This document shows, piece by piece, positions 1 through 32,000 of a DNA stretch of 32,000 bases. The DNA lies in contig CAZETV010000001.1 of assembly GCA_964514965.1 (NCBI GenBank), forward strand, positions 330,001 to 362,000, written 5' to 3'. How positions within the stretch are numbered: the first letter of the stretch is position 1; each line of letters begins with the position of its first letter. Below the pieces are notes generated by a model. That model was not told where the DNA came from and searched no databases. It saw only the letters and a list, made by a program, of their open reading frames with translations. The translations under genes were made by a program, and so were the position numbers. This DNA is from Candidatus Hadarchaeota archaeon. Lineage in GTDB: Archaea > Hadarchaeota > Hadarchaeia > Hadarchaeales > Hadarchaeaceae.

Positions 1-95
1 CGGAGAGAAAAAGCAAGCGCGTGGCGGAAGAAGCGACGGGGATGCACTACTAAGGTTTAATAAGGTTCAAAAATAAATTAGGGCGGAGGTATACT

Positions 96-398
96 TTGCC
101 GCAGGTTATGGTGAGTAAGCTCCGGGCGATAGGCATAATCTCGGACAGGGGCATGCAGGTGGGAAAGCTCCAAGATATTCTCTTTGATGAAAAAGACGGA
201 AAGGTTCAATCGATTGTGGTAAAACCAATTTCGAAGGAGACGCTCGGGAACATCCCCCGCGACTCAAGCGGGAATGCTTTGATCCCGTTCAGCGCTGTTA
301 TGTCAATACGCGATTTCATCGTCATCAACGAGCGCGTTTTAGCGATCCAGCAACTCAAGACGGGACCGAAGCCCGGCGTTCCAGAAATATTACCCTAA
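96..398 (+). CDS. PRC-barrel domain protein
   Basis: 100-aa ORF. TTG at 96 lies 5 nt after GGAGGT (85-90); ATG 108 and GTG 111 are alternative starts. The pattern G.QVGKLQDILFDEKDGKVQSIVV ... IPFSAV..I.DFIVI is typical of small archaeal PRC-barrel proteins, recognised from memory of the family. Confidence 0.6.
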   Translation: MPQVMVSKLRAIGIISDRGMQVGKLQDILFDEKDGKVQSIVVKPISKETLGNIPRDSSGNALIPFSAVMSIRDFIVINERVLAIQQLKTGPKPGVPEILP

Positions 399-1139
399 TT
401 ACCACCCAAAGAATAATCTTGTCGAGAGTTCACTGGGTAACCCCGCAGTTTCCATTTTTTCGGCCGTAATCTTTACATCGTATCCAACTCTATGGAAGCT
501 CACCTTTACCTCATTTCCCAAGTTCAAAACCGCGTAGCTAGCTCGAGGGTCGCGATCACGCGGCTGTCCAACCCCGCCCGGGTTAATAATCAACTTTCCA
601 AAGACGACGCGCTCAACCGGCATGTGAGTATGACCGAGCAAGAGGATATCCGCATCCAAGTCGCGAACTAGTTCTGCGAGCACGCGGTTGGAAGTATCTG
701 GAAAGATGTATTCGTTAAGCGGGTCACGGGGGCTACCATGCGCCACGTAGACCTTTTGCTTTCCGTACGTCAGCGTGAGGTGGGTTGGGAGGTTAGATAA
801 AAATTCGAGATTTTCCTTGCTCAATTTACCGGCGGTCCAGAGTGCAGCCTTGGCCGCTAGCGGGTTGAACCCCAACACATCGCGTGTAACTGCCGCATGG
901 TCATGATTGCCCATCACTATCTTCATCCGCTTCAATCTAGCCAACTTTACTACTTCGTTGGGATCAGCGGCGTAACCAACGAGGTCGCCCGCGCAAATGA
1001 GTTCATCAACGCGAGGCATGTCTTTGAGCACTGCTTTGAGCGCCGCGAGGTTTGAGTGTGGATCCGCTATTACGCCGATTTTCACCGATACCACCAAGAC
1101 AACAAAGGAGCGAGATTTGTTTAAACCTGCACCCCACAT
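399..1139 (-). CDS. Metallophosphoesterase (calcineurin-like, MJ0936/YfcE-type)
   Basis: All calcineurin-fold motifs are present in order: ADPHSN (DxH), AGDLVGY (GD), MGNHDH (GNHD/E), VAHGSP, LLGHTHMP (GHxH), NPGGVGQPR. The true start is probably the GTG at 1085 (VKIGVIADPH); the ORF-track start at 1139 adds 18 poorly conserved residues. Confidence 0.8.
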   Translation of the reverse strand: MWGAGLNKSRSFVVLVVSVKIGVIADPHSNLAALKAVLKDMPRVDELICAGDLVGYAADPNEVVKLARLKRMKIVMGNHDHAAVTRDVLGFNPLAAKAALWTAGKLSKENLEFLSNLPTHLTLTYGKQKVYVAHGSPRDPLNEYIFPDTSNRVLAELVRDLDADILLLGHTHMPVERVVFGKLIINPGGVGQPRDRDPRASYAVLNLGNEVKVSFHRVGYDVKITAEKMETAGLPSELSTRLFFGW

Positions 1140-1192
1140 AAATTTTAACAGCGCACGGGATTATTTTAGTTTCTGGCAGCACCACTCGAAAG

Positions 1193-1894
1193 CTAGTCCC
1201 GCATGCTGAGAATTTTCTCGATGGCTTCCGCGACGCCCTTTCCGTGAGGCTCGGCGGTCACGTAGGTCGATACGCGCTTCACCGCTTCGTCCGAGTTTGC
1301 CACGGCGAAGCTCGTCCCCGCGACTCCCAACATCTCGACATCGTTCAGACCATCTCCTATGGCCGCAACTTCGGCGAGCGGCACCATCAAGAACGAAGCG
1401 ACTTTTCGGAGCGCGTTTCCTTTGTTCACCTTTGGGCTTAAAATGTGAATCGTTGAACCCAAGTCGACGACGACTAGATTAAGTTTCTCTCGTCTGAAGA
1501 GCTCCTCGGCGGCCCCAGATTCGATTGTGCGCTTCAGGGATATGCTCGTGAGACGCGACCTTGAACTCCTAGTCTGCTGCAGAGGGCCAAATTCACGTTC
1601 AAGAACGGCCAGTCCACGCTCGGCATCGACACGGTCGCCTAGCACACATTCCCACCCGCTGGCGGGGTCAAATACAATTCCTCCATCCTCAGCTATCAGC
1701 GATCCCGAAGTCCCAAGCATGATTGCTGCAGTCTCCGCGAACGCGAGCACGTTCCCAGTTGCGAGCACCACGGGCAGGCCCGAATCCTCGGCCTTTTGAA
1801 CGGCGCTCACGCCAGCGATATCAAGTCTTCGGTTCTTAAAAGTCAGCGTGCCGTCTATATCGACAGCAACAAACCTAATCAAACTTCCACCCAA
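1193..1894 (-). CDS. HAD-superfamily phosphatase, archaeal phosphoglycolate phosphatase-like (SPP subfamily)
   Basis: HAD motif I AVDIDGTLT, motif II LATGN and motif IV GDGLNDVEM are present. Length and overall pattern match the TA0175-type archaeal phosphoglycolate phosphatases. The ORF lies 1 nt downstream of radA on the same strand. Confidence 0.75.
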   Translation of the reverse strand: MGGSLIRFVAVDIDGTLTFKNRRLDIAGVSAVQKAEDSGLPVVLATGNVLAFAETAAIMLGTSGSLIAEDGGIVFDPASGWECVLGDRVDAERGLAVLEREFGPLQQTRSSRSRLTSISLKRTIESGAAEELFRREKLNLVVVDLGSTIHILSPKVNKGNALRKVASFLMVPLAEVAAIGDGLNDVEMLGVAGTSFAVANSDEAVKRVSTYVTAEPHGKGVAEAIEKILSMRD

Positions 1895-1895
1895 T

Positions 1896-2846
1896 TCAGT
1901 CCTTTATCCCTTGCCCGCTAATCATGAAAACAGCTTCAGCCTCGGGCAAGTTTGGGCTGTCAAATATCCGTGCGATTCGCTTTCCACCCTTGGACTTTCG
2001 AAGGTAGACGCGGGTCGTGGCGGAGTGAGCAAGCACATGCCCTCCGATTGGCCGGGTGGGATCCCCAAAGAAAACGTCAGGCCTCGCCATCACCTGATTC
2101 GTTACGAGGATGGCTAAGCCGTGGAGGTCTGCTATTCGATGAAGCGTCAGTAGATGGCGGCTCAATTTCTGCTGGCGTTCGGCTAAAGATCCCCGACCAA
2201 CGTACTCGGCCCGAAAGTGTGAGGTAAGAGAATCGATTACCATGAGGCGCACATTTTCCCCCTCTATTTTCTCCTCGGCCTTTTCGGCTATCAGAATCTG
2301 CTGGTCGGTGTTGTAAGACCTTATGTAGAGAACATTCTGGAGGGTCTTCATCGGGTCGAGGTCGAGGCCAATCGCCATGTCCCGGATTCTTTCGGGCCTA
2401 AAAGTATTCTCGGTGTCGATGTAAATCGCCTTTCCACCCAATCCCTTTTGCTCGGGTGGAAGCTGAACGTTCACGCAGAGCTGGTGGGCCAACTGGGTTT
2501 TTCCTGACCCGAATTCACCAAAAACCTCGGTCACTGCCTGAGTCTCAATTCCCCCGCCGAGTAGCGTGTCGAGCTGCTCGCTGCTCGTGGTTATCAATCC
2601 GACCTTCTCCCGACGCTCGAGAACTTTATCGGCGGTGATGAATTCGCCTAATTCTGCAATCTCCCTGGCAACAGCGATTATTTTTTTTGCTTGCCCCTCG
2701 CCGATCTCTGCCGCTTCATGCAGCTCCGATATCGAGGCTACAGCGATCGATTCAACCGTTCGATAACCTGCCTCCCGAAGCTTCTCAGCGGTCGCTTCTC
2801 CCACTCCAGGTAAACTTTCGATTGTGCGTTTCATTTCCTCAGCCAA
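1896..2846 (-). CDS. radA: DNA repair and recombination protein RadA
   Basis: N-terminal HhH ([17 protein letters not shown]), Walker [10 protein letters not shown], Walker B LMVIDS, and full-length RadA/Rad51 similarity. TTG start at 2846 has GGAGGT 7 nt upstream on the minus strand; ATG at 2834 is the alternative. Confidence 0.95.
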
Positions 2847-2869
2847 AAATTAAACCTCCATTTTATCTT

Positions 2870-4939
2870 TCACGTTCCCGTTTTTATCTTTTTGAGAAGC
2901 GCTTGCGCCTCCTGTTTCGGCTCGGGGAACTGCACGTCGCTAGCTCGGAGTTCGAGTTGGTCGAAGTACTTGTCATGCCTGGTTGTACCTGTGATGACAA
3001 GCTCCTTCCCAATCAGTTTGAACTTATCGTAAAGCTCGGCCAAATCAGGAGTACCCTTGAAGAGTTCGAAAACTTGTTGCGCCTCTAGACCGAGTAGGCG
3101 CTCCGTGACCTTGCCGAAAAGAGCTACCCTGAAGTTGCCAGTGCCGTCGTCGAGCAAGAAGCTTAGCACGACCCGATGTTCAGGTGTAACGACCTTCCCG
3201 CACTCCTCGCACATCAAACTGGTGTCCACGCTCCCCAGGCTCCGTCCGCAGTCGGGACAAATGTCGAATACTGGACGCTGGTGAAAAACACGTACCACCG
3301 TCCCCCTGACTTGAACCCTCATCCCCTCTTTCTTGATATCTGCAATACTGATCCGTTCAGGTGCCGGTGCGACTAGCTTGATCGCATCCGCAGGTGGCAA
3401 TTCTTCGGAGATTGCTGGATTTAGCTCGAGTTGTCCTTGCTTGCCGAGGTGAAGCTCTGGTTGTCCGAAGAGGCCCAGCGTGCTGTAGCAGTTTGTGAAT
3501 TTAACGACATCACCGACTTTGATGTCGGCCGCTTTATCCGCGTGCTCGTGCCAAAGCGATACCCTCGTTGTACCTGTTTGATCACCAATAGTAACGGACG
3601 CGACCTTCCCCTTGCTACCATCAACTCGAACAAACTCACGCGGTGCCGTGGTCTCAATTACTCTCCCCATTACTTCAAGCGCGTCCATATTCGGCTCGAC
3701 CTCGCCAATTTTTATAACGCTCAGACCAAGTGCCTCGACAGTCACGTCGGGTGGATTCACCTCAATTCTTGCAATTTTGCCAACATGCACTTCCGGTTTA
3801 CCGGTCAAGCCGACGCGCGTGTATGCGTTGCGCAGGAGCACGATATCATTCAGCTTTAAATCCTGCACAAGCTCCGCCGCATCACCCCAAAAGGAGGCGC
3901 GAGCGGTACCTGTCTCGTCCGCGAGAACCACGCTGATAACTTTTCCTGATGTTCCATCGTCACGCTTGAACTCCTGCAACGGGAGCTTTCGTTTGACCCT
4001 AGCAGCAAGGCCAACCGTCGGCATGCTGGCCTCGAGCTCCTCTAACTTGAGCAGGCCCTCGGGCAGCTCGGGCAGTTCCGCCACTTCCGCTTCTGGTGGA
4101 TTCAGGAGCAGACGCCCTCGCGCACCTAAACTGAGTTCGGGCTTGTTCCTCAAACCGGGCCGCACTGACGCATTTTCGAGCTTCACCGCGACCCCTAGCT
4201 TGAGTTCCTTCACGAGCTCCGTCCGCTCATCCCAAAGGGAAACCCGTACCTGACCTGTCGAGTCCATGAGTATGAGGCTCGCGACCTTGCCAGTGGTTCC
4301 ATCGTGGCGCTCAAATTCCCTGATGTCGCTCGTCGTCACCACCCTGCCGGTAATGTCCACCTCGATGAGCTCTGGTTTGAGATCTGCAATCTTAATCTTA
4401 GTTTCGACAAGCGGCGGGAGGTCCGATACTCGCGGGTCGTCTGGATTCACGAGCAAAGAGCCCCGCATCCCAAGACTAAGCTCAGGCTGCTTGTTCAATC
4501 CTTGGCGCACGTAGGCATTTTTGACTTGAACCGCATCTCCCTTTCGAACCTTATCCTCCCCGATCAACGAGGTCTTGTCATTCCATAGCGCGATTCTAAT
4601 CTGTCCAGTTTTATCTTGAACCAGCAACCCTCCTACACGCCCAACTTTACCGCTAGAGCGCTGGAACTCCCGCGGTTCATAGATACGGGTGACCCGGCCG
4701 ACGATGTCTACTTTGGACATTCCCGGGATGAGATCCTCGATGTGTAGGGTTCGAATCTCAGGTTCTTTTCTCTTAAAAACAACCCCCAATTCCCGGCCGA
4801 CGATGGTGGCCGCGCCTTCGAGGGTCACGAAACCGCTGAGTTCGTTCTGCTTCTGCTGGATGCGCTTCATTAGCTCGTCATGATCAATTTTCGCATGATC
4901 TAAAATTTCTTGAACCATCTGCTCAAAATTTAGCTCCAT
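2870..4939 (-). CDS. Replication protein A (single-stranded DNA-binding, four tandem OB folds plus a zinc-ribbon OB fold)
   Basis: Four protein-level repeats of about 90 aa, each with ..GRV....REF.R.DG..GKV....L.D.TG..R..LW......L..GD.V...NAY.R.GL...PEL.LG....L..NP. They are followed by an OB fold carrying CPDCG...CEECG. The gene is immediately upstream of radA on the same strand. Confidence 0.85.
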   Translation of the reverse strand: MELNFEQMVQEILDHAKIDHDELMKRIQQKQNELSGFVTLEGAATIVGRELGVVFKRKEPEIRTLHIEDLIPGMSKVDIVGRVTRIYEPREFQRSSGKVGRVGGLLVQDKTGQIRIALWNDKTSLIGEDKVRKGDAVQVKNAYVRQGLNKQPELSLGMRGSLLVNPDDPRVSDLPPLVETKIKIADLKPELIEVDITGRVVTTSDIREFERHDGTTGKVASLILMDSTGQVRVSLWDERTELVKELKLGVAVKLENASVRPGLRNKPELSLGARGRLLLNPPEAEVAELPELPEGLLKLEELEASMPTVGLAARVKRKLPLQEFKRDDGTSGKVISVVLADETGTARASFWGDAAELVQDLKLNDIVLLRNAYTRVGLTGKPEVHVGKIARIEVNPPDVTVEALGLSVIKIGEVEPNMDALEVMGRVIETTAPREFVRVDGSKGKVASVTIGDQTGTTRVSLWHEHADKAADIKVGDVVKFTNCYSTLGLFGQPELHLGKQGQLELNPAISEELPPADAIKLVAPAPERISIADIKKEGMRVQVRGTVVRVFHQRPVFDICPDCGRSLGSVDTSLMCEECGKVVTPEHRVVLSFLLDDGTGNFRVALFGKVTERLLGLEAQQVFELFKGTPDLAELYDKFKLIGKELVITGTTRHDKYFDQLELRASDVQFPEPKQEAQALLKKIKTGT

Positions 4940-5110
4940 AATCCAACCTCAAAACAACTATCCGCTTCTCGTTTATAGGGATTTTCAGGGAGAGATGGCC
5001 GAAAGTATTCACTTTCAGATGATAAAACCAAATTCTCAAGCAGTGATTGAACACGATTGGTCAAAATTAGTACAGAAACTCAAAATTATTAAATGGATAA
5101 ATTTGTTAAA

Positions 5111-6388
5111 TCAATCATATTTCTTCCTAGCCAGCTCGTCTAAAATTTCCTTAGCACGATCGACCCTAATTTTGCGCTCCTCGACCAACCGTGCCGCTAC
5201 TTTATCTATTAACTCACCCTTTGCTCCAGCCGTTGCGGCTATGTTCCGCGCGTGCAACTTCATGTGGCCGGCTTGGATGCCGCTAGTAGCGAGTGCCCTC
5301 ATCGCCGCCAAGTTCTGAGCGAGCCCGACCGCCGCCATGACTTCTCCCAACTCGCGCGCCGATTGCACTCCCAATATCTTTCTACAAATTTTTGCAACGG
5401 GGTGAACAGCTGTGGCCCCCCCGATTGTCCCCACCGCCACAGGCAGCTCAATCCTGCCCGAGAGGTTTCCCTCGACCGTTCGCTCCCAGTGAGTCAACGG
5501 TTTGTAAGCGCCTCCTATCGCCGCATAGGCATGGGCCCCAGCTTCAAGGGCGCGAGTATCGTTTGCCGTCGCGAGGGCGACCGCGATGATTCCGTTCATC
5601 ACTCCCTTATTATGAGTGGCGCAGCGGTAGGGGTCGGCGGCAGCGAAAGCATAGGCTTGGAGTATCCCATCGACCACCTCCTCACCGCCCAACGCCTCCT
5701 TTGTGAAGACCGCCTTCGCGCTCGCTAGCCTGTGGGTGGCTAGGTTCGAGACTATCCGGAGAAAAACTCTGCCTCCTGTCAGCTCTTCGATCAGGGGCGC
5801 AACCGCTTCGCACATGGTATTGATGACGTTCGCCCCCATGGCATCACGCACATCAATGAGCAAATGAATGATTGTCATCGGACCGAGGTGAGTGGTGAGC
5901 ACCCGCACTTCGATGTCCTTCGCGCCGCCGCCCAACTTTACGAGGATTGGATCCTGTTCATTCGCCTTCGCCAGAATTTGCTCTTTAGACTTGAGAATTT
6001 TCTCCCTTGCCTTTTTAGGGTTCTTGATATCTGTGAGCTGGATCTGGCCCACCATAATCGACGGAGTGCTCTCAGTGCGAAAACCCCCACCTGGGCGGGC
6101 CATCTTCGCAGCGTTCGAAGCTGCAGCTACAACTGAGGGTTCCTCAATCGCCATGGGGATGAGGTAATCCCTGTTGTTGATGAAGAAGTTAGTCGCTATA
6201 CCTAAAGGCAACTCAATAGCGCCAATCACGTTTTCGATCATGCGGTCCGCCTGTTTGATCTCCAACGCGCCGGTCTTACGGAGGAGTTCAGTTTCATCCT
6301 TGCTCAGCCCGGCTAACTCCTGCACTATCTTCAGCCTCTTCTCTGGGCTCAGTTTGTAAAAACCAGAAAGTTTGGAAGTCTTGCACAT
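5111..6388 (-). CDS. hmgA: Hydroxymethylglutaryl-CoA reductase, class II type
   Basis: Motifs ENVIGAIELPLG, AIEEPSVVAAASNAAK, DAMGANVINT and VGTIGGAT are present. The EEPSVVAAAS signature belongs to class II (bacterial-type) enzymes, not class I. Confidence 0.85.
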   Translation of the reverse strand: MCKTSKLSGFYKLSPEKRLKIVQELAGLSKDETELLRKTGALEIKQADRMIENVIGAIELPLGIATNFFINNRDYLIPMAIEEPSVVAAASNAAKMARPGGGFRTESTPSIMVGQIQLTDIKNPKKAREKILKSKEQILAKANEQDPILVKLGGGAKDIEVRVLTTHLGPMTIIHLLIDVRDAMGANVINTMCEAVAPLIEELTGGRVFLRIVSNLATHRLASAKAVFTKEALGGEEVVDGILQAYAFAAADPYRCATHNKGVMNGIIAVALATANDTRALEAGAHAYAAIGGAYKPLTHWERTVEGNLSGRIELPVAVGTIGGATAVHPVAKICRKILGVQSARELGEVMAAVGLAQNLAAMRALATSGIQAGHMKLHARNIAATAGAKGELIDKVAARLVEERKIRVDRAKEILDELARKKYD

Positions 6389-6657
6389 TTACTGCCCCTT
6401 TAAAGTTGGCGATGCGGTTATAAATTCTAAGGGTCATGCAAAAAACCGCAATTAAAAATCACCTGATGCGAGTTCGACCTTTTTCAGCGATATCAATAAT
6501 GAATGCCAAACTTTTCGGTATGTTTCAAACATTTGCAGAGTACGAGAAAACTGTCCTTCGACGTTCGAAAAGGATAGAAATAAATGTTTGAATAATCGTA
6601 TTGTAAAAAGGTGAAAGAAATGGCAAAGTGCAACAAGACGAAGAAAAAGAAAAACTG

Positions 6658-9600
6658 CTAAGTAGATGGACGCTTCACGAGCAATTTAAAACTGTCTCCA
6701 TCGACGTTCCATTCTTTGATATAGCCTGGCTCTTTGACTTCGCTTGCACGGCAAATGCGAAGATTTCTCGCCCGAACCTCCCGCGAGATGTAATCTTGCT
6801 GGGTGGCGAGAAGCGTGATAAATTTATCCAACTCCGTGCCCACCACTACGTCGACCTGTTCTTCCATCGCGAGATTTAACTCCTTGCGCATCGTCTGCAG
6901 CCGTCGGACGAGCTCCCGCGCCAAGCACTCGGCCTGCAGCTCAGGAGTCATTCGAGTGTCAATCGCTATCTTGCCGAACTCCGTGGGGATTACGGCAAAA
7001 TCTTCCGGTAGTTTCTCCTCAAAGCCCAGCTCTTCTGATGAAACGCTGACTTTTTGTCCTTCGACTTGCAATCCCACAAATCCATAACGTTGCAGCTCGG
7101 CGCGCAGACGAAAGGCGTCCCTCCTTCGAAACTCATCGATGACCAGCCGCGAGAGTTTTCCCAACCTTTCCTGCAGACGTTGCACATCAGGCTTACACAT
7201 GAGGCGGAACTCGACGTTCTGCTCCTCAGGCCCGAGTATGACTAACTCCTTGCAGTTCAATTGACTACGGAGTACGCTCTGAAGTCCTTGGATGAGAGAC
7301 TTAACTTCCTGCGAGGAAGCCCTGATTACAGCTTTGCTAACAGGCCACCGTAATTTCAGTCGCGCCTGCTGTCTAGCTGCTGCACCCCCTTCAACAAATG
7401 CACGCAAGATATTCATCCCTCTTTCGAGCTCAGAATCAATCGACTGCTCATTTACAGATGGCCAAGAAAGCATGTGCACGCTCTCTGGTGCCCCGGTATC
7501 TGCAGCCTTGACTAGGTCGCGGTACATCACCTCACTCACGTGGGGCATGATCGGCGCGAGTAGCCTAACTAAGGTGTGGAGGGATTGGTAGAGTACAACG
7601 TATGCCGCTAGCTTTCTAGGATCGTCCCGTTCAATCCAAACGCGCTCGCGCACGAGGCGTACGTACCATCGGCTGAGATCCTCGAGCACAAACGACGTCA
7701 ATATCCGAGCGGCGTTATGCAAGTTGAACTCTTGGAACGCTTTTGTAACATCACGCGTCACGCTGTTGATGCGGGAAATCATCCAAAAGTCCTCAAGCAT
7801 GAAGTTTTCGCGTACCTTCTTTAGATCGATTTTTTTCGGGTCGAATTCGTCGAGCGCCATGTAAGTGGTCGCGAACACGTGAACGTTCCAGAGCACGTTC
7901 AACATCCGCGTAACGACATCTATCCCTTTCCAACTGAACCGGAGATCCTCCCATGGAGAGTTCGCTGACAGCATGTAGAAGCGCAACACGTCAGCTCCAT
8001 ATTTATCGACCACCTCTTTGGGACTCACCACATTCCCCAGCGACTTAGACATCTTCCGTCCATGCTCGTCGAGGGCGAAACCATGCATAAGCACAGCCTT
8101 GTATGGCATCTCATCGAAGGCAACGACCGATACAACTTGTTGGCTATAGAACCACTTCGTCACTTGGTCTTCCCCCTCTGTTATGAACTCGCTGGGCCAG
8201 AGTTGCTCGAAGCGTTCGCGCCGCTGCGGATAACCGAGGCTCGCCCAAGAAGCAATTCCTGAGTCGAACCACACGTCGAGCACATCCGGCACTCGTTTTG
8301 CATCAGCTCCGCATTTCGGGCAGCGCAACGTGATCAAATCGACATCGGGGCGGTGAAGGTCGATTTCGTCGATTGATGTCTTCGCCGCGCTCTTCAGCTC
8401 TTCCACGCTGCCGATTACAATCGTTTCGTTACATTGTTGACATATCCAAATTGGGAGAGGGATACCCCAGTAGCGCTGACGGGAGATGCACCAGTCTCCC
8501 ACCGACTCAACTCCATTCACGTAGCGCATCGCGACCCAGTCCGGCACCCACCGTACGCGCTCGACATTTTTCTCAAGGATTTTTGGTTTGATCTGCGAAA
8601 CGCGCAGGAACCACTGGCCGGTCGCGCGAAAGAGGAGAGGCGTCTGACAGCGCCAGCAGTGGGGGTACGCATGGGTAATGACTCCGTGCTTCATGAGCAT
8701 ACCATTCTGGCGGAGGTCATCGAGAATAACCCGGTCAGCGTCCTTCACGAAAATTCCATTGTATTTCCCGGCGTCTTGGGTGAACTTCCCGTCGGGCCCC
8801 ACAGGACTGAAAACTGGCAGACCGTAGTGCACCCCACTCACGAAGTCCTCTTCCCCGTGACCCGGAGCGGTGTGGACGCAGCCCGTGCCTTCATCAAGCG
8901 TAACGTACTCACCGCAAATCACCCGGTGGTGCCGCACGTACTCTTTCTGCTCCGGCACCTCCTTGAGCAGCGGATGCTCGTAGTGCAATCCCTTGAGCTC
9001 CTTCCCCTTCATCGAGCTGAGCACTTGGTAATCTTTGATCCCGATTTCTTTCATGACTTTCTCGACGAGGGCCTCTGCCAAGATGTAAACTTCTTTGTCG
9101 ACAGCGACTTTCGCGTAAGCGTATTCGGGATGCACGCACACCGCCATGTCAGCCGGCAAAGTCCAAGGCGTAGTGGTCCAGATTAGCAGGTATTCGTTCG
9201 GACGGTCGCGGAGCTTGAAACGGGCGAACAGCGAAGGGTCTCGAACTTCGTGATATTCCCCCCTAATTTCATGCTCTGCCAACGCCGTCTCACAGCGAGG
9301 GCACCAGTGAATCACCCGTAGGTCTTTCCGCATGAGGCCACGTTTATGGGCGCGATTCAGGGTCCACCAAGCCGACTCGATGTAATCGTTGGTGAAGGTG
9401 ACGTAAGGTTTGTCCCAGTCCATCCACACGCCCAAGCGCTTGAATTGCTCGGCCATCATTGAGACGTGGTCGAGGGCCCACTGCTTGCACTGCTGGATGA
9501 ACTTTTCAACTCCCACCCGCTGCTCGATTTCTTTTTTGGTTTTGATGCCGAGCTTCTCCTCAACTTTAACCTCGATTGGCAACCCGTGGCAGTCCCATCC

Positions 9601-9849
9601 GGGCTGGCGAAGCACATTGAAGCCGCCCATGCTCATATAGCGCAGGATGGCGTCCTTGATTACCTTGTTCCAAGCGGTCCCCAAGTGAATGGCCCCGCTC
9701 GCGTAAGGTGGGCCGTCGAGGAAGTACCAAGGCTTGGCATCCGCGCGGAGCTGCTTCACCTTTTCATAGATATCGTTTGCTCGCCACCACGCTTGGACCT
9801 CCGGCTCGGATTTGCGCGCGTCGTACGACTTTGCAGCGGGCTGGATCAT
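6658..9849 (-). CDS. ileS: Isoleucine--tRNA ligase
   Basis: 1063 aa. HIGH-region PPYASGAIHLGTAWN, KMSKS motif KMSKSLGN, editing-domain region, and zinc-knuckle pairs CPRC/CWRC/CQQC/CPKC. Confidence 0.95.
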   Translation of the reverse strand: MIQPAAKSYDARKSEPEVQAWWRANDIYEKVKQLRADAKPWYFLDGPPYASGAIHLGTAWNKVIKDAILRYMSMGGFNVLRQPGWDCHGLPIEVKVEEKLGIKTKKEIEQRVGVEKFIQQCKQWALDHVSMMAEQFKRLGVWMDWDKPYVTFTNDYIESAWWTLNRAHKRGLMRKDLRVIHWCPRCETALAEHEIRGEYHEVRDPSLFARFKLRDRPNEYLLIWTTTPWTLPADMAVCVHPEYAYAKVAVDKEVYILAEALVEKVMKEIGIKDYQVLSSMKGKELKGLHYEHPLLKEVPEQKEYVRHHRVICGEYVTLDEGTGCVHTAPGHGEEDFVSGVHYGLPVFSPVGPDGKFTQDAGKYNGIFVKDADRVILDDLRQNGMLMKHGVITHAYPHCWRCQTPLLFRATGQWFLRVSQIKPKILEKNVERVRWVPDWVAMRYVNGVESVGDWCISRQRYWGIPLPIWICQQCNETIVIGSVEELKSAAKTSIDEIDLHRPDVDLITLRCPKCGADAKRVPDVLDVWFDSGIASWASLGYPQRRERFEQLWPSEFITEGEDQVTKWFYSQQVVSVVAFDEMPYKAVLMHGFALDEHGRKMSKSLGNVVSPKEVVDKYGADVLRFYMLSANSPWEDLRFSWKGIDVVTRMLNVLWNVHVFATTYMALDEFDPKKIDLKKVRENFMLEDFWMISRINSVTRDVTKAFQEFNLHNAARILTSFVLEDLSRWYVRLVRERVWIERDDPRKLAAYVVLYQSLHTLVRLLAPIMPHVSEVMYRDLVKAADTGAPESVHMLSWPSVNEQSIDSELERGMNILRAFVEGGAAARQQARLKLRWPVSKAVIRASSQEVKSLIQGLQSVLRSQLNCKELVILGPEEQNVEFRLMCKPDVQRLQERLGKLSRLVIDEFRRRDAFRLRAELQRYGFVGLQVEGQKVSVSSEELGFEEKLPEDFAVIPTEFGKIAIDTRMTPELQAECLARELVRRLQTMRKELNLAMEEQVDVVVGTELDKFITLLATQQDYISREVRARNLRICRASEVKEPGYIKEWNVDGDSFKLLVKRPST

Positions 9850-10003
9850 TTTGAAACCCTTAACCTAGTTTGAGTTTAACCCTAAAAATATCGTGGGCTG
9901 TACTGTAAATCTATTTGACATGAACCATTATAACAGCTTTAAAGGAGAGATGCCCACAGCTCGAGTCAATAAAATTAACGTTGTTATTGCTGGGGGCTAA
10001 CAT

Positions 10004-10014
10004 TTTTATTTAAG
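10004..10014 (+). promoter_or_regulatory. Candidate archaeal TATA box (TTTTTATTTAA) for the regulator-rfcS transcription unit
   Basis: This AT-rich box ends 23 nt before the TTG at 10037. No Shine-Dalgarno sequence lies in between, which fits a leaderless or short-leader transcript. Motif only, with no experimental support. Confidence 0.3.
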
Positions 10015-10036
10015 CAAGTTAACCTTCGTTTGATTT

Positions 10037-10426
10037 TTGGTGGTCGATTTGTTCGGCTGGACTGAATACAAACTGAACAGGAAGGGAACGCTAACCGTCT
10101 TGAGCCAGCTTGAATCAGAAGTTATGACAATAATGTGGCGGGAAAAACGTGCGACTGCCAGAACCGTTCACACCCTCTTGAAAAGCAAACACTCGGTTAA
10201 TCGCTCGAGAATCAATGCGACCATGAACTCGCTCTGCAAACGCGGCCTGCTGAAGTCGAGCGTGCGCAAAGGACGGGGCGGCCTGAGGTATGTTTATAAA
10301 GTTAAGATTTCCCGTAAAAAGTTTGAGCGAGCGGTGGTCGGCAAAGTGCTGGATAGCTTGCTCGAATCATTTGAAAAAACCTCGAAGAAACTAATACAAG
10401 AAAAACTGGGGAAAGTAAATGGTTGA
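10037..10426 (+). CDS. BlaI/MecI/CopY-family winged-helix transcriptional regulator
   Basis: LSQLESEVMTIMWREKRATARTVHTLL....NRSRINATMNSLCKRGLL......GR...Y.. matches the Penicillinase_R pattern (ls..E.evM..lW ... T..RL.kKGll ... Y). TTG start. The 3' end overlaps the rfcS start by 8 nt. Confidence 0.6.
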   Translation: MVVDLFGWTEYKLNRKGTLTVLSQLESEVMTIMWREKRATARTVHTLLKSKHSVNRSRINATMNSLCKRGLLKSSVRKGRGGLRYVYKVKISRKKFERAVVGKVLDSLLESFEKTSKKLIQEKLGKVNG

Positions 10427-11387
10427 AGCAGAAGAGATATGGGTCGAGAAATATCGTCCCAAAAAGCTCAAGGAAATCGTGGGGCAGCAAGAAGTAGTGA
10501 ACAGACTTCGAATGTTTGTCGAAAAAAAATCTTTGCCCCATCTTTTGTTTGCCGGCCCACCGGGAGTCGGCAAGACTTGCGCTGCGCTCTGCATAGCACA
10601 TGAACTCTTTGGCGATGGTTGGCGGCCAAATTTGCTGGATTTGAATGCCAGCGACGAACGTGGGATAGACGTGGTCCGGACCAAGGTCAAAGACTACGCC
10701 CGAACGCGGCCCATCGGCGATTTCCCGTACAAGATAATTTACCTCGACGAGAGCGATGCCCTGACATCGGACGCCCAGCACGCATTGCGGCGAACAATGG
10801 AAATGTACACCCACACCTGTCGATTTATTTTAGCCTGCAATTACTCGAGCCGCATCATCGAGCCCATCCAGTCGCGCTGCGCCATATTTCGCTTCAGGCG
10901 ACTTTCGGGAAATGATACTGCCCAAATGCTCAAGCGCATAGCCAGCGGCGAAAAACTCACTTTAACCGACGACGCTACCAAGGCAATAATCGACATCAGC
11001 GAGGGCGACATGCGCCGGGCGATTAACGTGCTCCAAGCTGCAGCCGCGTTGAAGCGGAGGGTGGACGAAAATACCATCTACGAGGTGAGTGCTGCGGCGC
11101 ACCCGAAGGATATCCGAGAGATGCTTGAACTCGCGGTTGCGGGAAAATTCGAGGAGGCGCGGAACAAACTTTACGACTTGCTCATCGGCCAGGGGCTGGC
11201 TGGCGAGGACATCCTGCAGCAGGCCCACCGAGAAGTCTTTAACTTAAATCTGCCCGAGCGTGCGAAGATCGAGCTCATCGACAAAGTTGGCGAGTTCGAC
11301 TTTAGACTCATCGAGGGGGCGAACGAGCGGATTCAGCTTGAGGCGATGCTCGCGCACTTCGGTTTAGTCGGGAAGTCGAAATACTAG
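10419..11387 (+). CDS. rfcS: Replication factor C small subunit
   Basis: EKYRPKKL, Walker A GPPGVGKT, Walker B YLDESDALT, and SRC motif PIQSRCAIFRF. Length of 322 aa is typical. Confidence 0.93.
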   Translation: MVEAEEIWVEKYRPKKLKEIVGQQEVVNRLRMFVEKKSLPHLLFAGPPGVGKTCAALCIAHELFGDGWRPNLLDLNASDERGIDVVRTKVKDYARTRPIGDFPYKIIYLDESDALTSDAQHALRRTMEMYTHTCRFILACNYSSRIIEPIQSRCAIFRFRRLSGNDTAQMLKRIASGEKLTLTDDATKAIIDISEGDMRRAINVLQAAAALKRRVDENTIYEVSAAAHPKDIREMLELAVAGKFEEARNKLYDLLIGQGLAGEDILQQAHREVFNLNLPERAKIELIDKVGEFDFRLIEGANERIQLEAMLAHFGLVGKSKY

Positions 11388-13507
11388 CTACTTGGCTCTG
11401 ATTTCGCCCGTTTATTTTTGCCCCAATTCACTTTGCTCGGGCACTTCGGGTCAATGCACATACAGTAGGGCCTCGCACCGACGCGGTTTATCTGAACCAT
11501 CGGGACCCCGCACTGCTTGCAGGTTTTTCCGAGCGAGATTATCATTCCGGCCTGAGGGAGCGGGAAAGAGTTCTTGCACTGCGGGTAGTTTGAACACCCT
11601 ACAAAACGCTTGTGGGTGGCACGCGAGACAATTATTTTCAAATCTCCACCGCACTTCTCACACTTCCCCACAATGCGCTGTTTCTGGCGGGTGATGAGGT
11701 AGGCCTCACCCAGCTGCTTGCCTATCTCAATCTGATGCACTCTGAACTTTTCCAAAAGCTTGTCGAGTTCATTCCTCGCTTTTTCGATGATTTCATCTTT
11801 GCTACGCTTTCCCTCCTGAATCGCCTCCATCTCGCGCTCGAACTGCACGGTCAGCTCCTCGCTCACGATTTCTGGGCAGTGTTTGAGGAGGGCGTCGATG
11901 ACCTCCATGCCCAAGTCGGTGACGGTGATCTGGTCTCCGAAGATGTAGCCCCGCGTGTAGATGTTCTGCAAGAGGATGGCGCGAGTCCCCTTTGTCCCAA
12001 GATTTCTCGCTTCCATCTCCTTCACGATCGAAGAAGGATTGTAGCGGGACGGGGGCTGGGTCTCCTTCTCCTCGAATTTCACCTCTTTCACCATGAGCTC
12101 CTGCCCCTCGCTGAACTGCGGCAGGATAATCTCCTCGGTGGCCCCGTAGCGGCCGTAGTAGGCGAGCCACCCCTCCTCGAGCACCCGCCGCCCCCTCAGG
12201 AAGAAAGGTTGCCCCCCCACATCCAGATTGACCCGTATGCTCTCCGCGAGCGCTGGCTTTCCGAAGACCGAGAAGAATCGCCGAACGATTAAGTCGTACA
12301 ACTTCTGCTGGGGTCCCGTGAGTTTTTCAGGTTTCTCGCCAGTTGGATAGACGGCCGGGTGCGCGGGGTCCGTCTTCTTGCCTTCGTTGGGTTTCAGTTC
12401 GGGCACCTCAAGTAATTCGTCCGCGAATTTCCTGTATTGTTTCGAAACTTCGCCCAACCGCCGGATGATGTCACCATAACCGATGGTCGGCGGTAGCTTC
12501 TGCGAACCGGTTCTGGGATACGAAATGAGGGCGGCCTGATAAAGGGCTTGAGCGATTTGCTGGGTGCGCATCGGGGTGTAGCCGAAGCAGCGGTAAGCTT
12601 CCGATTGCAGGAGCCCGAGGTCGAAGGGAACAGGTGGGGGGCGTTGGTACCTGCGGGTTTGGATTGTGGAGATTTTGGCAGGTTTATCCTTGCAGGCGGC
12701 CAGCGCTCGCTCAGCTTCCGACTTGTCGGAGAAGCGAGGTGTCGCGTGCTCAGCGATGAATTCCCTGCCGTCGATTTCTAGAAGCAAACCCAAAACCCAA
12801 AATGGCTCCGGCTTGAAAGCCCTGATCTCGCGTTCGCGCTCGACCAGAATTTTCAGCGTCGGAGTTTGCACGCGGCCGGCAGAAAGCTTGGCGAACTTTT
12901 CCTGCGCGGCCTCCACAGAAGCGCTCATCGCCTTGCTCAAGTTCATGCCCCAGTACCAATCGAGCACGTGGCGAGCTATGCCTGCGTCGATGAGCTCGAA
13001 GTCGAGGCGGGGCATCAGCTGCTCGTAGGACTGCCGGAGGTCCTGCACGGTGAGGGTGGAGAACTTCATCCGCCTCGCGCGATTTACAGACTCCGGGCCG
13101 CAGATGTAGCGCAACACGTTAAACGCAATGACCGAGCCTTCAAGGTCATAATCGCAGGCGCTGATGTAGTCGCTCGCGTCCTTCGCCAGCTCCCGGATAG
13201 CCTCGACGAAAACTTGAGTGCGTTTCGCCTTTCGGTCTACCTCATAAGCCGGAACCCAGTCGATGTCGTAGACGGGATAATCGCGCATGGGCTTCAGGTT
13301 TTTGAGGGTGAAAAGGTGCCCTAGAGCTGGGACGACGACCATCCGCCCGCCACCGCGCTCGAACTCGTAGTAGGGGACGCCGTTGAACTCCCCCTTTTCA
13401 GGCCGCTTCTCTGCGAGGGCGGAGGCTATCTTGATGGCCGCGCTCGGCTTCTCGCACACGATGAAAGTTTTGCCCAAGTCATCCCTCAACCCATTTTTAG
13501 CGTCCAC
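11384..13507 (-). CDS. topA: DNA topoisomerase, type IA (archaeal TopA/Topo III-like)
   Basis: Toprim residues FIVCEKPSAA and CDYDLEGS, active-site region ISYPRTGSQ, and C-terminal zinc ribbons (CEKCGG...CSNYPQC, CKQCG...CIDPKC). Confidence 0.9.
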   Translation of the reverse strand: MDAKNGLRDDLGKTFIVCEKPSAAIKIASALAEKRPEKGEFNGVPYYEFERGGGRMVVVPALGHLFTLKNLKPMRDYPVYDIDWVPAYEVDRKAKRTQVFVEAIRELAKDASDYISACDYDLEGSVIAFNVLRYICGPESVNRARRMKFSTLTVQDLRQSYEQLMPRLDFELIDAGIARHVLDWYWGMNLSKAMSASVEAAQEKFAKLSAGRVQTPTLKILVEREREIRAFKPEPFWVLGLLLEIDGREFIAEHATPRFSDKSEAERALAACKDKPAKISTIQTRRYQRPPPVPFDLGLLQSEAYRCFGYTPMRTQQIAQALYQAALISYPRTGSQKLPPTIGYGDIIRRLGEVSKQYRKFADELLEVPELKPNEGKKTDPAHPAVYPTGEKPEKLTGPQQKLYDLIVRRFFSVFGKPALAESIRVNLDVGGQPFFLRGRRVLEEGWLAYYGRYGATEEIILPQFSEGQELMVKEVKFEEKETQPPSRYNPSSIVKEMEARNLGTKGTRAILLQNIYTRGYIFGDQITVTDLGMEVIDALLKHCPEIVSEELTVQFEREMEAIQEGKRSKDEIIEKARNELDKLLEKFRVHQIEIGKQLGEAYLITRQKQRIVGKCEKCGGDLKIIVSRATHKRFVGCSNYPQCKNSFPLPQAGMIISLGKTCKQCGVPMVQINRVGARPYCMCIDPKCPSKVNWGKNKRAKSEPSS

Positions 13508-13648
13508 TATAATAATGGTGGAAGGGGACGAGGCCCTTACCGGAGATAGCTGCTAAAAAATGATTTCTGCACCTAAAGTCAGTTCTTCACCAAGACCTAA
13601 ATGCGCAATAGCTATCTGCTCTGAACAACTAGATAGTTTGGCGCATCC

Positions 13649-14632
13649 TTGACAACAAAGCTTGAGTTTAGAAGGCTTCCATCCGCTCCAAGCCCCGATG
13701 AACTCCTGACCAGAGCATTTAGGCGGGCATCGGAGGCAGCTGATGCCCTGCGAGCGAGAGGGGAACCTATCGAAATCGCTAAGCGGCGAGAGGCCGAGCG
13801 CATCAGGGTAATGAGCCAGACCATCAGGGAAATCTTGACAAAGCTCGTCACGGCTACACCATCGCTCTCCAACCTGCCTCCTTTTTATAAAGAGCTCGTG
13901 GCCGCTTTGGTGAACGTAGATGATGTGCGGAAGTCGCTCGGAGCGATTGATGGCACCGCTAAAATAATAAGGAGGCTTGAGCGCGAACACATTCGAAGAC
14001 TCCGAGCTGTGAGCTCACTTGGTGGGACATCCACCATCCGAAGGCAAGCTTACGGCCGAATCTCCTCCACCGTGAAGCGAGCGAGCGACCATCTGGCGGT
14101 CCTGCGGGAGGCGGAAGGAAAGCTAGCTGATCTCCCATCCGTCTTCATTGAAATGTCGACCATAGTCATAGCGGGCTACCCGAACGTGGGTAAGACGATG
14201 CTACTTCGGCGGCTCACAGGCTCAGAGCCAAAGATAGCCCCTTATCCATTCACCACCAAGGGGCTGAATCTGGGATATTTTGAGCGCGGGTACAAGCGCT
14301 ACCAGATCATCGACACGCCCGGGCTGCTCGATCGACCGCTGGAGGAGCGTAACCCCGTCGAGCGGCAAGCTATAGCCGCGCTTCGCCACCTCGCGGATGT
14401 CGTGATTTTCATGCTGGATCCATCCGGAACCTGCGGTTATGATTTCGTACGCCAGCTTCACCTGCTTGAGGATATCCGAAAGACATTCTCGAACGTCATA
14501 GCGGTAATAAACAAGACCGACTTGCTAGATGAGCAGCGGGTGCGAGAGGTTCAAGAATTATGTAAAGAAGCCATTTTCATATCTGCAGCGACGGGCCAAG
14601 GGGTACCAGAGCTCGAGAAGATTAAAATCTAG
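13649..14632 (+). CDS. Nog1-family GTP-binding protein
   Basis: G1 GYPNVGKT, G3 DTPGLLDRP and G4 INKTDL, with an N-terminal NOG1-like helical region. TTG start at 13649. Confidence 0.8.
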   Translation: MTTKLEFRRLPSAPSPDELLTRAFRRASEAADALRARGEPIEIAKRREAERIRVMSQTIREILTKLVTATPSLSNLPPFYKELVAALVNVDDVRKSLGAIDGTAKIIRRLEREHIRRLRAVSSLGGTSTIRRQAYGRISSTVKRASDHLAVLREAEGKLADLPSVFIEMSTIVIAGYPNVGKTMLLRRLTGSEPKIAPYPFTTKGLNLGYFERGYKRYQIIDTPGLLDRPLEERNPVERQAIAALRHLADVVIFMLDPSGTCGYDFVRQLHLLEDIRKTFSNVIAVINKTDLLDEQRVREVQELCKEAIFISAATGQGVPELEKIKI

Positions 14633-14641
14633 AAAGGAGTT

Positions 14642-15037
14642 TTGATGATGAGGAAGATGACCAAAGTCGGAAAATTAAAGGAGGGGAATTTCATCATAAT
14701 CGACGACGAGCCATGTCACATCAACAATTTTTTAACCTCACCGCCGGGGAAGCAGGGGGGCGGAAACACCAAGATAACCGCGACCGGGTTGTTTGACTCC
14801 CAAAAGCATCACATCATTCAGCCCACGAGCGCAAAAATCGAAGTGCCCATAATCGAGCGAGGAATTGCCGAAGTGCTAGCAATCGTGGCCAACAATGCGC
14901 AACTGATGAACCTCACGACCTGCGAGACCTTCGAGTTGCCGATTTCCGTAAAACTCCGAGGAGATGTGCACGAAGGAGACAGGGTGGAATACATCCAGGC
15001 CCTTGGGAGAAAGAAGATCGAACTAGTAAAAGATTAA
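14642..15037 (+). CDS. eif5a: Translation initiation factor 5A (aIF5A), divergent hypusine loop
   Basis: Pattern KEGNFIIIDDEPC.I......PGK.G....KI.A.GLFDSQK...QP..AKIEVPIIER......V..N.AQLMNL.T.ETFEL. GGAG lies upstream. The likely true start is ATG 14645 rather than TTG 14642. Confidence 0.85.
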   Translation: MMMRKMTKVGKLKEGNFIIIDDEPCHINNFLTSPPGKQGGGNTKITATGLFDSQKHHIIQPTSAKIEVPIIERGIAEVLAIVANNAQLMNLTTCETFELPISVKLRGDVHEGDRVEYIQALGRKKIELVKD

Positions 15038-15119
15038 AAAAAGACGTGGGCACTAAAATCTCAAGCGCTTCCCCAAGCTTCATTTAGGTCTCTACCTTCA
15101 TTTTAGCAATATCTTGTTA

Positions 15120-15551
15120 TCAAACTAACAACCATGGAGAGTAAGAGCGCCGGCCGTAGCGGAATATCGGATGCAGCTCGATTTCCCTGACCTCCAACAG
15201 CTGCCTGTATTTTTCGGGATTTCTTATTTTCAGCCTTTGCTTGAGCTGTTTGAATTCGAGTAGGACCCATTCTCTGGAAACCTTGATTTTTTGGATTTTT
15301 GCTGGCTCTCGAATGATTTTTTCTTTTTTAAAGTTGTAACCTCTCCTTCTCCCTTCCTCGTAAACATAATGCAGGTAAAAGCCGATGGCCGAGACCGGGT
15401 CCGAGTGCCCCTTAAATCTGTCAAGTTGGGGGTGTTTTCTCCATCCTTTAGTTTTGCCCATGAGCACCCTTTGCGCGAGCAAGGACTCTCTCCAGAGGGC
15501 CACAAGCCCTATCGCATCGAGATATTTTGGGTGAACGGTCCACAACCTCAA
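15120..15551 (-). CDS. Pyrimidine dimer DNA glycosylase family protein (Pyr_excise/T4 endonuclease V-like family)
   Basis: N-terminus MRLWTVHPKYLDAIGLVALWRESLLAQRVLMGKTKGWRKHPQLDRF matches the conserved opening of this family (MRLWSLHPkYLD..GLvAlWRE.LLAq.VL.g.TkGY..HPQL.RF), recalled from memory. Confidence 0.7.
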   Translation of the reverse strand: MRLWTVHPKYLDAIGLVALWRESLLAQRVLMGKTKGWRKHPQLDRFKGHSDPVSAIGFYLHYVYEEGRRRGYNFKKEKIIREPAKIQKIKVSREWVLLEFKQLKQRLKIRNPEKYRQLLEVREIELHPIFRYGRRSYSPWLLV

Positions 15552-15582
15552 GTTAAATGACCTCGCTGGCTTTCCTAAAAAT

Positions 15583-16158
15583 TCAAATAATCGCCTTTAC
15601 CCCTGCCACAACAAATTCAACCGCAACCGCAACGAGTAAGATGCCGGTCACCCTCGAAATGATGCTAATCCCATAATTTCCAAGCAACCTAACAAAATAC
15701 CGTGAACTCCACAAAATGATCCAGCTCAAGGCCAGCGCTGCCACCGCGCCAATGGTGGTGATGACATATCCGTATTCTTGCACGAAAATCACCGTTGTGA
15801 CGATGACTCCCGGGCCGGAGAGCAGCGGGGTGCCGATGAGCACAACCCCCGGCGGGAACTCGTGCTCCTTCCGAGTGAACGAAAGACCCAATACCAGCTC
15901 AACACTTAAAATGGATAGAACGATGCCGCCGGCGATTTTCAGTGACTGAAAGTCGATCCCGAAAACCGAGAGTATGGCCTGACCGAAGAACAGGAACACG
16001 AAAAGCACTACCGCCGCTATCCCGACCGCATAAGAGACAGCCTGCGCCTTTTGTTTATCGTCCATTTTCCGCGTCAAGGAGAGAAACACGGGTATGCTCG
16101 CGAAAGCGCTCATTATCACGAACAGCGATAGAAATGACTTTAGAATTTCTTCCAGCAC
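15583..16158 (-). CDS. MarC-family (UPF0056) integral membrane protein
   Basis: 191 aa with about six hydrophobic segments. The N-terminal pattern F..LF.IM.....IPVFLSLT is typical of MarC-family proteins. Confidence 0.7.
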   Translation of the reverse strand: MLEEILKSFLSLFVIMSAFASIPVFLSLTRKMDDKQKAQAVSYAVGIAAVVLFVFLFFGQAILSVFGIDFQSLKIAGGIVLSILSVELVLGLSFTRKEHEFPPGVVLIGTPLLSGPGVIVTTVIFVQEYGYVITTIGAVAALALSWIILWSSRYFVRLLGNYGISIISRVTGILLVAVAVEFVVAGVKAII

Positions 16159-16230
16159 CCCATCACCTAGGATAAATATTGGAGGTTTGGTTAGATAAGA
16201 CTGAAGATTGAACTCTGAAAAAAATAAGTA

Positions 16231-16285
16231 ACTATGTTTCTGAACAATTTTTCTGAACTATGTTTCTTAACCTCCTTTCTTAACC
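16231..16285. repeat. Cluster of short direct repeats in the boundary intergenic region
   Basis: ACTATGTTTCT occurs at 16231-16241 and 16257-16267. TTTCTGAAC occurs at 16237-16245 and 16250-16258. TTTCTTAACC occurs at 16263-16272 and 16276-16285. Confidence 0.5.
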
Positions 16286-16348
16286 CCTTATTCGAGTCTC
16301 GGTGAAAAATTTTTATGTGAAACCTAAAAATGTTAAAATTTTAGGGGG

Positions 16349-16459
16349 GTGTTGGGCTTGGTGAAGTGTGGGATTTGTAAAAAGGAAGTGCCGGAACAAC
16401 CGAAAATCACATCAGATGGCAAGTGCTCCGTCTGTGGCGCGAAATTAAAAGCGGCCTGA
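16349..16459 (+). CDS. Possible small zinc-ribbon protein (about 32-36 aa)
   Basis: Not in the ORF track because it is too short. Reading from GTG 16361 gives VKCGICKKEVPEQPKITSDGKCSVCGAKLKAA, with stop TGA at 16457-16459. Two CxxC pairs are present. A G-rich SD-like TAGGGGGG lies just upstream. Alternative starts are 16349, 16352 and 16358. The ORF is followed by a GC hairpin and a T-tract. Confidence 0.35.
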   Translation: MLGLVKCGICKKEVPEQPKITSDGKCSVCGAKLKAA

Positions 16460-16465
16460 AAGTGG

Positions 16466-16540
16466 AAAAGCGCGCGCTGGTTTATTCGACACATTAATTA
16501 GCTGGCGCGCGCGAATTTTAATTTATTTCTTTTTTTAATT
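16466..16540 (+). terminator. GC-rich hairpin plus oligo-T tract
   Basis: Self-complementary GCGCGCGC blocks at 16470-16477 and 16505-16512 can pair with a loop of about 27 nt. They are followed by AATTTTAATTTATTTCTTTTTTTAATT. Archaeal termination commonly uses oligo-T tracts. Confidence 0.35.
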
Positions 16541-16547
16541 GTTAGTT

Positions 16548-16655
16548 CAGTGCTAGTAGAACAGGGGCATATAACTCGATTTTTTCGGTCGCTTCGCCAC
16601 GAGGGCTGAGGCTATCTTGACGGCCGCGCTCGGCTTCTCGCAACGATGAGGGTTA
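16548..16655 (-). pseudogene. Decayed fragment of the topA 5' coding region (copy of about 13366-13470)
   Basis: The core 16601-16642 matches 13415-13456 at 40 of 42 nt, in the same orientation. Weaker similarity extends on both sides with 1-nt indels. The minus-strand translation gives CEKPSAAVKIASALVAKRPKK, against TopA residues 18-38 CEKPSAAIKIASALAEKRPEK. Confidence 0.75.
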
Positions 16656-16706
16656 GTGGTGGATAGTCGAGTGGGCTTTTAGTAAAATGAGGGGGAGAAT
16701 CTTGGA

Positions 16707-17048
16707 TTGGAATTCAAAAAAGGAGATAATTCAATAGCTAGCAGAAAAGAAATATTAGATACTGTGGAGGTTGCTCTCAGAGAACTGACGAATGAATTCA
16801 TCCGAAATCCAATGCGTTTCTTCTCCGAAAAAGACTTCCATTGGTATTTCTGTTATCTATTAAACACGAACGAGCTAGTCAAAACCCGGTTTGATGGTTA
16901 CAAGACAATGATTTGCACCAAGAACCTGCCGAAGCATATCAAAAATGATTGCGATACGTTGAAGTCGAGTGGCGCGAGGAACAGGTATATTGCCATTTAC
17001 TACCGAGATCAAACTGGGAGAGTGGAAAAGTTTCGTCGCGTAAGGTAA
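16707..17048 (+). CDS. Hypothetical protein (113 aa), first gene of the McrBC-like module
   Basis: TTG start lies 9 nt after GGGGGAG (16691-16697), and the next ORF follows after 23 nt. I recognise no family. ATG at codon 36 is an alternative start. Confidence 0.4.
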   Translation: MEFKKGDNSIASRKEILDTVEVALRELTNEFIRNPMRFFSEKDFHWYFCYLLNTNELVKTRFDGYKTMICTKNLPKHIKNDCDTLKSSGARNRYIAIYYRDQTGRVEKFRRVR

Positions 17049-17071
17049 TCGCGCGAATCAATGCATAGGGG

Positions 17072-18298
17072 ATGATGTGGTTGGCACAGCGTAAATTTGG
17101 AGGATTCAAATCAATCGTGTTCAGGTCCTGTGATGGGACAAAGAAGGGGGCTCATCGGATATGTTTAGCGCTCAAGAACTTGAAGGTAGATATTGAGCTA
17201 AAAATCACCGCTAAAATTGATAAAAACCTCGTCGGAAAAGTTTCTAATTCATGGAGTCAGGGAAAATACTACCGGGATGCCGCTTGGCTCATGTTTACGA
17301 ATCGAAAAGTTGGCGCGTATAAACATCCTCAACTAACGGTGAACCTGTTTGAGGACGAAGTCTGGATTGGTTTTAGATCCCATGGGGATGATGAGTACGC
17401 TTTCCGATATCCATTTAAAATAGGAGACTATGCTAGAAAACACCCTAAACGTTTTAGAAAGTTGGTAAGCAGCCTTTCCAAAGTGGAGTGGGGATTTGAC
17501 TCCGACGAAAGAACAAATAATTTTACTACTCCTCGGCGCTTTACATCAAGAGAGTTAGAGATAAGACTTCGACAAAAATTCGAATGGATCAACACTAGAT
17601 TCGATAAAAGAGACCCGCTTGCGAAAAATAGCCGAATTGCAGATGAGATAGTAGATATCTTCAGCAGGCTCTATCCCCTCTATGCGATCACCGTGGGCAA
17701 GAGTTTTCAAATTGAAAGGCTTCTACCCGAAAAACAACTAGAGACCGTTGAAATTGTTGACCTCAGCCGTTCCCGCAAAGAAGTTTTGGAAAAAGCTAAA
17801 AAAGTATTCAAAAAGGGCGGCAAAGGCATAGATTTATCAGGCATCTATGCACCCTCTAGGAAAATAAGAGTTCCAATTCGAGAATCCAGAAAAATTGTAA
17901 TTAGATACTATGCCGCACTTTTAGACAAACTCAACCTTAGGCCGGTAGAAATCGGTGGCGAAACTTTACTTGTTGCGCCTGGCATGAGGATACCTCCGGT
18001 TAGAAAAATAAAGAGGTTTAAAGCGTTTTTAAGAAAAATTATAAGGATCATGGGTGGAAATCCAGAAACAGTTAAAATCATGGTTAAGGAACCCACTTCT
18101 GACGCAAGAATCATAGACAAACAGATCGTGTTTAATGCTACCCTGATAAACCATTCGCCCATATTTTGGATGATAATAGCGGCACGAGAGCTAGCATCGC
18201 TTAGATACAAGGAGCATTACCAGCATGTCAAGGCAATGAGCATCCTACTTGAAAGAGCTATAAAACATTTAGACGAAATTGATACCCGCTTTAGCTAA
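17072..18298 (+). CDS. Hypothetical protein (408 aa) with a C-terminal DUF45/YgjP-like region lacking the HExxH histidines
   Basis: Long ORF with island-typical composition. Residues 325-382 align without gaps to the motif region of the DUF45 peptidase at 22224-22976 (..FN..LI.........E...L.K.H), but read ARELASLRYKEH where the peptidase reads CHEVLHLKEKRH. I recognise nothing in the N-terminal half. Confidence 0.6.
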   Translation: MMWLAQRKFGGFKSIVFRSCDGTKKGAHRICLALKNLKVDIELKITAKIDKNLVGKVSNSWSQGKYYRDAAWLMFTNRKVGAYKHPQLTVNLFEDEVWIGFRSHGDDEYAFRYPFKIGDYARKHPKRFRKLVSSLSKVEWGFDSDERTNNFTTPRRFTSRELEIRLRQKFEWINTRFDKRDPLAKNSRIADEIVDIFSRLYPLYAITVGKSFQIERLLPEKQLETVEIVDLSRSRKEVLEKAKKVFKKGGKGIDLSGIYAPSRKIRVPIRESRKIVIRYYAALLDKLNLRPVEIGGETLLVAPGMRIPPVRKIKRFKAFLRKIIRIMGGNPETVKIMVKEPTSDARIIDKQIVFNATLINHSPIFWMIIAARELASLRYKEHYQHVKAMSILLERAIKHLDEIDTRFS

Positions 18299-18399
18299 GA
18301 GGAATCTAATAGTTTCTCCAAAGCGCCTGTGGATCAAGGTAAGATAAGAATTGAAGTGATTTAAAGGTATAAGGTTAAAATTATCCCAACGTTGTATAG

Positions 18400-20562
18400 A
18401 TGTGGTGCAGGATGATGGAAAAGCAAACGCTCGTAAGGCGTAGGGGAGATTTTGAAGAAAAGTTTGATGATTCTAAACTAGGCGTATCGGAAGAAAAATG
18501 GAAGAAATTTTTGGAAAAGTACCCGAGAGATAAGCTCAGCGAATTGGAGATTGACGATTATGTGGAAGGTAAAAGAAAAGAGAGTTTCTGTTGGTGGCTT
18601 GAACATGGGACTAGAAAACTCGGAAGCATGTGGGGTGGGTCAGCGGAAAAGTTTGGGATATATTACAAAAAAGAGCAGGGTAGATACTGGTTTGACAAGT
18701 CAAGGTTTAGGGACGAGAAAGAAGCGTTTTCTAAAGTGAAGGAAGATATCCTAAAATTATTGGACTTCGCTGAGAGGGGAGAATTTGAGAAGGTAGATAG
18801 AGAAATAAATACGATTTGGCCAGTAATGAAGTCAAAAATTATTTCAATGTACTTTCCAGGTAAGATTGTTAATGTACACTCGAGACGAAACATCAAAAAA
18901 ATATCGAATAGATTAGGAGTCGAGTACACCGGACCGATTAAGACAAGCGCAGAGATATTAACTGAGTTGAAAAACAGCGGAGTATTCGATGATTGGAAAG
19001 AAAAATTAACTGCATTTCAATTTGATCAAAAACTAGGCAATTTCGTTTGGAAGAAAGTTCTTAACGAAAATGAACCTGTGGAAGAAAGAAAACCGCCTAA
19101 GGTATGGCTTGAAAAAACATTGGTTTCAGGTAGACCTGATAGAGAATCTGGCCCTTATGCTTTAGGAGAAGCATTATGGTCTCCTCAAACGGATAAACGA
19201 GGTGCCGATATTTATGGAAATATGCGAAAATTGAGCATAGGTGACCAGGTTCTACACCTAGTAGATAATGATCAGATCATTGGGATTTCTAAAGTAAAAT
19301 CCGACCTAATTACTGATTTTCATTGCTTGCCCAGAACCGAGTGGGACGATGGAACTGGAAAGCGGCCGGGATACCTTCGTGAACTAGAGGACTTCAAACG
19401 ATTTGATAACCCTATTCATACATACTCCCAAATTTTAAAAAATGACAAATACAAAGAACTGCTAAAAAATCTATTGAACGGAGGGCACGATCTCTTTTAT
19501 ACAAGCGACCTTAAATTGAGGGAAGGAGCCTATCTAACGGAAGTTCCAGGGGAATTAATGCGAATATTGAGTGAAGAATCTGAGAAACCCACAATTGCGA
19601 TCCAACCTCTGGACCTTCAGCCGACTCTCATTAAAACAAAACTCAAGCTTACTCCAGATGTTCTAGGTCAAGTCTGTGCGAGTTTGAATGCGAGCAGCCA
19701 CGTAATTATAACCGGTCCAGTTGGAACTGGCAAGACCTCATTAGCTGAGGACATATGTCGAGCTGCAACAGAGAACAAGTTCTGCTATGGGTATGTCCTT
19801 ACAACCGCGACATCCGACTGGACCACGTTTGACACGATTGGTGGTTACATGCCGATAGAGGAAGGCAAGTTGAAATTTGAAGAAGGAAAGTTTCTCGATG
19901 CCATTCGAAGGAATAAATGGTTGGTTATAGATGAAATTAACAGGGCCGACATTGACAAGGCCTTCGGACAGTTATTCACAGTTCTCTCTGGACAAAGAGT
20001 TGAATTGCCTTTTAAACATTTCAATGGAAAAGGCATTTCTATTGAAACAACAAACGAGGAAAAAAGCTACTTTGAAGAAATTGCAACTTACAAAGTCGGT
20101 AGAAACTGGAGGATAATTGCCACGATGAACGTTTACGATATGAATTTCTTATTTGAGATGTCATACGCATTCATGAGAAGATTCGCCTTTGTCTACCTAA
20201 ATGTCCCAGAACCCGAGGAGTTTAGAAATTTAATTTCCGAATGGTGCAAGGGAAAGGGGATTTCGGACAAGACCACGGAAAAACTGGAGAAGCTGACAGA
20301 GTTCAAGGAGAGAAAAATTGGTCCCGCGATAATCAAGGATATGATAAACTATATCAAGCATAGAGGGGAGGGAGAAACTCAACTTGCAGAAGCTACCATT
20401 GCATATATTTTGCCCCAACTTGAGGGCATAGAAAAAGAAAGAATTGAAAATGCTTGGAAATACATCGGTAATATTTTTGATGAAAAGGACACCCCGAATA
20501 AGGTAATAAGACCTATATTAAATGAGATGACTGGCCTTGAACTAAAGGAAATTACTGAATAA
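18400..20562 (+). CDS. McrB-family AAA+ (AAA_5) NTPase with long uncharacterised N-terminal extension
   Basis: Walker A GPVGTGKTS (nt 19714-19740), Walker B with the McrB signature WLVIDEINRADIDKAFGQLFTVLSG, IIATMNVYDMN (compare E. coli McrB MNTADRS), and FMRRFAFV. About 415 aa precede the ATPase core. The start may be ATG 18412 or 18415. Confidence 0.85.
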   Translation: MWCRMMEKQTLVRRRGDFEEKFDDSKLGVSEEKWKKFLEKYPRDKLSELEIDDYVEGKRKESFCWWLEHGTRKLGSMWGGSAEKFGIYYKKEQGRYWFDKSRFRDEKEAFSKVKEDILKLLDFAERGEFEKVDREINTIWPVMKSKIISMYFPGKIVNVHSRRNIKKISNRLGVEYTGPIKTSAEILTELKNSGVFDDWKEKLTAFQFDQKLGNFVWKKVLNENEPVEERKPPKVWLEKTLVSGRPDRESGPYALGEALWSPQTDKRGADIYGNMRKLSIGDQVLHLVDNDQIIGISKVKSDLITDFHCLPRTEWDDGTGKRPGYLRELEDFKRFDNPIHTYSQILKNDKYKELLKNLLNGGHDLFYTSDLKLREGAYLTEVPGELMRILSEESEKPTIAIQPLDLQPTLIKTKLKLTPDVLGQVCASLNASSHVIITGPVGTGKTSLAEDICRAATENKFCYGYVLTTATSDWTTFDTIGGYMPIEEGKLKFEEGKFLDAIRRNKWLVIDEINRADIDKAFGQLFTVLSGQRVELPFKHFNGKGISIETTNEEKSYFEEIATYKVGRNWRIIATMNVYDMNFLFEMSYAFMRRFAFVYLNVPEPEEFRNLISEWCKGKGISDKTTEKLEKLTEFKERKIGPAIIKDMINYIKHRGEGETQLAEATIAYILPQLEGIEKERIENAWKYIGNIFDEKDTPNKVIRPILNEMTGLELKEITE

Positions 20563-20575
20563 AAAAGGGATAACG

Positions 20576-21835
20576 ATGGTTAGCGATTGCTGGTCAGATG
20601 AAGATTATCAACATGTTTTGGGTCAGGTAAAACACTATCTTTGGTTATACGTTCATGAAGGTGCAAGTATTGAAGAACTTGAAAATGCTGTTCAAAACCT
20701 GACGAGGCTCGATGGAAAAGATTTGGACTATCTGTCTGTCGTGCACTTTCTTTTGAGCGACGAAGTCAAAATACTCATTGAGGCCATTTCAAGAATTCTC
20801 CGGAGGCTTTCACACTCGACGCAGACGGAAGTCGTTGCGAACAAGGGTTTTGTAAAAGGGAGGATAGATTGGAATCTAACGATAAAGGAGAGGTACGCTC
20901 AAGGATACAACCCAACTATTTTTGTGTGCAGGCCTCCTTCAAGGGTATACGATCTTCCTGAGAATCAGTTACTAAAATTTCTCCTTGTACATATGAAAAG
21001 GATGATAGAACAGACTGCGTCGCTTCAAAAAATAGAGGAAAAAGACATCAGATTAGAAGAGCTTAAAACAGAAGAAAGGGAAAAATGGACGGAAAGAGTA
21101 TCATGGCTTAAATTTCACATCAATAATGCACTAAAACATGTTTACCTGAGAGAGGTCAAGTTACCGGATCAAGTAAATGAACGGATGATAAGAAGGGCTA
21201 GATTGTCAAGAAACAAAGATTATGAAAATATTGTGAACAGTTATTCTTTACACCGGAAAATAGTTCAGAAATCAGATGCAAAAGCATTGAGAGAGCTCAT
21301 AGAAAGGAGGGTCCTAGAGCCCCTGGAAAAAGATACTTTGTATGAGTTGTATGTTCTATTTGAAGTCATGGACTCGCTGGGCAAACCTGAGGAGCTTAAT
21401 CTAGTAAGACCTGGAGCGAAATCGATAGGATCTTTTAAAATCAATGGGGCGACCATCCGGGTTCACTTTCAACGAGTTAGAGGATTATTCAAAGTGAGTA
21501 AGTACAAACAAATCTTCGATGATTATGAGTTGGATGTCAGTTCAAGACGTCCCGATATCATCCTTCAATTTGAGAAGGAACCTAAATTCATGATAATTGA
21601 AGTTAAACGGACGACAAATAGGGACTACATTGTGGATAGTGTTTACAAAGTTTTAGGGTATCTGGCTGATTTCGAAAAGTTTTTTACTCTAAAACAGAAG
21701 CCCAAAGGCGTGTTGGTCGTTTGGAATATTGAGCGAAAGAGAAAGACAGAGCAAGATGTATCTATTTTGGCTCATAATAAGATCGCAGGATTTATCAAAG
21801 AAACTGTCGATATGCGTGGAAGCACTTTTAGATGA
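20576..21835 (+). CDS. McrC-like PD-(D/E)xK nuclease subunit
   Basis: Starts 13 nt after the McrB-like gene. McrC-like elements are LPENQLLKFLL and LYELYVLFEVM. The C-terminal nuclease motif is RRPDIILQF...FMIIEVKRT (D327, E342, K344). Confidence 0.7.
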   Translation: MVSDCWSDEDYQHVLGQVKHYLWLYVHEGASIEELENAVQNLTRLDGKDLDYLSVVHFLLSDEVKILIEAISRILRRLSHSTQTEVVANKGFVKGRIDWNLTIKERYAQGYNPTIFVCRPPSRVYDLPENQLLKFLLVHMKRMIEQTASLQKIEEKDIRLEELKTEEREKWTERVSWLKFHINNALKHVYLREVKLPDQVNERMIRRARLSRNKDYENIVNSYSLHRKIVQKSDAKALRELIERRVLEPLEKDTLYELYVLFEVMDSLGKPEELNLVRPGAKSIGSFKINGATIRVHFQRVRGLFKVSKYKQIFDDYELDVSSRRPDIILQFEKEPKFMIIEVKRTTNRDYIVDSVYKVLGYLADFEKFFTLKQKPKGVLVVWNIERKRKTEQDVSILAHNKIAGFIKETVDMRGSTFR

Positions 21836-21947
21836 AGAATGATCCCTGATTGCTTAGGAAATAGCTGGGATTTACCTTGAGCGGGAGATCCTTGTTAGAT
21901 ATCGTAGCCTAGGATTTAGGGGTAGAAAAGACAAAGGTGAGAAATAT

Positions 21948-22142
21948 ATGCCTAGGTGCTCGGTCTGCGGGCGGGAGTTTCCGGAGAGCCAGCTGCGCCG
22001 CTGCTACGATTGTGGCAAGGCATACTGCCCTGAGTGCGCCGAGAAGAACCCTACGATAAAGGAACTTGACATCTGCCCGGACTACAAGGAGATCTTCGAG
22101 GCCGAGGAGGACTACTGGGGTTGGGAAGAAGAAGAGTGGTAG
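21948..22142 (+). CDS. Small zinc-ribbon protein with acidic Trp-rich C-terminal tail
   Basis: 64 aa. ATG lies 8 nt after GGTGA. It has three Cys pairs (CSVC, CYDC, CPEC) and the tail EAEEDYWGWEEEEW. It is strongly GC-rich (41/60 at 21961-22020) against low-GC neighbours. Confidence 0.6.
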   Translation: MPRCSVCGREFPESQLRRCYDCGKAYCPECAEKNPTIKELDICPDYKEIFEAEEDYWGWEEEEW

Positions 22143-22223
22143 AGCTATACTTTTTCTTTACTCAGCCATCTAAAACGCCTTGACACAAAGTTGGAAAATC
22201 TAAATCTAACGAAAAATGTCAAA

Positions 22224-22976
22224 CTAGCCTATAAAATCGGCCAGAAACGTTGAACGGGGATACTCTTGAACAAAGAACCAGTATTCGAACAAACTGCTCT
22301 CCAATTGTTTGTAATTCTCAAATTCGCGCCCCATCTCCTCCCAAAAAGCTTTATCGTGACGCTTTTCCTTCAGGTGCAAAACTTCGTGACAAACCACGTA
22401 CCTAACGAGTTCCCTCGGCAGACAAATCAGCCAGAAGTTAAAGCTCAAATTTCCCTTGGACGAGCAGCTGGCCCATTTGGTTTTTTGTCTCTTTATGAAT
22501 ATTCTGTTGAACTCCACGCCAAATTTTTTGCTGTACTCCTCGGCCGCTGGCACAAGCTCACGAAGGAGTTTTTTCTTCAAGATGTTAACGAGCCGCCTGA
22601 GGTGATCCTGATCCCTTAAGTTGCATTCAATCCGCTTTTCATCAAAATCGATCTTTAGCGATCCATTTTCATGAACCTCAAAAAAATCCCCAAAAATGAA
22701 TAAACCTCTGCCGTTTTTCTTTTGATTTTTAATCTTCTCTATTGCTTTTTGGATTTCCTCATGTTTCTTGGATATCCAGTTCATCTTTCTCTCAAACAAG
22801 GGAGTTTCGTCTTTCCAGCTCTTCGGAAGGATTGCCATCAGTTCTCCAGTTTTAAATTCCAACCTAGGGTATCTTACATCTCTTCGCTCGACCTTGTATG
22901 GTAAGTCCGTCCCGTTCACTTGAATGGACTTACTAGAACCCTTTGAGACCCTTGATGATTTTTTCATATACCTCAT
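22224..22976 (-). CDS. DUF45/YgjP-type (M48-like) zinc metallopeptidase
   Basis: KWASCSSKGNLSFNFWLICLPRELVRYVVCHEVLHLKEKRHDKAFWEEM matches the family signature (WGSC ... fN..L...P....dYVvvHEl.HL.e.nHs..FW). The ORF overlaps the hsdR 3' end by 44 nt, or 35 nt if it starts at ATG 22967. Confidence 0.85.
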   Translation of the reverse strand: MRYMKKSSRVSKGSSKSIQVNGTDLPYKVERRDVRYPRLEFKTGELMAILPKSWKDETPLFERKMNWISKKHEEIQKAIEKIKNQKKNGRGLFIFGDFFEVHENGSLKIDFDEKRIECNLRDQDHLRRLVNILKKKLLRELVPAAEEYSKKFGVEFNRIFIKRQKTKWASCSSKGNLSFNFWLICLPRELVRYVVCHEVLHLKEKRHDKAFWEEMGREFENYKQLESSLFEYWFFVQEYPRSTFLADFIG

Positions 22977-25950
22977 TCCTCTCCTTTAGCGGCAACTTCT
23001 TCCTGAGGAATTTCCTGATCTCTCTGCCGACCTCCTTCAAAATTGTGGGTTTTTTGTTCCATCCCTTAAACAACTTTTCTGACTTTTCCAAACGCCCCCA
23101 TAGGGATTTTACTTCTCCAATCAGCTTTTCGGACTTCCCCATTTTTTCCTCCAATGCCACTAACAAGAAATATTCCGGCTCTGAGAGCTTCAACTCCTTC
23201 TGTCTTTTTTCCAGGTCCTGTGTCTCATGGACTATCTCAGACAACCGCTCGTATGCCTCTTTAACATCTATCTTCTTCTCCTTCCATTTCCTCACTATTC
23301 GCTCCACTTTCCTCGCTATCGGCTCATAGAGCAATTTCTGGGACCTATCGACCAAAACGTACTTGTTAAGCGCGAAGACCATGTCGTAGACTCTGTCGGT
23401 CATGCTCGAGTGAACTTTCCCAAGTTTGTCCAAATATTCATCATCCAGTTTCAGAACTGGAAACTCTTCTTTCATCTTTACATCCAATGTTTTATGAATG
23501 GTCTCAACGGTGCGGTTGAAATATTTCTTGAAGTATTCTTTAACTTTCTCCAGCTCTTCTCGATCCGGTCTAACGATCCACTTATCGCGGGAGTTATAGA
23601 CGGCCGTCAACCACTTGAATCTCTCGATGTCTCTTGATTCCAGATAGCGTGGACCAAGGAACTCGTAAATTCTCCGTAGCCTATCGTATTCCAAAAGGAA
23701 TTCCTTCTCAGCCTTGTCGTCGTGAAACAACATTTTAATTGCCGACTTCAGGGTTTCTCTATCGGTTCTCGTTCTATCCAGCCCTTTAAACAATTCCTCT
23801 GTTTCTTCTAACCGTTCCTTAAATTCCCTCACCTTTTCCTTCAAATCCACTGCGACGTACCTGATGTCTTGCTTCTGATAAATTGCCAACGCCTTTTCGA
23901 ATTCCTTGAGAATACCAATGTAGTCTATTATAAGCCCGGACTCTTTCACCCCCATGAAAGGCCTGTTGGTTCTAGCTATGGCTTGTAGCAGCCTGTGCTC
24001 TTTGAGGGGCTTATCGAGATACATCACTTCCAATATGGGTGCGTCAAAACCCGTAAGCAACATGTCTGTGACGATGAGAATTTTTGGATATTCCTCTTCT
24101 TTGAATTTCCTGATTATCTCTCTTCGAATCTCATCGATTTGCTTGTCCTGGTACCTTCCCCTTAGCTCTCGGTAGTAACGCATGATGAGTTCTGGATCGG
24201 TGTGCGGGTCGAATGTCATCACGACCTCCGTGTACTCGGGAGGTAGCAATCGGTCGAGCTTTTCCTTGTAGGTGATGCACGCTTCCCTGCACGCTGCCAC
24301 CACCATGCCCTTGAATTTCCCGTTGAGGTTCTCCTTAAAGTGGTTCGCGATATCTTCGGCTATGGTCTCTATCCTCCTCGGATTTTTGAGGAAGACCACT
24401 ACGTCGTTCAGCCTCCTGCTGATCCTCCGTTCAACTCTTTTCTGAAAATCTTCGGGTATTTCCTCCAGTTCTTGGGCGAGGAAATTTTCGAGCCGCTTTT
24501 TATTTAAACCTACTTTCTTCTCCATCCTCGTCTGGACGACTATGGGAAGAGTGAATCCATCCCTTATGGAATCCTCGATGAAGTATTTATGGAGGTAGAG
24601 TTCCTTCTGGCTGGGATAGCTGAAGGTGAGATAGGTATCCCTCTTCTTTTTCGTGAGAGGGGTTCCGGTGAAAGCAAAAAAGAACGCATTTATCAAAACA
24701 TCCCTCATTTGCTCGGCAAGTTTTCCGTACTGGGTCCTGTGTCCTTCGTCTATTATTGCGACCACGTTTTTCCTATTGGAAATTACTTCTTCCGATTCTT
24801 TTTCCAGTCCTAACGTCGAGAGGTCTTCTCTGAACTTATGTACAAGCGTGATGAAAATCCCCCTCTTCCCCCGGCACTCGTCATGGGTCAAAACTTCCTT
24901 CAGGTTTTTCACCGAGGAGATAACTTCGGGTTTGGCTATTCCTAGATCCAGATAAGAAAATTCGTCCCTCAGCTGCTCCTCCAGCTCATCCCGATCTACT
25001 ATGAGAAATATAGTTGGGTTCTCGAGTTTTGGGTGTCTGTAGAGCTTGTAAGTCGCGAAAATCATGGCGAGGGTTTTCCCAGACCCCTGCCAGTGCCAGA
25101 CCAGACCAGAATTCTTTTCTTCTTTTCCCTCCAAATTGCCTATCACCCGGTTGTAGATACGGTTTGCAGCATCGTACTGCATAAATCTGGGTAGGACCTT
25201 GGTAGACTTTCCGCGTTCCTCTCTCGCGAAAGTAAAGTTCACCAGTAGATCTGTTAGAGTGGATTTAGAGAGCATCTCAAGGGTCGCGTCCAGCTCATCC
25301 TCGAAGCCTTCCTCCCTCCAAAGATAAGTCTCCACATCTTTCAGGCCCAAGACATTCGGAAAATATCTGGCGGTTGCCTCGGCTGCGATGCTGAACTGCA
25401 CATACTTAAACAGTTCTGGAACGATATTTTCGTAATAATTTTTGATCTGTTTGTATGCTGTTTCCCAGCTGGCGCTAGGTTCGGTGGGGTTTTTGCACTC
25501 TATGGTCACGAGGGGTATCCCGTTGACGTAGAGAACTATATCTGGCCTTATCCTCCCGCGGGAACTCTCGAACCACACTTGGTTGCTGACCACGAACTCG
25601 TTGTTATCAGGATTTTTGCGATCGAGCAAGTCGATGTATTTCAGCTCTCTCGTGCGCTCCAACTTTATAGCTATGCCCTGTTTCAAAGACCTCAGGATAT
25701 GCTTGGACCCCTCAAAACTAGCCGGCTTGCTCTTGAGCTCGGCTAGAATCCGGTTCACGTCGCTTTCCGACAGCCCCAGATCCTCGTTTATCATTCTTAT
25801 GGCTCGAATAAAATCGTTAATGAGCAGGGGTTCAGCGTAATCTTCTCGCTCAAGCTCTTCCCCAGGGATGTATTTCCAACCCTTCCCCTTCAGCTTCTCG
25901 ATAATGTAATCCTCAACCGTGGATTTTTCTGTAAAAACTGGCATCCTCAT
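22933..25950 (-). CDS. hsdR: Type I restriction enzyme, R subunit
   Basis: N-terminal PD-(D/E)xK (IRPDIVLYVNGIPLVTIECK), helicase motif I WQGSGKT, motif II IIDEGHRTQYG, motif VI-like QAIARTNR, and a long helical C-terminal domain. 1005 aa. Confidence 0.95.
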   Translation of the reverse strand: MRMPVFTEKSTVEDYIIEKLKGKGWKYIPGEELEREDYAEPLLINDFIRAIRMINEDLGLSESDVNRILAELKSKPASFEGSKHILRSLKQGIAIKLERTRELKYIDLLDRKNPDNNEFVVSNQVWFESSRGRIRPDIVLYVNGIPLVTIECKNPTEPSASWETAYKQIKNYYENIVPELFKYVQFSIAAEATARYFPNVLGLKDVETYLWREEGFEDELDATLEMLSKSTLTDLLVNFTFAREERGKSTKVLPRFMQYDAANRIYNRVIGNLEGKEEKNSGLVWHWQGSGKTLAMIFATYKLYRHPKLENPTIFLIVDRDELEEQLRDEFSYLDLGIAKPEVISSVKNLKEVLTHDECRGKRGIFITLVHKFREDLSTLGLEKESEEVISNRKNVVAIIDEGHRTQYGKLAEQMRDVLINAFFFAFTGTPLTKKKRDTYLTFSYPSQKELYLHKYFIEDSIRDGFTLPIVVQTRMEKKVGLNKKRLENFLAQELEEIPEDFQKRVERRISRRLNDVVVFLKNPRRIETIAEDIANHFKENLNGKFKGMVVAACREACITYKEKLDRLLPPEYTEVVMTFDPHTDPELIMRYYRELRGRYQDKQIDEIRREIIRKFKEEEYPKILIVTDMLLTGFDAPILEVMYLDKPLKEHRLLQAIARTNRPFMGVKESGLIIDYIGILKEFEKALAIYQKQDIRYVAVDLKEKVREFKERLEETEELFKGLDRTRTDRETLKSAIKMLFHDDKAEKEFLLEYDRLRRIYEFLGPRYLESRDIERFKWLTAVYNSRDKWIVRPDREELEKVKEYFKKYFNRTVETIHKTLDVKMKEEFPVLKLDDEYLDKLGKVHSSMTDRVYDMVFALNKYVLVDRSQKLLYEPIARKVERIVRKWKEKKIDVKEAYERLSEIVHETQDLEKRQKELKLSEPEYFLLVALEEKMGKSEKLIGEVKSLWGRLEKSEKLFKGWNKKPTILKEVGREIRKFLRKKLPLKERNEVYEKIIKGLKGF

Positions 25951-25962
25951 CCTCCAGTTAGT

Positions 25963-26817
25963 TCACCCAAAACTCGGTTTTTCTGAAACATTTTTAGAAA
26001 ACAACTTGGACATTCTTTCCAAAACTCCTTTTGTTATCTGAGTCAGACGATCAAATTTTTTTATTATTGGATGTTCAACCGTGTAGACCATTAGCGGATT
26101 GTGTTCATACTCCGGATATGGATATCTTGAGGAAATCGCATGTGGACATGATATCAGGGATAAAAAGAGTAGATGGGTACTGCAAATTGCTTGAGGAATG
26201 CTAAAGGACACTATAAGCTCTTCTATTAATTCTGGAGTTAATGATTCAAACTTTTTCATTTCCCCCTTGATATTCTCGCGCAACTCTGGATGTTCCTCAG
26301 CAAGAGTATTTGCCACTTCTTGATAAAGAAATTTTAAGTTCTCTATTTCATTTTTATCAATCGTTATTTTTTGGCTTTCGATTTCTGCTTCTAAATTAAT
26401 TAATTCTGAGATCATCTTCTCTATTTCTTCATCGGAAATTTTGCGGTCAGAACGTTTAAGATAAGATTCGAATTTATCTAACATTTCGTCAAATTTTTCT
26501 GAACCTATATTCTCATATTCTTTGAATAGTGTGGTATGTTTCAATTTCGGAAGTTTTTTGATTCGTTCTTGAAACCTTTTAACTTTATTTTTTAGCCCTT
26601 CTACAACCTTGAGGTAAATTTCTAACGAATCATGACCAATTTCTTCTAAATCATCCTCACTAATTATGTTCTGATGTAACCCAAAAGATTTTGCGGCTTT
26701 CTCTACGGCTTGTTCTAAATAAAAAACCGCTTGTGGGTACAACTTTTTTTCAAATAAACACTTTGAGGCGTTTAGGTCACGTTCCGCAATGTCTAGAAGT
26801 ACACTTTTCGTGTTCAT
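25963..26817 (-). CDS. HEPN-like domain protein with a large coiled-coil insertion
   Basis: The N-terminus LDIAERDLNASKCLFEKKLYPQAVFYLEQAVEKAAKSFGL matches the first two HEPN helices (A..DL..A..l....y..a.f...QavEKalKa). A HEPN-like ISSRYPYPEYEH segment lies near residue 230. The two are separated by about 150 aa of charged heptad-like sequence. The start overlaps the hsdS stop by 4 nt. Confidence 0.5.
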   Translation of the reverse strand: MNTKSVLLDIAERDLNASKCLFEKKLYPQAVFYLEQAVEKAAKSFGLHQNIISEDDLEEIGHDSLEIYLKVVEGLKNKVKRFQERIKKLPKLKHTTLFKEYENIGSEKFDEMLDKFESYLKRSDRKISDEEIEKMISELINLEAEIESQKITIDKNEIENLKFLYQEVANTLAEEHPELRENIKGEMKKFESLTPELIEELIVSFSIPQAICSTHLLFLSLISCPHAISSRYPYPEYEHNPLMVYTVEHPIIKKFDRLTQITKGVLERMSKLFSKNVSEKPSFG

Positions 26818-28052
26818 AATTTTACTCTCCTCTTCCCGGTTAACAAATCGTTCATCAGTCCTTTCTTGAGCCTCTCGAGTTTTTCCTTCCTCTTTCTTTC
26901 GAGTTCGAGCTTTTTGTCAACGGTTGAGAGAATTTCGGCGATTTTTTGTTGCTCCAGAATTGGCGGGAGAGGGACTCGGTAGTTCTCGATTTCTTGTCTT
27001 CTTATCGCTTTGAAAGTTGAACCAGCTGATAAAGCTTCGAACTTCTTGCCATTGAACTTCAAGTAGTAGAACAAGAATAAATGATGAATCTTACTTTGCT
27101 TGACCCTAATAGTAGAAACACCTCTTCCAATACAACATTCAAATGGAGCAATATTAACGTCTCCAACTGGGGCCCTTACTGAAAGTAAAATGTCGTTAGA
27201 CTCAGCTGTCTTGACGGGATTAGAACAGTAAATCGTCGGTGAGGGGTAAATTTCCCCAAATTCCATTTTTCCTTGTAGGAACGGTAAACCTTCCCCTCTT
27301 TTATTATAAGTAGAGGAAGGAGGAGACTGCCCCATTATTAACTCGGCAATGTTTTTATCTCCAAGCCCAACAACATTCCACTCTCTAGGGATCTCGCAAC
27401 CCAGCTCCTTGTTGAACTTGAACTCCTTGTGCCCTATGCCCTTCGTAAGCAGCTCCTGCATCAGGCCCCGCTTCAGCCGCTCGGTTCGGGCTATGGCCTC
27501 GTCGACACGCTGGATCGCTTGGTAGACGGTGGAGAGGATCTCGGCGATGCGGCGCTGTTCGGGGAGGGGTGGGCGGGGAACTGAGTAGTTCTCAATCTCT
27601 TGTTTTCTTATCGCTTTGAAAGTCGAACCAGCTGATAAAGCTTCAAACTTCTTGCCATTAAGCTTCAGGTAATAGAATAAGAATAAATGATTGAATTTAT
27701 CCTGTTTGGCTCTGATCGCTGATAAACCTCTGCCAATACAACATCTAAATGGAGCAATATTAACCTCCCCAACAGGCGCCCTTACGGAAAGTAAAATGTC
27801 ATTGGGCTCAGCGATCTTAATGGGATTTGAACAATAAATTGTTGGGGAGGGATAAATTTCTCCAAATTCTAGTTTTCCCTGAAGAAAAGGTAGGCCTTCT
27901 CCTTTCTCGTTATAAGTTGAAGATGGAGGCGATTGCCCTATTATTAGCTCCACAACATTCTGGTCCCTTAATCTCACAACCCCCCACTCCTTTGGGATTT
28001 TGCTGATTGGAGTTTGTTTATGGTGGTTAGCTGTCTGCATCATTTTAACCAA
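26814..28052 (-). CDS. hsdS: Type I restriction enzyme, S (specificity) subunit with two near-identical TRDs
   Basis: Two TRD units (aa 19-176 and 221-378) are each followed by the conserved P.LPEQ..IAEILS helix. C-terminal coiled-coil LERLKKGLMNDLLTG is present. 412 aa. Confidence 0.9.
   Translation of the reverse strand: MVKMMQTANHHKQTPISKIPKEWGVVRLRDQNVVELIIGQSPPSSTYNEKGEGLPFLQGKLEFGEIYPSPTIYCSNPIKIAEPNDILLSVRAPVGEVNIAPFRCCIGRGLSAIRAKQDKFNHLFLFYYLKLNGKKFEALSAGSTFKAIRKQEIENYSVPRPPLPEQRRIAEILSTVYQAIQRVDEAIARTERLKRGLMQELLTKGIGHKEFKFNKELGCEIPREWNVVGLGDKNIAELIMGQSPPSSTYNKRGEGLPFLQGKMEFGEIYPSPTIYCSNPVKTAESNDILLSVRAPVGDVNIAPFECCIGRGVSTIRVKQSKIHHLFLFYYLKFNGKKFEALSAGSTFKAIRRQEIENYRVPLPPILEQQKIAEILSTVDKKLELERKRKEKLERLKKGLMNDLLTGKRRVKL
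26919..27392 (-). repeat. hsdS internal direct repeat, copy B (C-terminal TRD)
   Basis: Encodes aa 221-378. Hand alignment to aa 19-176 gives 128/158 identical residues. The DNA is also visibly similar over most of the length, with an offset of 606 nt. Confidence 0.85.
27525..27998 (-). repeat. hsdS internal direct repeat, copy A (N-terminal TRD)
   Basis: Encodes aa 19-176 and is the partner of 26919-27392. Confidence 0.85.
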
Positions 28053-28707
28053 ACCTCAGTTCCATTCGGCAGGAGGGGCAGGTGAAACTTCTGAATCTTG
28101 AGTATAAATTGAAAGTTATGCCACACTTTGGGCATTTCGTTTTAATTGAGTCAACACTAGCGGCTTCCTTTAGCGCCATGAGTATGCCACCTATGACTAA
28201 TCCTGTAAACCCACCAACCAACGCTCCACCAATTCTGTCTTTTGATGATAACAATCCACCCAAAACAGCACCGCCTGCTGTGAGCCCCATGCGAAGGTTG
28301 TTATTCTCAATAGCCTGTTTCATTTTTTGTAGAATTTTCTGGATATTTTGCCAATCTTCAATTTTTGTAGGCTCATACAAAATGTAATCCGTCAAATACG
28401 GAACAGGAAAATGGACTCTGTTATTGATATCTTCCACCACGAAAAGGGGTTTATTTGATCTTCTTGTCAGGCCCACTTCAAAAGCAACCCAATTTTGTGT
28501 GAAGTCCGAAGATTTCAGATTCTCCGTTAAAAATAGAAAAACCGCATCAGATGTTGCAATATTTTTTTCTATTTTCTTAAAGGGCGGCTCACTTTCCGGC
28601 GTAAATTCCATAAAAAGCGGCGAGATACCCGCAGATTTAAAATTAAGATCCGTTATTCTGATTAAGTCTTCGTCCTTTTTGCTGTGTGAGATAAACACTT
28701 GAACCAT
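28045..28707 (-). CDS. TIR-like domain protein with glycine-zipper hydrophobic segment and C-terminal zinc ribbon
   Basis: aa 1-110, VFISHSKKDEDL...SDAVFLFLTENLKSSDFTQNWVAFEVGL...KPLFVV, follows the TIR_2/TIR-like pattern (vFISys..D ... vlvllS..s..S.Wv..EiG). aa 140-179 form a Gly-zipper, GLTAGGAVLGGLL....IGGALVGGFTGLVIGGILMAL. aa 191-213 read CPKCG...CPSC. GGAG lies 9 nt upstream. The stop overlaps the hsdS start by 8 nt. Confidence 0.55.
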   Translation of the reverse strand: MVQVFISHSKKDEDLIRITDLNFKSAGISPLFMEFTPESEPPFKKIEKNIATSDAVFLFLTENLKSSDFTQNWVAFEVGLTRRSNKPLFVVEDINNRVHFPVPYLTDYILYEPTKIEDWQNIQKILQKMKQAIENNNLRMGLTAGGAVLGGLLSSKDRIGGALVGGFTGLVIGGILMALKEAASVDSIKTKCPKCGITFNLYSRFRSFTCPSCRMELRFG

Positions 28708-28956
28708 CTAATTATCTCCAATATTTATTAGGTTCGCCGCTCGACAGTAGGTTCTCGCATTATGGTCATGGGTGGCATCTAATGGCGACAACCGATCAAC
28801 GTGTAAACCAGGCCCGCGGTGGCAAGAGTGGTGGTAGTAGCAGTATTTAAAGGAGAAATGGTGTAAGTAATTATTGGCGGGTAAGTCCAAGTTGGTAACG
28901 TGTACCGGATGGTGCACTTCATGTCCGGCTTGGGTCCGCCGCTTGTTCACTGCCAA
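28708..28956 (-). CDS. Doubtful His/Cys-rich small ORF (82 aa) filling the DUF3800-TIR spacer
   Basis: TTG start only, inside the last codons of the DUF3800 gene; the stop abuts the TIR-like ATG. It has 12 His in 82 aa. Composition is GC-richer than the neighbours. No family is recognised, so this may be non-coding. Confidence 0.2.
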   Translation of the reverse strand: MAVNKRRTQAGHEVHHPVHVTNLDLPANNYLHHFSFKYCYYHHSCHRGPGLHVDRLSPLDATHDHNARTYCRAANLINIGDN

Positions 28957-29615
28957 AGAATCATTTCTCCCTTATTGACAATTTTATCCTCAATAATTTT
29001 GAAATACCTGTCATCACCGGAGTTGAACTTTCTGTTGATGCTCCAGACTACAAAATCGACCACCTGTAGCTCATTTTTAGAATAAGACGGAGCGTGATTA
29101 ATCTCGATGCTCCGGCTTTCAAGAAAAGTGGCCCTTTTTCTTTTTATGTAACTGTCAAAATCTGCGCGGAACAAAGTGTTGGTATGTTTCTTGTCCACTG
29201 TTATCACGAGCTTCCCGACCTTGACGTTCAACCGATCCATGAGCTTCCCACAGAGGTAGTTGTAAAGTTTATCCTTCACCTCATAGAGGTAATCAAATAT
29301 CTTGGACTTTTCGACGACTATCGCGTAAATATCGCAGTTGGCCACCCGGACTTGATTTAACACGTACTCCCGTATCATTCTGTTCGAGTTGTTGGCCTTG
29401 ATCTCTGGGAGCTGCCTGAGTTTCTTATTGAGCTTTCTCTCCCTCAGCCGCTTCATTATTCTAGAAAGATTTTTCGGATGGTCAACAAGGACCGCAGCAA
29501 CCACGAAATATTTTGAGCCGTATTTTCCCAAGTCGCCGCTTTCATCTATGTAAACACGTTTGGTCCAGTTCATCCGCATAACCCCGGAAAATAAAACCAG
29601 AGGTGGCCCCCACAA
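28947..29615 (-). CDS. DUF3800 family protein
   Basis: RVYIDESGDLGKYGSKYFVVAAVLV matches the DUF3800 N-terminal signature (iyiDESG....... yfvl..v.v). The likely true start is ATG 29579 or 29573; the track start at 29615 is a TTG 2 nt from the hsdM stop. Confidence 0.65.
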   Translation of the reverse strand: MWGPPLVLFSGVMRMNWTKRVYIDESGDLGKYGSKYFVVAAVLVDHPKNLSRIMKRLRERKLNKKLRQLPEIKANNSNRMIREYVLNQVRVANCDIYAIVVEKSKIFDYLYEVKDKLYNYLCGKLMDRLNVKVGKLVITVDKKHTNTLFRADFDSYIKRKRATFLESRSIEINHAPSYSKNELQVVDFVVWSINRKFNSGDDRYFKIIEDKIVNKGEMILWQ

Positions 29616-29616
29616 C

Positions 29617-31383
29617 TCATTTTTTCCCCTCGAGTTCTTTCAGATATCCATGTATTTTTTTCTCCACCTCGGCTATCTCGCCCTCCAAACTTCGCAGATC
29701 GTCCCACTCATTCGTAACATCTATTTCCTCTGCCTTCTCCTGCGGAAAAGCGTAGAGCGTGACGTTGAGGTTGTAATCGTTCCCCTTGATCTCATCCAAG
29801 GAAACGACCTTGACAAAGCCATCCGCGTCTTTAAAATTACGGTAAGCTCTCGTGACCTTCCTTATGTGGCCATCGCCAAGCCGGTTCAGCTTCCGGACCT
29901 CGGGGTGCTGCTCGTACTCTGAACTCGCATTTATGAAGAGAATTTTATTTTTCCTCTTAGTCGACTTGTGTTTGTTGAAAATCAAAATCGCTCCGGGAGC
30001 CCCGGTGTTATAAAAGAGTTTCTCGGGCAGGAGGATAACGCACTCGATCAGGTCATCTTTGAGAACCCCTTCTCTGATGCTCCTCTCCTTCCCCCCCCTG
30101 AACAAACAGCCATTGTCTATGACCACCCCAACCCTACCATTCCCTCCATCCGCGGAGCTGAGCATGTGCTGAATCCAAGCCCAATCAGCGGACTGATTTG
30201 GAGTAAATCCATAAGCATATCGCTGTTTCCAGAACTCTCCTTTCTTCAATACGTCTTCACCAAAGCCCTTTTGATTCCAAGGAGGATTTGCGATCACCAC
30301 ATTGAATTTCTTCAAAAAGTTGCCCTCCCTGAATTTTGGGTACAGTAAAGTATCCCCTAAGGCTAGGTTAACGTCCCTGATACCATGGATGTAAAGGTTC
30401 ATCTTACAAAGGCCGTATATTTCACGGTTGGCCTCTTGACCATAGATAAAAAGCTGCTTGGCCTTCTCCTTTCCGTATTTTTCTTTGACGTGGTTGTAAG
30501 AGAGTATCAGCATGCCGCCCGAGCCAAAAGCAGGATCGTAAACGGATTCTCTAGGCGTGGGGTCCAAAATCTCGACAAGTAGTTTTATTACCTCTCGGGG
30601 AGTGTAGACTTCCCCCTCCTTCGCCTTCTGCGGGGCGAAATATCGGAGAACCCACTCATATGCGTCGCCGAGTATGTCTGGGGAGACTCGGTGTAATTTT
30701 CTGGAGCTGAAAAGTTCAACAAGCTGCCTCAATATCTCAAAATTCTCGGTGCTCCTAGTGAACTGGATAAAGTCAGCTCTATCGATAACGTCTCTGAGTT
30801 CGGGGTTTCTCTCCGCCAAGACTTTTAAGCACTCCGCAAGCCTCGCGGGAAGCCTGTTGACATCCTTTCGTACGTTATCCCACAGAAATTCACTTGGTAA
30901 ATCGAAATCGTGGTAAACGCTACTCTTGGCCTCCTCTCTAGCCTCCTCTTCGCTCAAACCATCCTTGAGGGCTTCTCTATAGGCGATTTCAAATTCGACC
31001 TCCCATTTATCGCTGATCCGTTTCAGAAAAAGGAGGATGAGGATGAACTTGTAGTCTACTCTTGTTCTTATCAGGTCGGCCGCCTTTTTCAATAATCCCT
31101 CAAGGTCCTGCCTGGTTAATGCGCCGGCCCTCGCGATGCCCTCTATCAGAAACTCCTTCATGCTCCTCAGCGTGTAAACACTTTTTCTCGCATCCGAGGG
31201 GTCCGACCGTGCTTTGAGCCTTCCAGCTTTTCTGAGTTCCGAGAGGATTACGTTCACGTTCCTTTCGTTCTCCTTCAGCTTCTGCCTGAGCGCAGCGACG
31301 GCATCAGAGCGTGTAAAGGGTCGGTCTTGAAATACGTTCCATAAACCCAAATATCGCTCCTCAAGCCATTTGCTAAGTGTCAT
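29617..31383 (-). CDS. hsdM: Type I restriction enzyme, M subunit (N6-adenine DNA methyltransferase) with N-terminal winged-helix-like extension
   Basis: HsdM_N pattern LLKKAADLIRTRVDYKFILILLFLKRISD, AdoMet motif I DPAFGSGGMLI, and catalytic motif IV NPPWNQ. The first 85 aa or so resemble a wHTH (NVILSELRKAGRLKARSDPSDARKSVYTL). Confidence 0.95.
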   Translation of the reverse strand: MTLSKWLEERYLGLWNVFQDRPFTRSDAVAALRQKLKENERNVNVILSELRKAGRLKARSDPSDARKSVYTLRSMKEFLIEGIARAGALTRQDLEGLLKKAADLIRTRVDYKFILILLFLKRISDKWEVEFEIAYREALKDGLSEEEAREEAKSSVYHDFDLPSEFLWDNVRKDVNRLPARLAECLKVLAERNPELRDVIDRADFIQFTRSTENFEILRQLVELFSSRKLHRVSPDILGDAYEWVLRYFAPQKAKEGEVYTPREVIKLLVEILDPTPRESVYDPAFGSGGMLILSYNHVKEKYGKEKAKQLFIYGQEANREIYGLCKMNLYIHGIRDVNLALGDTLLYPKFREGNFLKKFNVVIANPPWNQKGFGEDVLKKGEFWKQRYAYGFTPNQSADWAWIQHMLSSADGGNGRVGVVIDNGCLFRGGKERSIREGVLKDDLIECVILLPEKLFYNTGAPGAILIFNKHKSTKRKNKILFINASSEYEQHPEVRKLNRLGDGHIRKVTRAYRNFKDADGFVKVVSLDEIKGNDYNLNVTLYAFPQEKAEEIDVTNEWDDLRSLEGEIAEVEKKIHGYLKELEGKK

Positions 31384-31405
31384 ACATCTCCAATTTTCCG
31401 GAAAC

Positions 31406-31418
31406 TTTAAATTATATA
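31406..31418 (-). promoter_or_regulatory. Candidate TATA box for the hsdM operon (minus strand TATATAATTTAAA)
   Basis: Located 23 nt upstream of the hsdM ATG (31383) on the minus strand, in the 76-nt gap after the radC-like gene. Motif only. Confidence 0.3.
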
Positions 31419-31459
31419 CGCTTTTTTGTTTTAGCTTACTAAATAAGCTTTATGATAAC

Positions 31460-31861
31460 CTAATGGATAATCCCGCGAGCCCTCAAGCTTGTGTAACCCT
31501 CGCCCCCAATTATCACATGATCCTGAATCCAAACACCTATCGTCTTGCCGATCCTGACTAGCTTTTTGGTGACTTCGATATCCGACTCGCTGGGCTCTGG
31601 ACTCCTACTTGGATGATTGTGGACGAGAATTATGGAAGCAGCAGAATTTTTGAGCGCACTCTCGAACACCTCCCGAGGGCGGAGCAGGGTTATGTCGGCG
31701 GCTCCACCTGATATTGTCTCACAATTTATCAGCCTGTTTTGGAGATCGAGGGAAATAAGCTTGATCACCTCGTGCTTGAGGACCCGGATCTCCTCTCTGA
31801 CCAACTCGAAGACATCTTCCGGCCTTGCAACATGAACCCGCTCGTTTTCAGCAGGCCTCAT
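31460..31861 (-). CDS. RadC-like JAB/MPN domain protein (short form)
   Basis: ILVHNHPSRSPEPSESDIEVTKKLVRIGKTIGVWIQDHVIIG matches the RadC signature (HNHPSG.pePS..D...T..L......lgi...DH.Iig). At 133 aa it lacks the N-terminal HhH part of full-length RadC. Confidence 0.85.
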   Translation of the reverse strand: MRPAENERVHVARPEDVFELVREEIRVLKHEVIKLISLDLQNRLINCETISGGAADITLLRPREVFESALKNSAASIILVHNHPSRSPEPSESDIEVTKKLVRIGKTIGVWIQDHVIIGGEGYTSLRARGIIH

Positions 31862-32000
31862 TATTCCCGCCGTGGCTTTGAGTGAAGGTTGTTTATATGG
31901 GGAAAATGTGGGGAGCCGATTTAACCAACATTATCTCAAAAATGATAACTTGGGTTAATCGAGTCAACTACCCCCATGAATGCTATTAGATTTCTTACCC

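Follow-up and report, generated by a model that had tools for sequence, protein, structure and literature searches.

Fusions of EVE domains to McrB have been described, and NxxD is defined as a signature motif of McrB (PMC11090510). The archaeal McrB proteins of Staphylothermus marinus (N-terminal domain, 6n0s) and Thermococcus gammatolerans (6ut3-8), whose N-terminal domains are EVE/YTH-like, carry a PUA-superfamily reader directly before the motor, as does the protein described here. A PUA/EVE domain is also present in the modification-dependent endonuclease VcaM4I (6yex), where it is fused to an HNH nuclease. PD-T4-1 is a single-gene anti-phage system of E. coli, and the protein is a PD-(D/E)xK nuclease (PMC9519451, PMC10952713).

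The locus considered here lies within a 32,000-nt stretch of DNA, the whole of which we refer to as the window. It resembles EcoKMcrBC in being a two-gene unit with mcrB upstream, in encoding an AAA+ motor whose motifs are Walker A and B, NxxD and RRF, together with a partner in which a PD…(D/E)xK core precedes a Y-x-h-h-x-Y motif, and in having a type I R-M system as its neighbour, which is also the arrangement in E. coli. Comparison by eye with E. coli McrC indicates that the N-terminal motifs GRI(D/E)(W/F)..T and (E/A)N(Q/R)(L/I)(L/I)K of the partner occur in the same order and with the same spacing. Unlike EcoKMcrBC, however, the locus is archaeal-type, an EVE/PUA-like reader takes the place of ADAM/DUF3578, an additional PD-T4-1-like N-terminal domain is present, and the McrC-like protein has diverged too far to give significant matches to profiles. 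The AAA+ domain matches that of T. gammatolerans McrB (6ut3), but the protein differs from the archaeal McrBs in its extra N-terminal domain of ~210 aa and in a reader that is closest to VcaM4I and EVE, not to YTH. VcaM4I is the top structural match of this reader, whereas the HNH nuclease of that enzyme has as its counterpart here an AAA+ motor and a separate PD-(D/E)xK partner.

Locus organization and genomic context

Four ORFs lie on the same strand, with intergenic gaps of 23 nt (ORF1-ORF2), 101 nt (ORF2-mcrB) and 13 nt (mcrB-mcrC). A zincin gene is found downstream.

16707-17048, + strand: ORF1, 113 aa, TTG start
17072-18298, + strand: ORF2, 408 aa
18400-20562, + strand: McrB-like AAA+ protein, 720 aa (public gene call: start at 18412, 716 aa)
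20576-21835, + strand: McrC-like partner, 419 aa
22224-22976 in the window: YgjP-like protein (zincin)

The original prediction was that the four ORFs, if they travel together, make up an expanded McrBC module; the ORFs, the gaps and the motifs that it cited are all present as described. All four genes are indeed low in GC, but this is a trait of the surrounding DNA: GC content is ~0.40 (vs ~0.53) from ~16.2 kb up to the window end. This tract, 16 kb long or more, is a defence island in which we identified a type I R-M system and HEPN, TIR, DUF3800 and RadC genes. Low GC is thus common to the whole island and provides no specific link among these four genes.

The interval before mcrB has the following features:

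18299..18399, + strand: ORF2-mcrB spacer, 101 nt, with A/T-rich boxes; possible archaeal promoter of the mcrBC unit
18360, + strand: TTTAAA box in the spacer
18375-18383, + strand: TTAAAATTA box in the spacer

The TTAAAATTA box was correctly reported, but TATA-like octamers are found in the window at chance frequency (55 vs 50.9 ± 6.9 expected), so the box alone proves nothing. Nucleotide comparison revealed no relatedness between the spacer and the regions 5' of McrB homologues, and a promoter role of the spacer is conjectural. No evident terminator was seen between ORF2 and mcrB. Read-through co-transcription is therefore possible, a point that counts against separating the mcrBC pair from ORF2.

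For each of the four adjacent segments, the nearest relatives are found in a different genomic setting. We consider it likely that this part of an archaeal-type defence island is a mosaic and not a four-gene system.

The McrB-like protein

Three regions were distinguished in the 720-aa protein:

18445..19029, + strand: N-terminal domain of McrB (aa 16-210), resembling the N-terminal half of PD-T4-1
19087..19599, + strand: middle domain of McrB (aa 230-400), an EVE/PUA-like reader of modified bases, corresponding to DUF8426 of homologues
19672..20562, + strand: AAA+ motor of McrB (aa 425-720), bearing the Walker A and B, NxxD and RRF motifs

The protein is predicted to be a McrB-type AAA+ protein with a modified-base reader, in agreement with the family originally proposed. 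The translation contains GPVGTGKT (Walker A), LVIDEINRADID, DEINRA (Walker B), ATMNVYDMN (NxxD) and FMRRFAF (RRF), and the NxxD columns (M-N..D) are nearly invariant in an alignment of 24 homologues. Pfam AAA_5 matches aa 434-595 (E 7e-18), and PDB McrB chains match with E values from 1.8e-8 to 4e-6, among them 6hz4 (1.8e-8), 6ut6 and 6ut3 (1.8e-8 to 1.3e-6 for these three). The McrB model of NCBIfam is matched in part (2.6e-8), far under its cut-off. Altogether 171 McrB homologues were found, and their N-termini are variable. The motor has 70-72% aa identity to those encoded in loci L008 and L010.

The middle domain is placed immediately N-terminal of the motor and is modelled by AF2 with a pLDDT of ~90. 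Its best Foldseek match is VcaM4I (6yex, E 2e-8), followed by EVE domains (2gbs, 2p5d, 1zce, 2hd9), THYN1 with 5mC DNA (5j3e) and the N-terminal domain of S. marinus McrB (6n0s, 1.6e-4). It is also homologous to the DUF8426 segment of a related protein (P0064).

Residues 16-210 match the PADLOC profile for PD-T4-1 (PDLC04021) with an E value of 2.1e-40, although the AF2 model of this domain is unreliable (pLDDT <50). The match covers profile positions 15-213 of 383, whereas positions 214-383, presumably the PD-(D/E)xK nuclease part, are unmatched here. We rejected identification of the protein as a PD-T4-1 system, given that only this N-terminal module is shared.

The McrC-like partner

Directly downstream of mcrB is the gene for the 419-aa partner, in which one feature stands out:

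21545-21610, + strand: predicted PD-(D/E)xK nuclease core (aa 324-345 of the McrC-like partner)

The motif consists of RRPDII, 14 residues and IIEVKRT. Residues R325, P326, D327, E342, V343 and K344 are invariant in eight sequences with 27-68% identity, as are G95, W99, T102, R106, E129 and N130 in the N-terminal part. The product of the gene directly 3' of the McrB homologue shares 66-69% identity with the partner in L004-L010 and 42-53% in L042 and L044; for Priestia and Haloplanus plasmids the range is 27-35%. The invariant PD…EVK and the constant position directly 3' of a McrB homologue are in keeping with the McrC-like PD-(D/E)xK partner that had been proposed.

Against the reading of these genes as a McrBC pair, the McrC assignment does not reach significance in profile searches. 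All Pfam matches are sub-threshold (DUF2357, 1e-3; VRR_NUC, 7e-4; McrBC, 6e-3; PDDEXK_7, 0.045). DUF2357, the N-terminal domain of McrC with a helical bundle and stalk (E 1.1e-3, 18.7 bits vs a cut-off of 23.3), is matched in three of the eight family members and McrBC (PF10117, 5.7e-3) in one; NucS_C is a further PD-(D/E)xK family matched below threshold by McrC-like sequences. An NCBIfam search did not detect the partner, and hhalign gave a probability of <1% against E. coli McrC. The protein is thus predicted to be a PD-(D/E)xK nuclease at the level of its motif only. Members of the family are labelled hypothetical in public records.

McrB and McrC as a putative two-gene unit

In L004-L010, L042, L044, L046 and L047, each McrB homologue is directly followed by a McrC-like homologue of 411-455 aa, in the same gene order and with small gaps or overlaps, and the genes 5' of the McrB homologues differ in every one of these loci. 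Nucleotide homology (~70%) to related McrBC loci extends only from ~19600 to ~21800. Tblastn and HMM searches of seven metagenomic loci whose McrBC pairs are close relatives of this one found neither ORF1 nor ORF2, and the reverse survey found a McrB or McrC homologue in none of ~30 ORF2-family loci. The sole close homologue of ORF2 instead adjoins a GmrSD gene, and the relatives of ORF1 adjoin an AIPR gene. This is an outcome that the original prediction had itself named as speaking against the four-gene module.

These patterns point to the two-gene segment 18400-21835 as the functional unit, which we believe is probably a McrBC-type type IV restriction system. By analogy with the family, foreign DNA would be bound by the reader domain at its modified bases; the ring formed by McrB would hydrolyse GTP and translocate, and McrC would insert into this ring and cleave.

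That ORF1, ORF2, mcrB and mcrC form a single co-evolving, expanded McrBC system has, in our estimation, a very nearly negligible probability. Their common strand, short gaps and low GC, and the lack of a clear terminator between the genes, are what such a system would lead one to expect. However, their co-occurrence was never seen elsewhere in the loci compared, ORF1 is internally deleted and truncated, the segments have nearest relatives in different contexts, and the low GC belongs to the whole island. The comparative data largely refute the four-gene model.

ORF1, a putative gene remnant

Consistent with the original description, neither ORF1 nor ORF2 belongs to a known family, as no match with E<0.1 was found in Pfam, NCBIfam, PHROGs or PADLOC. 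The region of ORF1 that is related to another locus begins upstream of its start codon:

16665..17048, + strand: ORF1 remnant with conserved upstream stretch, nucleotide homology to L003

Homology to L003 (80-81% identity) is found in two blocks, 16665-16924 and 16926-17016. Between them, 153 nt (51 codons) are missing in frame relative to L003, and after 17016 homology is gone, indicating loss of the 3' end. A tblastn search with P0004 shows that ORF1 is without the core VHQEYG…RLDIAVLD…AAIEFGTEK and without ~45 C-terminal residues; another relative (P0005) retains the start of the deleted segment. The deletion thus appears to remove a D…ExK-like core. Relatives of ORF1 adjoin an AIPR gene.

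From this comparison, in which decay is judged against a single full-length relative, ORF1 is interpreted as a decayed remnant of an unrelated ~200-aa gene that lies outside the McrBC unit. Against decay, the deletion is in frame and the retained parts have a dN/dS of 0.16, so a shortened functional protein is possible.

ORF2, a rare two-domain family

The sole close homologue of ORF2 is P0002 (79% aa identity, 82% nt identity), encoded in L001 upstream of a GmrSD_N+GmrSD_C gene and with no McrBC nearby. Nucleotide homology between the two is confined to the gene (17082-18282 only), and dN/dS is 0.16. By these measures ORF2 is interpreted as intact, under selection, separately mobile and independent of McrBC. 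A profile search of 1.84 billion representatives recovered 57 representative clusters of the family; searches of plasmid and phage collections found no members. The genes around family members are a mixture of defence and R-M genes, including those for MTases, GmrSD, AIPR, YgjP, ThaI, AbiJ and helicases, with no fixed partner.

The AF2 model of ORF2 (pLDDT 81.7) has two domains:

17072..17701, + strand: ORF2 N-terminal domain (aa 1-210), YktB/DUF1054/DUF2461-like fold
17744..18286, + strand: ORF2 C-terminal domain (aa 225-405), common to the C-terminus of sacsin-like giant proteins

The N-terminal domain, modelled with pLDDT mostly >85, is matched by Foldseek to YktB (2a8e; E 1.8e-5, probability 1.00, target TM 0.64) and to 3mqz (TM 0.58), so the model places it in the fold of solved YktB. 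One family member matches Pfam DUF2461 (2.6e-4) and one DUF1054 (3e-3). Unlike the YktB/DUF1054 (2a8e, 3mqz) and DUF2461 proteins that share this fold, ORF2 itself falls under all Pfam thresholds and has an extra C-terminal domain. We know of no function for YktB.

An HMM of the N-terminal domain matches the segment just N-terminal of the AAA+ domain in a number of McrB homologues (P0086, E 3.6e-17, and also P0079, P0078, P0083, P0071, P0075 and P0072). In P0013, inspection by eye shows HNH-type Cys/His motifs after an ORF2-type N-terminal domain. The YktB-like domain thus seems to behave as a promiscuous reader-type module, and its type of fusion to McrB makes a functional relation of ORF2 to type IV enzymes possible.

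The ~180-aa C-terminal domain has the conserved motif TD(A/G)…FN…FW..ARELA(Y/S)…H..M, and its HMM matches the C-terminus of proteins of 1,270-1,600 aa (about 1,350) in many loci. These are prokaryotic sacsin-like giants, with Pfam SACS (PF25794) at the N-terminus in five of six in one scan and also in P0006. ORF2 is without their SACS/GHKL-type ATPase region and middle part of ~1,000 aa; it had no SACS match in the Pfam scan, and only the C-terminal domain is common to it and the sacsin-like proteins. In another locus (L015), an ORF2-like gene is located ~0.9 kb upstream of the gene for a sacsin-like giant.

The fold matches of this domain to zincins are weak, with Foldseek pointing to catalytic domains of M1 aminopeptidases (E 0.2-0.9). 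Using hhalign, 71 columns align with the YgjP-like/DUF45 zincins, which are associated with type I R-M systems, on I.FN..L…HExxH…H, with RELAS aligned to HEVLH of the YgjP-like protein in the window; the alignment is not statistically significant (P=0.048, probability 1%). The domain may be a degenerate zincin. HExxH is absent from it, the corresponding residues being RELAS in ORF2, RELA(S/Y) in the conserved motif and RELA(Y/S/G/A) across the family. With RELAS/RELAY in place of the HExxH ligands, ORF2 is more likely to bind or regulate than to act as a peptidase.

The relation of ORF2 to its neighbours bears on the two-gene reading. ORF2 and P0002 are each followed immediately, on their own strand, by a gene for a type IV enzyme (McrB here, GmrSD in L001; n=2), which could be due to a functional link and not to clutter in the island, and the fusion of YktB-like domains to McrB motors is a Rosetta-stone hint of cooperation. 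ORF2 could then be a trans-acting accessory of neighbouring type IV enzymes, either a detachable reader/specificity subunit or a regulator, with ORF1 a remnant. We regard this as rather improbable. The N-terminal domain does fill the reader slot before the AAA+ motor in the seven McrB homologues named above, and one of these, P0071, carries a YktB-like name in JGI. However, other ORF2-family genes have neither McrB nor McrC within 5-10 kb and share no single recurrent neighbour, McrBC and GmrSD are mechanistically unrelated, and homology to L001 ends at the gene borders. In addition, reader-type domains are promiscuous, as the HNH-type motifs in P0013 illustrate, and McrB here already has its own EVE-like reader.

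Another reading takes ORF2 as a non-defence protein, either mobile-element cargo or a housekeeping-like protein (e.g., a YktB-type protein of general nucleotide or nucleic-acid metabolism), placed in the island by chance. It is consistent with the lack of PADLOC and PHROGs matches and with YktB/DUF1054 and DUF2461 being without an established defence role (a literature search yielded nothing functional). One family member adjoins a tRNA methyltransferase gene and another an integrase-like ORF, recognized by reading its translation. Nevertheless, many R-M and defence genes surround family members, the domain occurs in fusions to McrB motors and precedes HNH-type motifs in P0013, and the rare, patchy distribution is typical of defence genes. 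Thus, we find this reading quite improbable.

ORF2 belongs to a rare, unannotated two-domain family and is the sole mildly novel element of the locus. Within the mosaic island, it would most likely act alone, as a small protein that combines sensor and output. ORF1 and ORF2 were probably juxtaposed by the same rearrangement that truncated ORF1, and ORF2 may now be transcribed from the conserved region 5' of ORF1. Very tentatively, ORF2 could represent an undescribed small reader-plus-output family of restriction and defence islands, in which a YktB/DUF1054-like module is joined to a degenerate zincin-like domain, and, in the furthest version of this idea, a detachable specificity or regulatory subunit of neighbouring type IV enzymes, with the reader-McrB architecture known from fusions split into separate proteins.

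Implications

The McrBC pair is a known kind of system within a mosaic island. As an archaeal-type example it is notable for an N-terminal region in two parts, PD-T4-1-like and then EVE-like, and its McrC-like partner belongs to a family that current Pfam models catch only below threshold. For annotation, the locus indicates that same-strand, closely packed, low-GC genes of defence islands need comparative support before they are read as one system. Via the fusion to McrB motors, ORF2 would provide a first contextual link of YktB/DUF1054-DUF2461-like domains to modification-dependent restriction, and it defines a C-terminal domain that it has in common with sacsin-like giants of prokaryotes. 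Each of these leads can be tested and is of interest to specialists.

Gene layout and composition of the island

Coordinates and translations bear out the original description of four ORFs with their gaps (in order, 23, 101 and 13 nt) and protein signatures.

Predicted genes of the four-gene segment
16707-17048, forward strand: ORF1, 113 aa, TTG start
17072-18298, forward strand: ORF2, 408 aa
18400-20562, forward strand: McrB-like ORF, 720 aa
20576-21835, forward strand: McrC-like ORF, 419 aa

The 720-aa translation includes GPVGTGKT, LVIDEINRADID, ATMNVYDMN and FMRRFAF, and the 419-aa translation includes RRPDII-x14-IIEVKRT. A TTAAAATTA box occurs at 18375-18383. The window contains 55 TATA-like octamers, in line with chance (50.9 ± 6.9 expected), and scans of the window for bacterial promoters and terminators gave background levels.

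The left flank is housekeeping and archaeal-looking (topoisomerase, NOG1-type GTPase, aIF5A). At ~16.2 kb the GC content falls from ~0.53 to ~0.40, and it remains low to the end of the window. The low-GC stretch also contains a Zn-ribbon gene, a YgjP-like gene, RadC, and the genes HsdR, HsdS and HsdM, between which lie HEPN, TIR and DUF3800 genes. Thus, the low GC shared by the four genes is real but does not link them, as the common composition marks the whole defence island rather than a four-gene unit. No tRNA genes, Rfam families or direct repeats that flank the island as end markers were found in the window.

Directly left of the island border are genes for a membrane protein, MarC, and for a pyrimidine-dimer DNA glycosylase (15120-15551, reverse strand; Pyr_excise, E 2.6e-22). 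A 13-nt unit (AACTATGTTTCTG-like) is repeated four times in tandem at 16230-16281, shortly after the GC content drops and between MarC and the first island genes. The product of a small 32-codon ORF that starts with GTG (16361-16459, forward strand) is a zinc ribbon of the CxxC…CxxC type (VKCGICKKEV…CSVCGAKLKAA). Downstream of it, at 16469-16550, a palindrome rich in GC (GCGCGCGC…GCGCGCGC) precedes an extended T-rich tract. From its sequence, the interval 16361-16550 seems to be a short gene plus terminator, located at the island's left end. To the right, a type I restriction-modification (R-M) operon with embedded extra genes occupies 22224-31861 on the reverse strand.

Genes of the type I R-M operon, in order of coordinates
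22224-22976, reverse strand: YgjP-like, overlaps HsdR
22933-25950, reverse strand: HsdR, type I R-M operon
25963-26817, reverse strand: HEPN, embedded in the operon
26814-28052, reverse strand: HsdS, with a direct repeat of 300 nt inside the gene
28045-28707, reverse strand: TIR, embedded in the operon
28947-29615, reverse strand: DUF3800, embedded in the operon
29617-31383, reverse strand: HsdM, type I R-M operon
31460-31861, reverse strand: RadC, after HsdM

The McrB/McrC-like pair

The motor of the 720-aa protein, its C-terminal 300 aa, is an AAA_5 domain (E 7e-18) that matches solved McrB chains of E. coli and Thermococcus gammatolerans (1.8e-8 to 4e-6). The NCBIfam McrB model gave a partial match far under its cut-off. 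The NxxD motif, the defining feature of McrB GTPases (PMC11090510), is present. The motors of 171 McrB homologues are 40-73% identical, whereas their N-terminal parts are diverse (EVE, MrcB_N, DUF8426, Mrr_N and others). A McrB scan of a genome-contig collection gave no match.

An AF2 structure model of aa 1-420 is confident for aa 230-400 only and unreliable for aa 1-229. Fold matches of aa 230-400 include the PUA/EVE reader of VcaM4I, a modification-dependent endonuclease (E 2e-8), as well as stand-alone EVE domains and THYN1 bound to 5mC DNA. Further fold matches are the N-terminal domain of Staphylothermus marinus McrB and domains of the ASCH and YTH types. The PADLOC profile for PD-T4-1, a single-gene PD-(D/E)xK defence protein (PMC10952713), is matched over its N-terminal half by residues 16-210 (E 2e-40).

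For the 419-aa protein all Pfam matches are sub-threshold (DUF2357 1e-3, VRR_NUC 7e-4), as are those of its relatives (McrBC 6e-3, PDDEXK_7 0.045). PDB searches with the single sequence and with a profile gave no match beyond a chance Xre, and hhalign comparison of 4-, 6- and 8-sequence profiles with E. coli McrC was not significant. The closest McrB homologues come from seven metagenomic loci, in each of which the next gene downstream encodes a protein 66-69% identical to the 419-aa protein. A gene directly 3' of the McrB homologue in a Methanobacteriaceae MAG and on another contig encodes a protein that is 42-53% identical. The same arrangement occurs on Priestia megaterium and Haloplanus plasmids (partner 27-35% identical), where the pairs are annotated as "AAA/MoxR family ATPase" and "hypothetical protein". 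Residues R325, P326, D327, E342, V343 and K344 are invariant in eight McrC-like sequences, as are G95, W99, T102, R106, E129 and N130. By eye, the motifs recur in E. coli McrC with order and spacing preserved, in the versions KGRIEF..TIR, ANRIIK, TDI-x12-VDAKYY and YQLMNY. Profile evidence for this protein is weak and comparative evidence strong, and we treat it as a putative divergent McrC. The assignment of the pair to McrBC is supported by the motor matches, the NxxD motif and the partner directly downstream across loci.

The Methanobacteriaceae MAG encodes two McrBC-type pairs in tandem (locus L042, 6001-15744). One comprises an EVE/DUF8426-type McrB and a 427-aa partner of the same McrC-like family; the other, after a 297-aa gene, comprises an MrcB_N-type 853-aa protein and a DUF2357+PDDEXK_7 partner. 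In the window, a gene 112 nt 3' of mcrC (21948-22142, forward strand) encodes a 64-aa zinc-ribbon protein with weak FYVE and ribbon matches. A 37%-identical homologue is encoded ~1.3 kb upstream of the McrBC pair in two other loci (L008, 5957-6103; L009, 4621-4767). The small protein may accompany this McrBC clade repeatedly, or the recurrence may be chance.

ORF1

ORF1 has no match in Pfam, NCBIfam, PHROGs or PADLOC, and only two relatives were identified among 5.8 billion clusters: P0004, on a contig adjoining an AIPR abortive-infection gene, and P0005, a 77-aa protein. Protein and DNA alignments show that its upstream region is conserved, with a TTG start codon in ORF1 and an in-frame GTG at the corresponding position in the related locus L003. 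Relative to its homologue, ORF1 has a clean in-frame deletion of 153 nt (51 codons), which takes out VHQEYG…RLDIAVLD…AAIEFGTEK, by inspection a D…ExK-like core. The start of the deleted segment is also present in P0005, placing the deletion on the window's side. Homology ends after 17016, so that ~45 C-terminal residues are missing from ORF1. A continuation of the gene, whether in a different frame or at another place in the window, was rejected because tblastn with P0004 gives no further piece. The dN/dS of the retained parts (0.16) mainly reflects divergence predating decay and is no proof of present function. From these alignments, ORF1 is best read as a probable gene remnant.

ORF2

ORF2 likewise lacks matches in Pfam, NCBIfam, PHROGs and PADLOC, and tblastn against plasmid and phage collections found none. 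There is one close homologue, P0002 (79% aa identity), which is present on two contigs. It is preceded there by three unrelated small genes and followed, after ~150 nt, by a type IV enzyme (GmrSD_N+GmrSD_C). Nucleotide identity to P0002 is 82% and confined to 17082-18282. The dN/dS of 0.16 indicates a gene under purifying selection. It may now be transcribed from the conserved upstream region of ORF1; the 23-nt spacing between the two genes contains no obvious box.

An exhaustive profile search expanded the family to 57 representative clusters and revealed two separable domains. The N-terminal domain (aa 1-210), for which the structure model is of high confidence, matches B. subtilis YktB/DUF1054 (2a8e, E 1.8e-5, TM 0.64) and 3mqz; one relative matches Pfam DUF2461 (2.6e-4). 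We found nothing functional in the literature on DUF2461 and DUF1054. In McrB homologues, the N-domain HMM also matches the segment that directly precedes the AAA+ domain (P0086 first, at E 3.6e-17, then P0079, P0078, P0083, P0071, P0075 and P0072), and JGI independently labels P0071 "YktB". In the McrB of the window this slot is filled by the EVE-like reader. A homology between the McrB N-terminal domain and the ORF2 N-domain was rejected, as there is no HMM match. In one family member (P0013) an ORF2-type N-domain is followed by HNH-type Cys/His motifs identified by eye. In two others (P0015, P0020) a further 130-160 aa, PUA/EVE-like by eye, extend the N-terminus ahead of the two-domain core. 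The N-domain appears to behave like a promiscuous reader module.

Proteins of 1,270-1,600 aa also end in the C-terminal domain (aa 225-405); they occur in many of 28 loci from metagenomes and in one Bathyarchaeia MAG, the single locus given by a second scan, made with the C-domain. Most of the scanned giants have an N-terminal Pfam SACS (sacsin, GHKL-type) domain. The conserved motif is TD(A/G)…FN…FW..ARELA(Y/S)…H..M. Foldseek gave weak matches to zincin catalytic domains, a BFVD fold search on this question was uninformative, and hhalign against the YgjP-like protein of the window aligned 71 columns, with RELAS on HEVLH, at only P=0.048. A degenerate zincin is thus a lead rather than a result. 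As the zincin metal ligands are lost, binding or regulation is more likely than hydrolysis.

The genes around family members, 121 in all, are of mixed R-M and defence types (MTases, GmrSD, AIPR, YgjP, ThaI, AbiJ, helicases), and no partner recurs. The co-occurrence survey identified neither McrB nor McrC among them. Cooperation of ORF2 in trans with adjacent type IV enzymes would fit the location of such enzymes directly downstream of both close homologues and the N-domain's fusion with McrB motors in other proteins. Speaking against it are the contexts of the wider family and the promiscuity of reader domains; we consider such cooperation unlikely. Most likely, ORF2 is an independent island gene.

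At locus L015 (855-12009 of a 197-kb metagenome contig), an ORF2-like two-domain gene (418 aa) is separated by ~0.9 kb from a giant sacsin-like gene downstream and lies near genes for a DEAD/ResIII helicase (963 aa) and Nmad3 (nucleotide-modification-associated). The giant, a 1,422-aa protein with the ORF2 C-domain, is the only one scanned without a Pfam SACS match. Two small antisense genes are also present, and the cluster is possibly a larger system involving the ORF2 family. In a Bathyarchaeia MAG (L011, 2260-4498), a 395-aa protein with the ORF2 C-domain and a different N-terminus adjoins an ORF that, from its translation alone, appears integrase-like. This neighbour is a hint that integrative elements carry the family.

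Discussion

The original prediction of an expanded, four-gene McrBC system is not upheld. In tblastn searches ORF1, ORF2 and the ORF1 relatives have no match in the seven related McrBC loci. Nucleotide homology between the window and related McrBC loci covers ~19600-21800 only, which is the motor and McrC, and the spacer in the window shows no relationship to the sequences upstream of the McrB homologues. The segment is a mosaic, each piece having its nearest relatives in a different context: AIPR for the ORF1 remnant, GmrSD for ORF2, and many McrBC loci for the McrB motor and McrC, while the McrB reader region resembles PD-T4-1 and EVE.

The functional restriction unit is probably mcrB-mcrC. 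By analogy with the canonical McrBC mechanism, the reader domain would bind modified bases, the GTP-driven McrB hexamer would translocate and McrC would cleave. The McrBC pair is a known type of system in this archaeon, and ORF2 represents an uncharacterised family of modest specialist interest.

Follow-up and report, generated by a model that had tools for sequence, protein, structure and literature searches.

A Hadarchaeal Type I restriction-modification operon with two slots that hold exchangeable defence-type genes

The 32,000-nt stretch of Candidatus Hadarchaeota DNA analysed here (assembly GCA_964514965.1, contig CAZETV010000001.1, positions 330,001 to 362,000; hereafter the window) carries a Type I restriction-modification (R-M) operon in which genes for a DUF3800, a TIR-like and a HEPN protein are embedded. 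This raises the question of whether the restriction complex holds all three products inactive until phage attack releases them, as proposed in an initial annotation, or whether the three genes came to share the operon in some other way.

An intact Type I operon with embedded genes

The proposed nine-gene layout was borne out: the ORF listing places all nine genes claimed on the minus strand of the window, where the annotation had put them, and the domains agree. Domains were called with Pfam and defence systems with PADLOC, by which the M, S and R genes are Type I components. The features are:

31460..31861, minus strand: RadC-like JAB/JAMM protein, 133 aa, first backbone gene (Pfam RadC, 1.9e-39; motif HNHPSRSPEPSESD)
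29617..31383, minus strand: HsdM, Type I N6-adenine methyltransferase, 588 aa (Pfam HsdM_N and N6_Mtase, 2.9e-109; PADLOC MTase_I)
28947..29573, minus strand: DUF3800 protein, 208 aa, predicted RNase H-like nuclease (Pfam DUF3800, 7.9e-15)
28870..28946, plus strand: DUF3800-associated structured sRNA, 77 nt, three-helix rod (covariance model R1)
28045..28707, minus strand: protein with TIR domain, Gly-rich membrane-like segment and C-terminal Zn ribbon, 220 aa (Pfam TIR_2)
26814..28052, minus strand: HsdS specificity subunit, 412 aa (Pfam Methylase_S, two copies, 3.9e-58; PADLOC Specificity_I)
25963..26817, minus strand: split classical HEPN protein, 284 aa, in the prrC slot (Pfam HEPN, PF05168)
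22933..25950, minus strand: HsdR restriction/translocase subunit, 1005 aa (Pfam HSDR_N, SWI2_SNF2, ResIII, T1R_D3-like and T1RH-like_C)
22224..22976, minus strand: YgjP-like (DUF45) zinc metallopeptidase-fold protein, last backbone gene (Pfam YgjP-like, 6e-37; HEVLH motif)

HsdM has an N-terminal extension of ~90 aa and contains the motifs DPAFGSGGM and NPPW, while HsdR (PADLOC REase_I, 3e-125) contains GSGKT, DEGH and the D...ECK nuclease motif. The two target-recognition halves of HsdS are very similar, with an internal 300-nt direct repeat of 79% identity. The initial reading of the locus as a Type I R-M operon, intact and with defence-type genes embedded, was supported. The operon sits inside a low-GC defence island (GC 0.36–0.48 across 16–32 kb, versus ~0.53 in the core), and a McrBC-like gene pair adjoins it.

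Most junctions are indeed as tight as initially described: read in the sequence, the TIR stop overlaps the hsdS start, the hsdS stop overlaps the HEPN start via ATGA, 12 nt separate HEPN from hsdR, and hsdR and ygjP overlap. The description did not hold for hsdM and DUF3800, said to lie 2 nt apart. A DUF3800 start at TTG 29615 proved over-extended, as the identical database protein P0084 has 208 aa and thus points to ATG 29573. Judged from this protein length, 29573 is most likely the start, leaving a gap of 43 nt.

A conserved structured RNA beside the DUF3800 gene

The 239 nt between the DUF3800 and TIR genes, initially read as a 240-nt spacer or a His-rich ORF, are neither empty nor such a gene, and contain a conserved structured RNA. 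This sRNA (R1, 78.2 bits, E 1e-17 in the window) is convergent with DUF3800 and has a TATA-like TATTTAAA at 28844–28851. Its structure comprises 19 pairs, of which 10 show compensatory changes, and 96% of the alignment cells are paired versus 85% in shuffles (0/500 shuffles reach the observed value). Pairing drops to 31–50% of cells when partners are slid, and the plus strand has 29 G.U cells. Because this convergent gene with its own TATA-like box sits between DUF3800 and TIR, the single transcript previously suggested from 31.4 to 22.2 kb is doubtful.

The sRNA adjoined the gene, antisense to it every time, in all 22 archaeal DUF3800 loci tested, and copies without the gene lie at cassette junctions in two related contigs (L124, 6270–6345; L011, 8808–8884). 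A search of Rfam with the sRNA yielded no matching model, even at E up to 10. Structured RNAs beside DUF3800 genes are nevertheless already known as motifs DUF3800-I to -XI (Weinberg et al. 2017). One of them, DUF3800-III (RF02962), was found in two loci (L110 and L111) immediately downstream of DUF3800 and antisense to it, the same as in the window. It has an outer stem, UAAGU loop and CCNGG stem in common with the archaeal sRNA, which differs in being shorter (77 nt), with a single distal hairpin, GUGUACC-GGAU-GGUGCAC.

The DUF3800 protein itself (Pfam 56 bits, cutoff 21; PADLOC candidate PDC-M04A, 4.8e-6) has invariant D10, E11 and Q170..D173 across 35 homologues. Its gene follows hsdM in the window, in L094 and in L124, where an 83% identical protein is encoded at the same position, but only 2 of 28 DUF3800 genome loci (L094 and L106) are linked to hsd genes. 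DUF3800 and its sRNA are a portable module found mostly outside hsd operons.

The TIR and HEPN proteins

The TIR protein scored 29.7 bits with Pfam TIR_2 (cutoff 28) and matched ThsB-like proteins in PADLOC (2.6e-5). The top Foldseek matches of its AF2 model (pLDDT 83) were SpbK, SARM1, RPS4, SPARTA, Cat1 and TIR-STING, and the family alignment revealed invariant FxSHSxxD and WxxxE(77) motifs (F5, S7, H8, S9, D12, W73 and E77, in addition to four invariant Cys). Because the structural matches are TIR domains and the motifs are invariant, the earlier "TIR-like" label can be strengthened to a TIR fold. This fold, the NADase-type Glu and the defence-island location are as in bacterial TIR effectors (ThsB of Thoeris, SpbK, SPARTA, TIR-STING). 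Unlike in these, no partner of the ThsA, Argonaute, STING or CARF type accompanies the protein, whose TIR domain is joined to a Gly-zipper-like membrane segment and, at the C terminus, a Zn ribbon.

The TIR homologues of L001 and L013 (61–65% identity) are encoded between hsdM and hsdS, and the Type I system around the former (65%) has an HsdM only 32% identical to that of the window. Within this close subclade, three of the four distinct loci occupy the hsdM–hsdS slot, and the homologue in L003 (56% identical) sits outside any hsd operon. Among distant family loci, counted only where at least 1.5 kb of flank was available, hsd genes lie within 4 kb at 2 of 44, and 28 of 60 have their own ~100-aa partner gene, which free-standing relatives retain and the hsd-embedded subclade lacks. 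Enrichment beside hsd genes, set as a test in the initial annotation, was therefore found for the close TIR subclade and not for most of the wider family. Since the DUF3800 family and most TIR relatives occur away from hsd genes, Type I control is not required for either.

The HEPN assignment was supported by Pfam (39.4 bits, cutoff 22), by the Foldseek matches ST0689 and TT1696 for the N-terminal 67 aa, and by a match of the family profile to TM0613 (1o3u, 5e-6). The latter falls in two stretches, 7–45 and 226–269, the second including the RYP motif, and a ~170-aa helical insert splits the domain. Q36, E39, K40, K43, E54, H62, R231, Y232, P233 and Y245 are invariant in the family alignment, in which the Rx4-6H position has no conserved His (H239 varies). 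RNase activity would thus require an alternative R231/H62 site, as proposed for AF0298-like HEPNs, which keep the R, have lost the H and carry a second conserved His further N-terminal (PMC3710099).

The initial placement of HEPN in the prrC slot (hsdS-X-hsdR) was upheld, and its homologues are enriched beside hsd genes: hsdR lies directly downstream of HEPN in 9/9 contexts, across two HsdR subfamilies (window, L005-7, L008, L011, L117/118, L119, L120 and L128). The identities of the two proteins are incongruent (HEPN 67% and HsdR 38% between window and L005; 32% and 62% between window and L011; 40% and 88% between L008 and L119), indicating that the HEPN gene has been exchanged between the two HsdR subfamilies while keeping its position. 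By analogy, HEPN is a credible PrrC-like guard, although the strict adjacency could also stem from an insertion preference instead of protein-protein coupling.

Two slots with different cargo

A radC-hsdM-...-hsdS-...-hsdR-ygjP backbone is common to related contigs, with differing cargo in its two slots; the contexts compared are few and lie mostly on short metagenomic contigs. Identities between L124 and the window are 62% for RadC, 79% for HsdM, 83% for DUF3800, 78% for HsdR and 61% for YgjP, and their DNA homology spans 31776–28875 and 25937–22408, breaking exactly at the two slots. The RadC gene lies upstream of hsdM in L124, as in the window, and is present in L128 too; the gene after hsdR is YgjP-like in L005-L008, L011, L117, L119 and L124.

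Of the three inserts L124 has only DUF3800, and its further cargo consists of RusA and a transglutaminase-like protein (DUF553) in slot A (hsdM–hsdS) and of SEC-C/HEAT and MNT in slot B (hsdS–hsdR). L011/L013 (HsdM 76%, HsdR 61%) bear Fic, TIR, an OLD-family ATPase-TOPRIM and a distant 315-aa HEPN relative. L001 bears TIR only, and L008 has HEPN without TIR or DUF3800. Because independent contigs have the same slots occupied, the arrangement exceeds chance. The window's three-insert combination recurred in no other locus of the ~130 retrieved, and these same-backbone relatives with other cargo speak against one co-evolved three-effector system.

Relation to described systems

The initial statement that no such system had been described was too strong, as Type I operons with accessory genes inside are on record (PMC3710099; PMC11411939; bioRxiv 10.1101/2024.01.29.577857), and the operon is a further case of a known arrangement, not a new kind of system. 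PrrC, the anticodon nuclease of Type IC EcoprrI, is "almost exclusively" embedded in Type I operons (Payne et al. 2024, bioRxiv 10.1101/2024.01.29.577857). Like the window's HEPN, it belongs to the HEPN superfamily, its gene fills the hsdS-X-hsdR slot of a Type I operon that is intact, and its family is essentially confined to that slot. PrrC, however, joins an ABC-ATPase to a HEPN with canonical Rx4-6H, whereas the archaeal protein has no ATPase and is a split, TM0613-type HEPN with R231 and H62 invariant and the motif His not conserved; its latency on the R-M complex is putative.

At least 16 HEPN clades occur in conserved R-M neighbourhoods, clustering with R-M genes is noted for the classical clade (1o3u, 2hsb), and a PrrC-like multi-pronged defence was proposed (Anantharaman et al. 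2013, PMC3710099). Those associations are mainly bacterial, unlike the present archaeal one, and we found no description of a ~285-aa split HEPN strictly upstream of archaeal hsdR-ygjP in the R-M and HEPN literature compared. Embedding in Type I, BREX and DISARM systems (Payne et al. 2024, a survey of RefSeq genomes; TgvAB of Vibrio cholerae VPI-2) likewise involves variable same-strand genes flanked on both sides by one system, and the window's DUF3800 protein matches the PADLOC candidate PDC-M04A. The window differs in that DNA breakpoints on a common backbone define its two slots; its TIR-TM-Zn ribbon and split HEPN families matched no named PADLOC system.

Interpretation

That the complex restrains all three effectors is very unlikely. 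Tight coding junctions, the PrrC precedent (PMC12707154) and the recurrent hsdM-DUF3800 order would fit such control, but for each insert there is a locus that lacks the other two (TIR in L001, HEPN in L008, DUF3800 in L124), DUF3800 has its own conserved sRNA and lies mostly away from hsd genes, and the convergent sRNA gene splits the putative transcript. It also seems improbable that the inserts are selfish stabilisers (toxin-antitoxin-like or homing) or operon regulators rather than antiviral, with DUF3800 and sRNA as an RNA-antitoxin-type addiction module and HEPN as a non-catalytic RNA or nucleotide binder. The constant gene-sRNA pairing, the solo sRNA copies, the missing canonical His and the precedent of classical HEPNs as MNT-HEPN toxins, some of them non-catalytic (PMC3710099), would suit this reading. 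Yet all three families are repeatedly tied to defence loci, the surroundings form a defence island that includes McrBC-like genes, and no cognate MNT antitoxin gene adjoins HEPN at the window locus.

A more serious, though still doubtful, alternative is that each insert is a defence or toxin module in its own right, and that they share the operon only because hsd junctions tolerate insertion, followed by co-transfer and co-expression, with no Type I regulation. The differing cargo on one backbone, the scarcity of hsd links among DUF3800 and distant TIR loci, the partner gene of the latter and the protection that embedded TgvAB gives without Type I genes, though less strongly (PMC11411939), all agree with this. 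It accounts poorly for a HEPN that stays upstream of hsdR despite exchange between HsdR subfamilies, for the lost partner of the embedded TIR subclade, and for the recurrence of TIR in the same slot of the unrelated system of L001.

We therefore favour, at a probability of about 0.5, a working archaeal Type I R-M operon that serves as a scaffold with two slots for second-line cargo. The radC-like, hsdM, hsdS, hsdR and ygjP-like backbone would methylate host DNA and cut unmethylated incoming DNA. Slot A houses two modules, DUF3800 with its sRNA, which may act independently of the Type I complex, and the TIR protein, predicted to cleave NAD+ via invariant Glu77; the hsd-embedded TIR subclade is perhaps coupled to the complex or merely co-expressed with it. 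The split HEPN in slot B is the insert most likely to be physically coupled to HsdR, as PrrC is, so that an intact restriction complex would keep it latent and inhibition of the complex would release it. For the archaeon, the cargo would most likely provide second-line responses of the abortive-infection type.

Gene content of the hsd operon

The nine minus-strand ORFs that the initial annotation had listed were all found in place, and PADLOC identified the M, S and R genes as Type I components. The features of the locus, including a candidate small RNA (sRNA) gene on the opposite strand, are as follows.

Features of the hsd operon (window positions)
31460–31861, minus strand: RadC-like protein; Pfam RadC, JAMM motif in the translation
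29617–31383, minus strand: HsdM; Pfam HsdM_N and N6_Mtase (365 bits), DPAFGSGGM (AdoMet motif) and NPPW in the translation
28947–29615, minus strand: DUF3800 ORF, start revised to ATG 29573; Pfam DUF3800 (PF12686)
28870–28946, plus strand: DUF3800-associated sRNA, 77 nt; 78-bit match to its covariance model R1
28045–28707, minus strand: TIR-TM-Zn ribbon protein; Pfam TIR_2 (barely over the gathering score), C-terminal zinc ribbon
26814–28052, minus strand: HsdS; two Methylase_S domains (Pfam), many PADLOC Specificity_I matches
25963–26817, minus strand: HEPN protein; Pfam HEPN PF05168
22933–25950, minus strand: HsdR; Pfam HSDR_N, SWI2_SNF2, ResIII and T1R_D3-like, PADLOC REase_I (3e-125), GSGKT, DEGH and D..ECK motifs
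22224–22976, minus strand: YgjP-like protein; Pfam YgjP-like, HExxH motif in the translation

With an HsdM carrying the AdoMet and NPPW motifs, an HsdS with two target-recognition domains and an HsdR combining an N-terminal nuclease with an SF2 translocase, the Type I system is apparently intact at the level of sequence. The two halves of hsdS (26913–27212 and 27519–27818) share 79% DNA identity over 300 nt, so that the two target-recognition domains are nearly alike and a symmetric recognition site is probable. HsdM also carries an N-terminal extension of ca. 90 aa (31114–31383, minus strand) that precedes HsdM_N, has no Pfam match and is conserved in the lineage, since the proteins of two related loci (L124 and L013) align from residues 1–3.

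The inserted genes lie on the same strand as, and are flanked on both sides by, the genes of one system, in the order hsdM-[DUF3800, TIR]-hsdS-[HEPN]-hsdR. The tight junctions proposed earlier held for the overlaps at TIR/hsdS, hsdS/HEPN and hsdR/ygjP and for the HEPN-hsdR gap (12 nt). The 2-nt spacing proposed between hsdM and DUF3800 did not, because an identical database protein has 208 aa and the TTG start at 29615 was therefore replaced by the ATG at 29573, leaving a gap of 43 nt.

Exchangeable cargo in two slots

The closest relative found, contig L124, carries RadC (62% identity), HsdM (79%), DUF3800 (83%), hsdS, HsdR (78%) and YgjP (61%) in that order. DNA homology with the window extends over 31776–28875 and 25937–22408, and in between, matches are limited to short conserved segments of hsdS. 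The breaks fall ca. 72 nt past the DUF3800 stop codon and in the interval separating the hsdS stop from the hsdR start, and the genes found in the hsdM-to-hsdS gap (slot A) and the hsdS-to-hsdR gap (slot B) differ among related loci.

Slot contents in the window and in related loci
Window: slot A, DUF3800 with sRNA, TIR-TM-Zn ribbon; slot B, split HEPN
L124: slot A, DUF3800 with sRNA, RusA-like, transglutaminase-like DUF553; slot B, SEC-C/HEAT protein, HTH-nucleotidyltransferase
L013/L011 (HsdM 76%, HsdR 61%): slot A, Fic, TIR-TM-Zn ribbon, OLD-family ATPase-TOPRIM; slot B, 315-aa HEPN relative
L008: slot A, 195-aa gene of no known family; slot B, HEPN
L001: slot A, TIR-TM-Zn ribbon only; slot B, none

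The operon thus has two cargo slots with exchangeable content, and the trio in the window is one combination of a mosaic. A trio of inserts conserved together is not borne out, as the cargo differs from locus to locus. No direct or inverted repeats that could represent insertion footprints were found flanking the inserts in the window. The 264-aa SEC-C/HEAT protein in slot B of L124 was considered as a diverged HEPN and ruled out (hhalign probability 0.2%).

Setting in a defence island

The left half of the window holds archaeal housekeeping genes, and the encoded replication factor A (RPA), aIF5A, NOG1-type GTPase and IleRS point to an archaeal host; a topoisomerase is encoded there as well. 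Beyond roughly 16 kb of the window, the GC content drops from ca. 0.53 to 0.36–0.48, and the operon is adjoined by an McrBC-like pair.

McrBC-like pair adjoining the operon
18400–20562, plus strand: AAA_5 protein with a long N-terminal region
20576–21835, plus strand: DUF2357 protein with a weak VRR-NUC match

The archaeal setting, the drop in GC content and this adjoining pair place the operon in an acquired defence island of an archaeon. Three overlapping copies of a 26-nt direct repeat, 13 nt apart (16230–16281), lie near the fall in GC content from ca. 0.53 to ca. 0.42 and may mark the edge of the island. Two ORFs without Pfam match, of 113 aa (16707–17048, plus strand) and 408 aa (17072–18298, plus strand), lie in the low-GC island ahead of the McrB-like gene. 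Residues 31–246 of the AAA_5 protein are 30% identical to the N-terminus of an NOV_C protein that adjoins the TIR homologue of another locus (L003). In the gap that separates the McrC-like gene from the hsd operon, a 64-aa ORF (21948–22142, plus strand) has two CxxC pairs and weak FYVE and zinc-ribbon matches.

A split HEPN protein that tracks hsdR

The HEPN assignment was upheld by Pfam (PF05168, 39.4 bits versus a cutoff of 22) and by a match of the family profile to TM0613 (1o3u, 5e-6). This match consists of two separate stretches (residues 7–45 and 226–269), the second of which contains the RYP motif, and the AF2 model (pLDDT 76) is all-helical, indicating a classical HEPN split by a helical insert of ca. 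170 aa. The N-terminal helices superpose on ST0689 and TT1696 (Foldseek, 67 aa, rmsd ca. 2). Judged by sequence and predicted fold, which both match the four-helix core, the protein is a member of the classical TM0613/AF0298-like clade.

A search among 5.8 billion clusters yielded a small family of 19 full-length relatives (31–86% identity), in which Q36, E39, K40, K43, E54, H62, R231-Y232-P233 and Y245 are invariant. The canonical Rx4-6H site is not found: R231 is invariant, the His 8 residues on varies, and the invariant H62 lies elsewhere. The same pattern is described by Anantharaman et al. for AF0298-like HEPNs, which have kept the Arg and lost the His and have a second conserved His, N-terminal of the motif, that may form an alternative active site (PMC3710099).

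The HEPN gene was found directly upstream of hsdR in 9/9 independent contexts (the window, L005-7, L008, L011, L117/118 from an MSBL1 archaeon, L119, L120 and L128), with ygjP following hsdR wherever the contig extends that far. Its placement in the slot that prrC occupies, and its enrichment beside hsd genes, were thereby corroborated, the family being largely confined to Type I loci. Distant proteins with the N-terminal helices alone showed no hsd linkage, and a search of viral contigs for HEPN relatives found none. The associated HsdR proteins form two subfamilies (ca. 1005 and ca. 963 aa) that are 37–40% identical to each other, and HEPN identities cut across them.

HEPN and HsdR identities between loci
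Window versus L005: HEPN 67%, HsdR 38%
Window versus L011: HEPN 32%, HsdR 62%
L008 versus L119: HEPN 40%, HsdR 88%

By this incongruence, the HEPN gene has moved between Type I lineages and kept its position, as would be expected if the association is under selection or if insertion occurs by a highly specific mechanism.

The TIR protein and its missing partner gene

The TIR-like call proved sound, with TIR_2 scoring 29.7 bits (cutoff 28) and the top Foldseek matches being TIR domains (E 6e-5 to 1e-3). The best structural matches of the model (pLDDT 83) are SpbK, SARM1, RPS4, SPARTA, Cat1 and TIR-STING. W73 and the putative catalytic Glu, E77, are invariant in 46 sequences; the FxSHSxxD motif and all four Cys in the C-terminal ribbon are likewise invariant in the family, and four Gly of the hydrophobic segment nearly so. 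The modelled TIR fold and the conserved Glu are those of an NADase-type TIR, and NAD+ cleavage is predicted.

Genomic contexts were drawn from 80 metagenomic loci. Close relatives (at least 55% identity) occupy the hsdM-hsdS gap of L011/L013 and of L001/L002, the latter with an HsdM that shares just 32% identity with that of the window; another, in L003, sits in a different defence island. The suggested enrichment beside hsd genes therefore applies to close relatives only, as relatives below 40% identity had hsd within 4 kb in 2 of the 44 loci with adequate flanks. In 28 of 60 loci with such distant relatives, a conserved gene of ca. 100 aa, of no known family and without Pfam match, lies immediately downstream of or overlaps the TIR gene (e.g. 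L014 10644–10955, L015 10629–10937 and L016 8172–8477, with about 25 more loci; TIR identity 29–39%). A search of the window and of the hsd-embedded loci did not find this partner, and it is absent from every close relative. A partner-less TIR subclade thus recurs between hsdM and hsdS.

DUF3800 and a probable convergent small RNA

The DUF3800 protein (Pfam 56 bits versus a cutoff of 21) has invariant D10, E11, Q170 and D173, corresponding to the DE and QxxD motifs described for the RNase H-like DUF3800 domain (PMC7736814). Its presumed tie to hsd genes did not hold up: only 2 of the 28 genome loci are linked (L094, with hsdM directly upstream, and L106, with hsdR-ygjP-DUF3800), and L124-127 add one further case.

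What had been described as a 240-nt spacer or His-rich ORF downstream of DUF3800 contains a conserved structured element (28870–28946, plus strand). Alignment with L124 revealed one stretch conserved above coding sequence, and its 18-nt core recurs right past the stop codon in DUF3800 genes encoding proteins of only 39–83% identity. The 17 aligned examples share a three-helix rod with 19 pairs, of which 10 show compensatory changes, and 96% of the alignment cells were paired, versus 85% in shuffles (0/500 reached the observed value) and 31–50% with partners slid. On the strand opposite DUF3800, 29 cells are G.U pairs, which would be A.C if read on the other strand. Together with a TATA-like box (28844–28851) ca. 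29 nt upstream and a T-rich tract following the element, this pairing and strand bias indicate that it is most probably an sRNA gene, oriented convergently to DUF3800. The 82-aa His-rich ORF (28708–28956) was rejected as a gene, since its sole conserved part coincides with the sRNA; its conservation is at the nucleotide level with compensatory changes, marking it as an artefact.

R1 placed the sRNA beside 22/22 archaeal DUF3800 loci in addition to the window, always antisense to the gene. DUF3800 and its sRNA form a self-contained module. Solo copies were observed at the hsdS/slot-B junction of L124 (6270–6345), after ygjP in L011 (8808–8884, beside a DUF3800 3′ remnant of ca. 55 nt) and in L132, an IMG/VR viral contig without a DUF3800 gene (1094–1176); these might mark cassette junctions or act as decoy. 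The exact 18-mer was found in five viral contigs; L132 has the full element, and the four others match the hairpin only, probably by chance.

The sRNA had no match among the Rfam covariance models, whether the gathering score was applied or E was allowed up to 10; the same models recover DUF3800-III in L110 and L111, two Chloroflexota loci. DUF3800-III shares its position and orientation with the archaeal sRNA, as well as a common core of outer stem, UAAGU loop and CCNGG stem. By these sequence features, the archaeal sRNA is a further compact variant of the DUF3800-associated RNA motifs, of which eleven, of unknown function, were described by Weinberg et al. (PMC5737381).

Relation to known systems and possible mechanism

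Embedding of accessory defence genes in Type I operons is already known, and the window adds uncharacterised cargo families. PrrC is embedded in EcoprrI (PMC12707154), TgvAB is located within the Vibrio cholerae Type I operon (PMC11411939), and a "guilt-by-embedding" survey (Payne et al. 2024; bioRxiv 10.1101/2024.01.29.577857) identified 17,432 genes inside Type I R-M, BREX and DISARM systems, flanked on the same strand by one system as the window inserts are. Anantharaman et al. connected at least 16 HEPN clades with R-M systems and explicitly proposed a PrrC-type role (PMC3710099). The window HEPN resembles the PrrC/RloC guards in being embedded between hsdS and hsdR, but differs in having no ABC-ATPase domain (none in Pfam, PADLOC or NCBIfam) and no canonical Rx4-6H. 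The TIR protein gives ThsB-like PADLOC matches (E 2.6e-5); unlike in Thoeris, no ThsA-type protein (SIR2, Macro, SLOG) occurs among the nine genes scanned. DUF3800 has previously been tied to retrons and CRISPR accessory genes in the literature; it weakly matches gene A of PADLOC PDC-M04 (24 bits, 4.8e-6), and none of the other components matched among its neighbours.

Restriction would in this setting be the first line of defence, with the cargo as back-up effectors. Of these, HEPN would best fit the role of a guard on HsdR in the manner of PrrC, TIR may be coupled to the M and S proteins, and DUF3800 with its sRNA would act autonomously. With an sRNA gene running convergently inside the operon, one transcript from radC to ygjP is unlikely, and a second transcription start would be expected upstream of TIR. 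These elements can be read jointly: the Type I complex would license two suicide effectors, HEPN held latent on HsdR and TIR under HsdM/HsdS. In addition, the sRNA would serve the RNase H-like DUF3800 nuclease as its cognate regulator or antitoxin. The split HEPN would then be the archaeal counterpart of PrrC, without an ATPase and with a non-canonical active site made up of R231 and H62, and the hsd-embedded TIR subclade would have traded the ca. 100-aa partner of its free-standing relatives for HsdM/HsdS control. We regard this combined reading as unlikely (probability of roughly 0.15); if true, its sRNA-regulator part would give the orphan DUF3800 RNA motifs, more than eleven in number, a first link to function.

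Overall, the observation made in the initial annotation is confirmed with corrections, and its interpretation is partly supported. To our knowledge, few defence systems have been tested in archaea. The locus provides a compact, mapped example of an archaeal restriction operon gathering and swapping second-line defence modules, and offers three test cases that refine current ideas and overturn none: a rare HEPN family tied to hsdR as closely as PrrC is to Type I loci, but lacking an ATPase and the canonical site; a TIR-membrane-Zn-ribbon family with a small partner gene when free-standing that is lost when hsd-embedded; and a DUF3800 gene whose convergent sRNA shows strong covariation, by which the DUF3800-RNA association reported by Weinberg et al. 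is extended to archaea, DPANN-type and others.

Follow-up and report, generated by a model that had tools for sequence, protein, structure and literature searches.

The locus considered here raises the question of why an archaeal Type I restriction-modification (R-M) operon should carry, among its hsd genes, a gene for a small protein that joins a TIR domain to a hydrophobic glycine-zipper hairpin and a zinc ribbon. The gene lies at positions 28045..28707 on the minus strand of the window, the 32,000-nucleotide stretch of Candidatus Hadarchaeota DNA that was analysed. Its 220-aa open reading frame, with an ATG start at 28707 and a stop codon at 28045-28047, was found where the original prediction had placed it, and the motifs quoted there are all present: FISHSKKD (aa 5-12), NWVAFEVG (aa 72-79), a glycine-rich stretch (aa 140-179) and C192-P-K-C195 ... 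C210-P-S-C213. The match to the Pfam family TIR_2 (E 9.7e-7, above the curated cut-off), the 60 full-length homologues in the protein collection searched and the conservation of key residues indicate that this reading frame is not a chance one. AF2 models the whole protein with a pLDDT of 84 and a pTM of 0.78. Two opposite-strand ORFs, at 28082-28387 and 28424-28702, were rejected as shadows of the conserved minus-strand gene.

The first 115 residues (28363..28707, minus strand) make up a TIR domain whose W-x3-E motif is intact and invariant. TIR_2 (PF13676) matches aa 4-88 at 29.7 bits against a gathering cut-off of 28, a small margin of 1.7 bits; the same family matches 32 of 35 relatives (E < 0.01, best 2.8e-9), and the CAP12/Pycsar TIR family matches 20 of the 35. 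The nearest profiles in PADLOC are ThsB models, with E 2.6e-5 for the window protein and values down to 6.9e-10 for its relatives, and DUF4062 gives a weak match to the window protein (E 0.004). In the AF2 model, aa 1-115 adopt a flavodoxin-like fold of five strands with helices between them (pLDDT about 90), the predicted elements being betaA (2-7), alphaA (13-25), betaB (28-32), alphaB (43-52), betaC (55-60), alphaC (68-83), betaD (88-93) and betaE (107-111). The top Foldseek matches of this model in the PDB are SpbK, the SPARTA TIR-APAZ protein, Cat1, TIR-STING and the SARM1 TIR (E 9e-5 to 4e-4), all of them NAD+-consuming TIRs that act by oligomerisation, and a profile-to-PDB search matched SpbK, AbTir and 7uxr.

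The signature of TIR enzymes is a W-x3-E motif on alphaC, in which the catalytic glutamate usually follows the tryptophan. Here the motif is W73-x3-E77, in a register that agrees with W638-x3-E642 of SARM1. Both residues are invariant in all 87 distinct family sequences, and HMMER aligns the NWvsfE of the family with NWTEYE of the solved bacterial TIR 7uxr, with the glutamates in register. Invariance and alignment together mark E77 (codon 28477..28479, minus strand) as the candidate catalytic glutamate, the residue proposed beforehand within WVAFEVG. S7, H8, S9 and D12 are kept in 85/85 of the sequences that have these positions, and a second near-invariant glutamate, E92, stands at the end of betaD. 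The TIR-like N-terminus read from the sequence at the outset is thus borne out by the TIR_2 score and by the TIR NADases at the top of the Foldseek results; the profile, structure and conservation data were also inspected for a non-TIR fold without a conserved glutamate and pointed to no such fold. The protein is very probably a true enzyme of the TIR fold, with NAD+ or a related nucleotide as its substrate, as predicted from its sequence and model.

Beyond the TIR domain, AF2 predicts a polar or amphipathic stalk helix (aa 116-139; 28291..28362, minus strand) that prolongs the last TIR helix towards the glycine-zipper hairpin (aa 140-179; 28171..28290, minus strand), with one unbroken helix spanning aa 116-153. 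The hairpin, delimited by motif count, hydropathy, the profiles of relatives and the AF2 model, consists of a 14-residue segment (140-153), a charged turn, SSKDR (154-158), and a second segment (159-179), the whole being modelled as a helix-turn-helix of low confidence (pLDDT 54-61). A perfect zipper, G161-x3-G165-x3-G169-x3-G173, is accompanied by G141-x3-G145 and G146-x3-G150. The hydrophobicity is borderline, with a KD19 maximum of 1.99 and a Hessa sum of +0.74 kcal/mol at aa 161-179. Among the 35 relatives, the hairpin region matches the Pfam families Gly-zipper_YMGG, Glycine zipper 2TM, C19orf12 and DUF456; PF05433 and PF13441 (YMGG) are each matched by four relatives (best E 2.6e-4 and 1.7e-6, respectively) and C19orf12 by nine (best E 2.6e-5), and the window protein's own matches to zipper families are not significant (E 0.07-0.92; PF05433 0.12, PF13441 0.92). 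The motif itself and these matches of relatives uphold the likeness to glycine-zipper membrane segments that had been noted from the sequence. At least one glycine-zipper motif follows aa 115 in 27/35 aligned relatives; the hydrophobic, glycine-rich stretch is absent in 8/35, and under a stricter composite cut-off the hairpin is absent from 18 of the 87 distinct sequences. Since a minority of the family lacks it, the hairpin is not essential to the core function. SLATT was absent both from the Pfam matches of the window protein (E ≤ 1) and from 25 listed of the 26 Pfam families matched by the relatives. On balance, insertion of this candidate hairpin into the membrane is judged slightly more likely than not.

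The C-terminal zinc ribbon (aa 188-220; 28048..28146, minus strand) is predicted from the conservation of its cysteines (C192, C195, C210 and C213), the AF2 model and many weak matches of the window protein to Zn-ribbon Pfam families. Its CPKC-x14-CPSC pattern (CxxC-x14-CxxC) forms two knuckles, and the four cysteines are retained in 81-85 of the 87 sequences. The ribbon claimed in the original prediction is modelled at a pLDDT of 90-97, with beta-hairpins built from strands 188-191, 198-202, 207-209 and 216-218. A search with the C-terminal 110 aa for hairpin and ribbon as a mobile module found the module only joined to the TIR domain of this family, the other matches being ribbons only or N-terminally truncated fragments.

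The operon around the gene runs on the minus strand, beginning with hsdM (29617..31383; N6_Mtase E 2.9e-109, HsdM_N), which encodes the methyltransferase subunit of a Type I system. It is followed by a DUF3800 gene (28947..29615; Pfam DUF3800 E 7.9e-15; PADLOC candidate PDC-M04A E 4.8e-6), a 239-nt non-coding spacer (28708..28946) and the TIR gene, whose end overlaps the start of the specificity subunit gene hsdS (26814..28052; Methylase_S E 3.9e-58, two repeats) by 8 nt. A HEPN-domain gene (25963..26817; Pfam HEPN E 7.9e-10), with a homologue in the matching slot of locus L008, separates hsdS from the restriction subunit gene hsdR (22933..25950), a 1005-aa ORF recognised by homology: the genes of L008, L009 and L010, which share 61-76% identity with it across about 1,000 aa, bear Pfam HSDR_N, ResIII, SWI2_SNF2 and T1R_D3-like matches. 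A gene for a YgjP-like metallopeptidase (22224..22976; Pfam E 6e-37) closes the operon. The position between hsdM and hsdS given in the original prediction is correct in that the TIR gene lies between the two, but it does not directly follow hsdM; with the DUF3800 gene and the spacer intervening, it is one of two inserts in that slot. The spacer is absent in relatives, where the TIR gene abuts hsdM, and may hold a putative promoter or SD of its own for the TIR gene (TTTAAATA, AATAAATAT, GGAG). Rfam gave no match in the spacer, and Rfam and tRNA scans of the whole window were empty. McrBC-like genes, the YgjP gene and RadC lie nearby in an island-like setting, in which GC content drops from 0.53 to about 0.42. 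RadA, RPA, RFC, NOG1 and HMG-CoA reductase mark the host as an archaeon.

Embedding of this kind recurs. The hsdM-hsdS slot holds the TIR gene in six of the 11 distinct loci of the window's clade (the window, L001, L007/8, L009/10, L029 and L030), each time as a same-strand gene between the hsd genes of an intact system. These loci represent three Type I lineages, across which the HsdM proteins are 27-34% identical and the TIR proteins 59-66%. At the embedded junctions the TIR gene abuts or overlaps its neighbours; in relatives, the stop codon of hsdM adjoins or overlaps the TIR start. Two of the operons (L001 and L030) consist only of hsdM, the TIR gene, hsdS and hsdR; in others, the co-inserted genes encode recognised defence proteins, namely an Old/GajA-like protein (E 2e-46), SoFic (E 2e-69), the DUF3800 candidate PDC-M04A and the HEPN protein. 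The remaining five of the 11 close-clade loci adjoin no R-M system, the nearest relatives of the window (L011 and L033) are not embedded, and most loci of the wider family lack R-M linkage. Two further loci, L023 and L096, lie within 0.75 and 3.3 kb, respectively, of a Type I operon on the opposite strand. Genes embedded in Type I R-M operons are mostly defence systems (bioRxiv 10.1101/2024.01.29.577857; PMC11411939).

The family is rare and mostly archaeal, the 87 distinct sequences having been reached once contig scans were added to the homologues. No relative was found in the viral contigs, phage records or plasmid records searched, and a viral or mobile-element origin is therefore not supported. 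In a sister clade, the TIR gene is paired with a gene for a partner of about 100 aa immediately downstream (34 loci), which is absent from the window's clade. This partner has only a weak Pfam match to DUF1499 (E 0.005) and nothing meaningful in PADLOC; a homologue search returned two proteins, and AF2 on the resulting shallow alignment gave a pLDDT of 44. As 34 of the 87 family loci carry it, the family may not be strictly single-gene. No neighbour family is common to all loci, the recurring ones being R-M genes or the small partner.

Taken together, the TIR gene is likely a defence gene, and its product most likely provides a second layer of protection against viruses. The reading that best combines the observations, at a confidence just short of even, is that of a self-contained abortive-infection module, a single polypeptide that associates with the membrane and cleaves NAD+, carried as a passenger in an archaeal Type I R-M operon. 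The protein would be made constitutively together with the methyltransferase genes, and the hairpin would tether it to the membrane on the cytoplasmic side by a re-entrant or thin two-helix insertion, leaving both the TIR domain and the zinc ribbon in the cytoplasm and additionally favouring side-by-side self-association. An infection cue, sensed through the zinc ribbon, the stalk or the state of the R-M complex, would then lead to head-to-tail assembly of the TIR domains that completes their active sites, and the assembled enzyme would cleave NAD+ and arrest the infected cell; clustered glycine zippers might add membrane leakage. For the effector step itself, depletion of NAD+ by this protein alone is given rather less than an even chance. 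The two loci with only R-M genes around (L001 and L030) suggest that there is apparently no obligate partner, and single-protein TIR and TIR-like NADase defences exist elsewhere (PMC11350192; bioRxiv 10.64898/2026.05.01.722283). Against this explanation, the nearest PADLOC profiles belong to signal-producing ThsB TIRs rather than to NAD+-depleting effectors, and the analysis pointed to neither a trigger of viral origin nor a sensor domain. The borderline hydrophobicity of the hairpin, its 14-residue first segment, its charged SSKDR turn and its low AF2 confidence also speak against it, as do the narrow TIR_2 margin, the family members lacking the hairpin, and the many loci with no R-M link or with the small partner gene.

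Among the alternatives, the one that survives best, though unlikely, is a signal-producing TIR resembling Thoeris ThsB, which upon infection would make an ADP-ribose-derived messenger that activates a separate effector nearby. Candidate effectors would be the HEPN protein, the DUF3800 protein or the Old-like nuclease in the embedded clade and the small partner in the sister clade; alternatively, the messenger might gate the protein's own hairpin in cis, as has been proposed for SLATT 2TM effectors. The rank of the ThsB models among the PADLOC matches, the HEPN gene in the operons of the window and of L008, and the conserved partner directly downstream in the sister clade are consistent with such signalling, and pairs of a TIR gene and a 2TM SLATT gene are already a theme (PMC7159879, PMC9503650; Thoeris type VII). 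However, no candidate effector is conserved across the loci, and two operons offer only R-M genes around the TIR gene. Beside the TIR gene, the window operon encodes only HsdM, DUF3800, HsdS, HEPN, HsdR and YgjP proteins, in which Pfam found no SIR2, SLOG, Macro, CARF or other known ligand-sensing domain. The missing SLATT match and the absence of the partner from the window's clade likewise count against signalling. Thoeris systems (types I-XI) share with the window protein the closest PADLOC profiles, short TIR proteins and a conserved catalytic glutamate; they are defined, however, by a TIR gene together with a signal-activated effector (SIR2-SLOG, Macro-TM, SLATT and others), none of which stands beside the window gene or is conserved with it. 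ThsB proteins are soluble. The TIR and 2TM SLATT pairs predicted by the Aravind laboratory, including ThsH of Thoeris type VII, resemble the window protein in linking a TIR enzyme with a membrane module of two helices whose predicted action is to breach the membrane, whereas the window protein fuses TIR, hairpin and zinc ribbon in one chain and has a glycine zipper with no SLATT match.

Next, and improbable, is that the protein serves the Type I enzyme as an accessory subunit or a guard. It would dock on the M2S1 methyltransferase, which it might thereby hold at the membrane at the entry point of foreign DNA, and would become active only once the complex is perturbed by an anti-restriction factor from a virus, following the logic of PrrC and EcoprrI. 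That the gene sits exactly where hsdM meets hsdS in three divergent R-M lineages, with stop and start codons that overlap or abut, fits such a role, as do the proximity of L023 and L096 to Type I operons and the loss of the partner gene precisely in the R-M-embedded clade. PrrC itself is embedded in Type I systems almost exclusively (bioRxiv 10.1101/2024.01.29.577857). The lack of an R-M neighbour in five of the 11 close-clade loci and in nearly all of the wider family, and the unembedded state of the window's nearest relatives, argue against it, and the embedded genes tested to date are mostly independent of their host system (bioRxiv 10.1101/2024.01.29.577857). PrrC/EcoprrI, TgvAB and other Type I-embedded defences are similar to the present locus in having extra operon-strand genes between the hsd genes and in layering defences (bioRxiv 10.1101/2024.01.29.577857; PMC11411939), but PrrC is an ABC-ATPase with a HEPN-type anticodon nuclease and TgvAB a GmrSD-like Type IV enzyme, and neither is a TIR.

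A third alternative, which we regard as doubtful, is a membrane-disrupting effector in which the hairpins would form a pore or lesion, the TIR domain serving mainly as an oligomerisation switch with NAD+ chemistry secondary. The GxxxGxxxGxxxG zipper resembles those of pore-forming or membrane-translocating toxins, such as the glycine-zipper effectors of T6SS and T7SS (PMC10240207, PMC10434224); relatives match membrane glycine-zipper families, and the hairpin and ribbon were found together only when joined to a TIR domain of this family. The invariant tryptophan and glutamate weigh on the other side, since a purely scaffolding TIR would not need catalytic residues, as do the family members that lack the hairpin yet keep the TIR domain and the ribbon, and a hydrophobicity that is borderline for a full membrane span. 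Glycine zipper 2TM, YMGG and C19orf12 hairpins share the repeated GxxxG and the two short hydrophobic helices with a tight turn; they differ in being mostly stand-alone lipoproteins or organelle membrane proteins rather than fusions to enzymes. Very improbable, finally, is that the N-terminal domain is a related Rossmann-like enzyme, of the N-glycosidase or nucleoside 2-deoxyribosyltransferase type, with nucleotides such as modified viral ones as substrates: weak Nuc_deoxyrib_tr matches in 4/35 relatives (E 0.0018), the CMP N-glycosidase BcmB among the Foldseek matches (E 7e-4) and the second glutamate E92 would suit it, but the matches to TIR profiles and structures are stronger and more consistent, and the W-x3-E on alphaC is the TIR signature.

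For the preferred reading of a self-contained NAD+-cleaving module, the closest structural precedent is SpbK, the single-protein TIR abortive-infection system of ICEBs1 (PDB 9phb), which is both the best Foldseek match (E 9e-5) and the best PDB profile match (E 3.7e-4). The two proteins have in common the FISHSxKD first strand, TIR defence in a single polypeptide and a small non-TIR part. The cryo-EM entry 9phb is a filament of the TIR-domain protein. In SpbK, unlike the window protein, another domain precedes a C-terminal TIR domain and there is neither a hydrophobic hairpin nor a zinc ribbon; it is also bacterial, carried on a mobile element, not embedded in an R-M operon and only about 19% identical to the window protein. 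The single-gene TIR systems of E. coli and Swarozyc, a DUF4062 TIR-like NADase, are likewise one-protein defences that require an active-site glutamate. Some of them have a TM segment, and several sense the phage portal protein (PMC11350192; bioRxiv 10.64898/2026.05.01.722283). Their accessory domains are different, however, and none is reported with a glycine zipper and zinc ribbon, in archaea or embedded in a Type I system.

The suggestion that this configuration had not been described before agrees with the literature searched, which covered TIR domains combined with glycine zippers, TIR genes embedded in Type I systems and archaeal TIR proteins bearing zinc ribbons, and in which no description of the architecture was found; PADLOC v2 has no model specific to the TIR-hairpin-ribbon family. 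These searches are consistent with the combination of TIR, glycine-zipper hairpin and zinc ribbon being what is new, the embedding of defence genes in Type I R-M operons being already established.

TIR enzymes are an immune currency common to bacteria, plants and animals. To our knowledge, almost all that is known of prokaryotic TIRs comes from bacteria and from soluble proteins. The present family is mostly archaeal and minimal, at 220 aa, and in it the last TIR helix runs straight on to join the enzyme to the hairpin, an arrangement reminiscent of receptor-linked TIRs, though in the opposite order. The repeated capture of the gene between hsdM and hsdS in unrelated Type I systems provides a natural test of shared expression versus functional wiring to the host system. 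In a further and quite speculative reading, given little probability, the archaeal protein would be a TIR guard, anchored in the membrane and assembled with the methyltransferase core of the Type I system, that fires once the restriction complex has been disabled or decoyed by a virus. Translational coupling to hsdM and hsdS would set its stoichiometry, firing would mean NAD+ destruction, membrane damage by the zipper or both, and the R-M complex would have replaced the small partner that controls the sister clade. If true, PrrC/EcoprrI would gain a TIR-based counterpart, and archaea their first described immune switch of the membrane-tethered TIR kind. Should activity be confirmed, the family would add to defence catalogues a compact gene for which PADLOC v2 has no specific model, and the triggering of TIR assembly at a membrane could be studied in it as a small and tractable system.

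The gene identified in the original prediction is present on the minus strand, running from an ATG at 28707 to 28045 and encoding 220 aa, and is a member of a tightly packed minus-strand operon. Read along that strand, hsdM (31383..29617) is followed by a DUF3800 gene (29615..28947) that forms a second insert between hsdM and hsdS, a 239-nt non-coding spacer (28708-28946) that separates the DUF3800 stop codon from the start of the TIR gene, the TIR gene itself, hsdS (28052..26814; 8-nt overlap with the TIR gene), a HEPN gene (26817..25963; 4-nt overlap with hsdS), hsdR (25950..22933), and a YgjP-like metallopeptidase gene (22976..22224) that overlaps the end of hsdR by 44 nt. A RadC-like JAB gene (31460-31861, minus strand) lies just upstream of hsdM, and an McrBC-like pair (18400-21835) lies downstream of the operon on the plus strand. 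Archaeal housekeeping proteins (RadA, RPA, RFC, NOG1, IleRS and HMG-CoA reductase) are encoded in the left half of the window, and GC content falls from approximately 0.53 in this housekeeping region (positions 1-16000) to 0.36-0.48 in the island (16000-32000). These features identify the host as an archaeon and the locus as a lower-GC defence island, with the GC step suggesting horizontal acquisition. The TIR gene is constitutively co-located with the methyltransferase genes and is probably translated together with them.

The DUF3800 gene has a match to PDC-M04A, a defence candidate in PADLOC (E 4.8e-6), and its true start is probably an ATG at 29579 or 29573, not the listed TTG. The spacer has a GC content of 0.49 compared with approximately 0.42 around it and contains TATA-like and GGAG motifs; an Rfam scan of its 239 nt returned no match. 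Over 41 nt it shares 83% identity with positions 8814-8854 of the related locus L008, and relatives lack a spacer at this position. Between its two target-recognition halves, HsdS shows 71% protein identity over 198 aa and 80% DNA identity over 426 nt, a sign of recent duplication within the gene; the predicted recognition site would be bipartite and symmetric. In the HEPN protein, the Pfam match spans only aa 7-118 and an RYP-type motif (SSRYPYPEYEH, aa 229-239) lies approximately 110 residues beyond it, so the domain appears to be split by a long helical insert. Homologues of this protein are found in L008, in the same hsdS-hsdR slot, and near the TIR gene of L022. The YgjP-like gene also follows hsdR in L008-L010 and in the Halorubrum locus L023, and thus seems to be the usual last gene of operons in this Type I lineage. 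A RadC-like JAB gene recurs at L029:5022-5429, approximately 0.8 kb upstream of hsdM with two small ORFs between, and may belong to the same island module. In the 720-aa McrBC-like protein an N-terminal region matches PD-T4-1 (E 2e-40) and precedes an AAA_5 (McrB-type) ATPase, whereas the 419-aa partner matches DUF2357 and VRR-NUC weakly. That N-terminal region is akin to a NOV_C protein adjoining the TIR gene of L003.

Genomic context is the most informative result. The location between hsdM and hsdS, originally noted in the window, recurs on the operon strand in six of the 11 distinct loci of the window's own clade (at least 55% identity): the window, L001/L002, L007/L008, L009/L010, L029 and L030. 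These represent three Type I lineages, in which HsdM is 27-34% identical and the TIR proteins 59-66%, and gene order varies among them, L030 being arranged hsdR-hsdM-TIR-hsdS. Junctions are tight, with an ATGA overlap in L001 and the hsdM stop codon abutting the ATG in L009 and L029. The five non-embedded members are L003 and L032, found in other islands (with an Eco57I-type enzyme and a Dam-like methylase, respectively) and each with a DUF5677-type gene close by, L031, where the gene lies among housekeeping genes, L011 and L033. Embedded and non-embedded members are interleaved in a neighbour-joining tree, which argues that the gene enters and leaves the slot and is not simply passed down as part of a single operon. 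In relatives the slot also houses genes for an Old/GajA-like ATPase-TOPRIM protein (E 2e-46) and a SoFic-like Fic protein (E 2e-69), both recognised defence proteins; SoFic-like Fic or Old/GajA/AriA-like genes directly follow the TIR gene at L007:6864-7904, L009:5778-7256 and L029:8687-10177, and at the unrelated locus L038 an Old-like gene lies 138 nt upstream of it.

Pfam TIR_2 matches aa 4-88 of the window protein (E 9.7e-7) at 29.7 bits, a small margin over the curated cut-off of 28. An AF2 model built from an alignment of 35 family sequences (pLDDT 84, pTM 0.78) folds aa 1-115 into a five-stranded alpha/beta domain, whose best Foldseek PDB matches are all TIRs of NAD+-consuming immune proteins (SpbK, SPARTA TIR-APAZ, Cat1, TIR-STING and SARM1). 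The family profile matched SpbK, AbTir and 7uxr among PDB sequences, and the NWTEYE of 7uxr aligns with the family's N-W-x-x-x-E; the putative catalytic motif is intact. Despite the small TIR_2 margin, family and structural model together remove reasonable doubt about the fold, and the predicted N-terminal domain is a TIR superfamily member on every feature testable here.

The last TIR helix runs unbroken to aa 153 in the model, followed by a turn (SSKDR) and a return helix (158-179). The distal parts of this hairpin are Gly-rich and hydrophobic (G141-x3-G145, G146-x3-G150 and G161-x3-G165-x3-G169-x3-G173), bearing out the proposed glycine-zipper segment; relatives match Gly-zipper_YMGG (1.7e-6), Glycine zipper 2TM (2.6e-4), C19orf12 (2.6e-5) and DUF456, none of which significantly matches the window protein itself. 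Model confidence across the hairpin is low (pLDDT 54-61), and its hydrophobicity is borderline for membrane insertion (KD19 1.99; simple Hessa sum +0.74 kcal/mol). The anticipated C-terminal zinc ribbon, CPKC-x14-CPSC, takes the form of paired beta-hairpins in the model, at pLDDT >90. When the whole library was searched with the C-terminal 110 aa, hairpin and ribbon together appeared solely in fusion with this TIR.

The protein collection held 60 full-length relatives, and genome and metagenome scans brought the family to 87 distinct sequences. W73 and E77 are kept in all 87, E92 in 83 and the four cysteines in 81-85, with F5, S7, H8, S9, D12, E34, T70 and P103 also invariant or nearly so. When a 15-residue hydropathy >1.7 was required together with 7 or more Gly within 35 residues, 69/87 carried a glycine-zipper segment, and several branches without it retain the TIR domain and ribbon. 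Among the named genomes, archaea predominate (Thermoplasmatota, Nitrosopumilaceae, Bathyarchaeia, Thermoprotei and Halobacteria), with a few bacterial (Omnitrophota, Terriglobia, Dehalococcoidia and Pyrinomonadaceae); the viral contigs, phage records and plasmids searched held no relative. A monophyletic sister clade (30-44% identity), comprising Nitrosopumilaceae, Bathyarchaeia, Dehalococcoidia and many metagenomic contigs, has no R-M linkage. In 34 of its loci (L005:8636-8941, L013:10651-10962, L016:10651-10965 and 31 others) the TIR gene is followed immediately by a conserved gene of approximately 100 aa, with an SFGE motif and no more than a weak match to DUF1499 (E 0.005); neither the window nor its own clade has this partner. 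A 216/217-aa protein family, with 48% identity between copies and no Pfam match, adjoins or lies near the TIR gene at L011:5358-6008 (Thermoplasmatota), L033:653-1300 (a closely related metagenome contig) and L005:9864-10517 (Nitrosopumilaceae), and is possibly a further associated gene.

The protein is most likely a self-contained abortive-infection module, a combined proposal that we hold at somewhat short of even confidence. The hairpin would position the protein at the inner membrane face and favour lateral self-association; a cue sensed via the ribbon, stalk or R-M complex would lead to TIR-TIR assembly, the assembled domains would cleave NAD+, and damage to the membrane by clustered zippers may contribute. 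What we infer here is the protein's activity, its topology, its trigger and any coupling to the R-M enzyme, and the proposed insertion of the hairpin into the membrane is the weakest link. Precedents make such a module plausible: single-protein TIR defences of E. coli need their active-site residues (PMC11350192), Swarozyc is a TIR-like NADase (bioRxiv 10.64898/2026.05.01.722283), TIR-SLATT pairings are published (PMC7159879, PMC9503650), and defence systems make up most of the genes found inside Type I, BREX, DISARM and Hma systems, with 96.7% sharing the orientation of the system that hosts them (bioRxiv 10.1101/2024.01.29.577857), TgvAB being a tested Type I-embedded example (PMC11411939).

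Four other readings each fit fewer observations than this module. Signalling in the manner of ThsB, to an effector in cis or encoded nearby, is unlikely, though the best placed of them; PADLOC ThsB models match the window protein weakly, and its own clade has no conserved effector partner. The protein does not count as a Thoeris system, since an effector gene is lacking. It is slightly less probable that the protein guards or assists the R-M complex in the way PrrC does, a reading to which the embedded position is relevant. A mainly membrane-lytic role is a little more doubtful again. Activity as a non-NAD nucleotide glycosidase is very improbable.

The protein has no SLATT profile match and so is not a SLATT protein, and PADLOC v2 has no dedicated model for it. 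A full-text literature search of incomplete coverage found no TIR joined to a glycine zipper, no archaeal TIR with a zinc ribbon or finger, and no matching glycine-zipper defence effector or Type I-embedded TIR, in agreement with the suggestion that the configuration is undescribed, though as absence of evidence only. Neither the class of enzyme nor its genomic habit is new; the novelty lies in the architecture, in a distribution that is mainly archaeal, and in the repeated capture of specifically the hsdM-hsdS junction.
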